Source: a phage | Reading direction: 5' to 3' (one strand) | Length of the DNA stretch: 64,000 nucleotides | Assembly (NCBI GenBank): GCA_012813795.1 | Contig: GCA_012813795.1_4087.1 | Shown here: positions 1-64,000 of the stretch, in pieces | Numbering within the stretch: position 1 is the stretch's first letter | How the letters are laid out: every line of letters begins with the position of its first letter | The notes under the pieces: model-generated | What the model saw: only the letters and a program-made list of their open reading frames with translations | Told to the model about the DNA's origin: nothing | Database searches by the model: none | Program-made: the position numbers and the translations under genes

Positions 1-34
1 AAAAAAAAAGAGTGACAAAGATATATTGTCACTC
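1..34 (-). terminator. rho-independent terminator downstream of 55..894
   Basis: 8-9 bp inverted repeat GAGTGACAA/TTGTCACTC (10-34) followed on the minus strand by U9 (plus A9 at 1-9). Confidence 0.6.
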
Positions 35-54
35 ATCATTATATCACCAGAAAC

Positions 55-894
55 TTATTTGTCCTGGGTATTTTCAGTAAATTTCTTCCACAGTAGTAAT
101 GTATTTTGACGAATTATTTCAATATGTCTTGAACTAAATTGTCTTTCATTATCGTCCCATAGTGCATCTGAATTCAAAAATGCAAGAAACACAAATGCAA
201 CATCTTCTCGTGGTACATTAAACACTGTATTGTTCGTACATACACGATCCATTGGTACAGGCATACCACCAGTACGATCACTGTACTGTAAGTCACGTGC
301 CACCAGATTTACATCTTTGACGAATTTATGATTGATATAAGGCTTCAGAACGTTAAGGAAGTCATTGTATCCATTATTGTGGTCAATTTCAAACATTACA
401 TGTTCAGTATTGTCCGCGTCTTCACAGTCGTTATTATTGCTATTTTTGAAATCAAAAAATCGCTCACTCATTCTACTGGAGTTTGAAGATGAACAATTGC
501 GTATACCACCAGAACGGCGTTTGAGATTTTCTAAATCTTCATCAGTACTGGAATAATAAGTAAGATCGTATGAATCATTACCAATAATAATACGCTTAGT
601 ATAATGGTTATAAACTATAAAGTCATAATCTTTAATACCAAGTAACATTAACTGGAATACTAATTCATCCGGTACATCAATGAGTGCATGTTCAAAGTCT
701 TCATATCTGGAACGGAATACAACATCATTAAATCCACGGTAGATAATAAAATTACCAAAGTCGTTATAATTTTCATGCATATGGACATTTTCATTTCTGA
801 TGTATTCAGACGAAGCTGGTGCAACACGGTCATCTTCTGATGCGTAATGATCAGTTTCTTTAACATTAAAGTTGATAATAAAATTTAATTTCAT
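55..894 (-). CDS. hypothetical protein, divergent FamA-like
   Basis: 279-aa minus ORF; variant motif DELVFQLMLLGI. Confidence 0.6.
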   Translation of the reverse strand: MKLNFIINFNVKETDHYASEDDRVAPASSEYIRNENVHMHENYNDFGNFIIYRGFNDVVFRSRYEDFEHALIDVPDELVFQLMLLGIKDYDFIVYNHYTKRIIIGNDSYDLTYYSSTDEDLENLKRRSGGIRNCSSSNSSRMSERFFDFKNSNNNDCEDADNTEHVMFEIDHNNGYNDFLNVLKPYINHKFVKDVNLVARDLQYSDRTGGMPVPMDRVCTNNTVFNVPREDVAFVFLAFLNSDALWDDNERQFSSRHIEIIRQNTLLLWKKFTENTQDK

Positions 895-907
895 AGTGCC
901 TCATAGA

Positions 908-933
908 CAAAAAGGCCGAGAATATTCCCGACC
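908..933 (-). terminator. rho-independent terminator (minus strand only)
   Basis: GGUCGGG/CUCGGCC stem is perfect only in the minus-strand RNA (two G-U pairs), followed by U5; lies downstream of 948..1256. Confidence 0.5.
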
Positions 934-947
934 TTTTTTATTATGTA

Positions 948-1256
948 TTAGTTTGAGGTTCCCCAGCAGTAGACTGGTTTCAAATTCTCAAGAGGATTAA
1001 CTTCAGGTTTCAGTACTGTAACGCGAACTTCATAAGTACTTCCATCTGCACGAGTCATTGTTTCATAATGAATACTTTCAATGAACGTTTCATATTCTTC
1101 TTGTGAACGAGCACGAACTGCTGAAGAGTATTTCTTCTTAGTATCCGATTTTAAGGTAACACTTACGAGTTCTGCTTCTTCGCCATTTTCAAGCTTGTTG
1201 AAATCAAACTCTGGTACACCTTCAAACATATCAAATTTCATTCCGTTGTCTTCCAT
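948..1256 (-). CDS. hypothetical protein
   Basis: 102-aa minus ORF in tiled array. Confidence 0.6.
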   Translation of the reverse strand: MEDNGMKFDMFEGVPEFDFNKLENGEEAELVSVTLKSDTKKKYSSAVRARSQEEYETFIESIHYETMTRADGSTYEVRVTVLKPEVNPLENLKPVYCWGTSN

Positions 1257-1310
1257 TTTAAATTCCTTTTTATATAATGTTTAATTAGTTTGTTTTAATA
1301 ATCGGAGATA

Positions 1311-1697
1311 TTACAGTACTTCGTATTGTAGTGTTCCGTGACGGAACTTCTCTAGCTGTGATAGTACTTCTTTACGTTCAACAATCTCTGGTACTTCTTC
1401 TTGAAGTTGATTACACACTTCAACAATGAAATCCCAATCTGAATCACAATTCTGACGAACAGCTTCAATTGTTTTCCAGTCAGTACTGATTTCACCTTCG
1501 TCATTGCGATAGTTAGGCCATGCACGACCGTAGTCACCTACTGTTTTATCATTCAAAACGCGAATTGCATTGAAAATCTGACCAGTACCAAAGAATTTAG
1601 TTTGTTTCATATCTTCTAAACAACATAGTTTTGGTTCACCTTGTACCTCGATGAGAAGTACACCACCAATTGCTTTTAGAATAGAACTTGTATTCAT
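1311..1697 (-). CDS. hypothetical protein
   Basis: 128-aa minus ORF. Confidence 0.6.
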   Translation of the reverse strand: MNTSSILKAIGGVLLIEVQGEPKLCCLEDMKQTKFFGTGQIFNAIRVLNDKTVGDYGRAWPNYRNDEGEISTDWKTIEAVRQNCDSDWDFIVEVCNQLQEEVPEIVERKEVLSQLEKFRHGTLQYEVL

Positions 1698-1763
1698 CTT
1701 TATCTCCGTTTATCAAAAAGATGCGAACATTATATCATTGAATTGTCATATGTCCAGATGATT

Positions 1764-2066
1764 TTAGACAATATTTTCAATCCAATTTTCAAAGTCTTGA
1801 ATTGCAAGGATGAACATATTCTCGTCTTGGAAGTCGAGGATGTGCTCGCTATATAGATAACTGATGTACTTACTGTCCTCTGTCTTTGTATTGTGCTTAC
1901 AGTTCATGATAAGCATTTCAACAGCACGCTCATATGAACATGGATTCAAATACAATTTAGTACCATCAGGGTGAACAACCTCTACTGCTCCTTCAGGAAT
2001 AAAACGTTTCCCAGTATTAGGAGTATATGGTTGTGTCAAAAATTTAATTTCAAATTTAGTATCCAT
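1764..2066 (-). CDS. hypothetical protein
   Basis: 100-aa minus ORF. Confidence 0.55.
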   Translation of the reverse strand: MDTKFEIKFLTQPYTPNTGKRFIPEGAVEVVHPDGTKLYLNPCSYERAVEMLIMNCKHNTKTEDSKYISYLYSEHILDFQDENMFILAIQDFENWIENIV

Positions 2067-2086
2067 ACTAAATCTATCTCCATGTA

Positions 2087-2923
2087 TTAACTTACTCTTT
2101 CAATATTTTCGAGAATAGTATTAACTATACTCATCTTACCACCTAACTGTTGGTAAGTTTTCAACTTATTAACTATGCCTTTACGTAAGATATCAAGAAT
2201 CTCGTACTGCTTAGGGTTCAGTACTAACTCTGCTTGAAATGCTGCCAGAGGATCAAAAATACCAAGCAATGATGCATCAGGTACATCCAGTTCTAATGTA
2301 AACGAATGTCGGTATCCAGCGGTTATAGTGGCGATTGTTTTATCGCCTGTACTAGTGATATCCAAATCACACATTACTGGGCGACCATCATCACTTGTAT
2401 ATCTAAAAAAAGCAACACTACGCATAATAATACCGTCTGATGACAAACGTTCTTGGAGTGTGATGTTGCTTTCTTCTGTACCTTGTGTTAGACGGAAAGT
2501 TGTTTCAAATGATCGTACATTATTTTCAACAGTATATTTTGCAAATCTATCAGTACTGTGAATAGAAACTATACCCTTGGCATTAACTCTACGATTGAAA
2601 ACTATATCATTAATCGTAGTATCTCGGTAACGAATTGTATCTTCTGACTTGTAATAATGGACTGATGGTGTGTTGAATATTTCAGACTTAAGATCTGAAT
2701 CATATTCGTATGATAGTGAAGTTTCATAAGTTTCATTATTACGAATATTAATATCTAGTGTCGAAGGACGGATATTGTTTTTTACAGAAACAGTATATCC
2801 TGTAATGTTATAAACATCATAAGATTCTCCATTTGCTGTTTTAACTGCACCAAATGTTTCAGGATTCTCAGATAGAATCTTGATATGATCAAGTACTGAA
2901 TACTCTTTGAAGTTTAAGAACAT
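2087..2923 (-). CDS. hypothetical protein
   Basis: 278-aa minus ORF. Confidence 0.6.
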   Translation of the reverse strand: MFLNFKEYSVLDHIKILSENPETFGAVKTANGESYDVYNITGYTVSVKNNIRPSTLDINIRNNETYETSLSYEYDSDLKSEIFNTPSVHYYKSEDTIRYRDTTINDIVFNRRVNAKGIVSIHSTDRFAKYTVENNVRSFETTFRLTQGTEESNITLQERLSSDGIIMRSVAFFRYTSDDGRPVMCDLDITSTGDKTIATITAGYRHSFTLELDVPDASLLGIFDPLAAFQAELVLNPKQYEILDILRKGIVNKLKTYQQLGGKMSIVNTILENIERVS

Positions 2924-2945
2924 TTACATTTCCTCGGACAAAAAA

Positions 2946-3083
2946 TTAGTCGAGATAAAATCTCGACTGGTGTTTAATTTTTCCATTTTTGACAGCTTTC
3001 TTGCGGTCCACGTGCACTTGAGCCTTATTAAACTCATTACAGTGCTTTGCAACAAAGTTGTTTACTTTAGATTTCTTAGCCAT
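2946..3083 (-). CDS. small highly basic protein (45 aa), not in ORF track
   Basis: Hand-translated MAKKSKVNNFVAKHCNEFNKAQVHVDRKKAVKNGKIKHQSRFYLD; GGAG SD 5 nt upstream of ATG; fills the gap between neighbours; hairpin GTCGAGAT..ATCTCGAC overlaps the 3' end. Confidence 0.45.
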   Translation of the reverse strand: MAKKSKVNNFVAKHCNEFNKAQVHVDRKKAVKNGKIKHQSRFYLD

Positions 3084-3085
3084 AA

Positions 3086-3559
3086 TTACTCCAGGTATGG
3101 ATCTTTCACTGTAAGGCTCTCGATATCACTTGCATATAGAACTACATTGACTTGCTTCTCAGATACTTTAAAGTCATGATAACTATCTTTGATTATGAAG
3201 TTGTCAAGTAGAAAACCCTTGGTAACGCACATCATAATTTTATCATCTTTAATAGTATATGTATTTTTCTTCTTATGCACTTCACTCTGTGGTGTGATAG
3301 AAGGATCATTACGAACAACACAATCAATATATTCTTCATTTGTATTCATTGGAATACCCATAATAAATGAGTTTTCAGTACTGATAGTTAGTATAAAAAT
3401 ATTAGTACGTGGACAATGGAAATGTTCATACATTGACTTGCTGCACAAGAAAAGGCATTGGATAATGTCTCTTACGTTAAACATTATATCATGCACTTTG
3501 AAAGCGTCCAACTCTAAAATGTCATCAATCTTTCCGTTTTCAACAGTTTTAATCTCCAT
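3086..3559 (-). CDS. hypothetical protein
   Basis: 157-aa minus ORF. Confidence 0.6.
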   Translation of the reverse strand: MEIKTVENGKIDDILELDAFKVHDIMFNVRDIIQCLFLCSKSMYEHFHCPRTNIFILTISTENSFIMGIPMNTNEEYIDCVVRNDPSITPQSEVHKKKNTYTIKDDKIMMCVTKGFLLDNFIIKDSYHDFKVSEKQVNVVLYASDIESLTVKDPYLE

Positions 3560-3599
3560 GATCTATCCTTGATCGTCATCGCACATCCATGTGCTGGTG

Positions 3600-4100
3600 T
3601 TACGACACAGCGTTTTCGTAATATTCTATTGCTTCCGAGATATTTTGAATTGCCTGTGCCTTTAATGATTTGTTATAGCGACCAGTAAATGAACCTAAAT
3701 TCTTAATGAGATCAAGAAATAATGGAAGTACTTCAGATGTATCAGTAAAATCACACTGATATAAAGTTCCCATCTGGAACAATTCACCGCCGTCTACGCA
3801 CAACGTGTTAAAGTCTTTTTGTACTCCCTTTTCTTCATTGAAAATGAAATACGAAGTCCCCATGTGGTGAAGATAAACACCATGTTCATCCTGAACGTGG
3901 CAGGGGGTAATACACATCGCCGTATTGTCAATATTATTTACTATCGTCAAACGGAGGCTATGTAATCCGAAAACTACAGTACTATTGAGTGTACTGCATT
4001 GTAAATGGTCATTGGTGATAGTAACTTTACTTGTCCTTTTGTCATCGAATGAACGTGTAATCAAAGAAATGCAAAGTTTCATATCAGTTGTTAGTTTCAT
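3600..4100 (-). CDS. FamA paralog
   Basis: 166 aa; motif GGELFQMGTLYQ. Confidence 0.65.
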   Translation of the reverse strand: MKLTTDMKLCISLITRSFDDKRTSKVTITNDHLQCSTLNSTVVFGLHSLRLTIVNNIDNTAMCITPCHVQDEHGVYLHHMGTSYFIFNEEKGVQKDFNTLCVDGGELFQMGTLYQCDFTDTSEVLPLFLDLIKNLGSFTGRYNKSLKAQAIQNISEAIEYYENAVS

Positions 4101-4542
4101 CCAAAATACCCTTAATATGTTTGATTAAATTGACTAGTACTGATTTATCAAATGGATTATTTAGACCAATACACTCGTACTGGAATAAGTCACCATCAAG
4201 AATAACATCTAAATCAATATCTAACTTCTTATTGTTGGTATCAAACATAGTAACATTATCAGAAGAAACTGTCAACACTTTTTGTGAATTTTTAATCTTA
4301 TTACTGATATAAACATCAATAAGTAATTTACTGTTCACTGTAACCGTTTCAAAGATGATTTGACTAGTACCGTAAATGTATTTTACTGAATTATGTATTC
4401 GTGAATATTTTAATTTGTATAAATTAATACCATTGTACTTACATTTGGTATCAATTTTTAATTTGCATGATAAGATAGCATTAACTAATTCATTTATATT
4501 AGTTAATCTTGTTTTGGCTATCGATAAAGTTGGTAAATTCAT
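4084..4542 (-). CDS. FamA paralog
   Basis: 152 aa; motif DGDLFQYECIGL; start uncertain (44-nt overlap with upstream gene). Confidence 0.6.
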   Translation of the reverse strand: MNLPTLSIAKTRLTNINELVNAILSCKLKIDTKCKYNGINLYKLKYSRIHNSVKYIYGTSQIIFETVTVNSKLLIDVYISNKIKNSQKVLTVSSDNVTMFDTNNKKLDIDLDVILDGDLFQYECIGLNNPFDKSVLVNLIKHIKGILDETNN

Positions 4543-4963
4543 TATGTAATACCTTTAGGCATTGTAATGTTTCTGACATGATATTTGAATCGAACTCAAT
4601 ACTATCAAATTTGATAAATGTACTTTGTGTGAAGAAGGTAGATTCCACATCGGTTGAATAAAATGATTCATCAAAGAGATTAGTACTGAACATACCAGTT
4701 TTCTTTTTAAAGAACATCATAAATTTTGAATTATAACGAATGACGGCTTCATCTTTATTAATGATTATACGAGAAATCTGTGTTCTCGTTTGGGTGAGAA
4801 TATTGATTTGGAAAACATTTTTCTTAACTTCAACAATATCAACCATATAACCATCCCCACTATAAAAGTTACTTCTAACTTGGATTGGCTTTGATGTGAT
4901 ATTGATAATAGCGTCTTGAATAAAAAAGTTTACCGTATCAATGTTTCCTAAAATGTCTAACAT
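4499..4963 (-). CDS. FamA paralog (divergent)
   Basis: 154 aa; motif STFFTQSTFIKF. Confidence 0.55.
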   Translation of the reverse strand: MLDILGNIDTVNFFIQDAIINITSKPIQVRSNFYSGDGYMVDIVEVKKNVFQINILTQTRTQISRIIINKDEAVIRYNSKFMMFFKKKTGMFSTNLFDESFYSTDVESTFFTQSTFIKFDSIEFDSNIMSETLQCLKVLHNEFTNFIDSQNKIN

Positions 4964-5481
4964 AAATTCTCCTTAATAGCTGTCATATTTACGAGAAATT
5001 CTTCAAGTACTTCCTCTGTAATACGCTCTGTATACCAGAATATCACAATATCTTTTGAAAGACGAACATTCATAAAAATATCTACTAACTCTCTGTAGTA
5101 CTCTAGAGTTTCTAGATCTTTTAGAATTAATGAGTACTGAAACATAGATTCTTCAGTTAACTTAAATTCTGGATATAGTAATTCGTTAAATTCAATTGAT
5201 TCAATCTGTACTTTTATTTCTTTGAAGTTATTGGTTATACAACCTGAATAATTATTTCGGTACAACGCGGCATAATCCAGGAATTGTGCTTTGTGATTAA
5301 AATCAAGAACAGTTTCACCTTTATATGACAATCGGTGGAACGCCGAGAACCTTGTAATTTCCCACGGTTGCTTAATATCTAGTTCTGTAATATCAATTTG
5401 ATTGTGCATAAGATCTGTGAAAATCTCACCAATCTTTAATAGTAACTTAGTACGTACCAGTACTGTCATTGGATCAGTCAT
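4957..5481 (-). CDS. FamA paralog
   Basis: 174 aa; motif EESMFQYSLIL. Confidence 0.65.
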   Translation of the reverse strand: MTDPMTVLVRTKLLLKIGEIFTDLMHNQIDITELDIKQPWEITRFSAFHRLSYKGETVLDFNHKAQFLDYAALYRNNYSGCITNNFKEIKVQIESIEFNELLYPEFKLTEESMFQYSLILKDLETLEYYRELVDIFMNVRLSKDIVIFWYTERITEEVLEEFLVNMTAIKENLC

Positions 5482-5900
5482 TATACACCTTCATATTCAT
5501 CAAGAAAATCTTCGATAATCATTTCAGCTTCATCCATATGCATAGCATCAACTTCAACAATACGAACTTTAGATGTATCCCAAATCATATAACTAGGAAC
5601 ATTGTCCGGCTCGTATTCATTTTTGTACTGAACTGCATCGTAACCTTCAGTATCACAATACTCAATAAGTGATCGCCATTCGTCATCACTACCCAAATCC
5701 TCACACAGAAGCACGTTATCAACGTCAACTTCTAATACATGCAAGTACACTGTGTCAGCATCAACAACGTTCAGTGGGCTTCTCAGCTTGCGTAATGCAG
5801 CCTCAAGAGCACTATGCTTCCCTCCCATATGCAAACCACCATACGGAATGTAGAAGTTGTCAATTTTAACAGTACTTGCATGGTATAGAATCATCATCAA
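5481..5900 (-). CDS. hypothetical protein
   Basis: 139-aa minus ORF; no FamA motif. Confidence 0.6.
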   Translation of the reverse strand: MMMILYHASTVKIDNFYIPYGGLHMGGKHSALEAALRKLRSPLNVVDADTVYLHVLEVDVDNVLLCEDLGSDDEWRSLIEYCDTEGYDAVQYKNEYEPDNVPSYMIWDTSKVRIVEVDAMHMDEAEMIIEDFLDEYEGV

Positions 5901-6496
5901 TCCTCAGTGAGAATACAGTTCAGGTACGAACACAGTTCATCGTAAAAGAGTTTGTCCAGCACTGTAAGATAACAGATACCGTTCTCTTTCATTGCAGCCT
6001 GTATTTTATCATAACCATTCACTGTGTCAAGGATTTCTTGATAAGATAATGCATCATCGTTAACAGTACTGCTCTGGAATGCCATTTCTTCTATGTTATC
6101 GATGGGTTCCTCATCGGAATTTAAGAAGCCTCCATTTTGATATATAATGTAATCTTCATTCCATGATTTAGTGAAACGGAGCAGGATGGGTTCATTAGCG
6201 AACATTTCGATATCGCCACTTTCAATGTCGTATGAACAATATAGATTACAGTCTTCATCTATGAATTCTGCCATAAAGATTGCAGTTCGAGAACCATCAT
6301 ATACATAAACTCCAGTTTTGTTCATCTCAACATCAACTGCCATTCCATTTTTGAATTGCATTCGAATCGTGATTTTAAGACTTTGGAGTATGTTATTTTC
6401 TGTATCTTTAACACTATACAATCCACGATATCGTAACCACAAATCTTTGATAGTACTTAAAGAAATGATTAAGTCTTCATTGGGATCTTTTTTCAT
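5897..6496 (-). CDS. FamA paralog
   Basis: 199 aa; motif EEMAFQSSTVND. Confidence 0.65.
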   Translation of the reverse strand: MKKDPNEDLIISLSTIKDLWLRYRGLYSVKDTENNILQSLKITIRMQFKNGMAVDVEMNKTGVYVYDGSRTAIFMAEFIDEDCNLYCSYDIESGDIEMFANEPILLRFTKSWNEDYIIYQNGGFLNSDEEPIDNIEEMAFQSSTVNDDALSYQEILDTVNGYDKIQAAMKENGICYLTVLDKLFYDELCSYLNCILTED

Positions 6497-7098
6497 TCTG
6501 GAATTACCATGTCCGTAATTAATGTGGGCTGTTCAATACATTCAGGGTTAATAACAATGAACATTTTACGTAAACTTTTCACTTTGTACCAATCATTCAG
6601 TACTGAAACCATCAGCCACAATTCTTCTGGTGTAGTGGTAACTTCACCGAGTACACTCATTTGAAACAAAGCACCCTTGCAATCTTCAAGTGAAGTCAGT
6701 TTTGTTTTGTATCCTGATTCAACATCCATGAATGTTTTTGTCTTAGCATCGTATACGATGTACACACCCTTACCATCATCTAAAGTTAAAAATACCGGAG
6801 AGCCAGTGCTAAATTTACATTCATTAAACTCAGGAAACAGGTCATTAACTTCTTCATCTGGAACTTCTGTCAATTCCAGTGCTGAATAGTCAGTATAGAT
6901 ATTAGTAATCTCAATACTATATTTGTTGTACCAAGTCGCAAATGGTGTAGATTTACCTTTTTTGAATAATTTAAAATCACTTTTTGAACCGTACTTTTGG
7001 AATAGTTCTTTTTTAGCTTTAACTAAATCAGGGGCAATAGCTAATAAATCACGTAGTGCTTTTTCGTATTGTAAGTATTCTTTTCTGATATTACTCAT
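6493..7098 (-). CDS. FamA paralog
   Basis: 201 aa; motif KGALFQMSVLGE. Confidence 0.65.
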   Translation of the reverse strand: MSNIRKEYLQYEKALRDLLAIAPDLVKAKKELFQKYGSKSDFKLFKKGKSTPFATWYNKYSIEITNIYTDYSALELTEVPDEEVNDLFPEFNECKFSTGSPVFLTLDDGKGVYIVYDAKTKTFMDVESGYKTKLTSLEDCKGALFQMSVLGEVTTTPEELWLMVSVLNDWYKVKSLRKMFIVINPECIEQPTLITDMVIPE

Positions 7099-7630
7099 TG
7101 TAACCCTCTAAAAAATAATCTAATGTATCAAGTACATCACTATCAAAAAAGCAATTATTAACTACAACGATACCAGTATTATGTTCTAAATCATAACATT
7201 TATCCAGTACATTGATGCATTCATTGTACTCAATGATATCATGAAGAGTACTGTGCTGAAAGTGTTCTTCTTCAGTGTACTCGCAGTAATTAATATCAAC
7301 ACTGAACGATTGGTCGTTTCTTTTGCACGGATATAATTTAGTAGACTTTCGTCCAGACCATGTAATTGAATAACAACCAATCGAATTCTGTGGGATTTGT
7401 GTACCAGCATGAAGCATAATGTACAGAGCTTGCGAACTGTATGATTCAACGTACAAACGGTTCTTATCTGCATTCATAACACAACCATCAATTGACATGC
7501 TTAGTGAATGTGACATTCTACTGGCTTTCCTGATACCACGGCAGAAATTCACATAACGCTGGCGTAAGCTGTTAACTTTCTCAGGCCATAGCTCAAATTC
7601 TTTAGTATTTGATAATGTTGCAATGTGCAT
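7091..7630 (-). CDS. FamA paralog
   Basis: 179 aa; motif EEEHFQHSTLHD. Confidence 0.65.
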   Translation of the reverse strand: MHIATLSNTKEFELWPEKVNSLRQRYVNFCRGIRKASRMSHSLSMSIDGCVMNADKNRLYVESYSSQALYIMLHAGTQIPQNSIGCYSITWSGRKSTKLYPCKRNDQSFSVDINYCEYTEEEHFQHSTLHDIIEYNECINVLDKCYDLEHNTGIVVVNNCFFDSDVLDTLDYFLEGYNE

Positions 7631-7632
7631 TA

Positions 7633-8235
7633 TTATTCCTTAATAACTGGTATAGCAGACCAAATTCGTTTCATTAGTTCATCTTCTAATACCACATCAG
7701 TACTGATCTTTTTGTAGTTCATTGATAATAGAAAATTACATTTCAGTTCTGATTTTAATTTTTCATAAAGATCAATGTTCATATGCATTTCTTCATATGA
7801 AGGTAAAGAATGAATTAATGTATTTTGAAAATACCATTCTTCGCTGAAATCTTTCACTTCAACACTTTTGATATTCTTAAATGAATCCTTATCAAAATAA
7901 TATGAAACATCAGAACCATTATAATGTGAAAATGTTTTGAATAATTTTATTTCATTTGTACTACGAAGAATTCTTTCATAGGACAGAATTTTACTATCTT
8001 CTAATTCACCATGAAGTATCAGTGAAATATCAAAATCATTTGCAAGTCCAGCACCAAGGCGTTTGAATGCTAGTGTAATTCGTTGTTCACATGCCGAGAT
8101 TTCAATCCTGTAAAAATCAGTTGCATACGTTAACATAGAGTATGGGAGATGCAACTTTTCATTATTAGAAATACTTTTAGCTAACGTAATGACAGGGTTA
8201 AGCATTTTATTAAGAATAGGCATGTCAATGATCAT
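7633..8235 (-). CDS. FamA paralog
   Basis: 200 aa; motif EEWYFQNTLIHS. Confidence 0.65.
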   Translation of the reverse strand: MIIDMPILNKMLNPVITLAKSISNNEKLHLPYSMLTYATDFYRIEISACEQRITLAFKRLGAGLANDFDISLILHGELEDSKILSYERILRSTNEIKLFKTFSHYNGSDVSYYFDKDSFKNIKSVEVKDFSEEWYFQNTLIHSLPSYEEMHMNIDLYEKLKSELKCNFLLSMNYKKISTDVVLEDELMKRIWSAIPVIKE

Positions 8236-8236
8236 A

Positions 8237-8740
8237 TCATAATTCTCTTAGTTTTTTCAATACATAGTGTAGTACTTCATCTTCATTTGCATACGATGTG
8301 TACATGAGAAATTTGCAACAAGTACTGTTAAGATAGCACATGTAGGTGAACATTGCACTATAATTATTCACAGTACTGTTCTGAAATTCAACTTCATCAA
8401 TTTCACCCAATGATACAGGTCGCATGTTGCAATCTACACCATCAATTTTTACAACAGTAGTTCCTGGATGAAAGACTGCGGATTGTGAACCTATGGTGCT
8501 TGTATCGAAACTTGGTGCATCATAGATAGGACTATTGCTATCAAAGAGCATGAAAATGTCATGGTCTAAACCTCTTTTCTGCTCAAATACAACTCGGATC
8601 ATACCATCTTTTTGTATTTTAAGAATAATATCTGGAGCCAGTTCGAATCGACCATATTGTTCATTGATATATTTTTCTTCAAGAATTTTATGTAATTCCA
8701 CAAAGTCTTTAGTACTAAAGTGTTCCATCATATCCCTCAA
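8237..8740 (-). CDS. FamA paralog
   Basis: 167 aa; motif EVEFQNSTVNN. Confidence 0.65.
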   Translation of the reverse strand: MRDMMEHFSTKDFVELHKILEEKYINEQYGRFELAPDIILKIQKDGMIRVVFEQKRGLDHDIFMLFDSNSPIYDAPSFDTSTIGSQSAVFHPGTTVVKIDGVDCNMRPVSLGEIDEVEFQNSTVNNYSAMFTYMCYLNSTCCKFLMYTSYANEDEVLHYVLKKLREL

Positions 8741-9173
8741 CTAATTTTGTAATTTCTGCTCTTCGTACATCAATGTCATGAGCAAATGATATGGATGTGA
8801 AACCACGTTCTGCTGCAATGGCTCGCAACTGTAGGAGAAGTAATAACGGATATATCACTTCATCAGAATACAAAGTACTTAATTGAAATATGGTTGCTTC
8901 ATCAATCTCAGTACTTAAATCTATACTTTTAATATCAATGATTAACTGTGTATTGAAATACCATACATTGTCATTGACATAATCTATAGTAGTATTATCC
9001 ATTACACTATAATCAATGTATCTTTCATTTGACCATAATGTCATCATATCATCGCCGTCTGATGGATAGCTTACATCAAACCATGAACCTGATTTTCGAG
9101 CTTTACCATTATCCAGTTCATTGAGGCAGTACTGGATTAACTTTTTCAGTAATTCGTAATCGTCTTTATTCAT
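8715..9173 (-). CDS. FamA paralog
   Basis: 152 aa; motif EATIFQLSTLYS. Confidence 0.65.
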   Translation of the reverse strand: MNKDDYELLKKLIQYCLNELDNGKARKSGSWFDVSYPSDGDDMMTLWSNERYIDYSVMDNTTIDYVNDNVWYFNTQLIIDIKSIDLSTEIDEATIFQLSTLYSDEVIYPLLLLLQLRAIAAERGFTSISFAHDIDVRRAEITKLVEGYDGTL

Positions 9174-9651
9174 TGCATTTCCAGAATATAGGATGTTTGT
9201 TAAGTGTTTGAAATATCATATCAAATGTAAATTTGTAATAAGAATAAACACCGAAATTAATTGATATAGAATTTAAATTAGTTTCATGCACCATAGCACT
9301 ATGTATCAGTACTGCATTTCTATGAAACTCATTATCAAGGCTCACTTCAGCCATAAAATCATCTAAAGTTCTGTCGCCGTTCTTTTTCTCGTATATGATT
9401 TCACCACTGGGTTCAATGAATACTGAACTTTCCCTTGATAGGATCATGTTTCGTTTCACAATAACATTTTGAGATTCTTGACAGTTGAGTTCACAAAATG
9501 TCCATGAGCCACAGAACACAGATATAATGTCGTTGTTTTTCACGAAGTTAAAGGGAATGCCATCAATCATTATCTGTACTTCGTGCACAAATTTATGAGA
9601 ATACTTCTCAAGAATTTTACAAAATTTAATAACGTCTGCTGGATTTAACAT
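9166..9651 (-). CDS. FamA-like (divergent)
   Basis: 161 aa; degenerate motif DNEFHRNAVLIHS. Confidence 0.55.
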   Translation of the reverse strand: MLNPADVIKFCKILEKYSHKFVHEVQIMIDGIPFNFVKNNDIISVFCGSWTFCELNCQESQNVIVKRNMILSRESSVFIEPSGEIIYEKKNGDRTLDDFMAEVSLDNEFHRNAVLIHSAMVHETNLNSISINFGVYSYYKFTFDMIFQTLNKHPIFWKCNE

Positions 9652-10205
9652 TGGATTGCCTTAATATGTTCAATCATTGCCTTGGAGTTAGTACTCATGT
9701 ACTCAAATATATCATCATTCATGAGTTCTGTCAAGTTCAATTCAACCGTACATCCATCTGGTAAGTTCTTCTGACAGAACGGAGCCAGTACTGCACCGTA
9801 CAGTACATACGGATCATCAATAATTAAACTCTTCTGGAAGCAATCACAATCCATATCTTCTTCATTATCGAAGTAAGTACTGATATCTATTGCAGTACTA
9901 TCTTTACACATCAACTCTACATCACCTTTTTTAATTACTACACGCTTTGTCTTGGTATTGCGTAATCGGGTGTATTCTTTTATGTGTCGTTGTTGTGTAT
10001 TGATTTCAATGATATCTTTGTGGTTGTGCGTTATTGTGAAGTGCATATCATTATTCAAATCACCACTCAGAAAAAAATTAAGATCTCTTAGTACAGTGTG
10101 ATTGACTTTAATGTATTCACCTTCACGAATTAAACTCAGTGCAGCTACACAATCTTCAATGAACTTCTCAAGAAACTTTCCTCTACTGTAAAGACTATAT
10201 TTCAT
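9645..10205 (-). CDS. FamA-like (divergent)
   Basis: 186 aa; degenerate motif DDIFEYMSTNS. Confidence 0.55.
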   Translation of the reverse strand: MKYSLYSRGKFLEKFIEDCVAALSLIREGEYIKVNHTVLRDLNFFLSGDLNNDMHFTITHNHKDIIEINTQQRHIKEYTRLRNTKTKRVVIKKGDVELMCKDSTAIDISTYFDNEEDMDCDCFQKSLIIDDPYVLYGAVLAPFCQKNLPDGCTVELNLTELMNDDIFEYMSTNSKAMIEHIKAIQC

Positions 10206-10780
10206 GAGAACTCCCCAGTATTGTTGATAAGACTGTCCAGACCTTCATGAATTCTTTTAAATTCACTACGTTTAAAACGATGAACAATTTGTTGCAATGG
10301 ACAGTATTTGTCTTTCTTATCCAGTTCATGATTGACGATTGTACTGAAAAGTAATAAATCCAATTCGTTAGTACTGTACATAGTACTTAACTGGAATAGT
10401 TCTTCTTCTATAGTACTACTGTTAAGATTAATCTTTGGAATTTTTTTACCTGAAATAACAATCCCTGCAAATTCACTTGTCCCTGGAACTTCAGCATTTC
10501 CTCCAATAATATAATCGTAGTTAATGTACCCATCGTTATTGGTTAAATCTTCTTTATTGTACTTAATTATCAGAAAGACACGTAGATCATTCATCGAAAC
10601 TACTGCATGATCATACATACCTTCCTGGTCTTTAGTAATCGCCAAACGCATATATGGGAGATTAAATGTCTTTCTTGTTTTACATAAATCACTATTAAGA
10701 ATAGCATTCACTTTCAAAACCATCTTAGTGTAATATTGATACTCTTCGGACATGTAATTATAAAGATTTGAGAAATGCAT
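10202..10780 (-). CDS. FamA paralog
   Basis: 192 aa; motif EEELFQLSTMYS. Confidence 0.65.
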   Translation of the reverse strand: MHFSNLYNYMSEEYQYYTKMVLKVNAILNSDLCKTRKTFNLPYMRLAITKDQEGMYDHAVVSMNDLRVFLIIKYNKEDLTNNDGYINYDYIIGGNAEVPGTSEFAGIVISGKKIPKINLNSSTIEEELFQLSTMYSTNELDLLLFSTIVNHELDKKDKYCPLQQIVHRFKRSEFKRIHEGLDSLINNTGEFS

Positions 10781-11330
10781 TTAATTCCTCCAGTAATTCT
10801 TCTTGTGTTTCAGTACTTTCATTGTATAAATTATTGAAAGCGGAACACTCCCCACTACCAAGTTGCATTGATAGTTGATATACAAAATCAGCTTTAGCTA
10901 TCATATCATAACCTGGGAGCAACGACAACTGGAAAAGATATGCTTCTCGCTCTTCTGGATTTTGTAGCTCAGGTGCAATATGAAGATATTCTTCATCATC
11001 ATAATAATCATCGTACAAATTTCTGACGATTAATTCGTTAGTTTCTTTGAGTTTATTCACAGTAAGACTACAATCAGAAACTGAACCCAGAAATTTACTC
11101 TCTCTGCCTGATGCCACATAAGAAGCATCAACTGACCATATATTTTTGGTTTTATGTTGAATGCAGTGTTGTATTTGGATATTAGCATAACGATACAAAG
11201 TACTGCAATCAAAAACTAATCGGTACATTGGATTGTTGAAGTAATGAAAAATATTCTCAGTTCTTTTTTGTTCATCTAACTTATGAGTAAGTTCTTCTAG
11301 TACTTTAAAAATATCAATTAGTGTTTTCAT
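10758..11330 (-). CDS. FamA paralog
   Basis: 190 aa; motif EAYLFQLSLLPG. Confidence 0.65.
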   Translation of the reverse strand: MKTLIDIFKVLEELTHKLDEQKRTENIFHYFNNPMYRLVFDCSTLYRYANIQIQHCIQHKTKNIWSVDASYVASGRESKFLGSVSDCSLTVNKLKETNELIVRNLYDDYYDDEEYLHIAPELQNPEEREAYLFQLSLLPGYDMIAKADFVYQLSMQLGSGECSAFNNLYNESTETQEELLEELNAFLKSL

Positions 11331-11868
11331 GTTCTTTTCTCGTTTGTGCGTAGTTTTTCAAGTCCTTGAGTAATACTACTAATTGATCATCAGTGAGTAA
11401 TGATGCTGTTGCACTATATGACATATAATAATTATTGAGATTGAAATCAAATTTATAGTTACGTGCTAAAGCTTCAATCGTAAGTGCATCAGTGATTAAT
11501 TTATCGTGAGTTACAGAACTCTGGAAATTTTGTTCTTCTAAATTCTCAGTACTGAACAACGCAATAGGATCATATGATGGTTCTTTGTAATCAACTGCCT
11601 CTTTCATTCGAGGATTACGTGAAATAAAAGCCCAAGTACTGTCATATGAAAAATCAACAACACAGTCTTCCTCATCACCTTCATGTGGATAAATGCACAG
11701 AAAAGTTTTATTTTCTTCTGTGAACATCTGCTGCGTTGCAATACCCTCTCCTGTGTATTCAATTTCATAATCGAAACCGATTCTTAATTTACGTCCCTGT
11801 GAATTACACGTTTCAAGAAGTTTTCCCAGTTCGTTGTAAATTTGTAAGATTAATAGGTAATTGTTCAT
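11314..11868 (-). CDS. FamA paralog
   Basis: Track ORF 11314..11925 trimmed to internal ATG at 11868 (MNNYLLIL...), preceded by GAGGA SD; the discarded N-terminus translates the terminator hairpin; motif EEQNFQSSVTHD. Confidence 0.6.
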   Translation of the reverse strand: MNNYLLILQIYNELGKLLETCNSQGRKLRIGFDYEIEYTGEGIATQQMFTEENKTFLCIYPHEGDEEDCVVDFSYDSTWAFISRNPRMKEAVDYKEPSYDPIALFSTENLEEQNFQSSVTHDKLITDALTIEALARNYKFDFNLNNYYMSYSATASLLTDDQLVVLLKDLKNYAQTRKEHENTN

Positions 11869-11904
11869 ATGATATCCTCGGTTAAATAATATTAAAATAA
11901 TAGC

Positions 11905-11934
11905 AAAGAAAAAAGCCAGAGTCAATACCCTGGC
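11905..11934 (-). terminator. rho-independent terminator of the chemoreceptor cassette
   Basis: GCCAGAG..CCCTGGC hairpin followed on the minus strand by UUUUUUCUUU, directly after the stop of 11942..13354. Confidence 0.6.
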
Positions 11935-11941
11935 TTTAAAA

Positions 11942-13354
11942 TTATTTCACGTTAAAAATCGAAGTGGCTTTTTGTAAAGCATGTACTTCAGACTGTTGAT
12001 TGTCTACCATCATCATTGTGTCCTTTACATGCTCCGCATTTTGCTGTACTGAACGGTCCATCATATTAACACTCTCAGTAACCTGAAGGATTGCAATACT
12101 TTGTTGTTCAGCCATTATAGCTAAATCATCAATGAACTGCAAGAGTGAATCAACATTTTTTACAATAGAATCAATATCACTTGCAGTTTCGTTGATTTGT
12201 TCTATTACTTGGTTGTTGTTTTTTACGGAGTTATCAACGATTTCTTTAATTTCTTTACTACATGCATCACATTTCATTGCTAAGTTACGAACTTCCTGTG
12301 CAACAACAGAGAATCCACGTCCATGTTCACCCGCTTTAGCAGCTTCAATACTGGCATTTAAAGAAAGAATATTAGTCTGGAAAGCAATAGTTTCTATATT
12401 TTTGAGTATAGCAACTATAGCATTAGAATCTTCTTTAATTCTATCCATCTGCTCTTTGCAATTATTGATACTTTCAATTGCATTAGTACTGGATTCTTTT
12501 GTAGTTTTAACCATACTTTTTGCAGTATTGGAGTTATCAGATGTATTTGCAGATGTAGCACTTAATTCTTCCATAGCAGCAGCGATTTGAGTAAGTGCCT
12601 GTCCTTGTGTTTCAGTTCTGAAAGCTAAATCATTACTTTTACTTTCGAGATGATAGGAGTTGCTTTTCATTGACTGAACTGTAATTTGTACTTGTTCAAT
12701 TGCCTCACGCATAGCTGATATTGTTTTACTAAAAGTCTGTGCAAATTCGGAGTTGAAATGATTATTTTGTATTTCTAAAGTAATATTGCCGTCTTCAGAA
12801 TTCACTGATCTTGCAATTCGTTGAATTTCATCTGCTTCATTTGCATCTTTCTCCATAATGTACGCAACGTACATCAGAACTATTGCCTGAACTACTACAT
12901 ATATTGCGTGCTCTATAATGTGCCATAACGAAATATGGTGAAAAGAAAACACAAATAATATTGGAATTCCAGCACCCTGTAACAATCCAAATAATAAATG
13001 ATGTATAGCAATCAGTACTGAACCTGCTAATACACAACGCCAGTCACGCCATACAATCAATAAACTTAAAAAGATAAAAACTGTAAAGTGCCATTCCACC
13101 ATCCCTACACCAAGATGTATTAGTAACGCACTCCAGCACATCACATTTATACTTAACAACGTTCGAGTGAATGCATTACTTTCAACAAATAGTAAAGGAG
13201 TTAGCATTACTAATAATAAAACTGCACCGATTAGTGCAATAATAAAACTACCATGAACAACACCGGAAACTAAAGTAGCAGCAAATAAAGCCCCTATACA
13301 ACATAGTACTAAATTATCGGCTTTTTTGCGTATATTTTCTAAATTACTTTTCAA
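11942..13354 (-). CDS. methyl-accepting chemotaxis protein (MCP)-like polytopic membrane protein
   Basis: 470 aa; N-terminal half has several hydrophobic helices; C-terminal half carries the MCP signalling-domain signature [37 protein letters not shown] (canonical chemoreceptor hairpin-tip motif); no periplasmic sensor or HAMP domain evident. Confidence 0.8.
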
Positions 13355-13899
13355 CGTACTTCTCCATAATTTAAATTATCATCAATGTATTTTTTTAATA
13401 ACAAATGTATTTTCTCTAGTTCCTCTTGGCTTTTGGTAAGTAACTTGTCCATAATTGTAATTTCATAATGATCTTCTAATAACCTAAGTAATTTATAACC
13501 CATTTCTAGCTTATTATAAGTTAATTGATCATATGACATAGCAGCCATGAACATTTGTTCTTTGAAAGTGTTTGAATCAATTTTAGCTACAGCTAACTTC
13601 TCGTCATCTTCATAAGAATGTTTTACCAGTATCTTAGTGTAGCGTGATACATTATATAGACGAATTTCACTATCTCCGCGTAGAATTTCCATCTTGTATT
13701 CTTGTCTACGTTGTGTTGCATTAATGATCTTTACGACATAACCTAAACCACTAATGAACAATGTAATATTAGAATATACTGATGGAGATTCTTTTGGGTT
13801 GATATTTAATTCACCTAACTCAAAATTAACAGTATTATTATCAGGACTGTTTTTAAAAATATAAATCATGCATTCAATAATATTTACAATGCTATCCAT
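13351..13899 (-). CDS. hypothetical protein, first gene of the MCP cassette
   Basis: 182-aa minus ORF overlapping the MCP-like gene by 4 nt (coupled); own promoter upstream. Confidence 0.6.
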
Positions 13900-13930
13900 A
13901 AAATACGCTCTCTTTTAAATAGGTTACAAT

Positions 13931-13959
13931 ATTCTAACATTCTACATTACTAATGTCAA
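13931..13959 (-). promoter_or_regulatory. sigma70-like promoter of the MCP cassette
   Basis: Minus strand reads TTGACA-N17-TAGAAT. Confidence 0.55.
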
Positions 13960-13970
13960 CCTATAAACGA

Positions 13971-13994
13971 AAAAAGACCCATCAGGGTCTTTTA
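13971..13994. terminator. bidirectional rho-independent terminator
   Basis: GACCC-atca-GGGTC hairpin flanked by A5 and T4; contains the stop codon of 13982..14533. Confidence 0.55.
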
Positions 13995-14533
13995 AATGCT
14001 CGTAAGTCTCTCAGAATGTTTGGTAGAGTGCCTTGTTCCATTACGGAATTCAGTACATTAAGATCCATTGTAAGATAGAAACCATCAGGGATGTAATCAC
14101 GAACTAACTTATCCAACTCAATGATATCCATTGTTAACTGATCATATAGAGTACTGTACTGGAAAAGCACCCCATCGTCAACATTTAAATCTATTAAGTT
14201 ATCACCGTGATTGCATTGGCAAAAGTTATTAGCAAGATTTTTATGTTTAATGCTGCTTATGTACACATATGGATAACGTGTGAGTACACGATTCTGTGCC
14301 TCCGAGCATCCATCTTGTATTTCTTCTTCTGATAACTCAGGGTGCAAAAGAAACAATGAACTATCACTAATGTACAAAGTACCGATGCAACCGATTTTAT
14401 TATTACTGTGTCGAATATAACATGAACCAAGATTTGATATAGGTTTTATATCTTGTAGTACAATAGGAAAAAAGTTAATAATAACTTTAGATAGATCTTT
14501 TAGTACTGGGTTTATTGTTAATGGTAGACTCAT
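13982..14533 (-). CDS. FamA paralog
   Basis: 183 aa; motif DGVLFQYSTLYD. Confidence 0.65.
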   Translation of the reverse strand: MSLPLTINPVLKDLSKVIINFFPIVLQDIKPISNLGSCYIRHSNNKIGCIGTLYISDSSLFLLHPELSEEEIQDGCSEAQNRVLTRYPYVYISSIKHKNLANNFCQCNHGDNLIDLNVDDGVLFQYSTLYDQLTMDIIELDKLVRDYIPDGFYLTMDLNVLNSVMEQGTLPNILRDLRAFKRP

Positions 14534-15162
14534 TTCATTATCCTTGAACCGCCTATATAGGTATCGTTAAAATAATTATCATTTTCAAACGCCATGTTAT
14601 TCAAATCAGCAAGGTCATCGAAGTAACCGCCTTCAATACATATTTCTTTGAATACATCACTGTACTTGAATAAATTTACTAAACTAAAGGTAATGTCTGC
14701 TCTTTGAACTTTAGTACCTTTAAGGTGCTCATGTAGATATGGGAAAACAATAGTATATAATAAATCATTCGGTTCATATAATAAACTATATTGAAAGAAT
14801 GATTCTTCTGAATAATCCATATCATTGAGGTTCAATCTAAGTACCTCATTACGATCCAGTACTAATGTTTTATCTGACAAATCGAAGTTCAAGCAGTGCG
14901 TATAAAATGGTCCTAAGTTCCCAACTCTATTTTTATCTGAACCACTAGGACTGAAATCAAGCCATACTTCATTCAACTCACTATCATCTGATTCTATGTA
15001 CTCAAGAACATTGTTATGAAAACGCATGTCATAACATTCAAGGAACTTATCATCCTTCAGACGTGGTAATATGTCCGTTAATGCTCGTGCATACGCAATG
15101 CAGTGCTTATACTCTAGGCGATGAAACACGTACTTTGAAATTGGTTTTCTTTTTGAACTCAT
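14530..15162 (-). CDS. FamA paralog
   Basis: 210 aa; motif EESFFQYSLLYE. Confidence 0.65.
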   Translation of the reverse strand: MSSKRKPISKYVFHRLEYKHCIAYARALTDILPRLKDDKFLECYDMRFHNNVLEYIESDDSELNEVWLDFSPSGSDKNRVGNLGPFYTHCLNFDLSDKTLVLDRNEVLRLNLNDMDYSEESFFQYSLLYEPNDLLYTIVFPYLHEHLKGTKVQRADITFSLVNLFKYSDVFKEICIEGGYFDDLADLNNMAFENDNYFNDTYIGGSRIMK

Positions 15163-15166
15163 TCAA

Positions 15167-15781
15167 TTAATCCCCAATTGAACATATGTTTTCTTCAGTA
15201 ATACTTTTTAATTTAAGTAATAACCCATCCCAGTCCTGTTCTTTGAATATTTCAGGTTCTAATTTGATATACTTTGTCAATGGTAATTTAGGGGATAGAT
15301 TTTTACAAAATTTAATAGCATCAATAACACAGGCGTTGTGAATTAATGAGTACTGAAACAATGTTTCGTCGAGTACATCATCATCTGGAATATCCAGAAA
15401 TTCAGGTTCATGTGTTGTGACATAGTAATCTTCTTCTTCATCCATATCAATGTAGACTTTATTAAGATAATTAAGTCCAGATGAACTAATAAAAATACCA
15501 TCGCTTCTTGAGATACAAATATAAGAACTGGGCATATATATATCTAAATCTCTTGCACTGTTGTGGTCGGTCAATTCTGTTCTTACGCAGATGATAGCTT
15601 TACAATTTTCATCCATTAAATCAAACCATTTGTCACCACGGTCAAATTTGTATGTAGAATTTTGTTCAGTACTGGTATGAAATGAAATAACACGATTTGT
15701 TAGACGCCATGCAAATTCATGAATACGAATTAGTTCTAAACTTATCTGACTAATTTTATCTATTGTTTCGTTTGTCAGCAT
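15167..15781 (-). CDS. FamA paralog
   Basis: 204 aa; motif DETLFQYSLIHN. Confidence 0.65.
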   Translation of the reverse strand: MLTNETIDKISQISLELIRIHEFAWRLTNRVISFHTSTEQNSTYKFDRGDKWFDLMDENCKAIICVRTELTDHNSARDLDIYMPSSYICISRSDGIFISSSGLNYLNKVYIDMDEEEDYYVTTHEPEFLDIPDDDVLDETLFQYSLIHNACVIDAIKFCKNLSPKLPLTKYIKLEPEIFKEQDWDGLLLKLKSITEENICSIGD

Positions 15782-16262
15782 TTTTTAAAATCCTTACCTG
15801 TTTAATAAAGTGCTTCATTGAAGCAAATTCAAAACTAATTCTCTGAAACTCACTATATTTTTTAAAGTACGATAGAATAAACATAGCTTTAAGTTCAGAG
15901 TCATTGTAAATTAATGAATTTTGGAAATAATTTTCATCCGTTAAATCAGTAATGTACGGAAGTATATGATTAATAAATTGTGCTTTTCCTCTTTGGTGTG
16001 AAATATATTTTATATCAGAACCATCTGAACGAAATAGAATATAGTCTGTTTTACCTTTCTCAAACATAGAATGAGCCAGACGATCTTCAGCTTTAGTATG
16101 AAAATATATACAATGAGCACCATGACGTATATTAAAAGACGATTCAGTACTGTGATGGATAGCGAAATATCTATGCAAATTAACTTCATTAACGTACAAA
16201 TAAGTTATTGTATCAAGACAATCCTTTGCGAACTTTATTAGTTCTGATAGTTTCCTCGACAT
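15756..16262 (-). CDS. FamA paralog
   Basis: 168 aa; motif DENYFQNSLIYN. Confidence 0.65.
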   Translation of the reverse strand: MSRKLSELIKFAKDCLDTITYLYVNEVNLHRYFAIHHSTESSFNIRHGAHCIYFHTKAEDRLAHSMFEKGKTDYILFRSDGSDIKYISHQRGKAQFINHILPYITDLTDENYFQNSLIYNDSELKAMFILSYFKKYSEFQRISFEFASMKHFIKQVRILKNADKRNNR

Positions 16263-16271
16263 ATAGCACCT

Positions 16272-16742
16272 TTATAAATGTTCCAAAAAAGTATTAAAGA
16301 AATCCAAATCAATATAAAAGGAATTAAGTCCCTCGCTTCTTAAGTATGTCACAATCACAGATAGTAAAAGTATATTACTTGTATATAATAATGAGTTTTG
16401 AAAGTACATCTCTTCATTACATATTTCAATATGTGAAGGTAATACTTTAAAATCACTGTCATGAACACAAATTTTATCAAGGTATGAATGGTACTGAATA
16501 TAATGGTAATCAAAGCTCATGAATGATTCATCATCACACACTGATTCCCCTATGTTTAAAACTTCAGTACCAGCGTAATACCATGCATTATGAGTATTTG
16601 ATTTTTCAAACACTTTGTCAAATTTACCATTATTACCAGCATGATAAATCTTCATCAAAATCTTTGCAAAATCAATACACGCCGCATATGAATCGTATCG
16701 GATGACATGACCATCCAGTACTAACTCGTCGGATTCTATCAT
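16272..16742 (-). CDS. FamA paralog
   Basis: 156 aa; motif EEMYFQNSLLYT. Confidence 0.65.
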   Translation of the reverse strand: MIESDELVLDGHVIRYDSYAACIDFAKILMKIYHAGNNGKFDKVFEKSNTHNAWYYAGTEVLNIGESVCDDESFMSFDYHYIQYHSYLDKICVHDSDFKVLPSHIEICNEEMYFQNSLLYTSNILLLSVIVTYLRSEGLNSFYIDLDFFNTFLEHL

Positions 16743-17221
16743 AGAGAAAGTTCCTCTGCAAGTAATTCCTCAATAAGTTCAAGATGTACTAAATCCAGAT
16801 AGAAAGCACTGGCATTTACACTATTGAGATATGAATACAACATTATAGCACGAACTGTTTCTTCTGTATAGATCAAAGATAACTGAAAGTGCGTCTCTTC
16901 AGTAGGCTTATAAGAACCTATATTATCAAGTACAATTGTCTCTTCCTCCCATTGGAAGTAACATACAAGTGTATTCCCTGGGGTAAAGGTCATGTACAAA
17001 TCCATTAGATTGTATTCTGAATCATCATAAATCGTAGCGTAGATGGCCTCTCTTTTGGATTTGAATGTAGGTAGTTTTATGACAAATGAACTTTTATCAC
17101 AGCTTTTAATCTTATCGACATATGAACGCTTTTGGAACTCAGTACTTTCCATTATAAGATGAATTTTGTAAATCTTTTTTGCAAAATCAATATCTTCCTG
17201 GAATGTCATTAATCTCTCCAT
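16739..17221 (-). CDS. FamA paralog
   Basis: 160 aa; motif EETHFQLSLIYT. Confidence 0.65.
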   Translation of the reverse strand: MERLMTFQEDIDFAKKIYKIHLIMESTEFQKRSYVDKIKSCDKSSFVIKLPTFKSKREAIYATIYDDSEYNLMDLYMTFTPGNTLVCYFQWEEETIVLDNIGSYKPTEETHFQLSLIYTEETVRAIMLYSYLNSVNASAFYLDLVHLELIEELLAEELSL

Positions 17222-17640
17222 TTTTTTCCTGGGAAATGCTTATCGTAGAACTCATCATCACTAAGCATATAATCAGGAATTTCTCTTTCGATCTTTAAAA
17301 ACTCTACATTAGTTGAAAAATATTCAGGGTTAGACTTAGGCACAAAGTCCATTAAACCCTCCTGAATCTTCTTGAGAAGGTCAATATCACCACGGTAAGG
17401 ACATACTAAGCTGTACTGAAATAGCTCGTCAGGTAGCATTACAGCGAGATTCTCAATGTCATATTGTGAGTTATCTTTGTGAGAATAGATATAGAATTTA
17501 TTCTCCGGTACTGGTTGTGTTACTTTAGAATAATACAATTCGTTATTATCATCCAGCATTACACTATGAGTGCAACCATACGTTTGAAATCTTGTATTAA
17601 GTAAAGCCTTTGATTTAACTTTTATAATTTCAAAATACAT
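17209..17640 (-). CDS. FamA paralog
   Basis: 143 aa; motif DELFQYSLVCP. Confidence 0.65.
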   Translation of the reverse strand: MYFEIIKVKSKALLNTRFQTYGCTHSVMLDDNNELYYSKVTQPVPENKFYIYSHKDNSQYDIENLAVMLPDELFQYSLVCPYRGDIDLLKKIQEGLMDFVPKSNPEYFSTNVEFLKIEREIPDYMLSDDEFYDKHFPGKKWRD

Positions 17641-17978
17641 TAATCCACCTCAAGTGTATATTTGTGCATCATAAATGATTTAACCAGAAATAAATCTTTG
17701 TGTTTTAGTTTCTGAAGAGACTCCAACAAAATATTCTGTACATCTAATAATTCGTATACATCATATTCAAATGCAGTGCTCATTTGAAATAGTTCTTCTT
17801 CACTTAAATTGTAAAGAAGTTCCAAATTCGTATCTTTGTGTTTAGTAGAAATAAAAGATACAATGGATTCATCCTCTTCTACAGAGAAGATAACCCAATG
17901 TCCAGCCTTGCATTCTTTTTGGACAATGAAAATTTCATCACCATCGTGCATGTACTCAATATCAACTACTTTTCCCAT
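17640..17978 (-). CDS. FamA paralog (short)
   Basis: 112 aa; motif EEELFQMSTAFE. Confidence 0.65.
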   Translation of the reverse strand: MGKVVDIEYMHDGDEIFIVQKECKAGHWVIFSVEEDESIVSFISTKHKDTNLELLYNLSEEELFQMSTAFEYDVYELLDVQNILLESLQKLKHKDLFLVKSFMMHKYTLEVD

Positions 17979-18465
17979 TTAGATATCCCTTGCATACTTC
18001 AAAATCATTCAAATCAAAATAGAAGTCAGTTTCAATTTCATGCTTATATCGGAGAAAACTGTAGAGTGTTATGACATTCAATACCAACATATTCATAGTA
18101 GTACTTAACTGAAAGTAATCTTCTTCAGAAATTAGTTTTACATCTTCTTCATTGATACTACTCTTTTTATTACGACCCTTTTCATCACGTAAATCTACTA
18201 CAACTTCACCTTCTTTTGAGTAAGATAGGTAATTCATGCCTACACTATATTCACTATCATCAAATGATTCACAGAAGATTTCCATCATTTCGCCTGATTT
18301 CTGTGTATATGTTAAACAACTTTTCCTATCCCTGTTAAGACTCTTTTTTCGAGAATACATTGAACCAAATGCTGTAGTATTGTTCTTGAATTCATCATAG
18401 ATTTCGTAGATATCTTTTGCGTACTGTTCAATCTCATCGTAATTAAGCTTACTAATATCAGGCAT
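17962..18465 (-). CDS. FamA paralog
   Basis: 167 aa; motif EEDYFQLSTTMN. Confidence 0.65.
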   Translation of the reverse strand: MPDISKLNYDEIEQYAKDIYEIYDEFKNNTTAFGSMYSRKKSLNRDRKSCLTYTQKSGEMMEIFCESFDDSEYSVGMNYLSYSKEGEVVVDLRDEKGRNKKSSINEEDVKLISEEDYFQLSTTMNMLVLNVITLYSFLRYKHEIETDFYFDLNDFEVCKGYLNGKSS

Positions 18466-18962
18466 TACAATTCTCCTACACGATTAATATGATCCAACAT
18501 GATATCATAATCACAAAGGTCAAAGTAAAATTGGGCATCAGGTGGTAATTTTTTATGCAATTCAGATATTGCAGTTAATGCAAAAACCACATCTTCTGAA
18601 TAGATTGTGCAGTACTGAAAGTATTCACACTCATCATTGATATCAATGAGATCTATATCTTCGTACTCCAAAAATTCTTTATAAAAACGAAGTGTACCTT
18701 TCGCTTTCGCATTGAATCCAAAGAATGACGAACCAAGAATTCTTACATTATTATATGCTTCAACTTTGCTGTATAACATATGCATACGAAATGACAGGAC
18801 ACTGGATACCTGTACTGTATCGGTAAACATTTCACCACTTTTGGGGTACACATATGTAACGTCAAAATTAGTTTCAACATCTCTTAAAAAGTTATGAATG
18901 CGAATTAAATTGTCTGCAAAAGTTATAGCATTACTGTATGAGAGTTCAGGATTGAATTGCAT
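18465..18962 (-). CDS. FamA paralog
   Basis: 165 aa; motif ECEYFQYCTIYS. Confidence 0.65.
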   Translation of the reverse strand: MQFNPELSYSNAITFADNLIRIHNFLRDVETNFDVTYVYPKSGEMFTDTVQVSSVLSFRMHMLYSKVEAYNNVRILGSSFFGFNAKAKGTLRFYKEFLEYEDIDLIDINDECEYFQYCTIYSEDVVFALTAISELHKKLPPDAQFYFDLCDYDIMLDHINRVGEL

Positions 18963-19018
18963 GATATGATCCTTTTCGTATTAGATGAAAAAGATTATAT
19001 CATGCACAGAAGGAGGTG

Positions 19019-19555
19019 TCAAGAGGGATTACGAACAAAATTCCAAATTAGATCGTAAAAAGTAAGGTCAACATAAAAAGGAGGGAAGTTATTCTGTTTA
19101 AGCCAAGAGAACATGAATTGTACACCAACTATGTACGGGTCGTCAACAGTACTCATCTGAAAGAACAGTTCTTCGGTAAGTTCTTCTTCGATAAATGGAA
19201 GAACAATGTCAGTATCTACGTAAAAGAACTTTATTCTGTCATAGTAAGGTGAATAACTTAAAAAGCCACCGCTGTATTTTGGATCATATTCAGGGTCATT
19301 AAATTTGTTGATATTGAACATATCAACACTGTACCCGTCATCATCCAGACCTCTTGAACGAATACTGAAGTAATCATAACTTGAATCAATAAATCTGTCA
19401 GATTTTACCCAAATAGAAGTCTCTCTGTTATTACAAATGAACTCATGGATTTGCATAAGATCTTGAGCAGTACTGCGAGCGTGTTCAAAAGTGTCAACCT
19501 TTAAATGGTGAGTACCGTCCCAATCATCTTTCTCTATTCTGTCATAATCTAACAT
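19019..19555 (-). CDS. FamA paralog
   Basis: 178 aa; motif EELFFQMSTVDD. Confidence 0.65.
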   Translation of the reverse strand: MLDYDRIEKDDWDGTHHLKVDTFEHARSTAQDLMQIHEFICNNRETSIWVKSDRFIDSSYDYFSIRSRGLDDDGYSVDMFNINKFNDPEYDPKYSGGFLSYSPYYDRIKFFYVDTDIVLPFIEEELTEELFFQMSTVDDPYIVGVQFMFSWLKQNNFPPFYVDLTFYDLIWNFVRNPS

Positions 19556-19557
19556 AA

Positions 19558-19896
19558 TTAAACCTCTTTGTATTGGACAATAAATTCCAGTTTTCTTTGT
19601 AGTTCACATGGATAGTTATTCATTATATCTTTCATTAGTTGCTGATACTTAATTAACTTTTCAATATCTACAATTCTATTGTACTCCCATACTAATGATT
19701 CCTGAAATAACTCTTCTTCACTATAATCACTGTAATCAAAAATATGAAATACATCTCGTGCTAAATTATTAGTGATTATCTTGAACATATTCTTTTCATA
19801 TGTAAGATAATAAAAATGTTCTTTCTTGTGGTTATAACCTAACTCAATCATTACATAGTACTGATGTTTGGCTATAGTAACTTTTACTAAATCCAT
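19558..19896 (-). CDS. FamA paralog (short)
   Basis: 112 aa; motif EEELFQESLVWE. Confidence 0.65.
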   Translation of the reverse strand: MDLVKVTIAKHQYYVMIELGYNHKKEHFYYLTYEKNMFKIITNNLARDVFHIFDYSDYSEEELFQESLVWEYNRIVDIEKLIKYQQLMKDIMNNYPCELQRKLEFIVQYKEV

Positions 19897-20309
19897 CAGT
19901 ACTCAACCTCTACATGGATAGATTCAGGAAACTTAGTCATATGATCTTCTGGATAGTTCTGCATTGCTTTGATCATTTCTGCCTGTGTAGCACGGACGTA
20001 TTCAATTGGTGCTCCTGGTAAATCCCAGACTGTACTTTCCTGAAAGAATTCCTCTTCTAACAGTACTGTAAGATTTACAAAATCATTACGATAATTTTTT
20101 GAATCATCATATGTGAAGATTTTAAAAGACCCATTTTCATATAGTACAAGAACAAAATGGGAGAATTTTTGTAATGCACCACCCATTTCCACGACCGCAT
20201 GATTCAGTGTACAAATGACCTCTTTTTTCCTCATACCGAATTGGATTCTAATTTCTTTTTTCATAAAATCTCCTTCAGATGAGTACAAAATTTGTACAGT
20301 ATATTGCAA
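19896..20309 (-). CDS. FamA paralog
   Basis: 137 aa; motif EEEFFQESTVWD. Confidence 0.65.
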   Translation of the reverse strand: MQYTVQILYSSEGDFMKKEIRIQFGMRKKEVICTLNHAVVEMGGALQKFSHFVLVLYENGSFKIFTYDDSKNYRNDFVNLTVLLEEEFFQESTVWDLPGAPIEYVRATQAEMIKAMQNYPEDHMTKFPESIHVEVEY

Positions 20310-20911
20310 TCCGCAATGTACAATAACTCAAGAATTTTGGAATTCTGAAATTCCTTGCACAGAACATTAGAACTGTATGTAGCTGCTGAATCCACATCCA
20401 TAATCAAATCCTGTTGGAATGCAACATCAGTACTTGGATTGAGATCCACATCTTGTACTGCACCTTTATTATAAAATGAAGTACCTGTGCCTAAATTCTT
20501 ACCCAATCCAATAATGAAAGAAGTACTGGAATTTAATGTAAGTTGATACAGATTGCTTCTTACATCGTAGAAGAAACGATTTAAATCACGATCAATCTTG
20601 AAATCATCATTGCATTTAATCAAATCACGCTTTGACATATATGGTTTAATATACATAAAGTTCACACCATTATATGAAAGCTCAAAGTCTTTTTGTGTTT
20701 TATTAAATGATTTAACTAAATCACGAAATGTAGAAGGTGATTGACTCAGTACTGTATCGTAATAATATTCAGCAGTACTGATAAGTAGCTTAGCTTTCTC
20801 GTGAATATCAAATGTGGAAGTTTTGTTTAAATTGATCAATTCTTCTCTCCATTTCATCAATACAAGTATCAATGTCTTCATAATTTGCATATACAAATAC
20901 AGGAGCATCAT
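20261..20911 (-). CDS. FamA-like (divergent)
   Basis: 216 aa; motif DVAFQQDLIMD; overlaps upstream gene by ~100 nt, so true start is probably an internal Met (e.g. MKWREEL, ~20857). Confidence 0.5.
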   Translation of the reverse strand: MMLLYLYMQIMKTLILVLMKWREELINLNKTSTFDIHEKAKLLISTAEYYYDTVLSQSPSTFRDLVKSFNKTQKDFELSYNGVNFMYIKPYMSKRDLIKCNDDFKIDRDLNRFFYDVRSNLYQLTLNSSTSFIIGLGKNLGTGTSFYNKGAVQDVDLNPSTDVAFQQDLIMDVDSAATYSSNVLCKEFQNSKILELLYIADCNILYKFCTHLKEIL

Positions 20912-21356
20912 CCCTTAAACGAAGGATATTCCACAAAGAAATACCAAACACTTCAATATCATTGTACACTGTACTTAACTGAAAAACACTTTCTTCATTA
21001 ATTTCAAGGTGTGGTAAATCTATGTGTTTGTCAACATCGCTTAATGATGTAACATCAACTGCACTCGCACCTGCATTAAAAGTATTCAGTACTGTCGAAT
21101 CTTTTCTGTACACTAATCCATACAATTCCCCATTGTTATGGGTGCACATAGATAATTTTCCATTTGTTTCAGGAACAGAACCGAACTTAATAATTGTTCG
21201 GCCTGACGATCTGAAAGACATATACGTTATGGAATCGTTTTGTGAAACAATTAGCTCACTCCTAGAAAGTATACGCTCATCTTGCAGTACTACTTCCGTC
21301 AATTTGGTTAGTGTACTTAACTTATTTGCAAAAGAAATTATCTCATCATAGGTCAT
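20808..21356 (-). CDS. FamA paralog
   Basis: 182 aa; motif EESVFQLSTVYN. Confidence 0.65.
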   Translation of the reverse strand: MTYDEIISFANKLSTLTKLTEVVLQDERILSRSELIVSQNDSITYMSFRSSGRTIIKFGSVPETNGKLSMCTHNNGELYGLVYRKDSTVLNTFNAGASAVDVTSLSDVDKHIDLPHLEINEESVFQLSTVYNDIEVFGISLWNILRLRDDAPVFVYANYEDIDTCIDEMERRIDQFKQNFHI

Positions 21357-21582
21357 AGTGTTCGCTCATTTCATTCATATATTCATAGCACGATAGGTAT
21401 ATAATTTTTTTAATCATAAAAGACATATCAGATTTGTCACTGTCCTCTGCAATACGAAAAATATAACGCATATTAGCAAAGATATAAAGAGGTATATCCG
21501 ATTCTTCAGTACCAGAAAATATATCTATAATAAACCCATAACTAAAATCCGATGCTGGTGCTTGTTCAAAAGTATTGTCCAT
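21346..21582 (-). CDS. hypothetical protein
   Basis: 78-aa minus ORF. Confidence 0.5.
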   Translation of the reverse strand: MDNTFEQAPASDFSYGFIIDIFSGTEESDIPLYIFANMRYIFRIAEDSDKSDMSFMIKKIIYLSCYEYMNEMSEHYDL

Positions 21583-21772
21583 TTTTCATCCTTATAATAC
21601 CCAAAAGATACTTAATATACGTCTCAACTGAAGCCTCCTGGTATTGTGTCCCTATGTACATCAGTAACTGTAATTCCGACACGTCATTTTGATTGGATGA
21701 CCTGATTGCAGTGAACATTTGAGCACTGTATTGGTTAAGAATATCTTGCATGTCTCTGTGTCTTATACCCAC
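21566..21772 (-). CDS. FamB paralog
   Basis: 68 aa; motif LLMYIGTQYQEASV. Confidence 0.6.
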   Translation of the reverse strand: MGIRHRDMQDILNQYSAQMFTAIRSSNQNDVSELQLLMYIGTQYQEASVETYIKYLLGIIRMKNGQYF

Positions 21773-21990
21773 GTGGACTCCCCCTTTCCTTGAACTTTAT
21801 TCTGAATTAATTTCTGAAGGTTAAAAATGTAATCTTTCATCACAACCTCTTGATAATTAGTTCCAAGAAAATGATTCAACTTGTAATCATGATATGGACG
21901 CCTCTTCTTCAAAAGGGGATGAAATGTATTCCATTTTGTGTAAATGTCAGAACACATTCTGTAGTACTGGTGTTTTGGAATATACTTCAT
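21763..21990 (-). CDS. FamB paralog
   Basis: 75 aa; motif HFLGTNYQEVVM. Confidence 0.6.
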   Translation of the reverse strand: MKYIPKHQYYRMCSDIYTKWNTFHPLLKKRRPYHDYKLNHFLGTNYQEVVMKDYIFNLQKLIQNKVQGKGESTWV

Positions 21991-22556
21991 AGTATACCAT
22001 CAACGAATACATCTTCGAATTCAAATGTTGAAGTATCAATGTATAAATTACTTCTGAAGTTCATTTGCATCTCCATATATAGACGCAAGATCATGTACAT
22101 GTCATCTGTACATGACAATTGAAACATCTGCTCTTCAAATGTGTTGTAATTGTATTTTGGGATTTCAATAGTACTACTCTTTACTGTATCCCACCAGTTC
22201 TGAATACCAAAATATAATTCAGTACTTTTTCCTGTATAAAACAAATTCATGATTTGATTTTTTTCATTCAAGTACAAACGGTTCGTGCCGCATACGGCAA
22301 TACCAATACCAATAAGTGTAAGTGCAGGAAGACCGTCACGTAATACACGACAACGATGAAATGTACCACCCTTATAGACTGCCTGTAGGTAGTATCCTTC
22401 TTTAATAATGTCTCGTGATGGAATCAAACCAGTACTACAATCCTTAAGCAAAGGAACTATAATGTTGATTTTACGAGATAATTCCTGCATTTCCTCTGCA
22501 TTGTAAGCATCAATAATCATTTCATGTGCACCTTTTGAATTAATATTACTGTGCAT
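21987..22556 (-). CDS. FamA paralog
   Basis: 189 aa; motif EEQMFQLSCTDD. Confidence 0.65.
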   Translation of the reverse strand: MHSNINSKGAHEMIIDAYNAEEMQELSRKINIIVPLLKDCSTGLIPSRDIIKEGYYLQAVYKGGTFHRCRVLRDGLPALTLIGIGIAVCGTNRLYLNEKNQIMNLFYTGKSTELYFGIQNWWDTVKSSTIEIPKYNYNTFEEQMFQLSCTDDMYMILRLYMEMQMNFRSNLYIDTSTFEFEDVFVDGIL

Positions 22557-22592
22557 TGTAACACAGTACAGGCTCTTGTCAATAGCATGAAC

Positions 22593-23039
22593 TCATTTTT
22601 TAGAACTAATCTTACGTAAGTACTCAAAGTAATCTAAATCAATGTATACCTGATCGTGCTTCAAGTTCATAGTACTAATAAGATAAAACAAACGTAATAC
22701 ATGTAGTTCTTCATGATTCAGTACTGTACTCAATTGAAAGTATCCTTCGTCAGTACCTACACTTTGTATTGTCTCTCTGGTATACACTGTACGGTCATCA
22801 CTACTGTCACGTACCACAATCAACTCGTCTGCCAGTGCATTATAGGAGATGTAATTTGAATAAGAATTGAAAAATGATTGCTCATCAGAGCACCCACCAC
22901 AGAAAGTAAAATATACACACCCACCTTTCTCGTATTCAAGTTCACTACCCAATACTTTAGGATTATCATTGAAGTACTTGATTATTTGTACAATATCCTG
23001 AACCAACTTATCATTTACTTCATAATAATAAAAAAACAT
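22593..23039 (-). CDS. FamA paralog
   Basis: 148 aa; motif DEGYFQLSTVLN. Confidence 0.65.
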   Translation of the reverse strand: MFFYYYEVNDKLVQDIVQIIKYFNDNPKVLGSELEYEKGGCVYFTFCGGCSDEQSFFNSYSNYISYNALADELIVVRDSSDDRTVYTRETIQSVGTDEGYFQLSTVLNHEELHVLRLFYLISTMNLKHDQVYIDLDYFEYLRKISSKK

Positions 23040-23044
23040 TACAA

Positions 23045-23500
23045 TTACCTCTTATATTTCTGTGTCTCTATGTATTCATAATCCATATAGAAACATGTTG
23101 AATCTATACTTTTAAAGTACCACATAATGACCAGAGTATCGAGTTCATGTTCAGTATATACAGTACTTTGCTGAAAGTAATACTCTTCACTATCCCACGG
23201 ACCATCCAGTACTGAAAACGGAATTGTCAAATCTTTAGCATAATAATCAGGGTTGTATACGGTTATATCTGACCCTGGGTAGTAATTGATAAAGTAGTAC
23301 AAAGGGTTATAACCACAATTATCATGATCATAATCATCACATTGCAGTACTAATGTATCAGAACCATCAAAATCCTCAATATTCTTCGTGCAATATTCAG
23401 TCTCTGACATTTTGAAGATACCTGGAATTTCTCCACCTTTGACCTTAATCATGTACTCATGAATCTTCTTTGCTTCTTTCAATGCACTTTGTAACGACAT
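23045..23500 (-). CDS. FamA paralog, MSL-subfamily
   Basis: 151 aa; N-terminus MSLQSALKEAKKIHEYM; motif EEYYFQQSTVYT. Confidence 0.65.
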   Translation of the reverse strand: MSLQSALKEAKKIHEYMIKVKGGEIPGIFKMSETEYCTKNIEDFDGSDTLVLQCDDYDHDNCGYNPLYYFINYYPGSDITVYNPDYYAKDLTIPFSVLDGPWDSEEYYFQQSTVYTEHELDTLVIMWYFKSIDSTCFYMDYEYIETQKYKR

Positions 23501-23943
23501 TACAAATCCCCTGTACTTAAATATTCACATGCTCCCCAGTCAAGAAAGAATGGTTCAAAATTCAATTCCTTAAAGTACCACAACACAACCAAGGAATCAA
23601 GCATTTCTTGGTTAAAAATGAGACTCTGTTGGAAGTAATACTCTTCAGTACCCCACGGGCCATCAAGTACCCCGAAGTCAACAGGTGAATTTGATGTGTC
23701 AAAAGTAATCTTAGTACCTGGAATATATACCATAAAACTAGTATATTGACTACATGAAGAGTACTGTATAGTATTGTCTTTATCATGACCCATAAGTAAA
23801 ATATCAGCAGAGTATGTCTTTATACCTGATAGATAATACTCATTACCAAAAGCACTTACTTTATCACCATAGAACCCACTTTTTATGTTATCGTGGAAGT
23901 GATGTATTTTGTGTGCCAGTTCAAGTGCACTTACTAAACTCAT
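23500..23943 (-). CDS. FamA paralog, MSL-subfamily
   Basis: 147 aa; MSLVSALELAHKIHHF; motif EEYYFQQSLIFN. Confidence 0.65.
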   Translation of the reverse strand: MSLVSALELAHKIHHFHDNIKSGFYGDKVSAFGNEYYLSGIKTYSADILLMGHDKDNTIQYSSCSQYTSFMVYIPGTKITFDTSNSPVDFGVLDGPWGTEEYYFQQSLIFNQEMLDSLVVLWYFKELNFEPFFLDWGACEYLSTGDL

Positions 23944-24410
23944 ATATCCTCTTTTATAACTCGTAATAGATCCAAGTCCATATAGAAGTTAGGACAATCA
24001 GTGTTGTTAAAGTACCACAGAATGACAAGCTTGTCAAGCACATCTTCCTCGTAGATAGTATTCTGCTGGAAGTAGAACTCTTCACTTCCCCAGTCATTAT
24101 CCAGTACTGAATACGGAAGATATACCTCTGGTGCACCTGTTTGAATAAATGAATCTTGGATTAAAATATCAGCATCACGACAGAAGTACATGTAATTATC
24201 TTCCAAATTAACATCACATCCAATGAGTGTTGTTTCAGAATCATCTAAGTTTTCTTCATACATATGAATATATTCACTACTGTCATCGTATATCATTCGA
24301 CAATATGATTTACCTTCCTTGAATAGATATCCATTGAGACAATTTGATACAATTTCTTTGCTGCATAAATCAATTAACTTCGCAATCTCTAATGCTCTTT
24401 CTAAACTCAT
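23940..24410 (-). CDS. FamA paralog, MSL-subfamily
   Basis: 156 aa; MSLERALEIAK; motif EEFYFQQNTIYE. Confidence 0.65.
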   Translation of the reverse strand: MSLERALEIAKLIDLCSKEIVSNCLNGYLFKEGKSYCRMIYDDSSEYIHMYEENLDDSETTLIGCDVNLEDNYMYFCRDADILIQDSFIQTGAPEVYLPYSVLDNDWGSEEFYFQQNTIYEEDVLDKLVILWYFNNTDCPNFYMDLDLLRVIKEDI

Positions 24411-24411
24411 T

Positions 24412-24894
24412 TCAACCCCTGTGAAGTTTATTAATACCGTTATCTACAGTTTTCTTTACGTATCTGTAATCGAAATAGAAGTTCGCAGAACCAATACTTT
24501 TAAAGTACCACATAATTACAATACAATCAAGTTCTTCTTCATTGTATACAGTACTTTGTTGGAAGTAATACTCTTCACTATCCCACGGACCTTCCAGTAC
24601 TGCACACGGAATTATAATGTCATCGGTATCGTGGACAGTACTGTAGATGGTAATATCTCCATCATTAACATAGACCATGTACTCATTATGCATATCAATG
24701 AAACATTCATAATCATTAGGGTCGGTATCTAGTACGCACGTTTCTGTATCTGGGAAGTCATTATCAATGAGGTTATCAGAGACATAATATTGAGTACTTG
24801 TGTCTTTGGAAATACCGTAAACTGAACCTTCTTTTGCCATATTCATGTACTCATGAATCTTCTTTGCTTCTTGTAATGCTCTTTCTAAACTCAT
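24412..24894 (-). CDS. FamA paralog, MSL-subfamily
   Basis: 160 aa; MSLERALQEAKKIHEYM; motif EEYYFQQSTVYN; C-terminal ...LHRG encoded by a repeated junction sequence. Confidence 0.65.
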   Translation of the reverse strand: MSLERALQEAKKIHEYMNMAKEGSVYGISKDTSTQYYVSDNLIDNDFPDTETCVLDTDPNDYECFIDMHNEYMVYVNDGDITIYSTVHDTDDIIIPCAVLEGPWDSEEYYFQQSTVYNEEELDCIVIMWYFKSIGSANFYFDYRYVKKTVDNGINKLHRG

Positions 24895-24895
24895 T

Positions 24896-25078
24896 TCAAC
24901 CCCTGTGAAGTGTCTTAATATATTCTCGGTACGCCCAGAGAATATTAGCTATATACAATTCACTACTATCTCGTGCACCGAAGCTGTCATTTGTAATACA
25001 GTTTTTATGACTAATGTCTTTAACAAAACGACGAATAACTGCGTTTATAAATGATTCCATTTGTTCTTTTTTAAGCAT
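24896..25078 (-). CDS. hypothetical protein, possible duplication remnant
   Basis: 60 aa; shares only the C-terminal LHRG-stop junction with 24412..24894. Confidence 0.4.
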   Translation of the reverse strand: MLKKEQMESFINAVIRRFVKDISHKNCITNDSFGARDSSELYIANILWAYREYIKTLHRG

Positions 25079-25404
25079 CAGTACTCCAGATTAATAGAAT
25101 AAATGCAAGAACGAACTATTTGGTCCTTGTTATCTCTGTAGTACTTTTGTAATGCAAGGTACATAAAGAAATCGATTTCTTTATCCCATACTAATGATTC
25201 CTGAAATATAAAACTTTCATAGTTCTCCATGTATTCGCATTCGATGTAATTAGGAAGCTTATCTGTTTTGGATATGTACTCAATATTACATTCATTGAAA
25301 TCACGAATAATCAATATAGGTGTTTTATTCAATGTAGTAAAAAAGCACGTATAAGTAAAACCACTTCCCATTGTACTTGAAGAAACATATATTTTAGTAT
25401 TCAT
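25078..25404 (-). CDS. FamA paralog (short)
   Basis: 108 aa; motif ESFIFQESLVWD. Confidence 0.6.
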   Translation of the reverse strand: MNTKIYVSSSTMGSGFTYTCFFTTLNKTPILIIRDFNECNIEYISKTDKLPNYIECEYMENYESFIFQESLVWDKEIDFFMYLALQKYYRDNKDQIVRSCIYSINLEY

Positions 25405-25748
25405 TAGAATCTACTCTTAATAAGTTTATTACAGTGCTCATTGTATTCTTCCTCGGAAATAACTTGAGTACTGCTATTGTTGAAATGATTTCTGTAATGA
25501 CCAGTATTCAAACAGAATGATGCGTTGTTACGAGTTATAATGTATTTCACAATTTCTCCGCACCAGACTTCTCCAGTGAAAGTCTTTATTTTAATTTTAG
25601 TACCATTATGTTTTTTCTGTAGTACTACTTTTATTTCTTCGAACATTTCATTAAAGAAAGAAAGACTTGTCCATCCGTGCATTAAATCTTCAATTTCATA
25701 TAATGTATTCTGGAGAAGATCTATTTCACGGTATTCATTGTATGTCAT
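25404..25748 (-). CDS. hypothetical protein
   Basis: 114-aa minus ORF; no FamA motif. Confidence 0.55.
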   Translation of the reverse strand: MTYNEYREIDLLQNTLYEIEDLMHGWTSLSFFNEMFEEIKVVLQKKHNGTKIKIKTFTGEVWCGEIVKYIITRNNASFCLNTGHYRNHFNNSSTQVISEEEYNEHCNKLIKSRF

Positions 25749-25759
25749 AGTTAAGACCC

Positions 25760-26116
25760 CTATAGATTGAAATAGTACTGAACCGTCTTGTGCTTATCTA
25801 GAGTTAATTCCATCATGCACTTCGCAGAGTATTCTTTCATGATATTCTGAATACCAATAACTTCATCTAGTGTACAAATATATTTCTTATCGAACACTAA
25901 TGATTCCTGAAATAGAGTAGCCTCATCCATTTCTGTATAGTCCAGCATAGGTTCATTAACACCACCACCAACTCGACCGTAATCAACAAAAGAAAATCCA
26001 TCTAATGTGTACTTAATATATCGGTCCAACGAATGATTGGTATCCCCCTTAACGAGATTACAATAGAACTCAACCTTTTTGTAGAAAAAACTGTGAATAG
26101 CAAAATCATTGCTCAT
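25760..26116 (-). CDS. FamA paralog (short)
   Basis: 118 aa; motif EATLFQESLVFD. Confidence 0.6.
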   Translation of the reverse strand: MSNDFAIHSFFYKKVEFYCNLVKGDTNHSLDRYIKYTLDGFSFVDYGRVGGGVNEPMLDYTEMDEATLFQESLVFDKKYICTLDEVIGIQNIMKEYSAKCMMELTLDKHKTVQYYFNL

Positions 26117-26316
26117 AATAACCTCTACTATAATTAATAAGGTAAACTACAATATAAGGAGCACGTTCGGCGGCGGGGTATTTTTTGTTTAAGGAAACAT
26201 GAACTGTACTCTGAAAAACACAATATAAAATTTTATATTAAACATATACCTTAACATGTTTTTCAGCGAAAATTTTTTTGACCCCCAAAAACAAGCCTAT
26301 ATTTATCATTTTAAAA

Positions 26317-26883
26317 TTACCCCTTTTCCGCGTCCTTATCAAACACGTACTGTATGTACTGAAGCATTGCAACGAGATCAATATCACGGTCAAATCTCAA
26401 CGTTAACTTCTCCGTTAACTCCCCGAAGGTATCATAATAATGCTTAACAAAATAACGATATCGTATTGAATTATAATCGTGCAATGTACTGTACTGAAAC
26501 ACTACATCAGGACTATATGGCATCAAATCTATAAGCTCACTTACTTTTAATTTCTCATTTTCGCCATTATTTTTAACTGTTATATATTCATTTGAACTGA
26601 ACCATGCACATGATACATCTGAACAAATTGATGTTGTACTGTAAAATCTATCTGTACTCACAAATAATACACTATGTGATTTGTTGGATTTTCTTTCGTA
26701 AATCGATAAATCCGACATAAGCGTAATGATTGGTTCGTGACGAAATTTATCATGCTGGTACGTTTCCTGAAACGCATTCGGATTTTTGTAAATCCTATCT
26801 ACAATTAAATACAACCCCTTGATGTATTCTAAATCATCTTCTATCGCTTTGCATGTACTTTCTATGTCCTGAAGGTCCAGCAT
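26317..26883 (-). CDS. FamA paralog
   Basis: 188 aa; motif PDVVFQYSTLHD. Confidence 0.65.
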   Translation of the reverse strand: MLDLQDIESTCKAIEDDLEYIKGLYLIVDRIYKNPNAFQETYQHDKFRHEPIITLMSDLSIYERKSNKSHSVLFVSTDRFYSTTSICSDVSCAWFSSNEYITVKNNGENEKLKVSELIDLMPYSPDVVFQYSTLHDYNSIRYRYFVKHYYDTFGELTEKLTLRFDRDIDLVAMLQYIQYVFDKDAEKG

Positions 26884-27419
26884 TACTCCCCCTTAATCTC
26901 TTTGAGATCTTTTACTAACCTATCGTACCACGTTAAAGCTAAAAAGAAATTCGTTTTCACATTAGCACGTAATACATTATATACTTGCTGCACCTGTAAA
27001 ACATAAGGATCTTGTACTAAGGACTCCTGAAAATATTCTTCAGGACTCAGGATGTTAGGATTCAAGGTTGCAATATCAACGTGCTTTGTTAAACCAAAAA
27101 AGGTTTCTTCCTCTCTCTTGCTCATATCCAAATAACGAATCCAATTCACTGGAGCGAACTCTTCAGATGCTGATGTAGCCGATGTAATAGCATTGAACAA
27201 AAGACAATACTCTAACTGCATCTTCTCACCTACAGCGTGCATTACCGTATCTCTCCTGTAATACACAATAGAGGGATACTTTTCAATATCGCTCTTAGGC
27301 TCAAGCCATCCTTCCTTGTGCTTAGGATAGATGTGGTCAAAATCCCCAGCCTCAAACGCCTGTACGATTTTTACTAAATTGTCAGCGAACTCGTACTCAA
27401 AATGTTTGTGCTGGATCAT
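26883..27419 (-). CDS. FamA paralog
   Basis: 178 aa; motif PEEYFQESLVQD. Confidence 0.65.
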   Translation of the reverse strand: MIQHKHFEYEFADNLVKIVQAFEAGDFDHIYPKHKEGWLEPKSDIEKYPSIVYYRRDTVMHAVGEKMQLEYCLLFNAITSATSASEEFAPVNWIRYLDMSKREEETFFGLTKHVDIATLNPNILSPEEYFQESLVQDPYVLQVQQVYNVLRANVKTNFFLALTWYDRLVKDLKEIKGE

Positions 27420-27471
27420 CTAAATCACTCCCGTCTTTGTTGTATTGTGTGTTATTGCATGTTATTGCGTA

Positions 27472-28110
27472 TTATAACACAATCTCTTTTAACTTCAAAA
27501 TGAAATCTTCATATACTTTTATCTGAAAATGCGGACTCTGTGCACTGAAACTAAACCCATGTTCAATCAATTTCTTGTACTCATTCGCATATTTGCACAA
27601 CTTCAGGATTTCGGTAGGGTCCACCATATCCTTCTGTACTAAGGACATTTGAAAAAGCACTTCCTCTACACCCTCGTACTCTTGCCCTGCAATGTAACAT
27701 ATGTCATCTTCTAACGATAATGATATGAACGTCTTTGTACTTATTGCATTACCATCTTTTGAAACACCATAATCTGCAACTGAATCCACAAAGGAATCCG
27801 GCTTAGATGAACCTGCTATGTCGCAAATGTACTTGTCAATGTATGTGATGTTATTGTTGTTATCGAATATACCAAATGCTAATGACGTGTCAAATACTTC
27901 CCTGAAACCAATTCTGTCACTACCGATAACTAAAACTAATTTACCACAGGATGCACTGTATCTGGATGCGGAATCAAATGGAATCTCCAATTTTGAATTC
28001 TCAGGGAAAATAGCATTGAACTTCTTTAGCATTTCAAACATATAAGGAACATGAGGCTCCATGAACTTCATCACCTCATACGGTGAAGCATTTCTGGGAA
28101 AATTATTCAT
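27472..28110 (-). CDS. FamA paralog
   Basis: 212 aa; motif EEVLFQMSLVQK. Confidence 0.65.
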   Translation of the reverse strand: MNNFPRNASPYEVMKFMEPHVPYMFEMLKKFNAIFPENSKLEIPFDSASRYSASCGKLVLVIGSDRIGFREVFDTSLAFGIFDNNNNITYIDKYICDIAGSSKPDSFVDSVADYGVSKDGNAISTKTFISLSLEDDICYIAGQEYEGVEEVLFQMSLVQKDMVDPTEILKLCKYANEYKKLIEHGFSFSAQSPHFQIKVYEDFILKLKEIVL

Positions 28111-28627
28111 AGGTTTTTACCCTTAAATTTTCGAAATCCCATACATCGCTGATTGTACCCTCGTGTCTGTAATCATAATATTGTACTAAAACATTATACA
28201 ATAACTTCAACGATACAAATTCATGATTCCACGGAGCTTTATTCTCATGAACACATTTAGAGATATAAGGTATCATATATAAAGCAACCATCTCTAATGG
28301 TTCATGTACACATTGCTTTTGAAAATATTCTTCTTCTTGCATACAATGCTCAGGAATAATTAGATCATCATGTTTACCGAAGACATATGAACCTACTGTG
28401 TATTTTTTCACATCGCAAGCGAACCATATTGTACTATCCGAAACAAATGGAATGATACCATTATTGTTTGCAATGTACATCATATGGTAAGAGCTATTTG
28501 GCTTGTTAAATACCTCTATACTTTTAATATTACTACAAATCGCGTATTCAATACAATCAATAATCTTATCTTTAAATGCACCAATTTCATTGAATGTCAT
28601 TGCTTTCTGTATTGTTGAACTGCTCAT
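28103..28627 (-). CDS. FamA-like
   Basis: 174 aa; motif EEEYFQKQCVHE. Confidence 0.6.
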   Translation of the reverse strand: MSSSTIQKAMTFNEIGAFKDKIIDCIEYAICSNIKSIEVFNKPNSSYHMMYIANNNGIIPFVSDSTIWFACDVKKYTVGSYVFGKHDDLIIPEHCMQEEEYFQKQCVHEPLEMVALYMIPYISKCVHENKAPWNHEFVSLKLLYNVLVQYYDYRHEGTISDVWDFENLRVKTYE

Positions 28628-29148
28628 ATGTTCTCCTTAAAAAAATCCAAATACTCTTCATTGAAAGCATAGGTATCATCTTTTTTGTTATGCACAATGT
28701 AATCATAAAGAGCAATGAATGCAGGGATTATGATCTTACATGATTTATTATTGTATTTGTGCTGCTCCAAATCAACGGTGTTCAATTTAGCAATAAGCAT
28801 AGCAGCAAAGATATCTTCATGGTGGTGTACTGTGCTGTACTGAAAATATTCATCCTCTCCAATATCGGGTTGATTTAATTGTATATCCAAATAATCATGC
28901 TCATTGGACCTTGTTATATTATATCTTTGTAATGCGACTGAATGCATGAACCACAATCTATCTTCTTTGAAATATGGAAAAATCGTTTGTTCTGTGCTAA
29001 CAAAAATTTCCTCATTTTTATCATATTTCACAAGAGGTGCATACATTTTATTTTTTGATGCACTAATAATTAAATTAAAAATATAATGAACCTTATACAC
29101 TGCACTTGATGCATCTTCGTATGTACTTGGGATCATGAAACTCGCCAT
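28624..29148 (-). CDS. FamA paralog
   Basis: 174 aa; motif EDEYFQYSTVHH. Confidence 0.65.
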   Translation of the reverse strand: MASFMIPSTYEDASSAVYKVHYIFNLIISASKNKMYAPLVKYDKNEEIFVSTEQTIFPYFKEDRLWFMHSVALQRYNITRSNEHDYLDIQLNQPDIGEDEYFQYSTVHHHEDIFAAMLIAKLNTVDLEQHKYNNKSCKIIIPAFIALYDYIVHNKKDDTYAFNEEYLDFFKENI

Positions 29149-29228
29149 AAATGTCTCCTTTAAAATGAATACACATGATAACAGCTTTGGTCTTCTATGT
29201 CAATACCAAAACAAAAAAAGCCCATATC

Positions 29229-29726
29229 TTACGATACAGGCTCGGTTGGGTAAAAGGACTCATATACATTTTTCATTTGCTGGAAATAAAAATATACATG
29301 ATTCTTAAGCACACCATTCTCATAAAGCATCTTATATATTGCGTAGAAAAAGATATCAATTTCTTCATACAATGTACTGTACTGGAACCACAATTCCGGT
29401 GTCAAGGGTTCTGTACTGTATTTGATTTCCAACAAAGCATCATCCATTGGTTTATCACGTCCTGGATACGTATACCAAAGGTCATCTCTTTCCAGACGAA
29501 GATCATTTTCATCAGGATATACATTGTCAGGAGCAAAATTTAAAAAACTAAAAAGCACTTTACCTGAATTTGATTCTTCTAACTGATTGTTGATGTAATC
29601 ATATTTGTGATTTATTGAAGCATATCCTTTTCCTTCATATGCTTTCATTATATTGTATACACCTTCAATGTACTTAACGTACTGTACAGCACTCTCTAAA
29701 CTAAATTCCACTTTACATTTTTGCAT
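29229..29726 (-). CDS. FamA paralog
   Basis: 165 aa; motif PELWFQYSTLYE. Confidence 0.65.
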   Translation of the reverse strand: MQKCKVEFSLESAVQYVKYIEGVYNIMKAYEGKGYASINHKYDYINNQLEESNSGKVLFSFLNFAPDNVYPDENDLRLERDDLWYTYPGRDKPMDDALLEIKYSTEPLTPELWFQYSTLYEEIDIFFYAIYKMLYENGVLKNHVYFYFQQMKNVYESFYPTEPVS

Positions 29727-30058
29727 AATAAAATAATCTCAACTAAAGCAAGAACTGTATTGAATTCAAAACACCCTGTGATTCCTTGAATGCTCATGTA
29801 CTTTGCTATTACATATTTCTGTACTAAATTATCATTCTTCTTGAATTCATCAAACGCATCATTACAACGTGTCATGTATTCTGTACTCAAAAATATCTTA
29901 TGCATCTCTAATGCACTCTGATAATATGCGTACAACTCACGAATATCTATACTACGCAAATCACTTTGTTCGTACTTATGATACGGAATAGCTTCAATTT
30001 CAATATTATAAAACCATTCTGTTAACTTATTAATATCAAATGTATTATTCAGCTTCAT
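29696..30058 (-). CDS. hypothetical protein
   Basis: 120-aa minus ORF; no FamA motif. Confidence 0.55.
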   Translation of the reverse strand: MKLNNTFDINKLTEWFYNIEIEAIPYHKYEQSDLRSIDIRELYAYYQSALEMHKIFLSTEYMTRCNDAFDEFKKNDNLVQKYVIAKYMSIQGITGCFEFNTVLALVEIILLCKNVKWNLV

Positions 30059-30623
30059 AACTCAATATCTCCATTAAGCACTCATAAACACCATCAATCG
30101 CATAAGCACAAAAATTGAAATTAATTTTGTGATTCTTGTGTAATGGACTATTGTGTACTGTACTCAACATAACACTATAAAACAAAGAACGTTCATGGGT
30201 AAATAATGATTCCTGAAAAAATGCTTCCTCTGATTTAATTTTATTATATTCAATCGGTTGATCATTAGAATAAAATGAATCTTGATTTGAATTGTACCAT
30301 GTGCAATCCAAATCATTCTTTGATATAACTGGTGTTGGATTAAACTGTAAAAGACTAATAACACTACGGGCATTCGGTGTATCAGGTGTATTGAATCGTT
30401 TGTCAAAATGACGTGTGCACGCAATATGTGAATCAAAATCAGATGGTTTAAACCCTATGCACGCGTTAATGATTCTTGTATATGGTTTTTTATTATGTGC
30501 TGCTTTCTGTACATTATATAAGGCTGCAACAATACAAGCTAACTTTTGTCCCATAAGGATTGCATTAGCATAGGTGTACTGAATATCCTTACTTTCATTA
30601 TACTCATTGTACTTCGAGGTCAT
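30045..30623 (-). CDS. FamA paralog
   Basis: 192 aa; motif EEAFFQESLFTH. Confidence 0.65.
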   Translation of the reverse strand: MTSKYNEYNESKDIQYTYANAILMGQKLACIVAALYNVQKAAHNKKPYTRIINACIGFKPSDFDSHIACTRHFDKRFNTPDTPNARSVISLLQFNPTPVISKNDLDCTWYNSNQDSFYSNDQPIEYNKIKSEEAFFQESLFTHERSLFYSVMLSTVHNSPLHKNHKINFNFCAYAIDGVYECLMEILSYEAE

Positions 30624-30912
30624 AATATTTCCTTTCCCATTCGGTTACATGTGCATTAAAATTCATAACAGCTTTCTGTATCTTTTTTAATAATAACACA
30701 TCATATCCACCTGTGTCAATCACTAATTGCTGTTGAAACAATTCTTCGTCGGATAATGTATTGAAATCTACAAAATAATCTGTGACTTCGTTATCATTTA
30801 AATGTGCCATGTACCAACCTGAACTACATGAATAAATCAAATTCCAACCGTCTTCATCGCCTTCTAATTCAACATAAATCATATCTTTGGTATAGAGCAT
30901 TCTATACTTCAT
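30604..30912 (-). CDS. FamA-like (short)
   Basis: 102 aa; motif DEELFQQQLVID. Confidence 0.6.
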   Translation of the reverse strand: MKYRMLYTKDMIYVELEGDEDGWNLIYSCSSGWYMAHLNDNEVTDYFVDFNTLSDEELFQQQLVIDTGGYDVLLLKKIQKAVMNFNAHVTEWERKYYDLEVQ

Positions 30913-31417
30913 AACTATATCCTTGCATCAAAATATCATAAACTGCTTGAATGTCAGGAACTTTTATATAAAATTTAAAACCCTTAATTAAAGGATTCGC
31001 GTACAATGAACTGAATAACTTTAGATAATGCATTTGACGAGGACTATATAATAACGATTTCTGAAATAATTCAGCACTACAATCTGTACTAATATCAATT
31101 AAATCAATTCGTTCTTCTACTTCATCATCTTGTTTCAAATCATAAAAGAAATAATCGTTTGTGTTTACCCACAAATACCCTTCTTTATTTTCGTATACAA
31201 CAGGAGATGTTTGTACTGGATTGGCTTGGGTAAATGCTGCAATACAAACGTTAACATTCCCTGCATTATTTGCATTGTGAAACATAAACGATAATTTACC
31301 ATGCCTATCTTCTATGCGTAATTCACGTATATCAATGTACTTATGTATAGGATGATTATTTTTGAGCATAAGCATTATTGTACTAATCTTGTGCGTTAAT
31401 AATTCAATTTCATTCAT
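30902..31417 (-). CDS. FamA paralog
   Basis: 171 aa; motif SAELFQKSLLYS. Confidence 0.65.
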   Translation of the reverse strand: MNEIELLTHKISTIMLMLKNNHPIHKYIDIRELRIEDRHGKLSFMFHNANNAGNVNVCIAAFTQANPVQTSPVVYENKEGYLWVNTNDYFFYDLKQDDEVEERIDLIDISTDCSAELFQKSLLYSPRQMHYLKLFSSLYANPLIKGFKFYIKVPDIQAVYDILMQGYSYEV

Positions 31418-31423
31418 ATATTA

Positions 31424-31789
31424 TTACCTATAGCATTTGAGCACTGTAACCAATCCCTCTGCATTCTTGAAATGCATTAAAGACAATGAACTATCAACGT
31501 ACTGCAATGATATAATTACATCCTGATTGGTGTGTTTGAATAAAAATTCCTGTACTGAATTCGTACCATAATACATGTACTTCGTTGCTTCAATCTGCAA
31601 ATAAGGTACTTCTGTATTGTGTAAAAAGATATTGATTATTTCATTATTCTGCAATCTGCAATCAAATTTGTATGTTTCATATAACGGTACATCCGATGAT
31701 GCCTGTGCTGTATGTGCGGTGTTTATAAATGATAAAAACACAAATGTTAAAATGAATATGATTTTATTGAACATGTTTTGTTTCCTCAA
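31424..31789 (-). CDS. secreted (signal-peptide) protein
   Basis: 121 aa; N-terminal hydrophobic stretch FILTFVFLSFINTAHTAQA|SS with AxA-type signal-peptidase site. Confidence 0.6.
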   Translation of the reverse strand: MRKQNMFNKIIFILTFVFLSFINTAHTAQASSDVPLYETYKFDCRLQNNEIINIFLHNTEVPYLQIEATKYMYYGTNSVQEFLFKHTNQDVIISLQYVDSSLSLMHFKNAEGLVTVLKCYR

Positions 31790-31983
31790 TAATGTTTGTA
31801 CTTGTGTAAAATTCTATCCTGTACTGAAAGATGCTCAAATACAATTAAACTCAAATAATAATTGTAATCATTGATACCACCCCTCAAATGCATATTGTAA
31901 TACAGCTTAATACTATCTAATAATGAATCCTGTAATGCATGTAATGCATTTAATGTCTTTGCATCTATCATCATCTTTCCCAT
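31786..31983 (-). CDS. hypothetical small protein
   Basis: 65-aa minus ORF. Confidence 0.5.
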   Translation of the reverse strand: MGKMMIDAKTLNALHALQDSLLDSIKLYYNMHLRGGINDYNYYLSLIVFEHLSVQDRILHKYKHY

Positions 31984-32372
31984 TTAATAGGGTATTCCGT
32001 TTCATTTACTACATACGACATAATCCATCCGTAATGGATAGGATGATATTTGTCTGAATCAGGAATAAAATATAAAGCTGTACTGGGATTATAACTGAAG
32101 AAATCCCTCTCGTCAAATGTTAATCTGGCTAACTTAATTTTCCTTGGAATTGCATGAGGACGAACTGTATTCTTTACACAGAATATACCATCCTTGTATT
32201 TTGGTACTATAACATCCAATGCACTCTGGATTAACTCCTGAAAGACTAAATTGATTTGTGCAAATGAATCCTTCTTGTTATGCATTTCGTGCCATAAATC
32301 TCGTCTTGCATTTAACATCATTATTACTGGTCTAAGATCCTGTACTACTGTTAGATTCTGCATTGTATTCAT
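31971..32372 (-). CDS. hypothetical protein
   Basis: 133-aa minus ORF. Confidence 0.55.
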   Translation of the reverse strand: MNTMQNLTVVQDLRPVIMMLNARRDLWHEMHNKKDSFAQINLVFQELIQSALDVIVPKYKDGIFCVKNTVRPHAIPRKIKLARLTFDERDFFSYNPSTALYFIPDSDKYHPIHYGWIMSYVVNETEYPIKWER

Positions 32373-32589
32373 TTATCTCATTCTGTAACTTAACAACCAA
32401 AATTTGCGTATGAATTTTTCGTTCAAGGTGCTTGATAAATTTCTGTACCATTTCTTCTTGTACTGATGTACCAAGATAAAATAACATATTAAATTCCGAT
32501 AATCGCAAAGCAAAATCTTCATCGCCCCCTTGTAAACAAAAATCCCTGTACTTTGATGCGTACAAATGATGGTTTACATTTTTGTACAT
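32332..32589 (-). CDS. FamB paralog
   Basis: 85 aa; motif MLFYLGTSVQEEMV. Confidence 0.6.
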   Translation of the reverse strand: MYKNVNHHLYASKYRDFCLQGGDEDFALRLSEFNMLFYLGTSVQEEMVQKFIKHLERKIHTQILVVKLQNEINEYNAESNSSTGS

Positions 32590-32792
32590 TTAGACTCCTT
32601 TGGTGTGCATACTATCTCTGTTCGTAAAGCCCTTATGTATGCATCAACAAATTGTGGCTGTGCTCTCGTTCCTAGATAAAATAATAAATCGAACTCTGCC
32701 ATTTTAACATTAAAAGGATCTGAATCTACATTTCGAATAAAATGTCTGTACTTCAATTCATATCCGTTAGGCATCTTCTTGTATACTATCAT
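32574..32792 (-). CDS. FamB paralog
   Basis: 72 aa; motif LLFYLGTRAQPQFV. Confidence 0.6.
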   Translation of the reverse strand: MIVYKKMPNGYELKYRHFIRNVDSDPFNVKMAEFDLLFYLGTRAQPQFVDAYIRALRTEIVCTPKESKCTKM

Positions 32793-33102
32793 ATTCTATA
32801 CAATCACCTCTTTTAATCGAATCCCAAACTTCCTTCATCTTCTTCTGTAATGCAATCATAATATCTATATCAAACATATAAGGGTCATGAATTAGACTGT
32901 ACTGAAATAATTCATCTTCCTGCATAAGAGAAAGATCCTGAAGCAACTCGTACTTACCTAAACTCCTGGGACTCAAATAAGCAAAATATTCTTTACCGTC
33001 CTCAAAAACATAATGTACTTCATGATTCATGTACTTCTTGTAATTCTCATGCGTATAAGCAAATATACAACCGGAATTAATTCTATGAATGTTGAATTTC
33101 AT
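32767..33102 (-). CDS. FamA paralog (short)
   Basis: 111 aa; motif EDELFQYSLIHD. Confidence 0.65.
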   Translation of the reverse strand: MKFNIHRINSGCIFAYTHENYKKYMNHEVHYVFEDGKEYFAYLSPRSLGKYELLQDLSLMQEDELFQYSLIHDPYMFDIDIMIALQKKMKEVWDSIKRGDCIEYDSIQEDA

Positions 33103-33109
33103 ATATCCC

Positions 33110-33445
33110 CTATATTACAATTCTATGCACATCTTGAATGAAATGCTTTGGAAGATTACTATACGATATCATCTGCCTTTGTACTTCCTTCATTTCATTG
33201 AACGTAAATCCAAAAGAATCATCGTGTACTAAACTGTACTGAAACTCTTCTTCTTCAGAGATATCAACTAGATTCGGTACTGCAATCTTGTTTCCTGTGG
33301 ATTTTACACCGTCTACCCAATAGAAACAATTATCAACTTTATTGTACTCAAATACCTTAACCCCAGAACCGCTCTGGAAATTGGACAACGCAATGAAACA
33401 GATTTTATCTCTGACAATACAATTGAATTTACGTGTCATCTCCAT
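33110..33445 (-). CDS. FamA paralog (short)
   Basis: 111 aa; motif EEEFQYSLVHD. Confidence 0.65.
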   Translation of the reverse strand: MEMTRKFNCIVRDKICFIALSNFQSGSGVKVFEYNKVDNCFYWVDGVKSTGNKIAVPNLVDISEEEEFQYSLVHDDSFGFTFNEMKEVQRQMISYSNLPKHFIQDVHRIVI

Positions 33446-33681
33446 CTCTCTCCGTCATCGCAAGAGTACTGGTACGTTGTCGTTAGGGTAGGAACCATGT
33501 TTGTAATCGGCATGTTATTCACAATAACCGTTACGGGCATCATAACCGTCTCTTTTCTACTCTGTCCTGTCTTTGTGCAATTCATCTTGTGCATTTCATC
33601 TGAATCCAGATACGCTAATACAAACGGTGCAATCCCAAGAACAATACACAAGACGATAAGGAAATTTAAAAATTTTAACAT
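33436..33681 (-). CDS. small membrane-anchored protein
   Basis: 81 aa; N-terminal hydrophobic segment FLNFLIVLCIVLGIAPFVLAYL. Confidence 0.55.
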   Translation of the reverse strand: MLKFLNFLIVLCIVLGIAPFVLAYLDSDEMHKMNCTKTGQSRKETVMMPVTVIVNNMPITNMVPTLTTTYQYSCDDGERWR

Positions 33682-33719
33682 AATCTGTACCCTATGATTA
33701 ACGTTAGTGTACTATAGCA

Positions 33720-33950
33720 CTACATTAGAGTACTGTCAACTGCTTTGTTCTCTATTATGCTCATTAAACCCCAAATTAGATAACGAACACTATCAGCTTG
33801 ATAGTTAGTACCTACTGTGCATTTTAAAATTAACTCATCTTTCAGTACTGCACGTTCTTCTTGGGGTATAGGAAGAGAATTTATTTGTTGTATTTGTGGT
33901 TGTAAAGTATTAATAAGCTTACAGTACTCTTCGAATGATAATCTTTTCAT
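33720..33950 (-). CDS. FamB paralog
   Basis: 76 aa; motif CTVGTNYQADSV. Confidence 0.6.
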   Translation of the reverse strand: MKRLSFEEYCKLINTLQPQIQQINSLPIPQEERAVLKDELILKCTVGTNYQADSVRYLIWGLMSIIENKAVDSTLM

Positions 33951-33962
33951 GGTTCAGTACTC

Positions 33963-34304
33963 TTAATACTCAATAATGTGTTCTTCATAAGCATCACGAG
34001 GCTCCTGTTTAGTTTCTTTCATTAGTACTATCATTTTATGTACTAAGGGCATAGGAAACTCTAAATCCCATACTAATGATTCCTGAAAGTATTCCTCTTC
34101 TGATAAAGTACTTAAATCTTCAATGTCAATGTGTTCGTACATATTATTTTCGTAATTAGCAAAAGATATATATAAACCTCCTGTGGAACTGTAAGTAACT
34201 GTGAATGGCGTACCCTTGTAGTCCATTACATCTTTACATAGACTACTTTTGATGTATATATTTTCATACGATATGTATACCTTGAGTTGAATATTAGTTT
34301 TCAT
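33963..34304 (-). CDS. FamA paralog (short)
   Basis: 113 aa; motif EEEYFQESLVWD. Confidence 0.65.
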   Translation of the reverse strand: MKTNIQLKVYISYENIYIKSSLCKDVMDYKGTPFTVTYSSTGGLYISFANYENNMYEHIDIEDLSTLSEEEYFQESLVWDLEFPMPLVHKMIVLMKETKQEPRDAYEEHIIEY

Positions 34305-34306
34305 TT

Positions 34307-34528
34307 TTAAACACCTATTCCATTAGCAATAGCATCACGTAAAGCTGTCAAATACTTCTGTACTGCTTGCTCTTGATGATTTGTATCTAAAAGTATATAC
34401 ATCCATAATTCACTGTAATGTACATCTTGTGTATAAGGGTCATTGTAACTTTTTGATAATATAGCATCAAATTCAGATGCATGAACCCTTGTGAACTTAA
34501 GAATATCTTTTTGTGTTATGATTCTCAT
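34307..34528 (-). CDS. FamB paralog
   Basis: 73 aa; motif ILLDTNHQEQAV. Confidence 0.6.
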   Translation of the reverse strand: MRIITQKDILKFTRVHASEFDAILSKSYNDPYTQDVHYSELWMYILLDTNHQEQAVQKYLTALRDAIANGIGV

Positions 34529-34740
34529 ATCTTTTCCTGTACTATCTTTATAAGAATCTCAATATATGAATTAACAGTTATTTCTTGATGCTGTGTTCCT
34601 AAGAGTAGCAGTACTATCATCTCTGAACGCAAAAGATTTTTTTCAAGTTCCCCTATATCAGTTCTTGTATCAAGTACAATAAATTCTTTCTTATTTTTTC
34701 TGAATAGTGCCAAGTACTCTTGGTTTGATATTTCCTTCAT
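34525..34740 (-). CDS. FamB paralog
   Basis: 71 aa; motif LLLGTQHQEITV. Confidence 0.6.
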   Translation of the reverse strand: MKEISNQEYLALFRKNKKEFIVLDTRTDIGELEKNLLRSEMIVLLLLGTQHQEITVNSYIEILIKIVQEKI

Positions 34741-34967
34741 AGTTTATCCCTGATGCCATTTAAAAGTGCTCTAATATGCTCCTGTACGAATTGGTACTGA
34801 CTGTCTGTTCCTAGAGTGAGTAACAATCTTAAATCTGAACTTTTGATATGATATTCTAAATCATTATTTGATTCTTGCATCAGTTTCTTAAAGGATGAGA
34901 AGTTTGCTGCCATTAGTTCAATGTATTCTGCTGTTCCTAGGGGTTTGTGTATGTGCTGTCTGTGCAT
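34737..34967 (-). CDS. FamB paralog
   Basis: 76 aa; motif LTLGTDSQYQFV. Confidence 0.6.
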   Translation of the reverse strand: MHRQHIHKPLGTAEYIELMAANFSSFKKLMQESNNDLEYHIKSSDLRLLLTLGTDSQYQFVQEHIRALLNGIRDKL

Positions 34968-35179
34968 TTTAATTGTATTACCCTTTTGAGTGTATTAATG
35001 TAATTATAAACATTGGCTTCTTGATAGTTAGTTCCTAGAGTAGCTTGAACGTAGATTTCATTTAACTTAATAATTTTATCCGTATCTGGTAGTTTTGATG
35101 TGTTAATGGCAAATAACTTCAAAAACAGTCCATTTATGATTGTTCGGTATTCTTCTCCGGTAATGATTCGCATTTGCAT
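34937..35179 (-). CDS. FamB paralog
   Basis: 80 aa; motif ATLGTNYQEANV; start may be Met3. Confidence 0.6.
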   Translation of the reverse strand: MQMRIITGEEYRTIINGLFLKLFAINTSKLPDTDKIIKLNEIYVQATLGTNYQEANVYNYINTLKRVIQLKCTDSTYTNP

Positions 35180-35379
35180 TGGATAGACCTTTGGAGTGTA
35201 TTAAGATAATCCACGATGATGTGTTCTTGATAGTTAGTTCCTATAGTAGCTAGAACATAGATTTCACTTATTAGAATATTTTTTTCATCCTGTGATAATT
35301 CTTCTGACCAGCTACGATGCAACTTTGGAATTAAACTACTTAATAGTTGGTTGTATTCAGTAGGTGAAATGATTTTCAT
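35134..35379 (-). CDS. FamB paralog
   Basis: 81 aa; motif ATIGTNYQEHII. Confidence 0.6.
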   Translation of the reverse strand: MKIISPTEYNQLLSSLIPKLHRSWSEELSQDEKNILISEIYVLATIGTNYQEHIIVDYLNTLQRSIQCKCESLPEKNTEQS

Positions 35380-35591
35380 TTACATCTTCTCAGTACTGAT
35401 TCTTTAAGTTCATCGATGTAGTCCTCAACAAATTGTTCTTGTAGGTTTGTTCCGAGATGTAACAGTACTCTTAAATCTGCTCTCAGTACTTCTTTGTCAT
35501 CTTCATCTATATCAGACAGTGATATGTTTAAGAATTTACTTGAATTCTCTATAAGTAATATTACTTCATCACCTTCGCTTAAAATTTTCAT
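35376..35591 (-). CDS. FamB paralog
   Basis: 71 aa; motif LHLGTNLQEQFV. Confidence 0.6.
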   Translation of the reverse strand: MKILSEGDEVILLIENSSKFLNISLSDIDEDDKEVLRADLRVLLHLGTNLQEQFVEDYIDELKESVLRRCK

Positions 35592-35797
35592 AATCTTTGT
35601 GTTTTCCTCGACAGTAGATACAGGTAACGTTCAGTGCATTGTTCTTGATAGTTTGTTCCTAATAAATGAACTAATTGTTGTTCAGCTATAGAAAGCTGTT
35701 TATCTTCATAACAAGCGTATCGTTGTTTCCTATGGTATTCTTTATTGATAACATCAAGGATGATAACACCGTATTCGTCATCGGTCAAGTGTTTCAT
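35588..35797 (-). CDS. FamB paralog
   Basis: 69 aa; motif HLLGTNYQEQCT. Confidence 0.6.
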   Translation of the reverse strand: MKHLTDDEYGVIILDVINKEYHRKQRYACYEDKQLSIAEQQLVHLLGTNYQEQCTERYLYLLSRKTQRL

Positions 35798-36035
35798 GTG
35801 CTTTTCTTTTTCTTATATGTTTAGTTAAAAGGTATATTAGTTTTCTTACGTACTCGTCTTGATAGTTAGTCCCTAATAGTGCAAGAAGTTTTGCTTCAAC
35901 TAAAGCTAATTGTCGTTCTTCAAATGTGTGTTCCAGAATGTACTTGGGGTTTGATTTTTTAGAAATTGCACTATTAGTCTTCATTATAATCTTATGATAT
36001 TCATTGACCGTCAAGATTTTTATATTCTTGATCAT
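35778..36035 (-). CDS. FamB paralog
   Basis: Track ORF 35778..36146 trimmed to internal Met (MIKNIKILTVNEY) to remove overlap with the next paralog; motif ALLGTNYQDEYV. Confidence 0.5.
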   Translation of the reverse strand: MIKNIKILTVNEYHKIIMKTNSAISKKSNPKYILEHTFEERQLALVEAKLLALLGTNYQDEYVRKLIYLLTKHIRKRKAHETLDR

Positions 36036-36255
36036 ATATCTTTTCCTTAATAGTAATTTTAAGATATCTAAGAATCGATCGAACATAATAATCCTGTCTA
36101 TCGGTTCCAAGAAAGTACAGGAGTTGTTGATATAATACTTCTGCACTCCTTGCAGCAGGGGTTTGGTTTGGGTCTTTTGGAAGTTGATTTGTATGTTTTC
36201 TGGATTTAATTATTCTTTCTTTTATTTCATCGTCTGTTAAGTATATCATTTGCAT
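36001..36255 (-). CDS. FamB paralog
   Basis: Track ORF 36001..36291 trimmed to internal Met (MQMIYLTDDEI); motif YFLGTDRQDYYV. Confidence 0.5.
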   Translation of the reverse strand: MQMIYLTDDEIKERIIKSRKHTNQLPKDPNQTPAARSAEVLYQQLLYFLGTDRQDYYVRSILRYLKITIKEKIYDQEYKNLDGQ

Positions 36256-36482
36256 TTTATGTTCCTCACATGAATTGTTTGGATTAAACATTCAATCCAA
36301 GATGTAACATATCTTGTTTGATATTGTGTGCCTAAGAGACTCTGCATTTTAAACTCTGCTTCAAGTTCATATCTCTTTTCTATCGTAAAGCTTAAATGAC
36401 CATATTCTGCATCGTATCTTCTCAGTGATTCCCCAATTCTAGTAAATCTTTCTGCTAAGTTGATGTTATTCACAGTATTCAT
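36246..36482 (-). CDS. FamB paralog
   Basis: 78 aa; motif SLLGTQYQTRYV. Confidence 0.6.
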   Translation of the reverse strand: MNTVNNINLAERFTRIGESLRRYDAEYGHLSFTIEKRYELEAEFKMQSLLGTQYQTRYVTSWIECLIQTIHVRNIKCK

Positions 36483-36742
36483 CGATCAGTACACCTCAGT
36501 GGTTGGGTCATTTGATAAAAGTACAGCTTACCTCTGATTTCCATTAACAACTCGGCGATGACGCGATTTACTTCTGTCTCTTGATAGTTTGTTCCTAAGA
36601 AGACACCCATCTTTAACTCACGATGCATAATCATCTTCTTACTGTGTTGAATTTCTTGGCTGTAATAGATTGCATTACGTTTAGGTGAGATTTTTGCTAG
36701 TCGCTCGTTATATTCATCTTGACTTAAATTGATCATTTGCAT
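36479..36742 (-). CDS. FamB paralog
   Basis: 87 aa; motif VFLGTNYQETEV. Confidence 0.6.
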   Translation of the reverse strand: MQMINLSQDEYNERLAKISPKRNAIYYSQEIQHSKKMIMHRELKMGVFLGTNYQETEVNRVIAELLMEIRGKLYFYQMTQPLRCTDR

Positions 36743-36957
36743 TTACTTTGGACCTCATTTTGAAGTGCATTAATGACCTTCAGTACAGCACTCGCTTGAT
36801 AGTTTGTTCCTAAGACTGAAAGCATCTTGATCTCATTTACTACAATCCACTTATTTGATTGTTCAATAATGTAACTTTCATAAATGGCCTTGCGTAATGA
36901 ATAAGTTTTTGCAAGACGTACATAATATTCATCTTTACTTAAATTAATCATTTGCAT
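36733..36957 (-). CDS. FamB paralog
   Basis: 74 aa; motif SVLGTNYQASAV. Confidence 0.6.
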   Translation of the reverse strand: MQMINLSKDEYYVRLAKTYSLRKAIYESYIIEQSNKWIVVNEIKMLSVLGTNYQASAVLKVINALQNEVQSKCK

Positions 36958-37166
36958 TTACTTTTAACCTCTTTCTGGAGTGCATCAATCCATAGGTCTA
37001 TATACGTTTGTTGATAGTTTGTGCCTAAGAGTGCCTCTACATAGAGTTCAGCTACCTTTGCGTGCTTTAGGTCAACAGGGATGCTCTTATCGCTTGATAA
37101 CATTCTCCTTCTGCTGGTGCATGTTTTCAGAAGCCTGATGTATTCAACACCTTGTAATTTTCTCAT
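36948..37166 (-). CDS. FamB paralog
   Basis: 72 aa; motif ALLGTNYQQTYI. Confidence 0.6.
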   Translation of the reverse strand: MRKLQGVEYIRLLKTCTSRRRMLSSDKSIPVDLKHAKVAELYVEALLGTNYQQTYIDLWIDALQKEVKSKCK

Positions 37167-37378
37167 TCTCTGGATATCACCTTGTTACGTAGACTTGCTA
37201 ACCATGCGTCAGTATAGATGTTTTGATAGTTTGTCCCAATGAAGATAGATAGCTTCATTTCAGTTATTATAACACATTTGTCCACTTGTGCAATAGATTT
37301 GTTTAAAGAAATACTAGAAACTTTTGCTTGTATAGTTCGCAACAGCCTGTAATATTCATACCCACTAAGGATTTTCAT
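37163..37378 (-). CDS. FamB paralog
   Basis: 71 aa; motif IFIGTNYQNIYT. Confidence 0.6.
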   Translation of the reverse strand: MKILSGYEYYRLLRTIQAKVSSISLNKSIAQVDKCVIITEMKLSIFIGTNYQNIYTDAWLASLRNKVISRE

Positions 37379-37625
37379 TCTCTCGTCTCCAGACTTCCGT
37401 TCTTATATGTTGTTGATATGCTTCCAGATAGTTCTCTATTGCCTTAGCGATTGTTTGTGTATCGTCTCCCGTCATCAGTACAAGCATCTCTGCTTCACAG
37501 TGAATAAGTCTGCTGATATCATTAGTGAGTTTATCAGATACTGTATCATAGTGTTTGTGGATTAGTTTCTGAAATAGTTTAACGTACATGATGTGATTTA
37601 TTCTGGATCGCATTGTCTTTTCCAT
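37365..37625 (-). CDS. FamB-like (divergent)
   Basis: 86 aa; degenerate motif LVLMTGDDTQTIA. Confidence 0.5.
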   Translation of the reverse strand: MEKTMRSRINHIMYVKLFQKLIHKHYDTVSDKLTNDISRLIHCEAEMLVLMTGDDTQTIAKAIENYLEAYQQHIRTEVWRRENENP

Positions 37626-37849
37626 TCTCTTTTGGTCTGGCGGGTTTTATATGCTACAAGGTTTCTTAGTGCATTGATATAACGATCAGTGAAGATATCT
37701 TGTTTATTAGTTCCAACGAATTTAAGAAGAAACACGTCACCATTAACTACATCATTCTCAGGGGAAGGATAAAGTTCATTGTTCTTGCGAAGGGTGTTTA
37801 GTAAAGAGAATAGGGCAGATTGATACTCAGTGCTTGATAATACTTTCAT
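37598..37849 (-). CDS. FamB paralog
   Basis: 83 aa; motif KFVGTNKQDIFT. Confidence 0.6.
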   Translation of the reverse strand: MKVLSSTEYQSALFSLLNTLRKNNELYPSPENDVVNGDVFLLKFVGTNKQDIFTDRYINALRNLVAYKTRQTKREWKRQCDPE

Positions 37850-38073
37850 TAGTTCATTCCCTTTCTTTCTATATGTTTCATAAGAACATTAAGATACTCA
37901 CCCACAAACCTATTCTGATACTGCGTCCCCATGAATTCAAACAGCCATACTTCAGCAACCATTTCTTCAATTTCATTCCAAGATAAGTACATCATAGTGA
38001 AGTAAATGTGGTTCTCTTTTTGAGATGCACACCTTGAGCGAGCCTCGTATTCAAAGTTATTAATGCAGTTCAT
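37849..38073 (-). CDS. FamB paralog
   Basis: 74 aa; motif EFMGTQYQNRFV. Confidence 0.6.
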   Translation of the reverse strand: MNCINNFEYEARSRCASQKENHIYFTMMYLSWNEIEEMVAEVWLFEFMGTQYQNRFVGEYLNVLMKHIERKGMN

Positions 38074-38282
38074 AGTTTACTCCTGATGTATTTCTCAAGA
38101 GCTATTAGATACTCTTGGACATAAGATTTCTGGTGGTCAGTTCCTAAGAAGACACCCATAAGTAATTCTTTTTCCATAACTTTTGATAAGTGTACATCAT
38201 CACGGTCTGCATATATCAGCAAGATTTCAATCTGCTTAGAATTGTAACGTTTCCTATATTGCTCTGGTGTTAATATAATCAT
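38070..38282 (-). CDS. FamB paralog
   Basis: 70 aa; motif VFLGTDHQKSYV. Confidence 0.6.
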   Translation of the reverse strand: MIILTPEQYRKRYNSKQIEILLIYADRDDVHLSKVMEKELLMGVFLGTDHQKSYVQEYLIALEKYIRSKL

Positions 38283-38497
38283 AGTTTACTCTTTATATCT
38301 TCAATTAAAAATCCAATCCAATCATTGACATACTCTTCCTGAAAGTTTGTGTCCAGTACAGCCATCATGCGATATTCTGCTCTTTTGGCGTCGATTACAG
38401 TTTTAGGGAGGTCACCATGTATATCTATCATGTCATCAAGGTATTTCAATATACGACCAAATGCTTGTGTCTGTGTTATGATTTTCAATGTTTGCAC
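38279..38497 (-). CDS. FamB paralog
   Basis: 72 aa; motif AVLDTNFQEEYV. Confidence 0.6.
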   Translation of the reverse strand: MQTLKIITQTQAFGRILKYLDDMIDIHGDLPKTVIDAKRAEYRMMAVLDTNFQEEYVNDWIGFLIEDIKSKL

Positions 38498-38685
38498 CTC
38501 GCTCGTATGTCAGCTTTCAAAGATTCCAAATAGTGAGTTATCCACACTTCCTGATAGTTGGTTCCCATCGCAATCAACAGGTACAACTCAACTCTTTCTA
38601 AGTGCACATTGCTTTGGTAAATCCTTGCCGTGTTTTTACGTAGTATATGATGATATTCATCTTGGGTTAATGTACGCATTTTCAT
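38485..38685 (-). CDS. FamB paralog
   Basis: 66 aa; motif IAMGTNYQEVWI. Confidence 0.6.
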   Translation of the reverse strand: MKMRTLTQDEYHHILRKNTARIYQSNVHLERVELYLLIAMGTNYQEVWITHYLESLKADIRARCKH

Positions 38686-38879
38686 AGTTTACCATTTATC
38701 TCTAAACATAACTCTTTTACATATAGTTTAACATATTCATTTTGTAAGTTAGTTCCTAAGAATAGTTCCATAACTAATTCACGTTTATAGGCATTACCAC
38801 GTTTATGAGACTTATACATTATCATAGCCATGTTATTGATAAGTCTTTCGTGATGCTCTTCTTGGGTTAAAATACGCAT
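38682..38879 (-). CDS. FamB paralog (first of array)
   Basis: 65 aa; motif LFLGTNLQNEYV. Confidence 0.6.
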   Translation of the reverse strand: MRILTQEEHHERLINNMAMIMYKSHKRGNAYKRELVMELFLGTNLQNEYVKLYVKELCLEINGKL

Positions 38880-38913
38880 AGGGTAAATTCCATAGGTTCA
38901 TATATGAAAAAAC

Positions 38914-38942
38914 ATCATACCCCATACGAGGCATGATGTCAA
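38914..38942 (-). promoter_or_regulatory. sigma70-like promoter heading the FamB array
   Basis: Minus strand reads TTGACA-N17-TATGAT; overlaps palindrome CATCAT..ATGATG. Confidence 0.5.
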
Positions 38943-38949
38943 GTAGAAC

Positions 38950-39372
38950 TTATTTTTTCAAATAATTACATATATCGTTAATACTCATATTTTCTTGTTT
39001 AGTATATGGCCTGGTGTTTTCATATAAATCCCCAGATACACCGTTGTCATGTGGAACAGATAAATTACCCACATCAAACGAACTAATTACTGTATTTGAT
39101 ACATCAAGAAGGTTGAATTTATATTGGTTACTGGGTGTATCTAAAACAAATTGACCTTTATAATCTGAATATTCAATGTTAAATATTTCAGAATCATCAC
39201 TTATGAAATAAACACTTGAACGCATAACATCTTCATTCTTATTAACACAATTAATCAACATAGAATTCGATAGTATATGATAACTGAATGACATTTTTAG
39301 TAAGTTTTTTGGAAATTGAACATTTGCATCCATTTGTATATTAGAATTATAATCAACTTTAAATTTAATCAT
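38950..39372 (-). CDS. hypothetical protein
   Basis: 140-aa minus ORF. Confidence 0.6.
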   Translation of the reverse strand: MIKFKVDYNSNIQMDANVQFPKNLLKMSFSYHILSNSMLINCVNKNEDVMRSSVYFISDDSEIFNIEYSDYKGQFVLDTPSNQYKFNLLDVSNTVISSFDVGNLSVPHDNGVSGDLYENTRPYTKQENMSINDICNYLKK

Positions 39373-39482
39373 TGGTTTCTCCTTATGTTATTTGTTATGA
39401 TTATAGCATACGAAACATTTTTGTCCCACCCATGAACCCCTTCACACGAGCTAAGCAATTACCCGCCCCTAGTTGCCCTAAG

Positions 39483-39503
39483 TTATAATAACAGGTCGTT
39501 ATT
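39483..39503. repeat. perfect 8-bp-stem palindrome
   Basis: ATAATAAC-aggtc-GTTATTAT in the non-coding interval 39373-39607. Confidence 0.6.
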
Positions 39504-39537
39504 ATCACTGGGGTTATAAGGTATTGGTTCATTTTTT

Positions 39538-39584
39538 AATTGAGTCAATTATTTTTTGACTCAATTATTTTCTGACTAATAGTT
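39538..39584. repeat. tandem direct repeats (candidate operator/regulatory site)
   Basis: TTGAGTCAATTATTTT / TTGACTCAATTATTTT / cTGACTAATAGTTTT; each unit has a TGA(G/C)TCA half-palindrome. Confidence 0.6.
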
Positions 39585-39607
39585 TTAGTACTGAATCATT
39601 TAATTCA

Positions 39608-39817
39608 TTAATCATTACTTACTGCAATGATAATCTGCGTATCCGCGTAGTCCTGCCAGACTTCACCGCCAGCCTTTGCCCTGGTTAGTCGTGCTGTCAT
39701 CTGCTTAATAGTCTTAGGCTTTAGTGGAACCTGTTGCAGTACTGTACGCATAGCATCATCGACGTTATAGTGTACGCCTGCAATAGTACCTAGAACGCTG
39801 TATACTGTATAGTTCAT
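39608..39817 (-). CDS. hypothetical protein
   Basis: 69-aa minus ORF. Confidence 0.55.
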   Translation of the reverse strand: MNYTVYSVLGTIAGVHYNVDDAMRTVLQQVPLKPKTIKQMTARLTRAKAGGEVWQDYADTQIIIAVSND

Positions 39818-39885
39818 GTGTATGTACTCCTGATATAGTTAAGGCCGCTAGAGAGCGGCCTATGATGTTTGGTGATGTGTAACGC

Positions 39886-40287
39886 TTACAACCCTAAGAT
39901 AGTACGGGCTTCGTTACGCTCCTTAGTCTGCTGCATGATGTAAGCGAGCAAGTCCTTACTAATGTATCCCGTGCCCATAGCTTCACGGATGGATACATCA
40001 TAAGCACCGAACCCCGTGCGAACGATACGCACATCATTCAGGTTAGTGTTATAGATACCGCCGAGGTCAACGGCTTCAAATACTGCATCAACAGTATATT
40101 CATTGTTACCATCATTGAAGTTTTCCAGTTCAATAGTATTGTTAGTTGCCCAACGTTTACAGCTTCCAATGATGCGGCAATATTCAGGGTGCATGTGACC
40201 ATTGTTTACAGCATACTCCATGCCAGCTTTACCAAAAGTCCGAGCCAGTACTAAAACGTCAGCGTAGGAAGTGATTGAGAAAGTCAT
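39886..40287 (-). CDS. hypothetical protein
   Basis: Track ORF 39886..40350 trimmed to ATG at 40287 (MTFSITSYADV...) preceded by AAGGAG SD; the extension translates the promoter/hairpin module. Confidence 0.65.
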   Translation of the reverse strand: MTFSITSYADVLVLARTFGKAGMEYAVNNGHMHPEYCRIIGSCKRWATNNTIELENFNDGNNEYTVDAVFEAVDLGGIYNTNLNDVRIVRTGFGAYDVSIREAMGTGYISKDLLAYIMQQTKERNEARTILGL

Positions 40288-40341
40288 GGTAGTACTCCTT
40301 AAGTTAGGAGGGAGAACCATTTCCCCCTCTCTATGTAAAAC

Positions 40342-40369
40342 ATTATACACTTTACTAAGTACTATGCAA
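40342..40369 (-). promoter_or_regulatory. sigma70-like early promoter (module copy)
   Basis: Minus strand TTGCAT-N16-TATAAT, then GGGGG..CCCC 5'-UTR hairpin, then SD. Confidence 0.55.
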
Positions 40370-40376
40370 GTACTTT

Positions 40377-40709
40377 TTACATTTTAATACCTGGATTCAG
40401 GTAGCGGTGAGATCCATATTCTGGATCGGTTTCGGTCCAGTACTGTAAATCGATAGTACCTTTAGCGTTAATCTTGTCTACCAGCTTATTCATCTTAGCG
40501 TATACTACGTCCGCATCGATGCGTTTAAAGCCAGTAGCTTTAGTGTAGTAGTAGTGATTTGCTTCGCTATCATTGAGGATATACCGAGCACCGTTTGCAG
40601 TTTGTGCGATAATGATTGAGTATTCTACTTCCCGATCCAGCCCGTCAATGAATACAGATGAAACATTGGTACGGATGAAAGCGTTTACGATAGCGATTGA
40701 AGTACTCAT
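40377..40709 (-). CDS. hypothetical protein
   Basis: Track ORF trimmed to ATG at 40709 (MSTSIAIVNAF...) with AGGAG SD. Confidence 0.6.
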   Translation of the reverse strand: MSTSIAIVNAFIRTNVSSVFIDGLDREVEYSIIIAQTANGARYILNDSEANHYYYTKATGFKRIDADVVYAKMNKLVDKINAKGTIDLQYWTETDPEYGSHRYLNPGIKM

Positions 40710-40860
40710 TTGTGAATCTCCTAACTTTGTGGGCCGTCGCACCATTGCCGCCCTACGAGATACATTATTGCAGTACTGCTATACTTTGTCAATAGTTTTT
40801 TATTAATAGTTTTCCACTCCACCAGCAGATAGTTACTCACCGTTATTAACTATATATTTT

Positions 40861-40950
40861 AGATACACCTATGCACCCTGTGGGCTAGTTTTTGTCTATG
40901 CGTATATAATAGCAAAGGGACTGACCGGAGTCAATCCCTTTTTTTATTCT
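40861..40950. repeat. conserved inter-gene boundary element, copy 1
   Basis: ~90-bp unit: GATACAC..GCACCC-N3-GGGC box, TATATAAT, then GGGACTGAC-cgga-GTCAATCCC hairpin and T-run; near-identical copies at 43931, 47245, 49700. Confidence 0.6.
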
Positions 40951-40956
40951 TTTTTG

Positions 40957-41157
40957 TTAGATGATCTTCCAATCTTCCACGATCATTGTAAGATACCGAA
41001 CCATCGATTCGAGTGATTCGAATTCACGATAATCTGTCGCCCCACCAGCGGTACAAGTACAACCGATTAAGCCATTTTGCAATTCCTTAATCTGTACATC
41101 GATAAGGTTAGCTTTAGCTTCTTTCAGTACTTCAACCAGTGCGATAGCGATAGACAT
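40957..41157 (-). CDS. hypothetical protein
   Basis: 66-aa minus ORF with promoter module upstream. Confidence 0.6.
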   Translation of the reverse strand: MSIAIALVEVLKEAKANLIDVQIKELQNGLIGCTCTAGGATDYREFESLESMVRYLTMIVEDWKII

Positions 41158-41246
41158 AATGTTTTACTCCAAACTATTGGCGGGAGAACTATTCCCCCGC
41201 TCTATGTAAAACATTATACACTATAGGATAGTACTGTCAAATAGTT

Positions 41247-41504
41247 TTATGAGATATCCTCGATATAGTCGGCCCATTTCATTTTTTCAGTACTGTCAAT
41301 GGCTACCGGATTATTTGGATCAAACCATTCACCATTACCGCAATACATCCCCACGGCAACGGTTTTATATCCATCCTGGGCCGTATTCCAGGCAAGGCCA
41401 CGATAGATACGGCCTTTAACTGGTTGCAGTACTGGTAACGTTTTATGGTCTTCTACGTAGGCCATAGCTTGAGGATTTACCCGATATTGTGTGAATTGTT
41501 CCAT
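41247..41504 (-). CDS. hypothetical protein (paralog of 41585..41851)
   Basis: 85 aa; shares V.P..G..Y....W.....Y....G.W.DP..P pattern with neighbour. Confidence 0.6.
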   Translation of the reverse strand: MEQFTQYRVNPQAMAYVEDHKTLPVLQPVKGRIYRGLAWNTAQDGYKTVAVGMYCGNGEWFDPNNPVAIDSTEKMKWADYIEDIS

Positions 41505-41584
41505 GATGTTTCCCCTTTTAATATTGGGGGAGTATTCCCCCTATGCAAAACATTATACACTATCAGTTAGTACTGTCAATACTA

Positions 41585-41851
41585 TCAATTAAATTTAGGA
41601 TGTATTTCAATGTAGTCACAATAAGGAAAATATTCAATATAACGCGTAGTGATTGGATGTAACGGATCGGACCATACACCGCTACCCTCATAGCGTGCTA
41701 GTGGGCCTTTTAAGTACTTTTGTTGTTTCCTTGACCAGTATATGGATTGATAGACTACACCAACGGCAGGGACAACGAGCGGGAGCATAGAGTGATCTAA
41801 TACAACGGATTGATAATTTTTATTATAGCGATATGTTGTTTTCTTTTTCAT
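41585..41851 (-). CDS. hypothetical protein (paralog of 41247..41504)
   Basis: 88-aa minus ORF. Confidence 0.6.
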   Translation of the reverse strand: MKKKTTYRYNKNYQSVVLDHSMLPLVVPAVGVVYQSIYWSRKQQKYLKGPLARYEGSGVWSDPLHPITTRYIEYFPYCDYIEIHPKFN

Positions 41852-41903
41852 TGTTAACCTATTATAGAAATTATTAAGGGGATATTATCATCCCCTTTTA
41901 TTG

Positions 41904-42128
41904 TTATACTAGATTATTTAATCCTCTTATGGTTGATGCTTTTTCTTCTTTCTCCCATTGACGGTAATACTTCCATGCTTCGTGATAGGTGGCGATCAGT
42001 TCATCTTTTTGATCCTGATTACATGCCAGTACTGAATCACGGAAAGCGGTGTTATAGATAGAATCGAATGATTTCTTTTCTGCCGCCAGGTTAGATACTT
42101 CCCGAATCAGTTCATCATGATTAGCCAT
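41904..42128 (-). CDS. hypothetical protein
   Basis: Track ORF trimmed to ATG at 42128 (MANHDELIREV...). Confidence 0.6.
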   Translation of the reverse strand: MANHDELIREVSNLAAEKKSFDSIYNTAFRDSVLACNQDQKDELIATYHEAWKYYRQWEKEEKASTIRGLNNLV

Positions 42129-42196
42129 CGTAGTACTCCTTATTAGTGGGGGAGGATATCTCCCCCTATGCAAAACATTATACTTTGTTTTACTTA

Positions 42197-42460
42197 CTAT
42201 GCAAGTACTTTTTTCATATAAACATTAAATTCTACACCGCCGTAACCTTCTACGATGATATGTTTTGCGTTATCACGCTTGCACATAGTGAAACCGTTGT
42301 TGATATGTTCTGCATTTTCCAGGGATACATCACCGATAGCGGCACATACGGCACTTATAACAGTATTCCGCAAAGTACTGGTATCGTTAGCGGTCATAGT
42401 AGTTTGCAGTACTACGTTGTCGTATACGTGTGCATTGATAGTGATTTCAATAGCGTTCAT
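42197..42460 (-). CDS. hypothetical protein
   Basis: Track ORF trimmed to ATG at 42460 (MNAIEITINAH...); discarded MFYIERGKWFPL is translated promoter/hairpin. Confidence 0.6.
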   Translation of the reverse strand: MNAIEITINAHVYDNVVLQTTMTANDTSTLRNTVISAVCAAIGDVSLENAEHINNGFTMCKRDNAKHIIVEGYGGVEFNVYMKKVLA

Positions 42461-42547
42461 GGTGTATCTCCTGGACTTGAGGGGAAACCATTTCCCCCTC
42501 TCGATATAAAACATTATACGTTGATCTAACTACAATGCAAGTACTTT

Positions 42548-42739
42548 TTAAATTTTATTTCCGATATAGTCCGGCCTATTCTTTTCGGTCATACGCTTTG
42601 CTAATGTTTGCATATGGCTTATCGCGTTTAAGGTGTCTTCCTCCAGGGATGAATCAACATAATCAGGATCATTCTTCACCTTACAATGATTATGATAGCG
42701 TAGTACTGCCAGTACTTTTTTAACTTCTTCAACTGTCAT
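42548..42739 (-). CDS. hypothetical protein
   Basis: 63 aa; ATGA start/stop overlap with the upstream gene (translational coupling). Confidence 0.55.
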   Translation of the reverse strand: MTVEEVKKVLAVLRYHNHCKVKNDPDYVDSSLEEDTLNAISHMQTLAKRMTEKNRPDYIGNKI

Positions 42740-43008
42740 AATAAGTATTCCACTTCGTTAGCTTTCAGGTTAGTATCAATCATCAGTGGATTTTTGTAGT
42801 TCACAAAACGATTAGTTTTCTCGATAGCGAATCCCATATAATCCAGCTTACTAACAGTACATTCATTCTTAAAAACTTCTTTCGCTGCATCGATGGCTGA
42901 TTGCATGGATAACCGACCATCTAAATTAATGTTTCCAAATGATCCACCAGCAGAAGTAGGATTACCGTTCATATCTTTAATGATCATAGTAGCGGAGTAG
43001 CTAGACAT
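42736..43008 (-). CDS. hypothetical protein
   Basis: 90-aa minus ORF with promoter module upstream. Confidence 0.6.
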   Translation of the reverse strand: MSSYSATMIIKDMNGNPTSAGGSFGNINLDGRLSMQSAIDAAKEVFKNECTVSKLDYMGFAIEKTNRFVNYKNPLMIDTNLKANEVEYLL

Positions 43009-43061
43009 AATTTTGTTTCCTTTTAGTATCGGGGAGAACTATTCTCCCCTTGATGTAAACT

Positions 43062-43089
43062 ATTATACAGTACTGATATACTTTGTCAA
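43062..43089 (-). promoter_or_regulatory. sigma70-like early promoter (module copy)
   Basis: Minus strand TTGACA-N16-TATAAT; 5'-UTR hairpin GGGGAGAA..TTCTCCCC; module duplicated ~exactly at 43504-43586. Confidence 0.6.
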
Positions 43090-43095
43090 ATACTT

Positions 43096-43503
43096 TTATT
43101 CGCCCATATAGATTAGATTATCATCGCCTACATAGGGATCGCAAACGTTGATTTCTTCGCAGTACTTAGTGAATACATCGTCATAGTGACCGATATCACG
43201 ATCCCAAAAGCCAGTGCCGTGACCTTCGCGAGTAAGAAAGAGATCATGACCTGCATGATTATAAGTATAATCAGGATTATGGTGTTTTTGTACTGTTTCC
43301 ATATCTTCACCATGTACAGCAAGGAAACGTGAACATGCAATCACTGCCGCTTGATGGGCTTGCTCTGATAATTCATAATCTTCCAGGTAATCGCCGTTCT
43401 CATTGTATACAGTACTGAATTGCATAGCTTCAATGTAACCAGCGACCATTGCAGCATGATTTTTATCGTTGGTGATGTTCCGAGCTTGATTAGTAGTAGT
43501 CAT
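43096..43503 (-). CDS. hypothetical protein
   Basis: 135-aa minus ORF. Confidence 0.6.
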   Translation of the reverse strand: MTTTNQARNITNDKNHAAMVAGYIEAMQFSTVYNENGDYLEDYELSEQAHQAAVIACSRFLAVHGEDMETVQKHHNPDYTYNHAGHDLFLTREGHGTGFWDRDIGHYDDVFTKYCEEINVCDPYVGDDNLIYMGE

Positions 43504-43555
43504 GTTTTTATTCCTTTTAGTATCGGGGAGAACTATTCTCCCCTTGATGTAAACT

Positions 43556-43583
43556 ATTATACAGTACTGATATACTTTGTCAA
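43556..43583 (-). promoter_or_regulatory. sigma70-like early promoter (module copy)
   Basis: Minus strand TTGACA-N16-TATAAT; duplicate of the 43062 module. Confidence 0.6.
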
Positions 43584-43586
43584 TAC

Positions 43587-43808
43587 TTAATTACGTTTAA
43601 AATGATATGTGCCTTTATCATCCTGAACGCCCCATACTGATTTACCATCAACACCAGTGAAGCCGGATTGTAATTCAATATGGAAACCATTATTATCAAC
43701 TACAAAAACTTTTTTATTTTCATCCCGATAACATTGATATTCTGAATCAACATTAAAGGCCGCATCATTCAGAAGATTGGAAGCGTAAATGCAAGTCATT
43801 GTAGTCAT
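43587..43808 (-). CDS. hypothetical protein
   Basis: Track ORF trimmed to ATG at 43808 (MTTMTCIYASN...) with AAGGA SD. Confidence 0.6.
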   Translation of the reverse strand: MTTMTCIYASNLLNDAAFNVDSEYQCYRDENKKVFVVDNNGFHIELQSGFTGVDGKSVWGVQDDKGTYHFKRN

Positions 43809-43930
43809 GATTTTATTCCTTATTGCCAGGGAGAACCGTTTCCCCCTCTCGATATAAAACATTATACTTGATTCTAAGTACAATGCAAGTACTTTTTAAA
43901 AATAGTTTTCAGTACTCAATCATTATACAA

Positions 43931-44020
43931 TAGATACACTCCCGCACCCTATGGGTCAGTGAGCTATCTCTCAATGAATATATAATAGCAAAGGGACTGA
44001 CCGGAGTCAATCCCTTTTTT
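43931..44020. repeat. conserved inter-gene boundary element, copy 2
   Basis: Same unit as 40861..40950, directly 3' of the kinase-like gene. Confidence 0.6.
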
Positions 44021-44028
44021 AATCTTTT

Positions 44029-44613
44029 TTATCGTGTTATAGTTACGGCTTTTACGTCGCGTTGTTTATAGTACTGATTCCAAATATTGCGGGTTAAACC
44101 GTAATCAAGTACTTTAATCAGGCCATTGCGATCCTCGCCTATGTTCTGCTTTCTGATATCTCTTATCGTTAGTGTTGATAAGGTATCATCAACGTGTTGT
44201 AGTGCATCAGCGAAATGGTGTTGGCGTTCAATAGTGTTACGTTTAACATTGTACTTTAATTCATTGCAAGCGTTAACGTGCTTTACACTGCCTTTGCTTG
44301 CAGTACTCAAACGATCCATAACAATAAACATATTATCAGGATCGCTTAAATGCATATGCACTTTCGCAAAGAACTGTTTCAACCGAGGACGGTCATAATC
44401 TAAAAAATTCCATACCTTACATTCTGTTTCATTTTGTTCTACGCCAGCATCACAATTCGCGACCTTAATCACTAACCGATCATTTAAAGCGAATACGATA
44501 CGGGATGATCCGGCCCCGATGATTTCAAGTCCAGCCAACCGACAAACTGTAAGGATCTCTTTGTTAGTTTCCATTTCTGCCAGTGCCCGGATGAATTTAG
44601 TATAGTTACGCAT
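44029..44613 (-). CDS. protein kinase-like protein (T7 gp0.7-type Ser/Thr kinase fold suspected)
   Basis: 194 aa; glycine-rich loop IGAGSSRIVF, conserved lysine context LVIKVA, catalytic-loop-like DIRKQNIG, DFG-like VLDYG; AAGGAG SD. Confidence 0.55.
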   Translation of the reverse strand: MRNYTKFIRALAEMETNKEILTVCRLAGLEIIGAGSSRIVFALNDRLVIKVANCDAGVEQNETECKVWNFLDYDRPRLKQFFAKVHMHLSDPDNMFIVMDRLSTASKGSVKHVNACNELKYNVKRNTIERQHHFADALQHVDDTLSTLTIRDIRKQNIGEDRNGLIKVLDYGLTRNIWNQYYKQRDVKAVTITR

Positions 44614-44664
44614 TGCATTTACTCCTTAAGATAGCAGGGAGGTATTCCCTGCCTTGATGTGACT

Positions 44665-44693
44665 ATTATATGTTAGTACTAATTAGATTGCAA
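44665..44693 (-). promoter_or_regulatory. sigma70-like promoter of the kinase-like gene
   Basis: Minus strand TTGCAA-N17-TATAAT. Confidence 0.55.
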
Positions 44694-44910
44694 CAGTTTT
44701 ATTTGCAATTACTGAATGAATTGCGGTTTTACCTGATTTAGTACTGAATACATTAGCACGACCATTTTCAATAGTGATGCGGTATTCACCTTTACTATCA
44801 ATGAGGTTGATAAATTCAGGAGTACTAAACCGAGTTACTTTAAAAGTCAGTACATTGAGCAGGTCCACCAGCGTAGTAGTTTCTTTGATGCGTTCTAAGA
44901 TATTAATCAT
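44683..44910 (-). CDS. hypothetical protein
   Basis: 75-aa minus ORF. Confidence 0.55.
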   Translation of the reverse strand: MINILERIKETTTLVDLLNVLTFKVTRFSTPEFINLIDSKGEYRITIENGRANVFSTKSGKTAIHSVIANKTVAI

Positions 44911-44975
44911 TTTGTTTCTCCAGTTATTCCGTGTTGGTATAGATACATAGTACTAAAACATTTGAGTACTGTCAA

Positions 44976-45194
44976 TTAGATAATTGCATATTTCTTTAAA
45001 GATAATGCGTCTTGTGTTGGCTGATACTCCACGCCGTTACCGTTATCTACTTTAACTAATAAACCTTTGTCAATTAGTTTTTTAATAGTCCGTTGGCCTT
45101 GTTGAAAATTGGTAAAGTGTGAATCATTACGAAAGGTGTAACCATGTTGGATAGCTACATCAATAGTTTTCTTTTCGACTTTAGATAAATTCAT
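44976..45194 (-). CDS. hypothetical protein, possible small DNA-binding protein
   Basis: 72 aa; basic, ...RTIKKLIDKGLLVKV... reminiscent of a winged-helix recognition helix (weak). Confidence 0.45.
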   Translation of the reverse strand: MNLSKVEKKTIDVAIQHGYTFRNDSHFTNFQQGQRTIKKLIDKGLLVKVDNGNGVEYQPTQDALSLKKYAII

Positions 45195-45248
45195 TTTGTT
45201 ACTCCCCGTGTTGGTATGTACATATAGTACTAAAACATTTGAGTACTG

Positions 45249-45503
45249 TCAACGTGATATTAGTTTTATTTTCTTATTATATTGTTGGTGTTCATAGAGG
45301 TTCATCTTTCCGGTATTCTCGATTACTATCCTGTTGTTAGTGTCCACATCGATTACACGCAGTTTTCCGTTGCTTAACTTCCTCGGTAATAGATTACCAT
45401 TAATAAACTCATTAGCGAGCGTGACGGCCTTTGTGATGATTCTCTGAGGGGCTTTATAGTGTACCCGCAAGATATTATCTTTAGATAGTTGTACCTTAAT
45501 CAT
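45249..45503 (-). CDS. hypothetical protein
   Basis: 84-aa minus ORF. Confidence 0.55.
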   Translation of the reverse strand: MIKVQLSKDNILRVHYKAPQRIITKAVTLANEFINGNLLPRKLSNGKLRVIDVDTNNRIVIENTGKMNLYEHQQYNKKIKLISR

Positions 45504-45516
45504 TTTAGTTTATCCT

Positions 45517-45543
45517 ATAAAAAAGGCGGGAACTGATCCCGCC
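45517..45543 (-). terminator. rho-independent terminator
   Basis: GGCGGGA-actga-TCCCGCC hairpin followed on the minus strand by UUUUUUAU; downstream of 45566..45970. Confidence 0.65.
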
Positions 45544-45565
45544 GTGTTGTTAGTACTGCAAGTTA

Positions 45566-45970
45566 TTAGATAACCTGGCGGCGTTTACTGAATACTGTTA
45601 CACGATTACCCTTACGATCATGTCGGATCTCTTTCTGGTTGCGAACCAGTTCACTTGGACGCTTGAGGTTTGCCAGGTGATCCGCGTGAGTCCAAGCGGT
45701 ATGGTTTGCCTGTACTTTGATATCAGAACCAGCGATAAACTCATCTTGTGCGTCAAGTATTGCCGCCAGCATATCCGCTCGTTTTAGTTCTGCTGCTGTC
45801 AGTACTGGTTCAGGTGAATTCACAATATCAGAGATTTCTTTGAACTGTACGGCCCAGCGTTGGCCTTTCGGTGCTGTCGTTCCCATGTCTTTAAATGCTG
45901 CTCCTTCCTCGCGTGCAACAATACGGGCAGCTTCACGGGTAGCGTAGAATTTAGTAATCATGGTATACAT
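45566..45970 (-). CDS. hypothetical protein (paralog of 56881..57147)
   Basis: 134 aa; shares FxTREqAR..A...GA.FKDMG and IKHDRKGNRVTV with 56881..57147. Confidence 0.6.
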   Translation of the reverse strand: MYTMITKFYATREAARIVAREEGAAFKDMGTTAPKGQRWAVQFKEISDIVNSPEPVLTAAELKRADMLAAILDAQDEFIAGSDIKVQANHTAWTHADHLANLKRPSELVRNQKEIRHDRKGNRVTVFSKRRQVI

Positions 45971-46056
45971 CCTATTAGTTAAGTTAGTACTACAAGTTAG
46001 AGTCTATTATAAAGTACTATCTGGGCAATGTCAAATAGTACTTTAAATGGATTCTA

Positions 46057-46380
46057 TTACATGTCTTTCTTACGTTTTACATCGTTGTAGCGAACTGTTA
46101 TTTCTTTGTTGATCTCTTTTTCTATTTGATGAATAACTTTTTCTTTCGGGTTGAAACCTATAACGGTTTCTTTAATGATCTCCAAGCCTGTGTATTCGCC
46201 TTGTGTGCCGTAACCGTAAGTAAAGGTTTCATGTCCTAAATCCTCCCAGCGATCACCAATCAAAGCAGACACGTAGCAAGAGTGGTAAGTATTGCCGTGT
46301 GAATCAGTCCACCGATTAACATTAATGTCAAAGGAAGTAATAATTTTCAGTTCTACTTTCTGGGTGAGGATCATAGCCAT
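46057..46380 (-). CDS. hypothetical protein (paralog of 51661..51984)
   Basis: Track ORF trimmed to internal Met (MAMILTQKVEL); shares RWTDSxGNTYHSC.VS...FTYGY...NVKRKKD with 51661..51984. Confidence 0.6.
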   Translation of the reverse strand: MAMILTQKVELKIITSFDINVNRWTDSHGNTYHSCYVSALIGDRWEDLGHETFTYGYGTQGEYTGLEIIKETVIGFNPKEKVIHQIEKEINKEITVRYNDVKRKKDM

Positions 46381-46468
46381 TTTTATTTCTCTCTCTTTGT
46401 TAGGAGGGGAACCGTTTCCCCTCACTTGATGTAAACTATTATACAGTACTAAGATACTTTGTCAATAC

Positions 46469-46651
46469 TTATTTTTTGGAAAGTTTACGCATTAATTCTA
46501 CGCTTTCTTGTGAACGTTTTGCTACCTGGCAATCTGCATGGGCAGTAAACATTTTTGTATAGTCTGACGCTTTGCCACCGAACCGAGCGGCACGTTCACG
46601 GGCACTTGGAACTAATACGATTTCTTTCTTACAGATAGTGCACTTAGCCAT
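46469..46651 (-). CDS. small Cys/His-containing protein
   Basis: Track ORF trimmed to MAKCTICKKEIV...; CxxC...HxxC spacing suggests possible Zn binding; the upstream ~90-bp promoter module is identical to that of 46057..46380. Confidence 0.5.
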   Translation of the reverse strand: MAKCTICKKEIVLVPSARERAARFGGKASDYTKMFTAHADCQVAKRSQESVELMRKLSKK

Positions 46652-46739
46652 TTTTATTTCTCTCTCTTTGTTAGGAGGGGAACCGTTTCCCCTCACTTGA
46701 TGTAAACTATTATACAGTACTAAGATACTTTGTCAATAC

Positions 46740-47015
46740 TTAAGTATTGTAAATGTCGTGAATAGTGATAAAGTTTTTACGACCGTAAACCTGTAAATCA
46801 GTATCAATGTAGTGCTTATCAAGTACATCCTCGACGCTTAACGCGGTGTCGTGAATATCTTCGTAGAATTGAGGATCTACAATCTTGCTTAAGTCATCCG
46901 GCGTTAACTTATCGTTAAGCCATTGAACCGCCTGGATATCTGCATCACGTTTCCAGTCTTGCAGGTTAGTAGTAAGTACTTGTTCGATTTCGTTAGCTGT
47001 CAGTAGAATCCGCAT
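46740..47015 (-). CDS. hypothetical protein
   Basis: 91-aa minus ORF. Confidence 0.6.
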   Translation of the reverse strand: MRILLTANEIEQVLTTNLQDWKRDADIQAVQWLNDKLTPDDLSKIVDPQFYEDIHDTALSVEDVLDKHYIDTDLQVYGRKNFITIHDIYNT

Positions 47016-47244
47016 TTTATGTTTCCTTCTCAGTGGTTGATGTAAGTATTATACTCGTTTACTTTCTATTGTCAAACTATTTTATCAGGGGAGTTTTTCG
47101 TGTGCCTTACTCCTGGGCTACTTAACGGGGTTACTTGTTTCATTCCCCGTCCTGATGTAAAACATTATACTTGATTCTAAGTACAATGCAAGTACTTTTT
47201 TATAATAGTTTTCAGTACTAGATAATACGTCCACCAGCATATAA

Positions 47245-47335
47245 TAGATACATTTATGCACCCTGTGGGCTGATTTGTTTCTATGCGTATATAATAGCAA
47301 AGGGACTGACCGGAGTCAATCCCTTTTTCAATTAT
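47245..47335. repeat. conserved inter-gene boundary element, copy 3
   Basis: Same unit as 40861..40950. Confidence 0.6.
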
Positions 47336-47337
47336 TT

Positions 47338-47487
47338 TTAAACTTCTTTTGGGTTGCGATATGTGATAGCGTTAGGGTACATTTTCTTTAAGTTATTCCA
47401 TGCCTGGTTAAGACTATAACCGCTGGATCTTACTAGTTGGTGCATACCTTGCCCCAAAAATGTAACTTCGAATAAGTATTCTTTCAT
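47338..47487 (-). CDS. small protein (49 aa), not in ORF track
   Basis: Hand-translated MKEYLFEVTFLGQGMHQLVRSSGYSLNQAWNNLKKMYPNAITYRNPKEV; GAGGTG SD; ATGA overlap with the upstream gene. Confidence 0.45.
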   Translation of the reverse strand: MKEYLFEVTFLGQGMHQLVRSSGYSLNQAWNNLKKMYPNAITYRNPKEV

Positions 47488-47657
47488 GCTTGCACCTCGC
47501 GATCTGCTTTGCCTTTACGCCAGGCCGTTGCTAATTGTTCGCGTTGCCATACATCCAGCGATACGTAAAGTTTTGCGGTATCACCTTTCGGATATTCGCC
47601 AGTAGTACCCATCCGATAAAACAGATCTTTCAGTACTGTCAATTCTACCTGGATCAT
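47484..47657 (-). CDS. small protein (57 aa), not in ORF track
   Basis: Hand-translated MIQVELTVLKDLFYRMGTTGEYPKGDTAKLYVSLDVWQREQLATAWRKGKADREVQA; AAGGA SD; promoter module upstream. Confidence 0.45.
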   Translation of the reverse strand: MIQVELTVLKDLFYRMGTTGEYPKGDTAKLYVSLDVWQREQLATAWRKGKADREVQA

Positions 47658-47744
47658 GTTACTTTCCTTTTTGTTAGGAGGGGAACTATTCCCCTCTCTA
47701 TGTAAAACATTATACTTGATTCTAAGTACTACACAAGTACTTTT

Positions 47745-47957
47745 TTAATCTTTCAGCCAATGATCTTGGATGAATTTTTCACCGAAGCCTTGCTGCATGG
47801 ATTGTAACAGGCGTTCACGGTGAGCGGCGGCAAATTGCTCAGTACTATGCGTTACACCTGGTTGATATCTGGATTCACCATTGGGGGCGATGTATTGTAC
47901 ATCCCACGGTTTAGCGTTAGTATCAGACCATTTACGAACGATTAGTTGACCTTGCAT
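47745..47957 (-). CDS. hypothetical protein
   Basis: Track ORF trimmed to internal Met (MQGQLIVRKWSD). Confidence 0.55.
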   Translation of the reverse strand: MQGQLIVRKWSDTNAKPWDVQYIAPNGESRYQPGVTHSTEQFAAAHRERLLQSMQQGFGEKFIQDHWLKD

Positions 47958-48043
47958 TTTTCTTTCCTCAGTACTGGGGAGAATCATTTCTCCCCTTCAT
48001 GTAACTTATTATACAGTACTATAATCTATTGTCCAGTACTTTT

Positions 48044-48232
48044 TTAAAGTTTATGAATTAATTCTTTATCTAAACGATAGCGTACATTATTAATTGTAAC
48101 AGCATTGTTTTTAATGCTACGCTGTACAGGTCCACCAGCAATAACAAACGTTGCCTTATTACCCCGAACAATGATAGCACTTCCTGGATTGCCGTATTCA
48201 TCTTGTACTAAAATACTTGATAATTGTTCCAT
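48044..48232 (-). CDS. hypothetical protein
   Basis: 62-aa minus ORF with promoter module (TTGACA-N16-TATAAT) upstream. Confidence 0.55.
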   Translation of the reverse strand: MEQLSSILVQDEYGNPGSAIIVRGNKATFVIAGGPVQRSIKNNAVTINNVRYRLDKELIHKL

Positions 48233-48393
48233 TTTGTTTTCCTCAGTACTGGGAAGGGTTATCCTCCCCTTGATATAAAATATTATACACTATCTATCAG
48301 TACTGTCAATACTTTTTAGTACTTATTTAAACGCTCTCAAACGCATTCTAACGAGCTAATCTATTTTGTAGTACTATCGGATAGGTATATACT

Positions 48394-48422
48394 AAAAAGC
48401 CCACCAGCGTTAACCAGTGGGC
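48394..48422 (-). terminator. rho-independent terminator
   Basis: GCCCAC..GTGGGC hairpin followed on the minus strand by UUUUUAGU. Confidence 0.55.
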
Positions 48423-48428
48423 TATAAT

Positions 48429-48572
48429 CTTACATCTTGCGGATAATCTTAACAGTATCTTTCACCGATTTACCGTCTTGCTGGCATTGTTCGATCATTG
48501 CGTATTGTTCTGTGGTCAGATCTTCGCCAGTTTTTTCCAGTACTGCTTCGATGAATGAATCCAGTGCGATCA
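48429..48572 (-). CDS. small protein (47 aa), not in ORF track
   Basis: Hand-translated MIALDSFIEAVLEKTGEDLTTEQYAMIEQCQQDGKSVKDTVKIIRKM; promoter TTGACT-N16-TATAAT upstream, terminator downstream. Confidence 0.45.
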
Positions 48573-48663
48573 TTTTCTTTCTCTCTTAGGTTAAGTTAAC
48601 TACTGTTTATAAAACTTATTATACAGTACTATCGTATAGAGTCAATAGTACTGGTAATATATT

Positions 48664-48843
48664 TTAGCGGTAGTCGTCGTATGCTTTATTCAACTGGCGA
48701 ATGTAACTTTCAAAGGCTTCGTCTACCGTTTCATACTCCAGAACATAATCACCATAGGAAACTACATACATACCTTTTTGATCTTCAAACGTCATGATGA
48801 TAGAATCCAGACCAACGATTTCAGTTTTTGCGATGATAGCCAT
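48664..48843 (-). CDS. hypothetical protein
   Basis: Track ORF trimmed to MAIIAKTEIVG...; extension translates a promoter module repeated four times in the window. Confidence 0.55.
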   Translation of the reverse strand: MAIIAKTEIVGLDSIIMTFEDQKGMYVVSYGDYVLEYETVDEAFESYIRQLNKAYDDYR

Positions 48844-48925
48844 TTTTAATTCCTTAGTAGTGTAGTTGATAAAATCTATTATGCCAGTACTATCAATCTT
48901 TGTCAATAGTACTGTGATAATATTT

Positions 48926-49138
48926 TTAGTTAATGATAGTCAGTGTAAAATTGTAATCCCCTGCCTGGTATAGTATTTTGTCGCCGAACGTACCAACACG
49001 TTTCATATTGCAATAGATACCCATAACATTTTTTACATCTTTGATATTCCGAACGCCTGTGATATCCTTGTTGAAATTTTCATGATCAGAAAATAAAACT
49101 TGTTTTGCATTTTTCAGTACAGTGCAGATATTAGCCAT
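48926..49138 (-). CDS. hypothetical protein
   Basis: Track ORF trimmed to internal Met (MANICTVLKNAKQ). Confidence 0.55.
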   Translation of the reverse strand: MANICTVLKNAKQVLFSDHENFNKDITGVRNIKDVKNVMGIYCNMKRVGTFGDKILYQAGDYNFTLTIIN

Positions 49139-49217
49139 TTTGTTTTCCTTAGTTGTCTTGATAAAATCTATTATGCCAGTACTATCAATCATTGTCAATA
49201 GTACTGTGATAATAATT

Positions 49218-49577
49218 TTAATCCTGTAAACCGTTCGGGAAGAAATCGAGGCGATCATCGTCGTTCTCGCGTTCGGCGTAAGCACTTTCTAACGCCTCGC
49301 CAGTGTGATCATCAGTTAGATAATCATCCTCATAGTTCACATCCACACCAGTGATGAAAAACTGGCTATCGTCTGGATCATTGAAATTAATTTTCTGAAT
49401 GTTTACAATAACTGTATTGATTCCCAGGACACCGCCATCAGCCGTTACAAAGTACTGATAGTTTTCACATCCACCACTATTGAAACCGTAATTGATTTCG
49501 GCCCGACCATCATTTAAACGCAGTGCCTGGGCGATGATTTCGTTTTCAAAGTTAGATTGAGCAATTGAGATAGTCAT
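49218..49577 (-). CDS. hypothetical protein
   Basis: Track ORF trimmed to MTISIAQSNF... Confidence 0.6.
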   Translation of the reverse strand: MTISIAQSNFENEIIAQALRLNDGRAEINYGFNSGGCENYQYFVTADGGVLGINTVIVNIQKINFNDPDDSQFFITGVDVNYEDDYLTDDHTGEALESAYAERENDDDRLDFFPNGLQD

Positions 49578-49699
49578 GATTCGTTTCCTTATTACCAGGG
49601 GAAACCGTTTCCCCTCTCGATGTAAAACATTATACGCCAATTGAGATAGTTTGCAAGTACTTTTTAAAAATAGTTTTCAGTACTCAATACTTATATAAT

Positions 49700-49800
49700 A
49701 GATACACTTATGCACCCGGTGGGCTAGTGAGCTATCTCTCAATGAATATATAATAGCAAAATGGCTGACCGAAGTCAACCACTTTTTTCATTTATTTTTT
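49700..49800. repeat. conserved inter-gene boundary element, copy 4
   Basis: Same unit; the hairpin here shows compensatory substitutions (TGGCTGAC..GTCAACCA) relative to copies 1-3, consistent with selection for the structure. Confidence 0.6.
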
Positions 49801-49926
49801 AGCTTTTAGAATCGCCGCCTTTCGCGTCATGCCTTGCTTGATGTACTCCTTTACTTTCGCTTTACGTGCTTTCGCTTTATCTGCTTTCGTTTTAGGAGTA
49901 CTGTAAATTAAACCGTTAGGATTCAT
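49792..49926 (-). CDS. small Lys-rich basic protein (44 aa), not in ORF track
   Basis: Hand-translated MNPNGLIYSTPKTKADKAKARKAKVKEYIKQGMTRKAAILKAKK; TAAATG junction with the upstream small gene. Confidence 0.4.
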   Translation of the reverse strand: MNPNGLIYSTPKTKADKAKARKAKVKEYIKQGMTRKAAILKAKK

Positions 49927-50016
49927 TTAAATCACCATAAAGAATAGATATGTTACTAACAATACCGCGATCAATGCACCGCCCAGGGCCGAACTGTAAT
50001 AAGCTAATGATTTCAT
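49927..50016 (-). CDS. small hydrophobic peptide (29 aa), not in ORF track
   Basis: Hand-translated MKSLAYYSSALGGALIAVLLVTYLFFMVI, a single predicted TM helix; ATGA overlap with the upstream gene. Confidence 0.35.
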   Translation of the reverse strand: MKSLAYYSSALGGALIAVLLVTYLFFMVI

Positions 50017-50165
50017 TTTTTAGCCTGAAAATAATGTTTAATTTGAGCGGCGGTCAGTGCACAATTACGCAGGAAGTTTTCTGTATAACTGCGGCGAGTA
50101 CTGAAAGAAAATTGACCTTTGCCGTTGCCGATAGTAACATCAAACCGAGCATTATATTGTTTCAT
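50013..50165 (-). CDS. small protein (50 aa), not in ORF track
   Basis: Hand-translated MKQYNARFDVTIGNGKGQFSFSTRRSYTENFLRNCALTAAQIKHYFQAKK; AAGGAGA SD; promoter module upstream. Confidence 0.45.
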   Translation of the reverse strand: MKQYNARFDVTIGNGKGQFSFSTRRSYTENFLRNCALTAAQIKHYFQAKK

Positions 50166-50247
50166 TTTGATTCTCCTTGTATCAGGGGAGAACCATTTCC
50201 CCCCTCTATGTAAAACATTATACAGTACTAAAAACTAATTGCAAGTA

Positions 50248-50394
50248 TTATTTTTTAGATTTACGCAAACTTTCTACCATCTCAGGAGTAAGGCCCGGCG
50301 GGTAGGAAACCACTTCATCAACGAAACGTAAAGGGAATACCCCAGCGAAAGGTGAACATGCTTTCTTGGTATTACTCTTTTTTGATGCTTTCAT
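50248..50394 (-). CDS. small protein (48 aa), not in ORF track
   Basis: Hand-translated codon by codon: MKASKKSNTKKACSPFAGVFPLRFVDEVVSYPPGLTPEMVESLRKSKK; AAGGA SD. Confidence 0.45.
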   Translation of the reverse strand: MKASKKSNTKKACSPFAGVFPLRFVDEVVSYPPGLTPEMVESLRKSKK

Positions 50395-50476
50395 TTCATA
50401 TTCCTTAATTAGTGGGGAGAACCATTTCTCCCCTCTATGTAAAACATTATACAGTACTGAAAACTAATTGCAAGTA

Positions 50477-50719
50477 TTATTTTAAACTTTGTGCGACTAA
50501 TTTCGCACGGTCAATCATATACTGCCATTTTTGGATCTCTTCTGGTAGAAAACGATATTCACCAATAACAATAGTGATACACTTTTCAGCCTGGTCAATG
50601 TATGTAGTATCAATCTCGACTTGAACGGGTACACGTTCGCCGTATTCAGTTCCTGGGATAATACAATCATTATCATAAGTAACAGTAGTTGCAGTGTCTT
50701 TGATTAAAATGGTTTCCAT
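50477..50719 (-). CDS. hypothetical protein
   Basis: Track ORF trimmed to METILIKDTA... Confidence 0.6.
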   Translation of the reverse strand: METILIKDTATTVTYDNDCIIPGTEYGERVPVQVEIDTTYIDQAEKCITIVIGEYRFLPEEIQKWQYMIDRAKLVAQSLK

Positions 50720-50771
50720 TATACTTTCCTCGTTAGGTGTAAGGGGAAAAAGTTTCCCCTCTATGTAAAAC

Positions 50772-50799
50772 ATTATACAGTACTGAAAACTAATTGCAA
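50772..50799 (-). promoter_or_regulatory. sigma70-like early promoter (module copy)
   Basis: Minus strand TTGCAA-N16-TATAAT, then GGGGAAAC..TTTCCCC hairpin, then GAGGAA SD. Confidence 0.6.
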
Positions 50800-50999
50800 G
50801 TATTATTTTCTAAAAAATGATTGTATGCTGCATCAACCACTCTTTCGATAACATACGCCATCGGCACGTATCCAACTACATGACTACAATAGAAAGGACT
50901 ACGATTAGAATCATCGTATGCAAATACTTTTTCAGGATCTGCATCAATCACATACATATTAACTTTGAGTATGTCAATCTTATCCTGTACAGTAAGCAT
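50790..50999 (-). CDS. hypothetical protein
   Basis: 69-aa minus ORF. Confidence 0.55.
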   Translation of the reverse strand: MLTVQDKIDILKVNMYVIDADPEKVFAYDDSNRSPFYCSHVVGYVPMAYVIERVVDAAYNHFLENNTCN

Positions 51000-51004
51000 A
51001 TTAA

Positions 51005-51259
51005 TTAACCTTTTAAGTACTGGCTCAAATAGTCTTTTTGTTCTTCGGTGATTGGCGGCATCTTCCCTAGTACTGGATTGATGATATAATCCCCTGTAAC
51101 GTCATGATCCGCGTTCTCAGTACTAGCAACCGGACGAATACGGGCCATCGCCTGGGCTTGTTCTACGCTGTATTGTTCGTATAGTCTGCATTCTTCCGGT
51201 GTAGGCATTACATCGCTACGCTGCATAGGTTTAATGATGCTTTCTTGATTAACGTTCAT
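51005..51259 (-). CDS. hypothetical protein
   Basis: 84-aa minus ORF. Confidence 0.55.
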   Translation of the reverse strand: MNVNQESIIKPMQRSDVMPTPEECRLYEQYSVEQAQAMARIRPVASTENADHDVTGDYIINPVLGKMPPITEEQKDYLSQYLKG

Positions 51260-51310
51260 GGTATTATCCTCAATATTAGCGGCCTAAATCGACCGCTAAC
51301 GATGTTTTGA

Positions 51311-51580
51311 TTAATAGGTGTATGGTTGACGCTCAAACAATGATTGCACGTTGTACGCCCCGCTAATGGGCTTCGCTGGCAAATCAATTTTATATTGCTC
51401 ACGCTTAAAGATGATAAAACGACAATTGTTCTTAATATCAAAATTGATTGAACGTTCCAGGAGTTTTCCATCGTGCACAAATACAAGATAACCGCTTGCT
51501 ACTTGTTTTGTAGTACTGGTTGCAACCATCGACCGACGAACATGCGTACCTGCATCGATTAAAGTACTGATATTTTTCAT
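51311..51580 (-). CDS. hypothetical protein
   Basis: 89 aa; preferred over overlapping 51256..51486 because of AAGAGGA SD. Confidence 0.55.
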   Translation of the reverse strand: MKNISTLIDAGTHVRRSMVATSTTKQVASGYLVFVHDGKLLERSINFDIKNNCRFIIFKREQYKIDLPAKPISGAYNVQSLFERQPYTY

Positions 51581-51660
51581 TTTACTATCCTCTTAATTTG
51601 ATTTAATTTCTTTCCCCTATGCAGACACTATATCAAAGTATCTGCATAAAGTAAAGCTAA

Positions 51661-51984
51661 TTAAAGATCTTTTTTGCGTTTAACATTCTGTACAGTACAA
51701 TGCAACGGGATAGACAAATCATTACACAAACGATAGAGGGAGGTTTCAACAGTATCAAGCCCGTCTACTGATTCCTTTAAGAGATCTAACGCCGTTTGTT
51801 GATATGCATCTTCATAGCCATAAGTAAATGATTCAACCGCCAGATCATTCACACCGTTATCCAGTTCAACGCTTACATGACAAGAATGATAAGTATTGCC
51901 ATATGAATCAGTCCAACGTTTACCGTCAACATTGATTGCACGGATTGCAGCCAGGGAAACGGTGTTAATGATAGTTTTAGCCAT
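51661..51984 (-). CDS. hypothetical protein (paralog of 46057..46380)
   Basis: 107 aa. Confidence 0.6.
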   Translation of the reverse strand: MAKTIINTVSLAAIRAINVDGKRWTDSYGNTYHSCHVSVELDNGVNDLAVESFTYGYEDAYQQTALDLLKESVDGLDTVETSLYRLCNDLSIPLHCTVQNVKRKKDL

Positions 51985-52075
51985 TTTAGTATTCCTTAAA
52001 TTAATATGCGTTGTCTTGATAAAATCTATTATGCCAGTACTATCAAACTATGTCAATAGTACTGTGATAATATTT

Positions 52076-52288
52076 TTACTTACTTTCTTTAGCTGCTTTA
52101 TGTGCTTCCACTGCCATAACCACATCAGCACGAACAAAGTTAGCAACCGTATCAGTGTAATATTTGATTGCATCGTCAACTTCTGCGAACGTCCGATACA
52201 TACCACACCAAGATACTTTATAACCTGCTTTCACTTGTTCCAGCTTAACCAGTGATTTGTTTACTTTGATTTTAGTAATGATAGCCAT
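52076..52288 (-). CDS. hypothetical protein
   Basis: 70-aa minus ORF. Confidence 0.55.
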   Translation of the reverse strand: MAIITKIKVNKSLVKLEQVKAGYKVSWCGMYRTFAEVDDAIKYYTDTVANFVRADVVMAVEAHKAAKESK

Positions 52289-52370
52289 TTTTTGTTTCCT
52301 CTTAGTTGTCTTGATAAAATCTATTATGCCAGTACTATCAAACTATGTCAATAGTACTGTGATAATATTT

Positions 52371-52514
52371 TTACTTACTTTTTGCTTTCTTTGATGCTTC
52401 AACCTGGTCAGCCCACTCTTTACCCCATACTTGAGCATTATAGTGATACTGACAAAGAGCAACGCCCCGCTTTAAACCAGTAATAGATTTTTTACCACAT
52501 TGACAAGTTTTCAT
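52371..52514 (-). CDS. small Cys-containing protein (47 aa), not in ORF track
   Basis: Hand-translated MKTCQCGKKSITGLKRGVALCQYHYNAQVWGKEWADQVEASKKAKSK; GAGGAA SD; promoter module upstream. Confidence 0.45.
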   Translation of the reverse strand: MKTCQCGKKSITGLKRGVALCQYHYNAQVWGKEWADQVEASKKAKSK

Positions 52515-52600
52515 TTTTCGTTTCCTCTTAGTGGGGAGAATCATTTCTCCCCTTGATGTAATGTATTATACTTTATCCGATTTACTTTGCAAGTACTTTT

Positions 52601-52828
52601 TTAATTTAATTCATCTAGGCAAAGGATACGATCTACACCTAAATCAGTTAAGCTAATAGACGGCACTTGATAGGTTTCAATGTATGCTACATCGGCCCAC
52701 TGACCGAACTCACCTGCCGCCCAGTTATACATTGCAAAATGTAATTCCGCACCTTTCTTATTAGTAATTACAGCAACAGTAGAAGAATTGCCAGTAGTAC
52801 CAGTTACGCGAGTGATTACGATAGCCAT
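52601..52828 (-). CDS. hypothetical protein
   Basis: 75-aa minus ORF. Confidence 0.55.
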   Translation of the reverse strand: MAIVITRVTGTTGNSSTVAVITNKKGAELHFAMYNWAAGEFGQWADVAYIETYQVPSISLTDLGVDRILCLDELN

Positions 52829-52898
52829 TGTTTTGATTCCTATTCAGTAGTTGATGTATGTATTATGTCAGTACTTAAAACTATTGTCAAACTATTTT

Positions 52899-53051
52899 TT
52901 AAAGTTTATCAATGATTGATGCCGTTTCATTGATAGTCTTGCCGTGTTTTGCACACGCGATAACTGCTTTAAATTCCTTTGATGACCAATCTTTTTTCCT
53001 GCATACTGACATTACTTGTAAAGTGAAACAATCCAGTTCATAAGTATTCAT
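52899..53051 (-). CDS. small protein (50 aa), not in ORF track
   Basis: Hand-translated MNTYELDCFTLQVMSVCRKKDWSSKEFKAVIACAKHGKTINETASIIDKL; GAGGA SD; promoter TTGCAC-N16-TATAAT. Confidence 0.45.
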   Translation of the reverse strand: MNTYELDCFTLQVMSVCRKKDWSSKEFKAVIACAKHGKTINETASIIDKL

Positions 53052-53220
53052 CTTTATATCCTCAGTTAGTTAAGGTGTCTCGCCTTGATGTAATTAATTA
53101 TACGCTAATCTCTTAATCGTGCAAGTACTTTTTATTAGTTTTTATAAAATACTTTTAACGCTCTCAATCGCATTCTAACGGCCTTAACGCCACCAGCTAG
53201 GGCGATGTATCACATAAACG

Positions 53221-53254
53221 AAAAAAGCCCGTAGAATTGATTCTACGAGCTTTT
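53221..53254. terminator. bidirectional rho-independent terminator
   Basis: GCCCGTAGA..TCTACGAGC hairpin flanked by A6 and T4; 3' of the lipoprotein gene. Confidence 0.55.
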
Positions 53255-53270
53255 AAGCTGGTTGATTGTA

Positions 53271-53678
53271 TTACTTACAGTTATAGACTATGATCCCGAC
53301 CGTCCCGTGTCCAATGACTTCAACGTTATACACTAACTTGCCATTTACACGCTCGCGAGCATAAAAAACGCGTTCATTCTCGGCATCGCGATACGCTGAT
53401 AAAAATTTACGGTTTGGATACGCTTTCAGTACTGGCGACTCAGTGAAAAAGTCACCGATAACTACACTAAAATGATCCCCGTGTTCTGTTAATGGTATAC
53501 TACGCGGATCAGTAAATTGCGGACGGTTATCAATAACAAAATATGGATTCACTGTACAAATCTTATCGCCCATCTCTGAATAAGTTGGCTTAGGATCATT
53601 AGCCTGGATGGATGATTTAGGGGCCGTACATCCCACCGCCAACAGTACACAACTAATAACCGCAATTTTTTTAAACAT
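53271..53678 (-). CDS. lipoprotein (candidate superinfection-exclusion or receptor-blocking factor)
   Basis: 135 aa; signal peptide MFKKIAVISCVLLAVG|C with lipobox LLAVGC. Confidence 0.65.
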   Translation of the reverse strand: MFKKIAVISCVLLAVGCTAPKSSIQANDPKPTYSEMGDKICTVNPYFVIDNRPQFTDPRSIPLTEHGDHFSVVIGDFFTESPVLKAYPNRKFLSAYRDAENERVFYARERVNGKLVYNVEVIGHGTVGIIVYNCK

Positions 53679-53742
53679 AATGTTTACTCCTATAAAATTG
53701 TATTTAAAAGAAAATCCCCTAGCAATCAGGGGATTCGTTTGA

Positions 53743-54225
53743 TTATGCTACATCTTTACGGTGAGCTTCGATCCATTCCTCGCGAGTCATACCGCTGGCG
53801 TTAATCGCGTCCAGTACTACGGCAATGCAGTTACCGCGTACTGGTACAGTGTATTCCTCGCCATTATCCAGTACTACCGTGACACGTTCTTGAATCCATT
53901 TTTTAGCTTTTACTTCTGGCTTGTCTTCCCCGTATTTCGCTGCCAGGGCTTTACGGGCCATTTCGGTAACTACTTCCAGATCAAGCCCAGCGACGGCGGC
54001 GTTAATATCTTCAATCGTTTTCTGCAATTCTGCTTCGCGTGCTGCCTTCTCTGCTTCAATTGCCGCCGCTTTATTAGCTTGCAGTTCTTTCGCTTCGCTG
54101 TACGCAATGTTAAAATTGTTGCGTACTGCTTTCATGGTATCGCTATCCAGTTCAGCCAGGATCTCTGCCGCTACATTAGTTTCATTTGCTACCAGTGCTT
54201 TGATGAATGATTTTACGTTAGCCAT
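53743..54225 (-). CDS. hypothetical Ala/Glu-rich coiled-coil protein
   Basis: Track ORF begins at a TTG; ATG at 54225 (MANVKSFIKAL...) has GAGGAA SD; central AAAIEAEKAAREAELQK heptad-like region. Confidence 0.6.
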   Translation of the reverse strand: MANVKSFIKALVANETNVAAEILAELDSDTMKAVRNNFNIAYSEAKELQANKAAAIEAEKAAREAELQKTIEDINAAVAGLDLEVVTEMARKALAAKYGEDKPEVKAKKWIQERVTVVLDNGEEYTVPVRGNCIAVVLDAINASGMTREEWIEAHRKDVA

Positions 54226-54424
54226 TATGTAATTCCTCAATTAAAGTTTAGTTTACGTTAGATAGTGTATCAAAGTTTTCTCGACGTGTCCAGTTTTTCG
54301 TTCGACTTACTGGCGGTCTACTTAGTGCTCCCCGTCTTGATGTAATACATTCTACGCCTTTTTGTGGTAATGTCAACTACTTTTTTAAAACTATTTTCAA
54401 AGTATTCCAGTACTACGATACTAC

Positions 54425-54451
54425 AAAAACAAAAAAGCCCACCAGGTGGGC
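54425..54451 (-). terminator. rho-independent terminator
   Basis: GCCCACC-a-GGTGGGC hairpin followed on the minus strand by UUUUUUGUUUUUG; 3' of 54459..54689. Confidence 0.65.
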
Positions 54452-54458
54452 TATGTAC

Positions 54459-54689
54459 TTAATCAGTAAGTAAAATATTAAACACTTTGCCATTTAACGT
54501 TATTGGTGTACTGCTACCAGGCTTGAGATCAGTTAGTACACCTGCAATAGCTTTTTCATTGGCGACCTTTCCAGTGTCCAATAGTACTACAGTACTGATA
54601 AGATTAACGCTCGTTTCAATATCATAATGCACGGCGTTAAGGAGTTGTGTAGTACTTCCAGCGTTAAGTAAAACTATTCGCTTAGTCAT
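54459..54689 (-). CDS. hypothetical protein
   Basis: 76-aa minus ORF. Confidence 0.55.
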   Translation of the reverse strand: MTKRIVLLNAGSTTQLLNAVHYDIETSVNLISTVVLLDTGKVANEKAIAGVLTDLKPGSSTPITLNGKVFNILLTD

Positions 54690-54767
54690 GGTATTACCCC
54701 TTATACCAGGGGAACCGTTCCCCCTATGTAAAACATTATACGCGTTTAAAAACTATTGTATAGTACT

Positions 54768-55004
54768 TTATGATTTTTTATAAAACATTTCAGCAGTGAT
54801 ATTTTTACCCGTTGGTTGTACTTTATCCAGAATTTTTTGATGTCCAGGGCGACCAAATGAATAAGATCCGTAAACCGTAAACCAGTAGTTACCCTCAGTG
54901 TTTACATGTACAGCACAATAGGGAACGCCCCGCGATTCATCACTAGTAAAGTGTGCTACCGTTCCCGTTACATTCGAAGACGTTGATTTGATTTGTTCGA
55001 CCAT
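54768..55004 (-). CDS. hypothetical protein (paralog of 56154..56387)
   Basis: 78 aa; shares GVPYCAVHVNT.G.YW.TVYG.YSF.RP.H.KIL with 56154..56387. Confidence 0.6.
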   Translation of the reverse strand: MVEQIKSTSSNVTGTVAHFTSDESRGVPYCAVHVNTEGNYWFTVYGSYSFGRPGHQKILDKVQPTGKNITAEMFYKKS

Positions 55005-55112
55005 TTTCTTATTCCTTAGTTACCAGGGGAACCGCTCCCCCTATGCAAAACATTATACGCGTTTAAAAACTAATAGCAAGTATTTTAATAAAAAGTATTT
55101 GGAAAATAATTG

Positions 55113-55255
55113 TTGACAAGTGCATCCAGTACTGGCATAATTACTACATCAAGACGAAACAGTCACTAACCCACCGGGTGCCGAGATCCGTCTATTAAAT
55201 GATTCAGTACTGAAAAAGTAACGGGGAGTTATTATCTCCCCGCGTTGTTATTTTG
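55113..55255 (+). ncRNA. candidate plus-strand small RNA (box-containing)
   Basis: Only plus-strand unit with promoter-like TTGACA-N17-CATAAT (55113-55141); no ORF; contains conserved CCCACCGGGTGC box; ends at GGGGAG..CTCCCC hairpin (55223-55241). Confidence 0.35.
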
Positions 55256-55469
55256 TAAGGTATAAACAGAAGTCACCTTTATTTGCTACGCCGCCAGTGT
55301 AACGCGATGAATAGTTAGTAACGTCCTGGACTTCTGCTATTACCAGTGTATCATCATTCAATTCGTCGCAGAAGCAAACGGCTGGATCTTTTACGCCGAT
55401 ATTGTCGGCATGTTCCCGCATAGATTTAACCAGTGCTTCAAGTTGGGAAAGGGTAGTAATGTTAGCCAT
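55248..55469 (-). CDS. hypothetical protein
   Basis: Track ORF trimmed to MANITTLSQLE... Confidence 0.55.
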   Translation of the reverse strand: MANITTLSQLEALVKSMREHADNIGVKDPAVCFCDELNDDTLVIAEVQDVTNYSSRYTGGVANKGDFCLYLTK

Positions 55470-55555
55470 TGTATTTTCCTCATTACCAGGGAGAACCATT
55501 TCTCCCCTTGATGTAAACTATTATACAGTACTAAAAACTAATTGCAAGTACTTTT

Positions 55556-55759
55556 TTAATTTAATTGCTTTAACACATAATCATAAACACCACGCACATC
55601 ATTGATCATCGCCTCACGGTTAGCAGGTAACGCAGAAGGATCGCCACTATCCCAGGCATTGATAAAACTCCCCAAATCATGATAGATTTTATTTTGTAAG
55701 CCGATCAACTGTAATTCTTTTTCTTCAAGCTCTTTGATACGGTCGATTAAATCACTCAT
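55556..55759 (-). CDS. hypothetical protein
   Basis: 67 aa; SD GAGGATTATCTA shared with the upstream gene. Confidence 0.55.
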   Translation of the reverse strand: MSDLIDRIKELEEKELQLIGLQNKIYHDLGSFINAWDSGDPSALPANREAMINDVRGVYDYVLKQLN

Positions 55760-55776
55760 TAGATAATCCTCAGTAC

Positions 55777-56064
55777 TTAATTGTAAGATCCGCAGCGGTT
55801 GCAGTAGTTCCCGTCTTCCTCGTCATCGTCAACGAATTGACCGACGAAATGATCTACTTTCTCTTTGAGGCTTTTATAATCCTCTTCTACTTCCTTTAAA
55901 CGTTTCTGGTAGTATTCCAGGGCTTGCACATACGCCGCCTCAGCAGTTTTCTCCCGCATAGCTAAATTCATGCCGCGTGTTTCATCATAAAGCCAATAAC
56001 CATCGGTGCACTGGCTGATAGAAAATGATTTGGTTAACACTTTATAGTCAATTACTTTGCTCAT
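55777..56064 (-). CDS. hypothetical protein with C-terminal Cys pair
   Basis: 95 aa; acidic stretch then ...YCNRCGSYN. Confidence 0.55.
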   Translation of the reverse strand: MSKVIDYKVLTKSFSISQCTDGYWLYDETRGMNLAMREKTAEAAYVQALEYYQKRLKEVEEDYKSLKEKVDHFVGQFVDDDEEDGNYCNRCGSYN

Positions 56065-56153
56065 TAGATAATCCTCTGTAAATGCAGGGGAACCATTTCC
56101 CCCGCCTCGATATAAAGTATTATACTCGTTTAAACTTAGTATGCAAGTACTTT

Positions 56154-56387
56154 TTAGTGCTTAGTAAAATATTTTTCTGCGGTGATATCCTTTCCGGTAG
56201 GCTTCACTACTTCCAGGATCTTACTATGTGCCGGACGAGCAAACGAATACCCCCCGTATACAGTTAACCAATAGTCACCGTCAGTGTTTACGTGTACAGC
56301 ACAATAGGGTACACCTTTATCAGTATCAGCGATGGAATGTACTTTCGTTCCGGTCCGGCTTGTAGTCGTTTGAATTTGTTCGATCAT
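56154..56387 (-). CDS. hypothetical protein (paralog of 54768..55004)
   Basis: 77-aa minus ORF. Confidence 0.6.
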   Translation of the reverse strand: MIEQIQTTTSRTGTKVHSIADTDKGVPYCAVHVNTDGDYWLTVYGGYSFARPAHSKILEVVKPTGKDITAEKYFTKH

Positions 56388-56444
56388 GATGCTTACTCCT
56401 GGTTATAGGCGGGAACCACTCCCGCCATTGATTCAGTACTGAAA

Positions 56445-56675
56445 TTACATTCCAACCATTGCCGCACGAATTGCAGTAGTGCTATACTTAAAGCCGTCCG
56501 GCGTTGACTGACCGCGTAAAGTATCCATCATTAGCCGGGCGGCGGCATCGCGGTTATTTGTCTCATTGATGCAATCCAGGGCGTGACGATACAACCAGCT
56601 ATCATTGTTAATCCAAAGGCTTACATTCCAATGAGTTTTGTTTTTGTGACCTAAGAACATTTTTGATTTAGCCAT
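56445..56675 (-). CDS. hypothetical protein (paralog of 57230..57469)
   Basis: 76 aa; shares GHKNKT.WNVSLWINND..LYR and PDGFKYSTTAIRAAMVGM with 57230..57469. Confidence 0.6.
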   Translation of the reverse strand: MAKSKMFLGHKNKTHWNVSLWINNDSWLYRHALDCINETNNRDAAARLMMDTLRGQSTPDGFKYSTTAIRAAMVGM

Positions 56676-56880
56676 TTTGAAAATCCTCGTTTGATTTGAG
56701 CGGGGAACTATTCCCCGTCCTGATGTAAAACATTATACGCCTTTAAACATAGTTTGCAAGTACTTTTTAAAAATAGTTTTAATCACTTTCCTATAGATAC
56801 ACTCCCGCACCCTATGGGCTATCGCCTTGTATCCGGCTTGTAAGTATTATCTCACTAAGCCGGATAATGGTCAAGTACTT

Positions 56881-57147
56881 TTATTCAAGTACTGCAATCT
56901 TTTTAGTACGGTACACAGTAACACGGTTGCCCTTGCGGTCGTGCTTTATTTCTACCACTCGACGCGATACACTATCAGGACTTTTTAACGCCGATAACCA
57001 GTACTGTAACGATCTGGCGGTGCTACGCTTTACAATGACCCAACGTTCACCCCTGGCTGATTGTACGCCCATATCTTTAAACGTTGCACCGTCAACCTTT
57101 GCCGCTTGCCGAGCTTGTTCACGCGTTTCAAAGTATATAATATTCAT
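56881..57147 (-). CDS. hypothetical protein (paralog of 45566..45970)
   Basis: Track ORF trimmed to MNIIYFETREQARQ... Confidence 0.6.
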   Translation of the reverse strand: MNIIYFETREQARQAAKVDGATFKDMGVQSARGERWVIVKRSTARSLQYWLSALKSPDSVSRRVVEIKHDRKGNRVTVYRTKKIAVLE

Positions 57148-57229
57148 GCTGATACCCCATCGTTGATGTATGAATAAAATCCTATTATAAAGTACTATCA
57201 CCGTGCAATAGTACTTTAAATCTATTCTC

Positions 57230-57469
57230 TTACATTCCAACCATCGCGGCACGGATCGCCGTAGTGCTATACTTGAATCCGTCTGGAGTTTTATCTTGTC
57301 CAGTTTGCTCTAAAAATAGCATCATATGACGGGCCGCATCATTACGATTAGTATTAGCGTCGATAAATTCTTTCGCCAGACGATACAATGACTCATCGTT
57401 ATTAATCCAAAGGCTTACATTCCACTGAGTTTTGTTTTTGTGACCGTTGAAAGTTTTAGTAGTAGCCAT
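57230..57469 (-). CDS. hypothetical protein (paralog of 56445..56675)
   Basis: 79-aa minus ORF. Confidence 0.6.
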   Translation of the reverse strand: MATTKTFNGHKNKTQWNVSLWINNDESLYRLAKEFIDANTNRNDAARHMMLFLEQTGQDKTPDGFKYSTTAIRAAMVGM

Positions 57470-57554
57470 AATTAAAAATCCTCTTAATTATAGTGGGGAA
57501 CTATTCCCCACCTGATAGAAAGTATTATACGCCTTTAAACTTAGTTTGCAAGTA

Positions 57555-57788
57555 CTATTTTTTCAGTACTGGTAAACCTTTGATCTCACCTGGCTGTACT
57601 TCCTCAAAGGTCGCCGCCATCATACGGCTATCATCTTCCTTGCACTCTTCCATTGCATCACAAAAATGATTAATAACGTCCGGTGCAACGTCAACCACAT
57701 CAAACAAGCCAACCTCAGTGCAACGGCTTAAAGCGTTTAACAGGTCAGTCAGTGCAACGGATTGAGAAACAGTTAAGATAGTACTCAT
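57555..57788 (-). CDS. hypothetical protein
   Basis: 77-aa minus ORF. Confidence 0.55.
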   Translation of the reverse strand: MSTILTVSQSVALTDLLNALSRCTEVGLFDVVDVAPDVINHFCDAMEECKEDDSRMMAATFEEVQPGEIKGLPVLKK

Positions 57789-57882
57789 AAAATTAATCTC
57801 TTAATTATAGTGGGGAACTATTCCCCACCTGATAGAAAGTATTATACGCCTTTAAACTTAGTATGCAAGTACTTTTTAAAAC

Positions 57883-58245
57883 TTATTCGTAAATCTTGCC
57901 ACTGTCAGCCCATACCAGGAAACGCGGCATATTATCCCATGCATCTTGTTTCAAGTTTAAGCCGTGCAATACTTCTGTACTTTCCATCCCTGGTACTGGT
58001 TTACTATACACCGCAAACATTTCGCCCATGTACTGATACGCCATCGTTAAATCACTGGCGATCATCTTATGGATCATCGCATCAAGCATCACAGTAGCGG
58101 CGTATTGTTCACGCTTAAGCGGCAACATTGCAATCAATTCCCGATAAGCTGAAATATGAATCTTTACAGTCTCAGCCGGAAGATCTTTCATCTCTTCGCG
58201 AAAGTTAACCAGGTTAGCAATGATTTTAGTGATTTGAGTCGCCAT
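57883..58245 (-). CDS. hypothetical protein
   Basis: 120-aa minus ORF; last gene before the non-coding hub. Confidence 0.6.
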   Translation of the reverse strand: MATQITKIIANLVNFREEMKDLPAETVKIHISAYRELIAMLPLKREQYAATVMLDAMIHKMIASDLTMAYQYMGEMFAVYSKPVPGMESTEVLHGLNLKQDAWDNMPRFLVWADSGKIYE

Positions 58246-58564
58246 CGTTTTAATTCCTATTAAAGTGAGTTAGGAGCGTTTCCCCCGTCTCGATGTAAAA
58301 CATTATACGCCGTTAAACATAGTATGCAAATACTTTCTGCAAATACTTTTAAAATAGTTTTCTTTCTATATAGGAGTACTATCATTCAGTACTGAATCAA
58401 TCCAGGGAGTACAATTATTCAGTACTATACCCTCAAAACGTCCTCAGTCGCTTTCTAACGCATTAATACACCTAAGCTATACATTTGCACCACTCCCAAC
58501 AATCCAGGGCTTTACGGGCCGTTTAAACGCGTTAAATTATTTTCAATTATTTTGTTTTTAGCTA

Positions 58565-58592
58565 TTGACTCAGTACAGAAAAAGCGTATAAT
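58565..58592 (+). promoter_or_regulatory. plus-strand sigma70-like promoter in the non-coding hub
   Basis: TTGACT-N16-TATAAT; downstream non-coding sequence carries the conserved CCCCAGGGGGTGC box. Confidence 0.45.
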
Positions 58593-58779
58593 TACTACAT
58601 AGACGCGAGAAAGCGGATACCCCAGGGGGTGCGGAACTACGCCCAAAATTCAGTAAATTTAAAAAGGATACACTCCCGCACCCTAGCAGGTCAAAGCACT
58701 TTCTCAGTACTGAATCATAGTACCATAGTACGCCCCATGATAGCAAGCAAATTAATTAAAACTTTTTGCATCCAGGGTA

Positions 58780-58807
58780 TTGCTTTATTTTTCCAGTACT
58801 GTATAAT
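58780..58807 (+). promoter_or_regulatory. plus-strand sigma70-like promoter in the non-coding hub
   Basis: TTGCTT-N16-TATAAT; downstream non-coding sequence carries the CCCAACGGGTGC box. Confidence 0.4.
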
Positions 58808-58904
58808 AGTTCCATCAAGTCGAGAAAGACTCAAGCCCAACGGGTGCATAGTTACGCCCAAAATTCAGTACTAGATTATTTTTTAAAAATATTCATCCAG
58901 GCGG

Positions 58905-58933
58905 TTGACATTGCCCCCAGTTTATTAGATAAT
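58905..58933 (+). promoter_or_regulatory. plus-strand sigma70-like promoter in the non-coding hub
   Basis: TTGACA-N17-GATAAT, followed by GGGGAAACCATCCCC hairpin. Confidence 0.45.
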
Positions 58934-59030
58934 GATTCCAGATTCAGAAAAATCTAACTCCAGATACTGCGGGGAAACCATCCCCACGCGGTAGGGGAAC
59001 TAATGGAAAAAACAGTATAAAATTTTGATT

Positions 59031-59170
59031 TAGCCGTCTATACATCCAGACGTTTAGCCGTCCAAACGTCTAGCGGTACAGCCATCTAGCAGTACAGCCA
59101 TCTAGCCACCTAGAGGGATAGCCATCTTTACTTCCAGACTTCTGGAGGGCTAGACATCTCTACGTCCAAA
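59031..59170. repeat. iteron-like cluster (candidate origin, packaging or partition site)
   Basis: Reiterated ~11-bp units TAGCCGTCTA / TAGCCGTCCA / CAGCCATCTAGC x2 / TAGCCACCTAG / TAGCCATCTT / GGCTAGACATCTC plus palindrome CCAGACTTCTGG. Confidence 0.55.
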
Positions 59171-60000
59171 ATCCACACAGGGTTACTACGCCCAAAATCC
59201 GTCAGTACTATACCATAGATCTATCTTTGAGAAGGGAGTATTCAGTACTGCCATCATAGTCCTCACTATGTTACCCTAGGAGGATGAAGACTATCATGTA
59301 GTACTGAATACTTTTAAGGGGAATATCATCACATTGCGTGATGCATTATATATTAGATTAATATCAGTACTGCTACCATTCTGTTAATAACAGTACTGTT
59401 TATATTACGAAAAAAAGAGGTTGTCAAAGATGAACCACTACATAGGAGGATTCAATCTCTTCTGTACTGTCTCACGACAGGGGGAATAAGGCTCTGAATT
59501 GTTTGCGGCAATCCATCACTCTATGTAGAACATTATACAGTACTGAATCATAATGTCAATAACTTTCTTACATTTGCAGTACTAAAATCGTATCTTCTGT
59601 ATCTCTTCAAAACTCATTATATCCCAATAATCCTATATGTCCCAACGTGAATTCCAACTTTCGAAGATCCAACTTTTATTTCATAGGTACTCCAAAATTT
59701 TTACGATCCAGATTTACGATGGAGTACTAACCAACTTTTTGCTGGAGCCTCAAGGGGTATTCGGAATTTTCCCCAATGGGTAATCGGGATTTTTGACGAA
59801 GGGTAAATTGAACTTTTTTGAATAGGTGATTGGGAGTTTTCAGTACTGGTCATTCCGTGATTACTTTTGATTACATTTGACATGTTATGCAAAGTTGCAG
59901 TACGGTAAAAATATGTAAATTTTGGGCGACTTCATTTGCCTACTTAGTGGGATATCAGTACTGAATCATATAGGGGTAATCCTTCAGTACTGAATACTTT

Positions 60001-60120
60001 CCTGTACTCTAGTACACTCTATTACACTCTAGTACTCAATACTAATCACTACTAACCACTACAATGATTATAAATGATTACTTAAATGTTTATATATGAT
60101 TACTTATGACTACCTATGAT
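60001..60120. repeat. short direct-repeat cluster
   Basis: TACACTCT x2, TAATCACTAC/TAACCACTAC, ATGATTAC x4. Confidence 0.5.
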
Positions 60121-60163
60121 TACGGGGTTTAGCCTGGGGAGAATCCTAGTGATCGCATTTGTC

Positions 60164-60228
60164 CAGGCTGAATTTTAACAATTCAGACGTCGAGCAGGCT
60201 GAATTTTAACATATGCAACATATGTTAA
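60164..60228. repeat. 17-bp direct repeat plus 10-bp inverted repeat
   Basis: CAGGCTGAATTTTAACA x2 (60164-60180, 60194-60210) and TTAACATATG-caa-CATATGTTAA (60206-60228). Confidence 0.6.
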
Positions 60229-60270
60229 AGCCTGTATAATGCTTACACTACGGAGCTTCCCCTAGCTATA

Positions 60271-60513
60271 TTACTTCCTATATATAAGCATTAAGATATA
60301 GTAGTACTGATTGTACTGATTGTACTGATTGTACTGATTGTACTGATTGTACTGATTGTACTGTACATTCTCTTTAACAGGACAAGGGTCTATTGCTATA
60401 TTAGTACATCTATACAATTCATATCTATTAAAGGGTAGTTCTATGAGAGATTTAATCCATACTTGTTCATTCTCTTTGAGTTTACTTATATAGAAGTCTT
60501 TATGATTATCCAT
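60271..60513 (-). CDS. FamC paralog with internal (YNQ)n repeat
   Basis: 80 aa; MDNHKDFYISKL...; C-terminal YNQYNQYNQYNQYNQYNQYYYILMLIYRK encoded by the 9-bp tandem repeat. Confidence 0.6.
   Translation of the reverse strand: MDNHKDFYISKLKENEQVWIKSLIELPFNRYELYRCTNIAIDPCPVKENVQYNQYNQYNQYNQYNQYNQYYYILMLIYRK
60301..60363. repeat. 9-bp tandem repeat (x7) inside a coding region
   Basis: TGTACTGAT x7 on the plus strand, i.e. (CAG TAC AAT)n = (QYN)n on the coding strand. Confidence 0.8.
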
Positions 60514-60706
60514 AGATATATATTAACAACATTAGGTTAGAGTATAGTGCTTTAGTGTCATCTTGTTCTAGAGCTTCAATTGAGTTCGTTGTAGCTTTCC
60601 TAAAGCACATTTTTGCGTATGCACTTTTTGGATTAACGGGGGCGGTGGCTTCGCACCAGATTCTTTCGGTGGTTGATAGTTTACTCATATAGTATTCTTT
60701 ATACAT
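60506..60706 (-). CDS. FamC paralog
   Basis: 66 aa; MYKEYYMSKL...LMLLIYIYG. Confidence 0.6.
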   Translation of the reverse strand: MYKEYYMSKLSTTERIWCEATAPVNPKSAYAKMCFRKATTNSIEALEQDDTKALYSNLMLLIYIYG

Positions 60707-60707
60707 A

Positions 60708-60896
60708 TTAGTACCTGAATATAAGTAGTATAATGTTATAGTACTGATTAGTACTGCTAAGATTCTCTATAGAGCGAATAACAGTTAGGGAGTAGTTATA
60801 CTTGGAGTATGCATTATCCAGTGGGACTTTATATTGAGCACTAAGTGATAGTTCTGTAGGGAGAGTACTTAAGTAGAATTCTTTATGGTTTTGCAT
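60708..60896 (-). CDS. FamC paralog
   Basis: 62 aa; MQNHKEFYLSTL...ILLIFRY. Confidence 0.6.
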   Translation of the reverse strand: MQNHKEFYLSTLPTELSLSAQYKVPLDNAYSKYNYSLTVIRSIENLSSTNQYYNIILLIFRY

Positions 60897-60897
60897 A

Positions 60898-61086
60898 TTA
60901 GTACCTGAATGTTAGCATTGTTATGTAGTACAGCATATATGGATTGTCATCGTATATTAGGGTGTACTTAGTACATTGTTGGAACATTATTTTTGCATGA
61001 TCTTTTATGCCAATAGGTTTTGTTGGCACATGGTGTTGGAGATGCATTGGGAGATGATCTTTATAAAATTCTTTATAGTTGTTCAT
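60898..61086 (-). CDS. FamC paralog
   Basis: 62 aa; MNNYKEFYKDHL...ITMLTFRY. Confidence 0.6.
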   Translation of the reverse strand: MNNYKEFYKDHLPMHLQHHVPTKPIGIKDHAKIMFQQCTKYTLIYDDNPYMLYYITMLTFRY

Positions 61087-61087
61087 A

Positions 61088-61273
61088 TTAGTACTTATAT
61101 ATTAGTAAAAGGATGTGATACAGTACTCGATTATAGTCGTCAATATCTATCGAGGATTTAGTGCACTTAACGAAGTAGTCTTTTTCGTAGTCTTTTTCTA
61201 TACCCAATGGTTCTGTTGGTACAAGGTATTGTAGATGCATTGGGAGTTTATCTATGTAGTATTCTTTATACAT
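61088..61273 (-). CDS. FamC paralog
   Basis: 61 aa; MYKEYYIDKL...LLLIYKY. Confidence 0.6.
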   Translation of the reverse strand: MYKEYYIDKLPMHLQYLVPTEPLGIEKDYEKDYFVKCTKSSIDIDDYNRVLYHILLLIYKY

Positions 61274-61288
61274 ATTAGTCCTTAGTCC

Positions 61289-61489
61289 TTAGTACTGGAA
61301 CGCGAGATACAGGGTGTGGTACAGTTGTACTTGAGAATTGTTTTCATTAACTTCTTCATTAAGTACTTGTTCAGTACAATTGCGGAAGTAATCAGCTTCA
61401 TATATACAGTTAATGTCGCGAGGTTCATCATCTAATAGATTGCCTTGTAGAAACTTTGGTAGTTCTTTAATATAGAATTCTTTATACAT
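61289..61489 (-). CDS. FamC paralog
   Basis: 66 aa; MYKEFYIKEL...LYLAFQY. Confidence 0.6.
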   Translation of the reverse strand: MYKEFYIKELPKFLQGNLLDDEPRDINCIYEADYFRNCTEQVLNEEVNENNSQVQLYHTLYLAFQY

Positions 61490-61497
61490 ATTAGTCC

Positions 61498-61692
61498 TTA
61501 GTACACGAACGTGAGGTACAGGGTGTGGTATAGTGCTCGATGATAGCTATCATAATCTTGTATACATGCTTTAGTGCACATAATGAATCTTGCTTTATTA
61601 ATCTCTGTGTTTAAGTTTCTAGGATGTTCTAGGTGATCGATTATGTACTGTGGGAAAAATTTTAGGTATAGTTCTTTGTGTTCATTTTTCAT
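61498..61692 (-). CDS. FamC paralog
   Basis: 64 aa; MKNEHKELYLKF...LYLTFVY. Confidence 0.6.
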   Translation of the reverse strand: MKNEHKELYLKFFPQYIIDHLEHPRNLNTEINKARFIMCTKACIQDYDSYHRALYHTLYLTFVY

Positions 61693-61693
61693 A

Positions 61694-61876
61694 TTAGTAC
61701 CTGTATATAAGTGTTAGTACATTGTACAGGTTATAGATATCATCTTCATTTATTGCAGATTCTGTTTGATATCGGTAGAATATAGTTTGGCTCTTATCTT
61801 TGAAATCTACAGGTTCGCGGGGAATAAGCTTTTGTAGATCAATACTAAGAAAACTTATGTAGTATTCTTTATACAT
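61694..61876 (-). CDS. FamC paralog
   Basis: Track ORF 61694..61939 trimmed to MYKEYYISFL...; ends ...LTLIYRY. Confidence 0.55.
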   Translation of the reverse strand: MYKEYYISFLSIDLQKLIPREPVDFKDKSQTIFYRYQTESAINEDDIYNLYNVLTLIYRY

Positions 61877-62540
61877 AGTTTGTAATATACGTAATGAGGT
61901 GATGAATTTTCTTATTAGTACTGATAAGTTCATGTACATGTTTTGTTAGATTGTACGCGTTTTTGTACAGTACAGGGTTATCGATTACAGTACTGTACAT
62001 GAATAGTTCTTCTTCTGATAATTCTTTGCCTTGTAGTTCTTTGAGGAATTCTACAATTGATTTAGTTTCTTCTGTACGTTGTGCTTGCCAGAAGTGCATA
62101 TTCTCGTGTATTTCTTCTGCACCCATACTGTATATGCCACCCATTTGGAATTGTGCTGTATTGACATCGTGGGAGGTGTTACAATTCCCGAAGAAGTATG
62201 TATTCCCGAAGTATAGCATTAAAGTGCACGGGGTATTATCCAACTGCATATGGATGATGAAGGATGCGTTCTTTAGTACCTTCATGCTCGTATTAGTACT
62301 CAATACTTTTAAATCAGTATTATAGATATTCATATAATGAACAGCTATATTATTTTTCTTCATGTACAATTCAAGGTTCTTTGATACGTTAACTCCATTT
62401 GTACTGGTTTTTTTACTTTTCTTTAGGTTCTTTAGTACATTAGGATGATAAGTATATGCATTAGTGGTAGATTCAGCCTGGATTGATTGCAGGTACTTAA
62501 AGTGCTGTAGGTATCGTTTGCTTTGTGGATTAAGTTTCAT
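61869..62540 (-). CDS. FamA-like protein embedded in the FamC array
   Basis: 223 aa; variant motif EEELFMYSTVID. Confidence 0.6.
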   Translation of the reverse strand: MKLNPQSKRYLQHFKYLQSIQAESTTNAYTYHPNVLKNLKKSKKTSTNGVNVSKNLELYMKKNNIAVHYMNIYNTDLKVLSTNTSMKVLKNASFIIHMQLDNTPCTLMLYFGNTYFFGNCNTSHDVNTAQFQMGGIYSMGAEEIHENMHFWQAQRTEETKSIVEFLKELQGKELSEEELFMYSTVIDNPVLYKNAYNLTKHVHELISTNKKIHHLITYITNYV

Positions 62541-62551
62541 TTGGTTTCCTT

Positions 62552-62590
62552 AAATTGCTTATACTGCTTATACTGTTTATACTGTTACAA
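62552..62590. repeat. 9-bp tandem repeat (x3-4), intergenic
   Basis: TGCTTATAC TGCTTATAC TGTTTATAC TGTT just upstream of the 61869..62540 start. Confidence 0.6.
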
Positions 62591-62756
62591 GCGAGATTAT
62601 TTCTCTGTATGGGTTATTTTTTGTCAGGACGTGATGAATGCAGCTATTGAGATTAATAGTTTTAGTACTTTTTGTTCCCAGGTTGTAGTACTTCACGAAG
62701 GTGTCGTACATGAAACGATCCTTAGTACTGAGATTATCGGTGTAGTACTCTAGCAT
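62577..62756 (-). CDS. small Tyr-rich protein (59 aa), not in ORF track
   Basis: Hand-translated codon by codon: MLEYYTDNLSTKDRFMYDTFVKYYNLGTKSTKTINLNSCIHHVLTKNNPYREIISLVTV; AAGGAAT SD. Confidence 0.5.
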   Translation of the reverse strand: MLEYYTDNLSTKDRFMYDTFVKYYNLGTKSTKTINLNSCIHHVLTKNNPYREIISLVTV

Positions 62757-62766
62757 AGTTTATTCC

Positions 62767-62946
62767 TTATATAGAGATAAGTTTCAGTACTTCATTATAT
62801 GTGAACATTTCGTCCTGTGCCAATTTAGTACAATTCAGGAGTAATTTTCTTTGTTTTCTTTGCGAACTACAATGATAGCTCATTGAGAAGTAATTGAAGC
62901 CGTATCTATCTTCTGGGTAAATTACGCTTAGGTAGTATTCTAGCAT
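62767..62946 (-). CDS. small Tyr-rich protein (59 aa), not in ORF track; paralog of 62577..62756
   Basis: Hand-translated MLEYYLSVIYPEDRYGFNYFSMSYHC...; same MLEYY N-terminus; frame checked only at start and stop. Confidence 0.4.
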   Translation of the reverse strand: MLEYYLSVIYPEDRYGFNYFSMSYHCSSQRKQRKLLLNCTKLAQDEMFTYNEVLKLISI

Positions 62947-62954
62947 TGTATTCT

Positions 62955-63140
62955 CTACATTTCAATAAGTTTAAGTACTGCTCTGTACGTGTACTTAGTT
63001 GTTAGTGTTTCTTTTATAGCAGTACAGAAGTAATGTTGTTTGTCTCTAATACTGCCGCGTTTGTAGTACCATACATGGGAGTTGTGGCTGTACTTGTCTC
63101 TGTCGGATAGTTTTTGGTAATAGTAGCTTTTATGATTCAT
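62955..63140 (-). CDS. FamC paralog
   Basis: 61 aa; MNHKSYYYQKL...AVLKLIEM. Confidence 0.6.
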   Translation of the reverse strand: MNHKSYYYQKLSDRDKYSHNSHVWYYKRGSIRDKQHYFCTAIKETLTTKYTYRAVLKLIEM

Positions 63141-63349
63141 TGTAATGTAATTAGCCTTACTATATTAAAGTACTCGGTCCCTGTTGCACCTTGTAGAATA
63201 TTACGCACGACATGTTTGTGGTGCTGGATGATTGCTGAAGGTGCGGTTCTTTTAAGTTTTTTAAAAGTACTGAATTCTTGTTTAAGGATGAACTGTATAT
63301 CTTTAGGGAGAATATCTATGTAGTACTGATGAATGTTCATAGTTTTCAT
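63137..63349 (-). CDS. FamC paralog
   Basis: 70 aa; MKTMNIHQYYIDIL...IVRLITLQ. Confidence 0.6.
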   Translation of the reverse strand: MKTMNIHQYYIDILPKDIQFILKQEFSTFKKLKRTAPSAIIQHHKHVVRNILQGATGTEYFNIVRLITLQ

Positions 63350-63359
63350 ATAGCACCTT

Positions 63360-63551
63360 TTAGAACTTAAAGATGAGGTACATGATAGATAGGTACTTAG
63401 TTTCAGTAAACTGTTGTTCTATTGCATAACGTGTCTCCAACCTGAAATCGTAATTATAAAAGGGACTATTCTTTCTCATAGGTTCTTGAGGGAATGAGTC
63501 CCTGTATTGTTCGTGTAGTTTACTACAGTAGAAATCTTTATGATTATTCAT
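63360..63551 (-). CDS. FamC paralog
   Basis: 63 aa; MNNHKDFYCSKL...IMYLIFKF. Confidence 0.6.
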   Translation of the reverse strand: MNNHKDFYCSKLHEQYRDSFPQEPMRKNSPFYNYDFRLETRYAIEQQFTETKYLSIMYLIFKF

Positions 63552-63753
63552 AGAAGTATATTAGTCCGATTAAACTTGAGTACTGCATATTTTTGTTATT
63601 GCATTCAATAGCTTCTAGAGTACTACGTATACAATTATTAAAGCAATTCCTGGTGTTGGGTGTGTCTATACTTACAGGTGGTACACTCCTTAGAAACATT
63701 TGTTCTTCGTTGCTGAGGTATTTGGTGTAGAATTCTTTATGTTCAGTTTTCAT
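63544..63753 (-). CDS. FamC paralog
   Basis: 69 aa; MKTEHKEFYTKYL...LIGLIYFYE. Confidence 0.6.
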   Translation of the reverse strand: MKTEHKEFYTKYLSNEEQMFLRSVPPVSIDTPNTRNCFNNCIRSTLEAIECNNKNMQYSSLIGLIYFYE

Positions 63754-63754
63754 A

Positions 63755-63955
63755 TTAGTACTCCAATAGTAGTGTTAAGATGAAATAGTACTGCATACTT
63801 TCGTTACCTTCTATTGCATTCCAGATGAGGTTATTCCTGTTTGAGTTCAGGAGTCCTGGTATGCGTTTAGCATTTTTCAGTACTGTTTTTTGGTTCTTCA
63901 TTGCATCTTGTAGGCCAGGGTGCAATGCATTGATGTAGTACGGGTTAATGTTCAT
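63755..63955 (-). CDS. FamC paralog
   Basis: 66 aa; MNINPYYINAL...FILTLLLEY. Confidence 0.6.
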   Translation of the reverse strand: MNINPYYINALHPGLQDAMKNQKTVLKNAKRIPGLLNSNRNNLIWNAIEGNESMQYYFILTLLLEY

Positions 63956-64000
63956 ATAGCCACTAGTACTAAGATATTTAAAAATTGTTTACGGGTATCC

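Follow-up and report, generated by a model that had tools for sequence, protein, structure and literature searches.

The 64,000-nt stretch of phage DNA analysed here (the window) carries on its minus strand, at 44029..44613, an ORF encoding a 194-aa protein, and the question raised by this locus is whether the product has a protein kinase fold at all and, if so, whether it belongs to the family of the phage T7 kinase gp0.7 (T7K). The initial annotation had proposed a small and divergent protein-kinase-like enzyme of the T7 gp0.7 type, a candidate for early host takeover. Megablast and tblastn searches gave 87-95% nucleotide identity between the window and the Asteriusvirus group of ~350-kb Escherichia jumbo phages (121Q, PBECO4, G17, phAPEC6, Sharanji and fEgEco12), and judged from this sequence comparison the source genome is a ~350-kb Asteriusvirus of the 121Q/PBECO4/G17 group and not a T7-like phage. 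Farther orthologues of the 194-aa protein, with 35-39% amino-acid identity, are present in RaK2/K64-1-like Klebsiella, Munch-like Salmonella, Erwinia and Xanthomonas jumbo phages. Against the orthologues of ph0011, Sharanji (gp063, WNN14351.1) and vB_Ec-M-J, to which the gene is ~89% identical at the nucleotide level, dN/dS is 0.085-0.096 at a dS of ~0.5, showing that the gene is real and under purifying selection.

Most of the orthologues are annotated as "hypothetical protein", and a minority of the records read "protein kinase", "protein kinase domain-containing protein" or "serine/threonine-protein kinase". The Sharanji genome paper gives gp063 one sentence, "another protein kinase ... which function is unknown" (PMC11895373), and protein kinases are absent from the discussion in a comparative-genomics review of jumbo phages (PMC7824862). 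The kinase-like nature of the protein is accordingly already known from a few GenBank/UniProt annotations and one genome-paper sentence. What is new is the firm evidence for the fold and the active site, the minimal architecture, the signature motifs and the size of the family, the early context in the terminal repeat, the tandem-domain and tape-measure relatives, and the distinction from the T7K family; readers of a recent Nature paper might otherwise take T7K and the family described here (PHROG 4301) for one.

The four motifs on which the kinase assignment was originally based (Gly-rich loop, VIKV, DIRKQNIG and VLDYG) are all present, and in the canonical kinase order. Together with the helix-C region they are encoded as follows.

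44029..44613, minus strand: the 194-aa ORF, with ATG at 44613-44611 and stop codon at 44031-44029
44500..44517, minus strand: codons of the Gly-rich loop variant G33-A-G35-S36-S37-R38, within IIGAGSSRIV (aa 31-40)
44464..44466, minus strand: codon of K50, the 'VAIK'-type ATP-anchoring lysine, in V-I-K-V (aa 48-51)
44422..44436, minus strand: codons of Q60-N61-E62-T63-E64, where E64 is the helix-C glutamate partnering K50
44137..44160, minus strand: codons of the catalytic loop D152-I-R-K-Q-N157-I-G159 (aa 152-159)
44098..44106, minus strand: codons of D170-Y171-G172 (aa 170-172), the DFG-equivalent Mg-binding motif, within VLDYG (aa 168-172)

When the 194-aa sequence was searched on its own, Pkinase and PK_Tyr_Ser-Thr were the sole near-threshold Pfam matches (E=0.0025), with a score of ~17.6 bits that lies below the gathering scores of 31.7 and 23.1; NCBIfam gave no match at E<=10, and PADLOC gave weak and uninformative matches (E ~7e-4) to the kinase component of PD-T4-6. 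A single-sequence phmmer search of the PDB had a best E-value of 0.017, and the best 60 of its 74 matches were all protein kinases aligned in register. A family profile made from a 93-sequence alignment (A3) matched MKK4 at E=8.9e-6 and gave 114 PDB matches at E<=0.01, the 60 listed again being protein kinases without exception. The same profile was aligned by hhalign to human PKA C-alpha with 91.4% probability and E=9e-7, in register from the Gly-rich loop to ~10 residues beyond DFG; the PKA sequence served as a control only.

The structural evidence points in the same direction. An AlphaFold2 model based on the 93-sequence alignment reached a pLDDT of 94.2 and a pTM of 0.89, and supersedes a model from a 10-sequence alignment (pLDDT 62, below 50 in the C-terminal half) as well as the Foldseek comparison of that first model, which was driven by the N-lobe and gave low TM-scores. 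The PKL/Hanks core features are present, in that the fold is bilobal, with five strands and helix C in the N-lobe and with helix E, the catalytic loop and the Mg-binding loop in the core of the C-lobe. In protein coordinates the model is built up in this way.

aa 4-26: N-terminal two-helix extension (helices 4-12 and 17-26)
aa 30-34, 38-42 and 47-52: N-lobe strands carrying the Gly-rich loop and K50
aa 55-73: helix C, carrying E64
aa 96-100: hinge strand
aa 107-120 and 129-145: D- and E-like helices
aa 150-159: catalytic loop
aa 158-160 and 166-168: short strands
aa 175-189: single C-terminal helix

The values in the fold-comparison table were 9.8 for SAICAR synthetase (a related ATP-binding fold), 8.9 for STK17A, 8.7 for APH(2''), 8.5 for both PknB and BRAF, 8.0 for Rio2, and 7.1-7.3 for the RNA kinases Ark1 and TkArkI. 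The kinase fold thus finds its support in profile searches, in hhalign and in the AlphaFold2 model. A chance resemblance, or a non-coding ORF whose translation has no kinase fold, might be argued from the single-sequence Pfam score (17.6 vs 31.7 bits) and from the poor C-terminal half of the first, shallow-alignment model, but it is contradicted by the profile, structure, conservation and selection results alike. Since Pfam, PDB, hhalign and conservation all agree, the resemblance in the four motifs goes beyond chance, and we consider this explanation to have virtually no probability.

The model ends early. Only 24 residues follow D170, with nothing beyond the C-terminal helix, and both the model and the kinase alignments show that the activation segment, the P+1/APE region and helices F to I are absent from the 194-aa protein; the alignments of the family profile to MKK4 and PKA also end at approximately DFG+10. 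Among the 93 relatives a median of 26 residues (range 5-70) comes after the DFG-Asp, at a median protein length of 206 aa, and the short C-terminus is therefore a property of the family rather than the truncation of one ORF.

What remains of the kinase domain is highly conserved, and the motif residues are kept across the 93 homologues down to ~20% identity. In the Gly-rich loop R38 is invariant (93 of 93), and the counts for the other columns are 79 for G33, 84 for G35, 87 for S36 and 75 for S37. K50 is found in 93/93 sequences, on a strand that hhalign aligns with A-M-K-I-L of PKA (K72). G57 (92/93) precedes a near-invariant pair that is specific for the family, Q60-N61 (93/93 and 90/93), and E64 is conserved in 92/93. 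The catalytic loop, which aligns with R-D-L-K-P-E-N of PKA and MKK4, contains the HRD-type catalytic aspartate D152 (91/93) and G159 (92/93). DIRKQNIG was correctly recognized as catalytic-loop-like in the protein at hand, although the equivalent of the metal-binding asparagine, N157, is not a general feature, as this position is occupied by N in 38, S in 32, H in 15 and Q in 7 of the 93 sequences. D170 and G172 are both invariant (93/93), with Y (67) or F (20) between them. The residue preceding the catalytic Asp is mostly Gly, which makes the family one of non-RD kinases. The signature can be written as G-x-G-S-S-R ... K ... G-x-x-Q-N-x-x-E ... D-x-x-x-x-[NSHQ]-x-G ... D-[YF]-G.

This pattern bears directly on whether the protein could be a pseudokinase or a nucleotide-binding adaptor, which would bind ATP or host proteins and act by sequestration or allostery without phosphotransfer. 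Pseudokinases typically lack at least one of the Lys, the Glu, the catalytic Asp and the DFG Asp. Here the residues needed only for catalysis, K50, E64, D152 and D170, are retained in 91-93 of 93 sequences at ~20% pairwise identity, and in all copies of the tandem-domain relatives described below. With all phosphotransfer residues under such strong constraint we regard a pseudokinase as improbable.

Which type of kinase, then, does the family represent? Hanks-type kinases (PF00069 and PF07714; PKA, MKK4/6/7, STK24, PknB/Stk1) share the fold of the family, their ATP-binding and catalytic residues are identical and arranged in the same order (Gly-rich loop, beta-3 Lys, helix-C Glu, catalytic Asp and D-[YF]-G), and they are the only class with significant sequence-profile similarity to the family. 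The family differs from them in the loop G-x-G-S-S-R with its invariant Arg, in the Q-N pair ahead of the helix-C Glu, in being non-RD with a variable +5 Asn, and in the lack of an activation segment, of the APE motif and of helices F to I. Among atypical kinases of comparably small size are Rio1/Rio2, Bud32/PRPK and archaeal ArkI/Ark1; no significant sequence relationship to these was detected, and their catalytic-loop and P-loop signatures differ. The type III effector kinases OspG and NleH are of similar size and equally truncated, and they phosphorylate proteins. The small atypical kinases as a group have ribosome or tRNA targets or depend on partner proteins.

The E. coli protein YrbL (PF10707, YrbL-PhoP_reg) is another kinase-like protein of similar size (~210 aa), and PF10707 is the only curated Pfam model besides Pkinase that distant members approach (2/50, best E=1e-5). 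Its G-x-G-x-x-R loop aligns with that of the family, and by eye its catalytic Asp appears to be lacking (S-L-K-P-Q-N). As a parent family it was rejected, as hhalign gave 0.4% and the 194-aa protein has no PF10707 match.

We lean, with a little more than even confidence, towards a constitutively active, minimal, early Ser/Thr(/Tyr) kinase of the Hanks type with host and/or phage proteins as targets. The acceptor might also be something other than a protein, so that the enzyme would be an active kinase-fold phosphotransferase for RNA or tRNA (cf. archaeal ArkI), for a nucleotide or signalling molecule, for an antibiotic-like molecule, or for a sugar or lipid headgroup. Such a reading would predict the missing peptide-binding C-lobe. 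Nevertheless, only protein kinases were matched at significant E-values by the sequence profiles, the APH, choline-kinase, Rio and Kdo families were absent among the matches listed, and the PKA alignment was both significant and in register. Furthermore, T7K and OspG/NleH do phosphorylate proteins in spite of being equally truncated, and no conserved neighbour points to a metabolic pathway; in the gene neighbourhoods of distant homologues no conserved partner was found. We therefore judge a non-protein acceptor to be unlikely and retain a protein kinase as the preferred reading.

The initial annotation had further placed the protein in the T7 gp0.7 type, and this part of it has to be abandoned. 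Orthology or close relationship to T7K, with a hyperpromiscuous mechanism acquired by descent, could be suspected because both are small early phage kinases. The 194-aa protein and the T7K group alike end ~20 residues past the DFG-equivalent (20 after DP in the jumbo-phage T7K homologue gp144), so that neither has activation-loop gating. In addition, T7K can be aligned by eye to the N-lobe motifs (G-x-G..., VIKV), and T7-like phage kinases are among the structural neighbours of the model in a viral library (E 1e-5 to 1e-6, TM ~0.5). However, the 194-aa protein matches PHROG 4301 ("unknown function") over residues 5-187 at E=4.8e-40, as do 93/93 of the aligned relatives, while the T7K PHROGs 2828, 15752 and 18305 were matched neither by the protein at E<=1 nor by any of the 93 relatives at E<=1e-3. 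As a positive control, Sharanji gp144 matched PHROG 15752 at E=1e-97. By hhalign the family profile gave 1.2% against T7K and likewise 1.2% against gp144; because hhalign has generally low power against single-sequence templates, the PKA control was added before this negative result was trusted, and the identical procedure gave the 91.4% reported above.

The motifs differ as well. T7K homologues are defined by a DP(V) motif in place of DFG, and with PHROG 2828 as search query such homologues have been reported from the jumbo phages G17 and Munch, in which a DP(V)-type motif is present and the shut-off domain has disappeared (PMC13645617). The motif reads DPV at residue 213 in the kinase domain of T7K and DPL in gp144 ("ITDPLS"), and D-Y-G in the 194-aa protein. 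The shut-off (SO)/DNA-binding C-terminal domain of the Autographiviridae T7K members is absent from the single-domain 194-aa protein. Finally, the same genomes carry a separate true T7K homologue: Sharanji gp144, which represents the gene type known from G17 and Munch, is a 224-aa protein with a BLASTP match to T7K at E=4e-8, encoded at 66182-66856 of OR545507.1 (L005:4183-4857, minus strand), ~46 kb from gp063. The coexistence of the two shows that Asteriusvirus has two unrelated minimal kinases, and we find membership of the T7K family very improbable. T7K, a promiscuous kinase that disarms host defences (PMC13645617), is a reasonable functional analogy for the 194-aa protein, and the best one, without being a homologue. 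Within the 64-kb window neither a T7K-like gene nor a paralogue of the mini-kinase was found. In OR545507.1 the T7K homologue gp144 is annotated as 'hypothetical protein'.

The description of the protein as small, divergent, kinase-like and a candidate for early host takeover has thus stood up well, with support from profile, structure and conservation, and the genomic context supports it too. The control elements around the gene, predicted from the sequence, are these.

44665..44693, minus strand: sigma-70-like promoter directly upstream of the ORF (TTGCAA, 17 nt, TATAAT; 10/12 in the consensus scan), the predicted promoter of the 194-aa gene
44634..44652, minus strand: 5'-UTR hairpin, GCAGGGA-AUACC-UCCCUGC in the transcript, between the -10 box and the Shine-Dalgarno sequence
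44622-44627, minus strand: Shine-Dalgarno sequence AAGGAG
43990..44017, minus strand: 12-bp hairpin beginning 12 nt past the stop codon

Throughout the window, short genes follow one another in a single direction. On its minus strand 33 promoter-like sites reach >=11/12 matches, versus 3 on the plus strand and ~5 (4.9) expected in total, and of 11 perfect 12/12 promoters on the minus strand (TTGACA-N16/17-TATAAT) nine lie at 41-49 kb, flanking the 194-aa gene on both sides. The array of near-consensus promoters is especially dense at 41213-49198 of the minus strand, with roughly one promoter per short gene. The vB_Ec-M-J orthologue lies inside an annotated direct terminal repeat (1-21,525), and that of fEgEco12 at ~16-17 kb, within a terminal repeat of 20,993 bp that has been confirmed by restriction mapping (PMC13070987). 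In the related phage CBB, RpoD-like promoters are clustered ahead of short ORFs and into the terminal repeat, which was interpreted as an early host-takeover region (PMC5259590). Because of the near-consensus sigma-70 promoters and the position of the orthologues in a ~21-kb direct terminal repeat, the 194-aa gene is probably an immediate-early gene read by the host RNA polymerase.

The RNA elements are less easily interpreted. The 5'-UTR hairpin is of modest stability (-14 kcal/mol, z=-2.0). Hairpins of the GGGGAAACGGTTCTCCC type are found at 15 other sites on the minus strand between 40300 and 56100 of the window, where 0.03 would be expected, for example at these positions.

43829-43845, minus strand: GGGGAAACGGTTCTCCC-type hairpin
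46405-46421, minus strand: GGGGAAACGGTTCTCCC-type hairpin
46676-46692, minus strand: GGGGAAACGGTTCTCCC-type hairpin
50186-50202, minus strand: GGGGAAACGGTTCTCCC-type hairpin

In many short genes they lie downstream of the -10 box and ahead of the ribosome-binding site. Hairpins of this type could serve RNA stability, translation control or the binding of a protein. The hairpin past the stop codon is considerably more stable (-19.5 kcal/mol, z=-5.1, with 0/200 shuffles equally stable) and shares bases with the -35 of the promoter-like site that follows, 44010..43982. It is listed by the terminator scan, has no U-tract after it on the minus strand, and is possibly a terminator or an RNA-stability element.

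The family is far larger than the orthologues in jumbo phages. A word-indexed search returned 55 homologous proteins, and when 1.84 billion cluster representatives were searched exhaustively with HMMER, 1,752 matched at E<=1e-3 and 131 at E<=1e-10, which puts the PHROG 4301 family at no fewer than 1,752 clusters at 50% identity. Its members are mostly from phages and metagenomes, and there is no curated Pfam or NCBIfam model for it. Many relatives are single polypeptides with two, three or four complete copies of the domain, as in the following examples.

P0062: 923 aa, 4 copies, one uninterrupted ORF at L010:204-2975
P0073: 4 copies
P0066, P0067 and P0068: 3 copies each

Every copy in these tandem-domain relatives keeps R38, K50, E64, D152, G159, D170 and G172, and we know of no phage 'poly-kinase' architecture described so far. 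In the 3,248-aa tape-measure protein P0137 (Pfam PhageMin_Tail at 125-315) two copies of the kinase domain are present at 665-831 and 854-1038, a fusion which suggests that the kinases enter the host by injection along with the DNA. The distant member P0031 (JGI contig Ga0212215_10000005, locus L009, 6001-6684) has its gene in a T4-like head module, flanked by the genes for the Gp23 major capsid protein and a gp13-like neck protein, and could be packaged into the virion; another distant homologue adjoins rIIA/rIIB-like genes. The longer relatives have no consistent fusion partner, with DUF5661 in one protein and sub-threshold NHL and Mga matches. From the tandem, tape-measure and head-module relatives, taken together with the terminal-repeat location, we infer a demand for the kinase in the cell right at the onset of infection.

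For the 194-aa protein itself we envisage the following course of events. The host sigma-70 RNA polymerase would transcribe the gene from its own promoter once the phage DNA end has entered the cell, which the position of the orthologues in the ~21-kb direct terminal repeat makes probable. The product would be a catalytically competent minimal Hanks-type kinase consisting of a complete ATP-binding N-lobe, helices D and E, the catalytic loop, D-Y-G and one closing helix. Having no activation loop as a gate it would probably be constitutively active, and its targets could be Ser/Thr, possibly Tyr, in proteins of the host and/or the phage, selected with little specificity. Its role would then be in host takeover or counter-defence, resembling the T7 kinase in action and without homology to it.

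Phage protein kinases have recently shifted from curiosities to broad counter-defence weapons, with T7K phosphorylating most of the host proteome and disarming retrons and DarTG (PMC13645617). Giant coliphages carry a second early putative kinase, unrelated to T7K, and the tandem-domain and tape-measure relatives suggest that such kinases may be injected effectors. A more far-reaching interpretation, which we offer as tentative and on balance doubtful, is that phages possess in PHROG 4301 a second and independent family of 'front-line' kinases that is very widespread. Its members would be constitutively active minimal Hanks-type kinases that broadly phosphorylate host proteins so as to disable defence systems, and in Asteriusvirus the kinase would be active beside the T7K homologue and on a different range of substrates. 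Delivery at the first moment of infection would then take one of two routes, either through immediate-early genes in terminal repeats or by physical injection, in the form of tape-measure fusions, head-module proteins or tandem polypeptides of two to four active kinase domains. A natural minimal kinase of ~190 aa, reduced to catalysis only, could moreover reveal the least fold that supports activity and the basis of promiscuity. Should the enzyme turn out to have narrow specificity or a non-protein acceptor, the result would be a useful annotation of ordinary interest.

Two further observations concern gene copies in these phages. Pectobacterium phage CBB has two separate mini-kinase paralogues, A0A1L2CVI5 and A0A1L2CVG3 (194 and 168 aa), both among the matches in the viral structure library. 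In the window, the minus strand at 55-31417 contains ~40 back-to-back ORFs of 150-280 aa, many of them overlapping by a few bases, which look like expanded paralogous gene families.

Follow-up and report, generated by a model that had tools for sequence, protein, structure and literature searches.

Four very small genes arranged as two putative promoter–hairpin cassettes in a Rak2-like jumbo coliphage

Four small genes at the locus

Within a 603-nt stretch of the window, by which we mean the whole 64-kb piece of DNA analyzed here, the minus strand carries four ORFs of 48, 50, 29, and 44 aa (g48, g50, g29, and g44, respectively; Table 1), at exactly the coordinates proposed in the initial annotation. 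The two compact junctions reported there can likewise be read in the sequence: the g50 stop overlaps the g29 start (50013–50016, "tcat", or ATGA on the minus strand), and the g44 start abuts the g29 stop (49924–49929, "cattta", or TAAATG). The accompanying claim that every gene is preceded by a Shine–Dalgarno (SD) motif holds for g48 (AAGGAA, 7 nt 5′ of the ATG, 50401–50406), g50 (AAGGAG, 8 nt 5′ of the ATG, 50173–50178), and g44 (GGTGA, 5 nt 5′ of the ATG), but not for g29, which has only a weak CAGG and therefore probably relies on coupling via the ATGA overlap. Peptide properties agree with the proposed single transmembrane (TM) helix and Lys-rich peptide: g29 is strongly hydrophobic, with a Kyte–Doolittle mean of 2.57 over its best 19-residue stretch (residues 11–29), as fits one TM helix, and 14 of the 44 residues of g44 are Lys or Arg.

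Table 1. Features of the four-gene locus (positions in the window)
Feature	Position	Strand	Basis	Description
g48	50248..50394	-	ORF, 48 aa	Basic soluble protein, pI 9.9
g50	50013..50165	-	ORF, 50 aa	Basic protein, pI 10.2; family phrog_7119
g29	49927..50016	-	ORF, 29 aa	Predicted single-pass membrane mini-protein
g44	49792..49926	-	ORF, 44 aa	Lys-rich basic protein, pI 10.6; family phrog_29913
Cassette A promoter–hairpin	50395..50488	-	Repeat family, promoter scan, nhmmer (80.7 bits)	5′ of g48
Cassette B promoter–hairpin	50163..50257	-	Repeat family, promoter scan, nhmmer (80.9 bits)	5′ of g50
Intrinsic terminator (predicted)	49758..49785	-	Terminator scan and fold	Stem-loop AAAGTGGTTGAC-TTCG-GTCAGCCATTTT

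Eight further ORFs of less than 60 aa that had been listed for the window (at 2946, 47338, 47484, 48429, 52371, 52899, 62577, and 62767) are all present with a start codon, and all except the one at 62767 have an SD-like purine run upstream. Those at 47484, 52371, and 52899 lie directly behind copies of the promoter–hairpin repeat described below. The four genes had been called invisible to a 60-aa threshold; this is true of that cut-off, but several GenBank relatives already annotate them, with all four listed as hypothetical proteins in SHEFM2K, WPEC5, WPEC3, and fEgEco12, and all three that are present (g48 is absent) in SD-15_S21. The 29-aa ORF, annotated in 5 of the 13 records examined, is the only one of the four that is often omitted.

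Coding evidence and purifying selection

All four ORFs are intact in the good-quality Asteriusvirus relatives (n = 12; 9 for g48), and the indels that fall within them in these 12 genomes are exclusively in-frame. The CMSTMSU record, which is flagged UNVERIFIED and shows frame errors in all but one of the four genes, was left out of the selection analysis; its g29 carries an in-frame deletion of two codons. When the four genes are pooled, variable columns number 20, 16, and 55 at codon positions 1, 2, and 3, respectively (binomial P = 1e-7). Taken gene by gene, the bias toward position 3 has P values of 0.035 for g48 (2/3/8 variable columns), 0.0009 for g50, 0.088 for g29 (4/3/8), and 0.0007 for g44 (10/8/25, with in-frame length variants of 44, 45, and 47 aa). 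The in-frame pN/pS is 0.36, 0.11, 0.20, and 0.29 for g48, g50, g29, and g44, compared with 0.75–3.2 in the shifted same-strand frames that served as controls. Judging from these substitution and indel patterns, we regard the four ORFs as real, conserved, protein-coding genes under purifying selection. For g29, substitutions alone give weak support (P = 0.088), and the case is made largely by the integrity of the ORF, which is intact in 12/12 good-quality relatives, together with synteny.

It is very improbable that some of these ORFs are instead non-coding spacer between promoters, or that the real gene is an 87-aa ORF on the opposite strand (49950..50213). Such a reading would accommodate the annotation of UE-S1, where a plus-strand CDS (UES1_246) stands in place of g50, the omission of the 29-aa ORF from G17, 121Q, SP27, A4, and PBECO4, and the non-significant substitution bias of g29. 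However, we rejected the plus-strand ORF, as none of the 12 relatives has its ATG and its frame varies toward the 3′ end, where it runs across the promoter and hairpin. The minus-strand genes are also favored by their pN/pS (0.11–0.36, where shifted frames of the same strand have 0.75 or more), by the g50 family, whose members in other phage subfamilies retain as little as ~47% identity and whose structure model is confident, and by the synteny of the TM mini-ORF across genera. Genes of less than 60 aa in the terminal repeats of jumbo phages are real and selected, yet inconsistently annotated: one record places a CDS on the wrong strand, and in Muenster the corresponding TM mini-ORF was missed.

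A promoter–hairpin repeat divides the genes

Upstream of both g48 and g50, we observe a repeat of ~85 nt (repeat families D1/D2) that consists, in order, of an AT-rich stretch with the stop of the upstream gene, TTGCAA-16 nt-TATAAT, a G-run/C-run hairpin beginning ~9–14 nt past the −10 box, an SD, and an ATG. In cassette A, the −35 box lies at 50468–50473 and the −10 box at 50446–50451, followed by the hairpin GGGGAGAA-N4-TTCTCCCC (50414–50433; ΔG −15.2 kcal/mol, z −4.3), while an upstream 80-aa gene ends (stop at 50477) in the AT-rich stretch that immediately precedes the −35 box. Cassette B has the same layout, with its −35 box at 50239–50244, its −10 box at 50217–50222, and its hairpin at 50184–50205 (ΔG −14.3 kcal/mol); here, it is the g48 stop (50248–50250) that lies 3 nt 5′ of the −35 box. 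Both predicted promoters (50473..50446 and 50244..50217) score 10/12 in the promoter scan.

A search of the window with the cassette (nhmmer) returns 31 matches, 30 of them on the minus strand and all between 40.3 and 59.6 kb, with none elsewhere. The genes downstream of these copies, where callable, are 47–144 aa long. Across 26 aligned copies, TATAAT is invariant, and a hairpin folds in every copy (26/26; −8.5 to −16.2 kcal/mol, mostly G4–5...C4–5), although the stems comprise 22 distinct sequences. Consensus folding of the MAFFT alignment of these copies mis-registered the stems and gave a poor covariation signal, and per-copy folding was therefore used instead. The Vequintavirinae phage A7_1 and an Erwinia Eneladusvirus share this promoter core and have unrelated hairpin stems.

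The only minus-strand terminator-like site that the terminator scan finds outside a CDS is the one right after g44 (49785..49758), whose stem-loop begins 7 nt beyond the g44 stop codon; within g29, a weak stem of 5 bp (49982..49967) is listed as well. The equivalent site in G17 is annotated as a terminator (ARNOLD, −14.7), and a paralogous copy is found at 47299–47326 in the window.

These features bear on the proposal that the four genes form one operon. They do lie on the same strand, three of them are stop/start coupled, and no terminator separates them, but a second, complete promoter–hairpin–SD repeat stands between g48 and g50, so that a single promoter does not account for the set. By sequence, the genes instead form two promoter-plus-hairpin cassettes rather than one simple operon, with g48 alone in cassette A. 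Cassette B holds g50, g29, and g44, whose stop and start codons overlap or abut, and then the predicted intrinsic terminator. We consider it improbable that the original model, in which one upstream promoter drives an SD-equipped four-gene operon for toxic or regulatory membrane peptides, is the better description. In its favor, read-through from an upstream promoter would place all four co-directional genes on one mRNA, and one product is a TM peptide. In addition to the internal repeat, the model is at odds with the finding that many relatives lack g48 or carry it at another place, whereas g50-g29-g44 does not vary, and with there being one hydrophobic product among four.

From this layout, we infer active promoters, expression early in infection, read-through, and coupled translation, as follows. 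Host RNA polymerase would fire both promoters right after infection. Since no terminator separates g48 from g50, read-through co-transcription is likely; transcripts from cassette A and from promoters further upstream would read through cassette B, because the hairpins lack a U-tract, and end at 49758–49785, yielding nested mRNAs. Each hairpin would sit at the extreme 5′ end of its primary transcript, where it most likely shields the mRNA from 5′-end-dependent decay and may also attenuate read-through. Translation of g29 and g44 would be coupled to that of g50.

The role of the hairpin is where a second alternative enters. Promoter-early stem-loops (PeSLs) are mobile regulatory cassettes described in the T4-like phages RB49/phi1, PST/T4, and nt-1/KVP40, and in RB49 and phi1, a PeSL stem-loop acted as a strong terminator, with a drop in downstream lacZ expression equal to that caused by rrnB T1 (Arbiol et al. 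2010, PMC2839356; Comeau et al. 2014, PMC4122927). If the hairpins of the present repeat terminated in the same way, g48 would be monocistronic and insulated, and g50-g29-g44 would form a separate tricistronic unit without nested mRNAs. The stability and GC-richness of the hairpins fit such an insulator, as does the RB49/phi1 precedent. However, the hairpins lie 3′ of the −10 box and thus within the cassette's own transcript too, and canonical U-tract terminators stand separately at 49758–49785 and 47299–47326. No U-tract follows the hairpin in any of the 26 copies, and the sites called by the terminator scan do not include the hairpins; this argues against strong intrinsic termination by the hairpin. 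We thus hold a true PeSL-type insulator, whether terminating or attenuating, to be possible but rather unlikely, and favor the nested transcripts outlined above.

Gene products

Searches of the Pfam, NCBIfam, and PADLOC profiles with the four products gave nothing above threshold, and no family, fold, or defense-system match points to a function for any of them. The sub-threshold matches (SAM_SMF at 8e-4, T3SS_ATPase_C, aureocin A53, and endonuclease VII) were taken as compositional. For g48, there is no match in PHROG either, and tblastn finds it in 25 coliphage Asteriusvirus records only.

The g50 product matches phrog_7119, the rV5 ORF196 family, end to end (E = 7.3e-28, residues 1–50 on profile positions 3–52 of 52). 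This small family includes rV5-like phages, with homologues in rV5, FV3, Murica, CR3, K64-1, and Muenster, and has the signature (N/D)(I/V)TIGNGxG...F...SYT...LTxxQIxxYF. The predicted fold is compact and mixed, built of four short strands and two short helices, plus a short strand at the C-terminus. A word-indexed search returned only 3 close proteins, a full HMM scan against 1.84 billion representatives yielded 15 uninformative matches, and an IMG/VR scan returned only 121Q itself. We rejected a homeodomain-like helix-turn-helix at the C-terminus (LTAAQIKHYFQAKK), as the match was not significant and a three-helix bundle does not fit the model.

In Rak2-like phages, a tiny TM ORF invariably comes after the g50 homologue. 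A hydrophobic mini-ORF occupies the same place in K64-1 (gp442), Muenster (unannotated), and the metagenomic contigs L022 and L023, and the C-termini compare as FLFFTLI and YLFFMVI. By synteny, then, the pairing of g50 with the TM mini-protein g29 is conserved among Rak2-like genera, whereas in rV5 and CR3, the g50 homologue is alone or has an N-terminal extension, with no TM mini-ORF downstream.

The g44 product matches phrog_29913 over its full length (E = 1e-31, residues 1–44 on profile positions 1–44 of 45), and is confined to Asteriusvirus even among 5.8 billion proteins. Structure prediction (AF2 pLDDT 80.8) gives a helix-turn-helix hairpin preceded by a disordered N-terminus, and the core EYIKQGMTRKAA is invariant. 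With low confidence, we suggest that the products would be early accessory proteins with a part in host take-over or membrane targeting.

Cassette gain, loss, and order in the terminal repeat

The window has 91–96% DNA identity to PBECO4, 121Q, G17, phAPEC6, and others, and on this evidence its source is a Rak2-like jumbo coliphage, Asteriusvirus. The homologous locus of vB_Ec-M-J lies within the annotated direct terminal repeat (DTR, 1–21525), and G17 has the locus in two copies, at ~10.3–11.5 kb and 360.3–361.6 kb. Published DTR sizes are 20.7–21 kb. By this comparison, 40.3–59.6 kb of the window corresponds to the ~21-kb DTR of its relatives. With ~30 predicted sigma70-type promoters, the region looks like one transcribed early by host RNA polymerase; our literature search turned up neither transcriptome nor promoter studies of Asteriusvirus, nor any TSS, ribosome, or peptide data for the group.

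Between a conserved 69-aa gene and g50, we observe six cassette arrangements in 13 genomes, with the repeat at every junction: no cassette, an empty double promoter, either g48 or the 80-aa gene alone, and both genes in one order or the other. The window has the 80-aa gene ahead of g48, and the order is swapped in A4 and WPEC5; g48 is absent from 121Q, PBECO4, and SD-15_S21. Judging from these arrangements, g48 is a cassette that has been independently gained, lost, or relocated, while g50-g29-g44 is constant. The repeats would double as portable homology for recombination, which would explain why relatives differ by the presence, absence, and order of whole cassettes. Ordinary direct-repeat deletion together with homologous recombination between phages could produce these differences without any special mobility.

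Altogether, the 603-nt stretch is probably a pair of adjoining early-gene cassettes in a hyperplastic, DTR-equivalent region of Asteriusvirus. To a phage genomicist, this is an ordinary early region with little to surprise, and the new detail is modest. The cassette architecture nevertheless offers a simple reason why the terminal repeat varies between phages that are otherwise ~90–95% identical, and it defines small targets at the locus: g48 as a naturally dispensable cassette and g50 with g29 as a conserved module.

Comparison with known systems

Large lytic phages carry morons and small early ORFans, of which the small early genes of T4 and the pre-early genes that T5 has in its terminal repeat are examples. 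Such genes are very small, non-essential-looking, and lineage-restricted, have their own promoter, use host RNA polymerase, and vary between close relatives. The present genes resemble them in small size, own (predicted) promoter, lineage restriction, and variability, although our profile libraries revealed no homology of the products to characterized T4 or T5 early proteins. Conserved repeats are not known to flank classical morons.

Closer in lineage are the Rak2-like phages CBB and GAP32, for which RpoD-like early promoters with an UP-like element have been predicted (Buttimer et al. 2017, PMC5259590). As at the present locus, these sigma70-type promoters stand among short hypothetical ORFs in or near the terminal repeat, in what was read as an early, host-take-over region. 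The promoters were only listed, however, and the hairpin, the whole repeat unit, and cassette-level shuffling are absent from that work (PMC5259590).

The closest likeness is to PeSLs. Like a PeSL, the present repeat is a composite of ~85–100 nt with an upstream stop in an AT-rich stretch, near-consensus sigma70 boxes (16 nt apart in cassettes A and B, within the 16–18 nt expected of a PeSL), a stable G-run/C-run stem-loop, an SD, and an ATG; its many copies cluster where small ORFans abound, in a hyperplastic region; and these ORFans are inserted, deleted, or replaced between close relatives in indels bounded by the repeats. For PeSLs, a model has been put forward in which the repeats recombine and mini-circles are excised (PMC2839356, PMC4122927). 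There are also differences. The present phage is a Rak2-like jumbo phage outside the T4-like myovirus group; as the window is Asteriusvirus, we say that the cassette works like a PeSL and not that it is a member of the described set, and we found no paper in the literature searched that links PeSLs with the Rak2-like group. The hairpin here is always 3′ of the −10 box, in the 5′ leader, with no U-tract after it (26 copies), whereas the stem-loops of RB49 and phi1, shown to terminate, mostly lie between or over the −35 and −10 boxes. Finally, the cassettes here fill a direct terminal repeat.

A bolder extension, to which we give only modest credence, is that the cassette belongs to a PeSL-like mobile family spread across Asteriusvirus, Alcyoneusvirus, Eneladusvirus, and Vequintavirinae that ferries tiny ORFans, such as the g50 family, between lineages, with g50 and the TM mini-protein as a two-part early effector at the host membrane. 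Such a family would keep a near-identical promoter core, with its paired AGTACT motifs, while the 5′-leader hairpin varied freely. If this were true, the g50/TM pair might act, for example, in superinfection exclusion or by inhibiting a membrane-bound host factor. At the level of the locus itself, PeSL-type architecture seems to reach beyond T4-like phages to Rak2-like jumbo phages, where it would organize an entire terminal repeat of ~20 kb.

Four small genes in the early region

By megablast, the window matches Rak2-like jumbo coliphages of the genus Asteriusvirus at 91-96% identity, among them PBECO4, 121Q, G17, phAPEC6, SHEFM2K and A4. In linear records, ~9-11 kb separate the left end from the homologous locus, which falls within the annotated direct terminal repeat (DTR) of vB_Ec-M-J (1-21525) and is present in two copies in G17; published DTR sizes are 20,993 bp (fEgEco12) and 20,668 bp (Sharanji). 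The phage group is a known one, and the region is an ordinary early region of the hyperplastic kind.

The initial annotation had described an operon of four tiny genes below a 60-aa ORF threshold. Reading the region directly and listing every ORF of 20 aa or more, we recover these genes (g48, g50, g29 and g44, labeled by length in aa) at exactly the claimed coordinates, and a check of the hand translation for frame errors, a concern raised by its author, found none. Both proposed junctions are found, an ATGA overlap between g50 and g29 and a TAAATG abutment between g29 and g44, giving three genes with predicted stop/start coupling. The Shine-Dalgarno (SD) sequence attributed to every gene is clear for g48, g50 and g44, whereas g29 has CAGG only. 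The peptide described as a single transmembrane (TM) helix is g29, with one hydrophobic helix (19-residue Kyte-Doolittle mean 2.57), and the Lys-rich basic peptide is g44 (14 K+R in 44 residues).

For comparison, 13 relatives were fetched and 12 used, CMSTMSU being left out as an UNVERIFIED assembly with frame errors. None of the four ORFs is disrupted in any of these genomes that carries it, and the length of g44 changes only in frame (44, 45 or 47 aa). The four proteins are under selection: variable columns favor the third codon position, and in-frame pN/pS values (see table) compare with 0.75-3.2 in the two shifted frames of the same alignments. An opposite-strand 87-aa ORF, which the UE-S1 record gives on the wrong strand where g50 belongs (L005 1094-1297), was rejected, as its start codon is found in 0 of the 12 relatives.

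With a 60-aa filter the genes are indeed invisible, as initially claimed, but several relatives' records annotate them, and they are not new to databases. All four are annotated in SHEFM2K, WPEC5, WPEC3 and fEgEco12, as are all three carried by SD-15_S21; the 29-aa gene is left unannotated in G17, 121Q, SP27, EcMJ, A4 and PBECO4.

Features of the locus and its surroundings, with variable alignment columns by codon position (1/2/3)
Feature	Coordinates	Strand	Length	Variable columns	Binomial P	In-frame pN/pS	Peptide
g48	50248..50394	-	48 aa	2/3/8	0.035	0.36	MKASKKSNTKKACSPFAGVFPLRFVDEVVSYPPGLTPEMVESLRKSKK
g50	50013..50165	-	50 aa	4/2/14	0.0009	0.11	MKQYNARFDVTIGNGKGQFSFSTRRSYTENFLRNCALTAAQIKHYFQAKK
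g29	49927..50016	-	29 aa	4/3/8	0.088	0.20	MKSLAYYSSALGGALIAVLLVTYLFFMVI
g44	49792..49926	-	44 aa	10/8/25	0.0007	0.29	MNPNGLIYSTPKTKADKAKARKAKVKEYIKQGMTRKAAILKAKK
All four genes pooled				20/16/55	1e-7		
Repeat ahead of g48 (cassette A)	50401-50485		~85 nt				
Repeat ahead of g50 (cassette B)	50172-50256		~85 nt				
Predicted promoter A	50473..50446						
Predicted promoter B	50244..50217						
Paired AGTACT	50446-50480						
Predicted terminator	49785..49758						
Weak terminator call in g29	49982..49967						
Composite terminator/promoter after g44	49750-49785	-					
Composite terminator/promoter after 49-aa gene	47291-47326	-					
Opposite-strand ORF	49950..50213	+	87 aa				
Post-g44 ORF	49677..49778		33 aa				
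CyaR/RyeE-like match	53221-53303	-					
GGGTRCATAARTGTATCTATWAT motif	40856-40878, 47241-47263, 49695-49717	-					
Apparent paralogues	48430-48573, 52899-53051						
Apparent paralogues	48664-49285, 51975-52381						

Promoter-hairpin cassettes

A direct repeat precedes both g48 and g50, with further copies through the neighborhood. On the coding strand, its 5' part is an AT-rich stretch with the stop codon of the preceding gene, followed by GTAC-TTGCAA-16 nt-TATAAT-GTTTTACAT, and its 3' part is a hairpin, GGGGAGAA-N4-TTCTCCCC, followed by SD and ATG; consensus scans predict a sigma70-type promoter in each repeat and a single intrinsic terminator in the stretch, 7 nt past the g44 stop, an equivalent of which is annotated in G17. 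The other terminator call is a weak 5-bp stem inside g29. Given two repeats and one terminator, the genes therefore form two predicted cassettes, promoter-hairpin-g48 and promoter-hairpin-g50-g29-g44-terminator. The coupled junctions of the proposed four-gene operon thus stand, but the second promoter repeat before g50 divides it. With no terminator between the two cassettes, transcription starting at promoter A or at promoters further upstream probably reads through as well, producing additional nested transcripts.

A profile built from eight copies and run over the 64-kb window yields 31 matches, 30 of them on the minus strand and all within 40.3-59.6 kb, a span that roughly equals the terminal repeat in size. 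Genes downstream, where callable with a crude start finder, encode 47-144 aa. All 26 copies with a leader fold the hairpin (-8.5 to -16.2 kcal/mol), which begins 9-14 nt past the -10 in most copies, and none of the 26 has a U-tract behind it. Since every copy folds while 22 different stem sequences occur among them, the structure of the hairpin is conserved and its stem sequence is not.

In many copies, the palindrome AGTACT lies directly 5' of both -35 and -10 (AAGTAC-TTGCAA ... AGTACTG-TATAAT), a pairing retained in Vequintavirinae phage A7_1 and an Erwinia Eneladusvirus (L018 701-783; L019 701-749). Because conservation of the spacer exceeds the needs of sigma70 recognition, a phage or host factor may bind at AGTACT. 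The terminators after g44 and after the 49-aa gene at 47338 are paralogues, each holding a sigma70-like promoter (TTGACT in the loop and 3' arm, 17 nt, TG-TATTAT) with no obvious ORF downstream. Where g50 is given 60 aa (database entry P0001; our ORF map of relatives), the start chosen is an ATG in the loop of the hairpin, and a 33-aa ORF annotated in SHEFM2K, WPEC3, WPEC5 and SD-15_S21 overlaps the post-g44 terminator and looks spurious.

Cassette shuffling among relatives

We compared 13 genomes for the positions of gene families, repeats and terminators, taking a conserved 69-aa gene and g50 as flanks. Between them, 121Q has nothing, SD-15_S21 has two repeats without a gene, PBECO4 has an 80-aa gene only, and SHEFM2K, G17, UE-S1, SP27, fEgEco12, EcMJ and WPEC3 have g48 only; A4 and WPEC5 carry g48 then the 80-aa gene, and this window the 80-aa gene then g48. 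The relatives are thus polymorphic at the level of cassettes, with the repeat at every junction of all arrangements and g50-g29-g44 plus terminator invariant throughout.

Protein families and a proposed role

The g50 protein matches phrog_7119 (E=7e-28), and tblastn places it in 178 phage records across Asteriusvirus, Klebsiella Alcyoneusvirus (~55% identity), ~130 rV5-like Vequintavirinae (~47%) and CR3-like phages; scanning 1.84 billion representatives with a profile brought in just a dozen more proteins, all small. The signature of the family reads (N/D)(I/V)TIGNGxG...F...SYT...LTxxQIxxYF. The AlphaFold model is compact and confident (pLDDT 91.7) and consists of four short strands, two short helices and, at the C-terminus, another short strand.

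No relative of g29 is detectable by sequence outside Asteriusvirus. A hydrophobic mini-ORF nevertheless lies directly behind the g50 homologue in K64-1 (gp441/gp442), Muenster and two metagenomic contigs whose g50 is 72% identical, and thus g50 and a predicted TM mini-protein are a conserved pair within Rak2-like phages. The mini-ORF has 38 aa and overlaps the g50 stop in K64-1; in the contigs it has 33 aa, begins one base past the stop and ends in ...AVLAVFLFFTLI, versus ...AVLLVTYLFFMVI in g29. It was looked for behind the rV5 and CR3 homologues and is absent. In Klebsiella phage Muenster (L020 596-766), it is missing from the annotation.

The g44 protein matches phrog_29913, and a search of 5.8 billion proteins still placed it in Asteriusvirus only; its predicted structure has a disordered N-terminus and a helix-turn-helix hairpin built around EYIKQGMTRKAA, a core that is invariant. 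g48 occurs in only 25 coliphage records and has no family match, and none of the four matches PADLOC or NCBIfam.

We infer that host sigma70 RNA polymerase would transcribe the cassettes immediately after infection, that the 5'-terminal hairpin would make the short mRNAs more stable and may also attenuate read-through, and that translation of g29 and g44 would be coupled to that of g50. The repeats would supply homology for recombination that moves cassettes. More tentatively, the four proteins would be accessory early factors, with g29 inserting in the inner membrane and possibly acting together with g50.

Other features of the early region

One stretch matches the Rfam model for the CyaR/RyeE sRNA over its full length, though below threshold (37.7 bits, where the gathering score is 47; E=8e-4 over 22 kb). 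The terminator hairpin and 5' unstructured part align, while neither the first hairpin nor the CACCUCCUU seed is conserved. The element may be an sRNA carried by the phage, either CyaR-like or derived from CyaR. The conserved motif GGGTRCATAARTGTATCTATWAT, preceded by CCCACNGGG, occurs in three copies against a chance expectation of none, and two of them are in the gap that separates a terminator from the cassette promoter after it. In Klebsiella phage K64-1 and Erwinia phage pEa_SNUABM_47, early promoters have related sequences upstream of them. Candidate roles for the motif are a regulator site, a second promoter class and a short RNA. Apparent paralogues also occur among the small genes (see table). 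Proteins of 47 and 50 aa have in common a C-terminal G-K-S/T-x-x-(D/E)-T-x-x-I-I-x-K motif, and a 112-nt repeat family (D3) spans the 5' ends of four genes, with N-terminal IDSTGIIDFI seen in two.

Comparison with PeSLs

Promoter-early stem-loops (PeSLs) are mobile regulatory cassettes known in the T4-like phages RB49/phi1, PST/T4 and nt-1/KVP40, where recombination between copies deletes, inserts and replaces ORFans and yields mini-circles (PMC2839356, PMC4122927). Asteriusvirus displays the same pattern of cassette shuffling, and RB49/phi1-type PeSLs have near-consensus sigma70 boxes and G-run...C-run stems, as do the cassettes here. The likeness is one of sequence, to elements of T4-like phages, whereas this phage is not T4-like, and in the copies examined here the hairpin is always in the 5' leader and without a U-tract. 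Our literature search found no paper linking PeSLs with Rak2-like phages; the CBB paper predicted RpoD-like promoters among short ORFs and in the terminal repeat. A near-identical promoter core is found in A7_1 and the Erwinia Eneladusvirus; in each, the hairpin behind it has an unrelated stem, and SD and ATG come next. The modest additions made here are the conserved g50/TM mini-protein pair and the PeSL-like organization of the Asteriusvirus terminal repeat.

Follow-up and report, generated by a model that had tools for sequence, protein, structure and literature searches.

A precedent for lipoprotein-mediated exclusion is provided by Llp of phage T5 (PDB identifiers 8A60 and 7QJF), an early protein in which a tether carries a small, beta-rich, disulfide-containing domain that faces the periplasm and from that side blocks the phage's own receptor, FhuA (PMC12685063; PMC9586334). 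Cor of the phi80/N15/T1 type and the LptD-binding Rtp45 also act on an outer-membrane protein from its periplasmic face, and the sequences of lipoproteins of this type vary with receptor specificity (PMC12685063; PMC11990801). The structurally characterised exclusion lipoproteins in the literature consulted, T5 Llp and Rtp45, are small siphophage proteins encoded beside receptor-binding-protein genes, and Cor and Rtp45 of small siphophages are of ~6 kDa with genes that likewise adjoin receptor-binding-protein genes (PMC12685063; PMC11990801). Spackle of T4 (PDB identifier 6X6O) is exported to the periplasm and excludes superinfecting phage, but is not a lipoprotein.

The stretch of phage DNA analysed here (64,000 nucleotides; hereafter the window) is that of an Asteriusvirus, i.e., a 121Q/PBECO4-like jumbo coliphage. 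It contains on its minus strand a 135-aa ORF with an ATG start (53271..53678), the product of which begins MFKKIAVISCVLLAVGCTAP and carries the lipoprotein signal MFKKIAVISCVLLAVG directly before a Cys. Like T5 Llp, this is a lipoprotein of a lytic coliphage that is predicted to be directed to the outer membrane. However, at 118 aa its mature form, modelled as a beta-barrel, has double the size of Llp or Rtp45 (~6 kDa), and its gene, unlike those of Llp, Cor and Rtp45, is not visibly beside a receptor-binding-protein gene; the four adjoining ORFs gave no match to virion or fibre families, none to Pfam and only matches to PHROG families of unknown function. The literature searched contained no statement on the receptor(s) of Asteriusvirus. 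Homology to Llp was rejected, as hhalign of Llp (8A60_B) against the lipoprotein family gave a probability of 0.1% and searches of PDB chain sequences with the profiles of both families discussed here (the lipoprotein and the gp204-like family) found no meaningful match. The Cor profile (PHROG 1119) matched only residues 1-22 of one homologue (P0003; E 0.4) and gave no match to the window protein, and scans of the three lipoproteins of this family against Pfam, PHROG, NCBIfam and PADLOC returned nothing beyond noise at the level of the signal peptide.

The gene, its lipoprotein signal and its transcriptional context

The gene and the elements that bear on its translation and export are given below.

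53271..53678, minus strand: prolipoprotein coding sequence (135 aa, stop codon included), from the ORF call, an identical protein on record (P0001) and dN/dS
53687..53691, minus strand: ribosome-binding site AGGAG, 8 nt 5' of the ATG, read from the sequence and conserved at locus L005
53631..53678, minus strand: signal peptide, residues 1-16, with n-region MFKK, core IAVISCVLLAV and lipobox L-A-V-G, from the sequence and a PS51257-type rule
53628..53630, minus strand: codon TGT of Cys17, predicted lipidation site and mature residue 1; G-C-T is invariant in all three locus homologues

The signal conforms to the PROSITE PS51257-type rule, which requires a Cys within positions 15-35: K3 and K4 are followed by an uncharged hydrophobic core of 11 residues and by L-A-V-G before Cys17. 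In a six-frame scan of the window that yielded 1169 start-to-stop candidates (>= 40 aa), the same rule picked out six. Apart from the lipoprotein gene, these are short ORFs that are antisense or use alternative starts; the lipobox pattern alone is thus too common to prove a lipoprotein. The decisive evidence is conservation. The lipobox is kept in both homologues (LAVG-C in P0002 and ILSG-C in P0003) while the rest of the signal peptide diverges, and on this ground we accept the signal as real. An earlier note on this DNA had claimed an ORF with a classic lipobox and had named lipoprotein signal prediction as a check; that prediction falls on Cys17, and the ORF and its signal are borne out by the conserved lipobox Cys and Thr at +2. 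The word classic slightly overstates a real lipobox, in which Ala and Val stand at -3 and -2 where the strict consensus would read L-[AS]-[GA], whereas the homologue at locus L006 has the textbook L-S-G-C. Because A-V-G before the Cys also fits a signal peptidase I site, lipidation at Cys17 is a prediction from the sequence. In E. coli, lipoproteins with a +2 residue other than Asp are sorted to the outer membrane. This residue is Thr18 in all three locus proteins, which predicts outer-membrane sorting of the window protein, and the 135-aa product is probably anchored by its lipid to the outer membrane of the host.

The signals and genes that flank the ORF are as follows.

53223..53254, minus strand: downstream intrinsic terminator, a 14-pair hairpin and TTTTTTCGTTT (-17.8 kcal/mol, z = -5.5)
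53712..53736, minus strand: terminator A, an upstream intrinsic-terminator hairpin followed by TTTTCTTTT (-13.6 kcal/mol, z = -3.9)
53697..53725, minus strand: weak sigma-70-like match TTGCTA-17-TACAAT over the loop of terminator A (9/12 matches)
53743..54225, minus strand: upstream 160-aa gene, PHROG 27871 (unknown function), listed as an ORF with a TTG start at 54240
54349..54376, minus strand: promoter-like TTGACA-16-TAGAAT, 5' of the 160-aa gene (11/12 matches)
53097..53127, minus strand: array-type promoter TACTTGCAC-16-TATAAT of the next downstream gene, a 50-aa ORF (motif scan)

Terminator A, which had been overlooked earlier, ends the 160-aa gene immediately 5' of the lipoprotein gene. 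The sigma-70-like match over its loop is the sole promoter-like site for the lipoprotein gene and is putative, though its -10-like element (TACAAT/TACTAT) and the A/T context are conserved in all three loci; the 160-aa gene is a possible source of read-through transcripts. The downstream hairpin had been described as a bidirectional terminator (53221-53254). It is a good terminator on the minus strand, but the plus-strand hairpin is weaker (-14.2 kcal/mol, followed by TTTT only) and the terminator scan gave no call; since all the ORFs that we take as genes here have minus-strand orientation, bidirectional is unsupported as a functional statement.

The gene lies within an array of small genes with near-consensus sigma-70 promoters, of which a motif scan found 17 copies (TACTTGCAx-16-TATAAT) on the minus strand from 40372 to 57871. 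In a relative, phage CBB, a cluster of RpoD-like promoters of this kind has been interpreted as early (PMC5259590), and by its promoters the array in the window looks like an early region transcribed by the host RNA polymerase. By homology with relatives, rather than from its own termini, the array would lie inside a direct terminal repeat of ~21 kb. The location of the lipoprotein gene in an early region, as claimed earlier, thus agrees with the resemblance to CBB; however, the gene lacks an array-type promoter and sits directly behind terminator A, so that its own early expression is something we infer.

Distribution, alleles and cassette structure

The lipoprotein gene is missing from all 38 related phage records, and tblastn with its product found no match in 50,697 phage records. 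A word-indexed search of 5.8 billion proteins returned only the protein itself (P0001), whereas an exhaustive HMMER search added two homologues, P0002 and P0003, which are the only two among ~15 billion proteins; both occupy the same slot in Asteriusvirus-like contigs (loci L005, from SRR23924980, and L006, from ERZ27259879). A profile of the three sequences found zero further loci in IMG/VR, GTDB genomes and JGI metagenomes. The lipoprotein cannot be central to the infection strategy of the genus, as it is missing from nearly every member. A host or plasmid origin of the gene was rejected, there being no match in E. coli complete genomes at the DNA level or in plasmids at the protein level; its native GC (41.7%) and GC3 (37.5%), inside the range of the neighbouring genes, agree with this.

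Alignments with the relatives delimit the following segment.

53246..53742, no strand assigned: segment without a BLAST match in any related phage genome, comprising terminator A, the leader and the gene (BLAST break points and alignments)

At this segment, phage A4 has 81 bp with a different terminator (terminator B). Three haplotypes are seen, viz., an empty one, one with terminator A, the gene and terminator B, and one with terminator A, the gene and an upgraded hairpin C. Terminator A belongs to the cassette and differs from the terminator of the relatives at that position; L005 and L006 have equivalent hairpins with different stem sequences. The downstream hairpin is nearly identical in L006, while the relatives and L005 carry a decayed, T-less version. 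It is strongly supported that the lipoprotein gene is an accessory cassette (terminator, ribosome-binding site, ORF, terminator) at a fixed site, 3' of the conserved 160-aa gene.

The three alleles are intact, share 38-57% identity and are under purifying selection, with dN/dS of 0.29-0.44 across the three possible pairs. When the window is compared with L005, the lipoprotein gene has a dS of 1.25 and a dN of 0.36, against a dS of 0.31-0.45 and a dN of 0.03-0.11 for three flanking genes. Old alleles on young flanks are the pattern that we would expect of a specificity or exclusion locus.

A 99-aa gene near the locus in relatives, absent from the window, is labelled 'protein spackle' in fEgEco12. 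The label rests on an HHpred E-value of 3.9 and a PHROG E-value of 0.22 over the signal peptide only, and the gene is unrelated to the lipoprotein. The idea that the lipoprotein gene replaces this gene was rejected, because L005 carries both and the label is unsupported.

The gp204-like secreted family and the predicted fold

The nearest relatives of the lipoproteins are secreted proteins of the same group of phages. Using hhalign, the lipoprotein family could be aligned with M2K_0291 of SHEFM2K with a probability of 96% and an E-value of 3.4e-9 over 126 columns. 121Q gp204, fEgEco12 g558 and SHEFM2K M2K_0291 and M2K_0293 are of equal length to the lipoprotein and 24-32% identical to it, and share with it the motifs PTxxEMGxxxC, LxExGxxF and RxRxxGxLxYxxE, a C-terminal NC and both cysteines. 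Across seven sequences, 16 mature positions are invariant, the two Cys among them (P31, E35, G37, C41, Y46, L63, E65, G67, F70, R108, R110, G113, L115, Y117, E120 and C134). A gp204-like paralogue is present in 33 phage records, i.e., it is near-universal in the genus, and among 5.8 billion proteins searched the superfamily is restricted to Asteriusvirus-like sequences. Sequence comparison thus strongly supports the window protein as a putatively lipidated paralogue of an Asteriusvirus-confined secreted family (121Q gp204-like).

The two groups differ in export signal, location and length of one segment. The gp204-like paralogues have ordinary signal peptides of the Ala-X-Ala, signal peptidase I type without a lipobox Cys and should hence be soluble in the periplasm. 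Their genes lie ~30 kb away, outside the window, 3' of the virion structural gene gp201, whereas the lipoprotein gene is in the terminal-repeat array, and a four-residue SPVL insertion is found only in the lipoprotein clade. The lipobox and the position in the array mark the window protein as belonging to a distinct, presumptively lipidated clade of the superfamily. The cluster that holds the gp204-like genes encodes small proteins, most of them secreted, and diverges fast; with 44-69% identity in gp202-204 against 73-97% in the flanking genes, it is the most divergent stretch of the neighbourhood.

A single-sequence AlphaFold2 run was unusable (pLDDT 42.6), but the AlphaFold model made from the three-sequence alignment (pLDDT 76) shows a disordered tether of ~15-20 residues followed by a small up-and-down beta-barrel of ~100 residues. 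The two superfamily-invariant cysteines map as follows.

53556..53558, minus strand: codon of Cys41, first invariant cysteine, on the first beta-strand of the model (alignments, model)
53277..53279, minus strand: codon of Cys134, second invariant cysteine, just beyond the final strand (alignments)

Judging from their conservation and from the model, a Cys41-Cys134 disulfide probably staples the barrel. Variable loops lie at residues ~49-62 and ~85-103. Fold matches are generic: Foldseek against the PDB found nothing below an E-value of 1e-3, and the weak matches include lipocalins, fatty-acid-binding proteins, YceI, nitrobindin and Bacteroides lipid-binding lipoproteins.

Possible roles

By analogy with the exclusion lipoproteins, we tentatively propose, with rather less than even confidence, that the product of this functional accessory gene acts in superinfection exclusion or progeny protection, with receptor or entry blockade as the most plausible guess at its role. 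The host RNA polymerase would transcribe the gene soon after DNA entry, on transcripts that read through terminator A or start at the weak promoter overlapping it. The barrel would face the periplasm and bind an envelope component, the likeliest target being an outer-membrane protein, at its periplasmic face, or else another part of a phage entry route, and the infected cell and its debris would then stop accepting further phage. In function this would parallel T5 Llp, Cor and Rtp45, with a fold unrelated to theirs.

Among other roles for a lipid-anchored barrel, we consider it unlikely that the protein inhibits a peptidoglycan hydrolase, be it the tail lysozyme of a superinfecting phage or a lysozyme or amidase of the host or of a competitor, in the manner of the MliC/PliC lipoproteins and, functionally, of T4 Spackle. 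Foldseek does match the model to an RB49 protein named as an LprI-like lysozyme inhibitor (E 4e-3), and MliC, itself a lipoprotein with a mature part of ~90 residues, has a Cys on its first strand and another at its C-terminus; in an end-to-end alignment, both Cys pairs fall opposite each other. However, homology to MliC was rejected: the first hhalign match (probability 84%) is an artefact of the signal peptide, to which the similarity is confined, and falls to 0.3-1.6% once this is removed. The Pfam MliC profile (PF09864) matches none of the family members at E <= 10, as against 6.7e-18 for E. coli MliC, and the lysozyme-binding loops that MliC/PliC barrels carry (PF09864; PDB identifiers 2F09, 3F6Z, 3OE3 and 7DPY) are missing from the window family, with SxSGAxY and YxxxTKG of MliC absent at the aligned positions. 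A barrel that binds a small hydrophobic molecule or stabilizes the envelope during a long jumbo-phage infection, as a lipocalin/YceI-like or Bor-like outer-membrane lipoprotein without a role in exclusion, seems to us improbable to a similar degree. Accessory genes of the ligand-binding or host-fitness type are common in phages and the lipocalins, YceI and lipid-binding proteins among the fold matches suggest such a function, but these matches are all weak, no ligand-binding motif was identified in the protein, and the divergence of the alleles and the fast-evolving paralogue cluster fit antagonism between proteins better.

The remaining alternatives concern what kind of product, if any, the gene makes. 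Cleavage of A-V-G before the Cys by signal peptidase I would release a soluble periplasmic protein; Ala at -3 and Gly at -1 satisfy the rule of that enzyme, the lipobox is not a strict L-[AS]-[GA]-C, and all paralogues are ordinary secreted proteins. We nevertheless regard this as quite unlikely, since each of the three locus proteins retains a Cys at +1 behind [GA] while the residues around it change, one of the three has the textbook motif, and no paralogue has a Cys at this position. A chance ORF or a decaying remnant without function might be suspected of a gene that is missing from almost all relatives and stands behind a terminator with no promoter of the local type. This is highly improbable and effectively refuted by the dN/dS of the three intact, 38-57% identical alleles, and the kept lipobox, the two Cys among the superfamily-invariant positions, the strong ribosome-binding site and a model that folds with confidence all speak against it. 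An o-spanin, i.e., an Rz1-like lysis component, is hardly credible: its sole support is that o-spanins are also outer-membrane lipoproteins of phages, and spanin identity was rejected on genomic context. The gene is in the small-gene promoter array and not in a lysis cassette, no i-spanin gene adjoins or overlaps it (the 160-aa protein lacks a transmembrane segment at its N-terminus, and its gene occurs in all the relatives without the lipoprotein), and the protein is modelled as a folded barrel rather than a short proline-rich peptide. Moreover, 121Q and PBECO4, which lack the lipoprotein gene, already carry two-component spanins of their own elsewhere (PMC6139136).

A broader proposal, which we consider speculative and somewhat unlikely, is that a private, fast-evolving family of periplasmic barrels of Asteriusvirus acts on the envelope, and that the window gene is an outer-membrane variant that gained a lipobox and moved into the terminal repeat, forming a new structural class of exclusion or envelope-remodelling factor. 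Were this so, the factor would be unrelated to Llp, Cor, Rtp45, Imm and Spackle, the position in the repeat would give two gene copies per virion genome and, if the repeat end enters first, would place the gene among the first expressed, and allele-specific targets would shape competition among co-infecting jumbo phages. If the barrel lipoprotein excludes phages, the principle would also hold for jumbo myoviruses, with another fold and another genomic logic, there would be a functional handle on the gp204-like secreted family of 33 sequenced Asteriusvirus-like genomes, and the design of cocktails in Asteriusvirus phage therapy would be affected; if it has no role in exclusion, it is one more orphan accessory gene. 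Phage A4 and the window phage are ~94% identical around the cassette site, with the cassette absent from the one and present in the other, and this presence/absence polymorphism and the three divergent alleles offer ready-made isogenic comparisons.

A conserved lipoprotein signal in a rare cassette

The ORF that the earlier note had read as a lipoprotein gene encodes a protein of 135 amino acids (the window protein) and is accompanied by the following signals.

53271..53678, minus strand: lipoprotein ORF, ATG start, 135 aa, begins MFKKIAVISCVLLAVGCTAPKSS
8 nt upstream of the ORF: ribosome-binding site AGGAG
53223-53254, minus strand: downstream intrinsic terminator hairpin, -17.8 kcal/mol, z = -5.5, followed by a T-run
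53712-53736: terminator A, a second hairpin directly upstream of the lipoprotein gene
54376-54349: promoter-like site upstream of the neighbouring 160-aa gene, a candidate read-through source for the lipoprotein gene

The window protein conforms to the PROSITE-type lipoprotein rule, with lysines at positions 3 and 4, a hydrophobic core free of charged residues and L-A-V-G before Cys17. The motif alone is weak evidence, since, among 1169 start-to-stop candidates scanned in six frames, five other ORFs also conform to it, all of them short and either antisense or alternative-start. What decides in favor of a lipoprotein-type signal, as the earlier note had proposed, is conservation: the lipobox Cys with Thr at +2 is kept in the window protein and in both of its locus homologues, P0002 and P0003. 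Two further cysteines, Cys41 and Cys134, are kept in all three as well. The protein is predicted to be lipidated and sorted to the outer membrane, with a likely Cys41-Cys134 disulfide.

The flanks match 38 Asteriusvirus-group records at 82-94% identity (jumbo coliphages and Salmonella phages, including A4, 121Q, PBECO4, phAPEC6, G17 and fEgEco12), and the lipoprotein gene is absent from all 38. BLAST homology to these relatives stops at about 53246 and restarts at 53743, and A4 has at this site 81 bp with a different terminator. A tblastn search of 50,697 phage records with the window protein gave no match at E <= 1, and the gene had no match in E. coli complete genomes and plasmids or in scans of IMG/VR, GTDB and JGI. 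When 1.84 billion cluster representatives were searched exhaustively with HMMER, exactly two relatives emerged, P0002 (57% identity) and P0003 (38%), whose genes occupy the same slot, 3' of the 160-aa gene and 5' of a conserved intergenic region, on the short Asteriusvirus-like contigs L005 and L006. The database entry for the window protein itself is only a 'hypothetical protein [Escherichia coli]' on a 357,761-bp contig that evidently represents a phage genome from the assembly of an E. coli isolate. The site exists in three arrangements.

Empty: terminator B and a T-less hairpin C
L005: the gene between terminators A and B, with hairpin C after terminator B
Window and L006: the gene between terminator A and hairpin C, which here has a T-run and acts as the terminator

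The lipoprotein alleles have a dN/dS of 0.29-0.44 and the gene is therefore maintained by selection. Their dS (1.25-2.1) and dN (0.36-0.83) lie far above the values of 0.31-0.45 (dS) and 0.03-0.11 (dN) that flanking genes give for the same genome pair; thus, the alleles are much older than the surrounding backbone, which points to an exchange of alleles or to diversification over a long time at the slot. The GC and GC3 of the gene are inside the range of its neighbours. Together, these observations strongly support a real gene under selection, carried as an accessory cassette at a fixed site inside an array of sigma-70 promoters.

The promoter array and expression of the cassette

The near-consensus sigma-70 promoter TACTTGCAx-16-TATAAT occurs in 17 copies between 40372 and 57871, all on the minus strand, with just one weaker copy elsewhere in the window and none on the plus strand. 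Each lies upstream of a small gene, and several combine an A-rich element on their upstream side with a GC hairpin in the leader. Among the small genes of the array, many have such a promoter and some have a terminator behind them. The counterpart of the relatives' direct terminal repeat of about 21 kb falls on the same stretch. In vB_Ec-M-J, the orthologous site is within a direct terminal repeat annotated as 21.5 kb long; in fEgEco12, it is about 6-7 kb from the left end, within the 20,993-bp repeat, which the authors of that genome confirmed via restriction digests. By homology, the terminal repeat would span roughly 38.5-60 kb of the window, with the lipoprotein gene inside it. The related phage CBB has similar RpoD-like promoters, with UP elements, ahead of short ORFs and reaching into the terminal repeat, and these have been read as marking the early region (PMC5259590). 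Given this reading and the location of the array in the repeat-homologous stretch, 'early region' is a reasonable inference here also. A 77-bp direct repeat comprising promoter and leader (52010-52086 and 52305-52381) lies upstream of two adjacent small genes, and such repeats are probably behind the breaks of short-read assemblies into contigs of about 3 kb here (L005, L007).

The lipoprotein gene is an exception within the array, as the promoter scan of the window found no TACTTGCAx-type promoter at it. Its sole promoter candidate, TTGCTA-17-TACAAT, overlaps with the terminator A loop; all three loci (window, L005 and L006) keep the -10-like element together with its A/T-rich surroundings, and the hairpin stems differ. 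Transcription might start at this weak site or reach the gene by read-through from the promoter-like site at 54376-54349, and under either route modest expression seems likely; the gene is probably expressed early and modestly. The earlier note had also described the downstream terminator as bidirectional. It is a good terminator on the minus strand, but the plus-strand version is weaker and followed only by TTTT, and every window ORF taken as a gene is on the minus strand, so that the label is not useful.

Relationship to the gp204-like secreted proteins

A permissive tblastn search with the mature domain gave a weak match (E 0.5) at a different locus of the Asteriusvirus SHEFM2K. Profile comparison with this match yields a probability of 96% and an E-value of 3.4e-9 over 126 aligned columns, which shows that the homology is real. 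The match belongs to a paralogue family whose genes lie beyond the window, on the downstream side of gp201, a virion structural gene.

L010:4001-4420: 121Q gp204
L011:4001-4414: fEgEco12 g558
L008:2714-3133 and 3902-4315: the two SHEFM2K copies, M2K_0291 and M2K_0293

These gp204-like proteins are secreted, 135-139 aa long and confined to Asteriusvirus-like sequences among 5.8 billion proteins searched; the family is found in 33 phage records and forms several deeply diverged allelic groups, down to 39% identity. Sixteen positions of the mature protein, including both cysteines, are invariant between them and the lipoproteins, and membership of the lipoprotein in this superfamily is strongly supported. 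Without exception, the paralogues carry signal peptides of the ordinary kind (...ASA|N, ...VYA|A) and none has a lipobox, which points to the window protein as a predicted lipid-anchored clade of a phage-private family of secreted barrel proteins. The lipoprotein clade is new and tiny, and its family relationship was unexpected; the finding is solid but modestly surprising.

The neighbours of gp204 are gp202 (secreted, 83 aa) and the Cys/Lys-rich gp203, and the gp202-gp204 trio diverges more than any other part of its neighbourhood, with 44-69% identity as against 73-97% in flanking genes. In the fEgEco12 supplement, the label 'lytic conversion lipoprotein' appears five times, among others for Gp229, Gp252 and Gp556, based on HHpred matches to T5 Llp (8A60_B) with E-values of 0.002-0.18 (PMC13070987). 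Gp556 (L011:3322-3573; E 0.18) is the counterpart of gp202, and neither has a lipobox despite the label. The labels call for checking, but hint at several small envelope-directed proteins in Asteriusviruses.

A single-sequence AlphaFold2 model of the window protein has a pLDDT of 42.6, and a model from the three-sequence alignment reaches a pLDDT of 76 and a pTM of 0.68. In the model, the signal peptide and tether (residues 1-26) are disordered, and nine strands follow over residues ~30-135, mostly with pLDDT above 80. There is reasonable support for a meander barrel of 8-9 strands on a lipid tether. Foldseek searches against viral models match proteins of other phages that are either uncharacterised or annotated as 'lipoproteins' (E 2e-5 to 5e-4, TM 0.5-0.57), several of them from phages with large genomes (SEGD1, Kwan, Huxley, PNJ1809-36, DIBBI and Possum). 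The modelled fold class points to no functional family.

Candidate functions and neighbouring small genes

By analogy, the lipoprotein would most likely act on an envelope protein from the periplasmic side of the outer membrane, which could result in superinfection exclusion or in protection of progeny from debris. This reading draws on precedents of exclusion-type phage lipoproteins (PMC12685063; PMC9586334), on the early-type context, on how deeply the alleles diverge and on the presence/absence polymorphism. The resemblance does not extend to sequence homology with the known examples: hhalign gives a probability of 0.1% against the verified T5 Llp sequence, and Cor matches only at the level of the signal peptide. 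One main rival is a lysozyme-inhibitor role following an MliC- or Spackle-like logic. The barrel size and cysteine topology of the lipoprotein do resemble those of MliC; however, there is no Pfam match to MliC/PliC, the hhalign signal vanishes on trimming of the signal peptides, and the signature loops are missing, which argues against homology. The other main rival is a ligand-binding or fitness role. An o-spanin is excluded by genomic context, and 121Q and PBECO4 have their own spanins (PMC6139136).

The neighbourhood of the cassette is a patchwork of small optional genes. A 99-aa gene, located between the 76-aa and 78-aa genes in A4 (A4_273), fEgEco12 (g10), vB_Ec-M-J and L005, is missing from the window (54689-54768); in L005 it co-occurs with the lipoprotein gene. 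The fEgEco12 copy is labelled 'protein spackle', which is unsupported given an HHpred E-value of 3.9 and a PHROG match (E 0.22) to the signal peptide only. Just downstream of the cassette, a variable 50-aa ORF (52899-53051) is present in A4, fEgEco12 and 121Q, absent from L005 and unannotated in vB_Ec-M-J, where matches begin only at about 53087. Upstream, the gene at 53743-54240 has a TTG start in the ORF list (165 aa), and the relatives annotate an ATG five codons downstream (160 aa) with a GAGGAA ribosome-binding site; its product has only a weak, sub-threshold Pfam match to Tox-PL-2 (E 1.3e-3) and falls in PHROG 27871, to which no function is assigned. Further upstream, two paralogous small genes of 78 aa (54768-55004) and 77 aa (56154-56387) have in common the motif GVPYCAVHVNT(E/D)G(N/D)YW, and each has its own array-type promoter.
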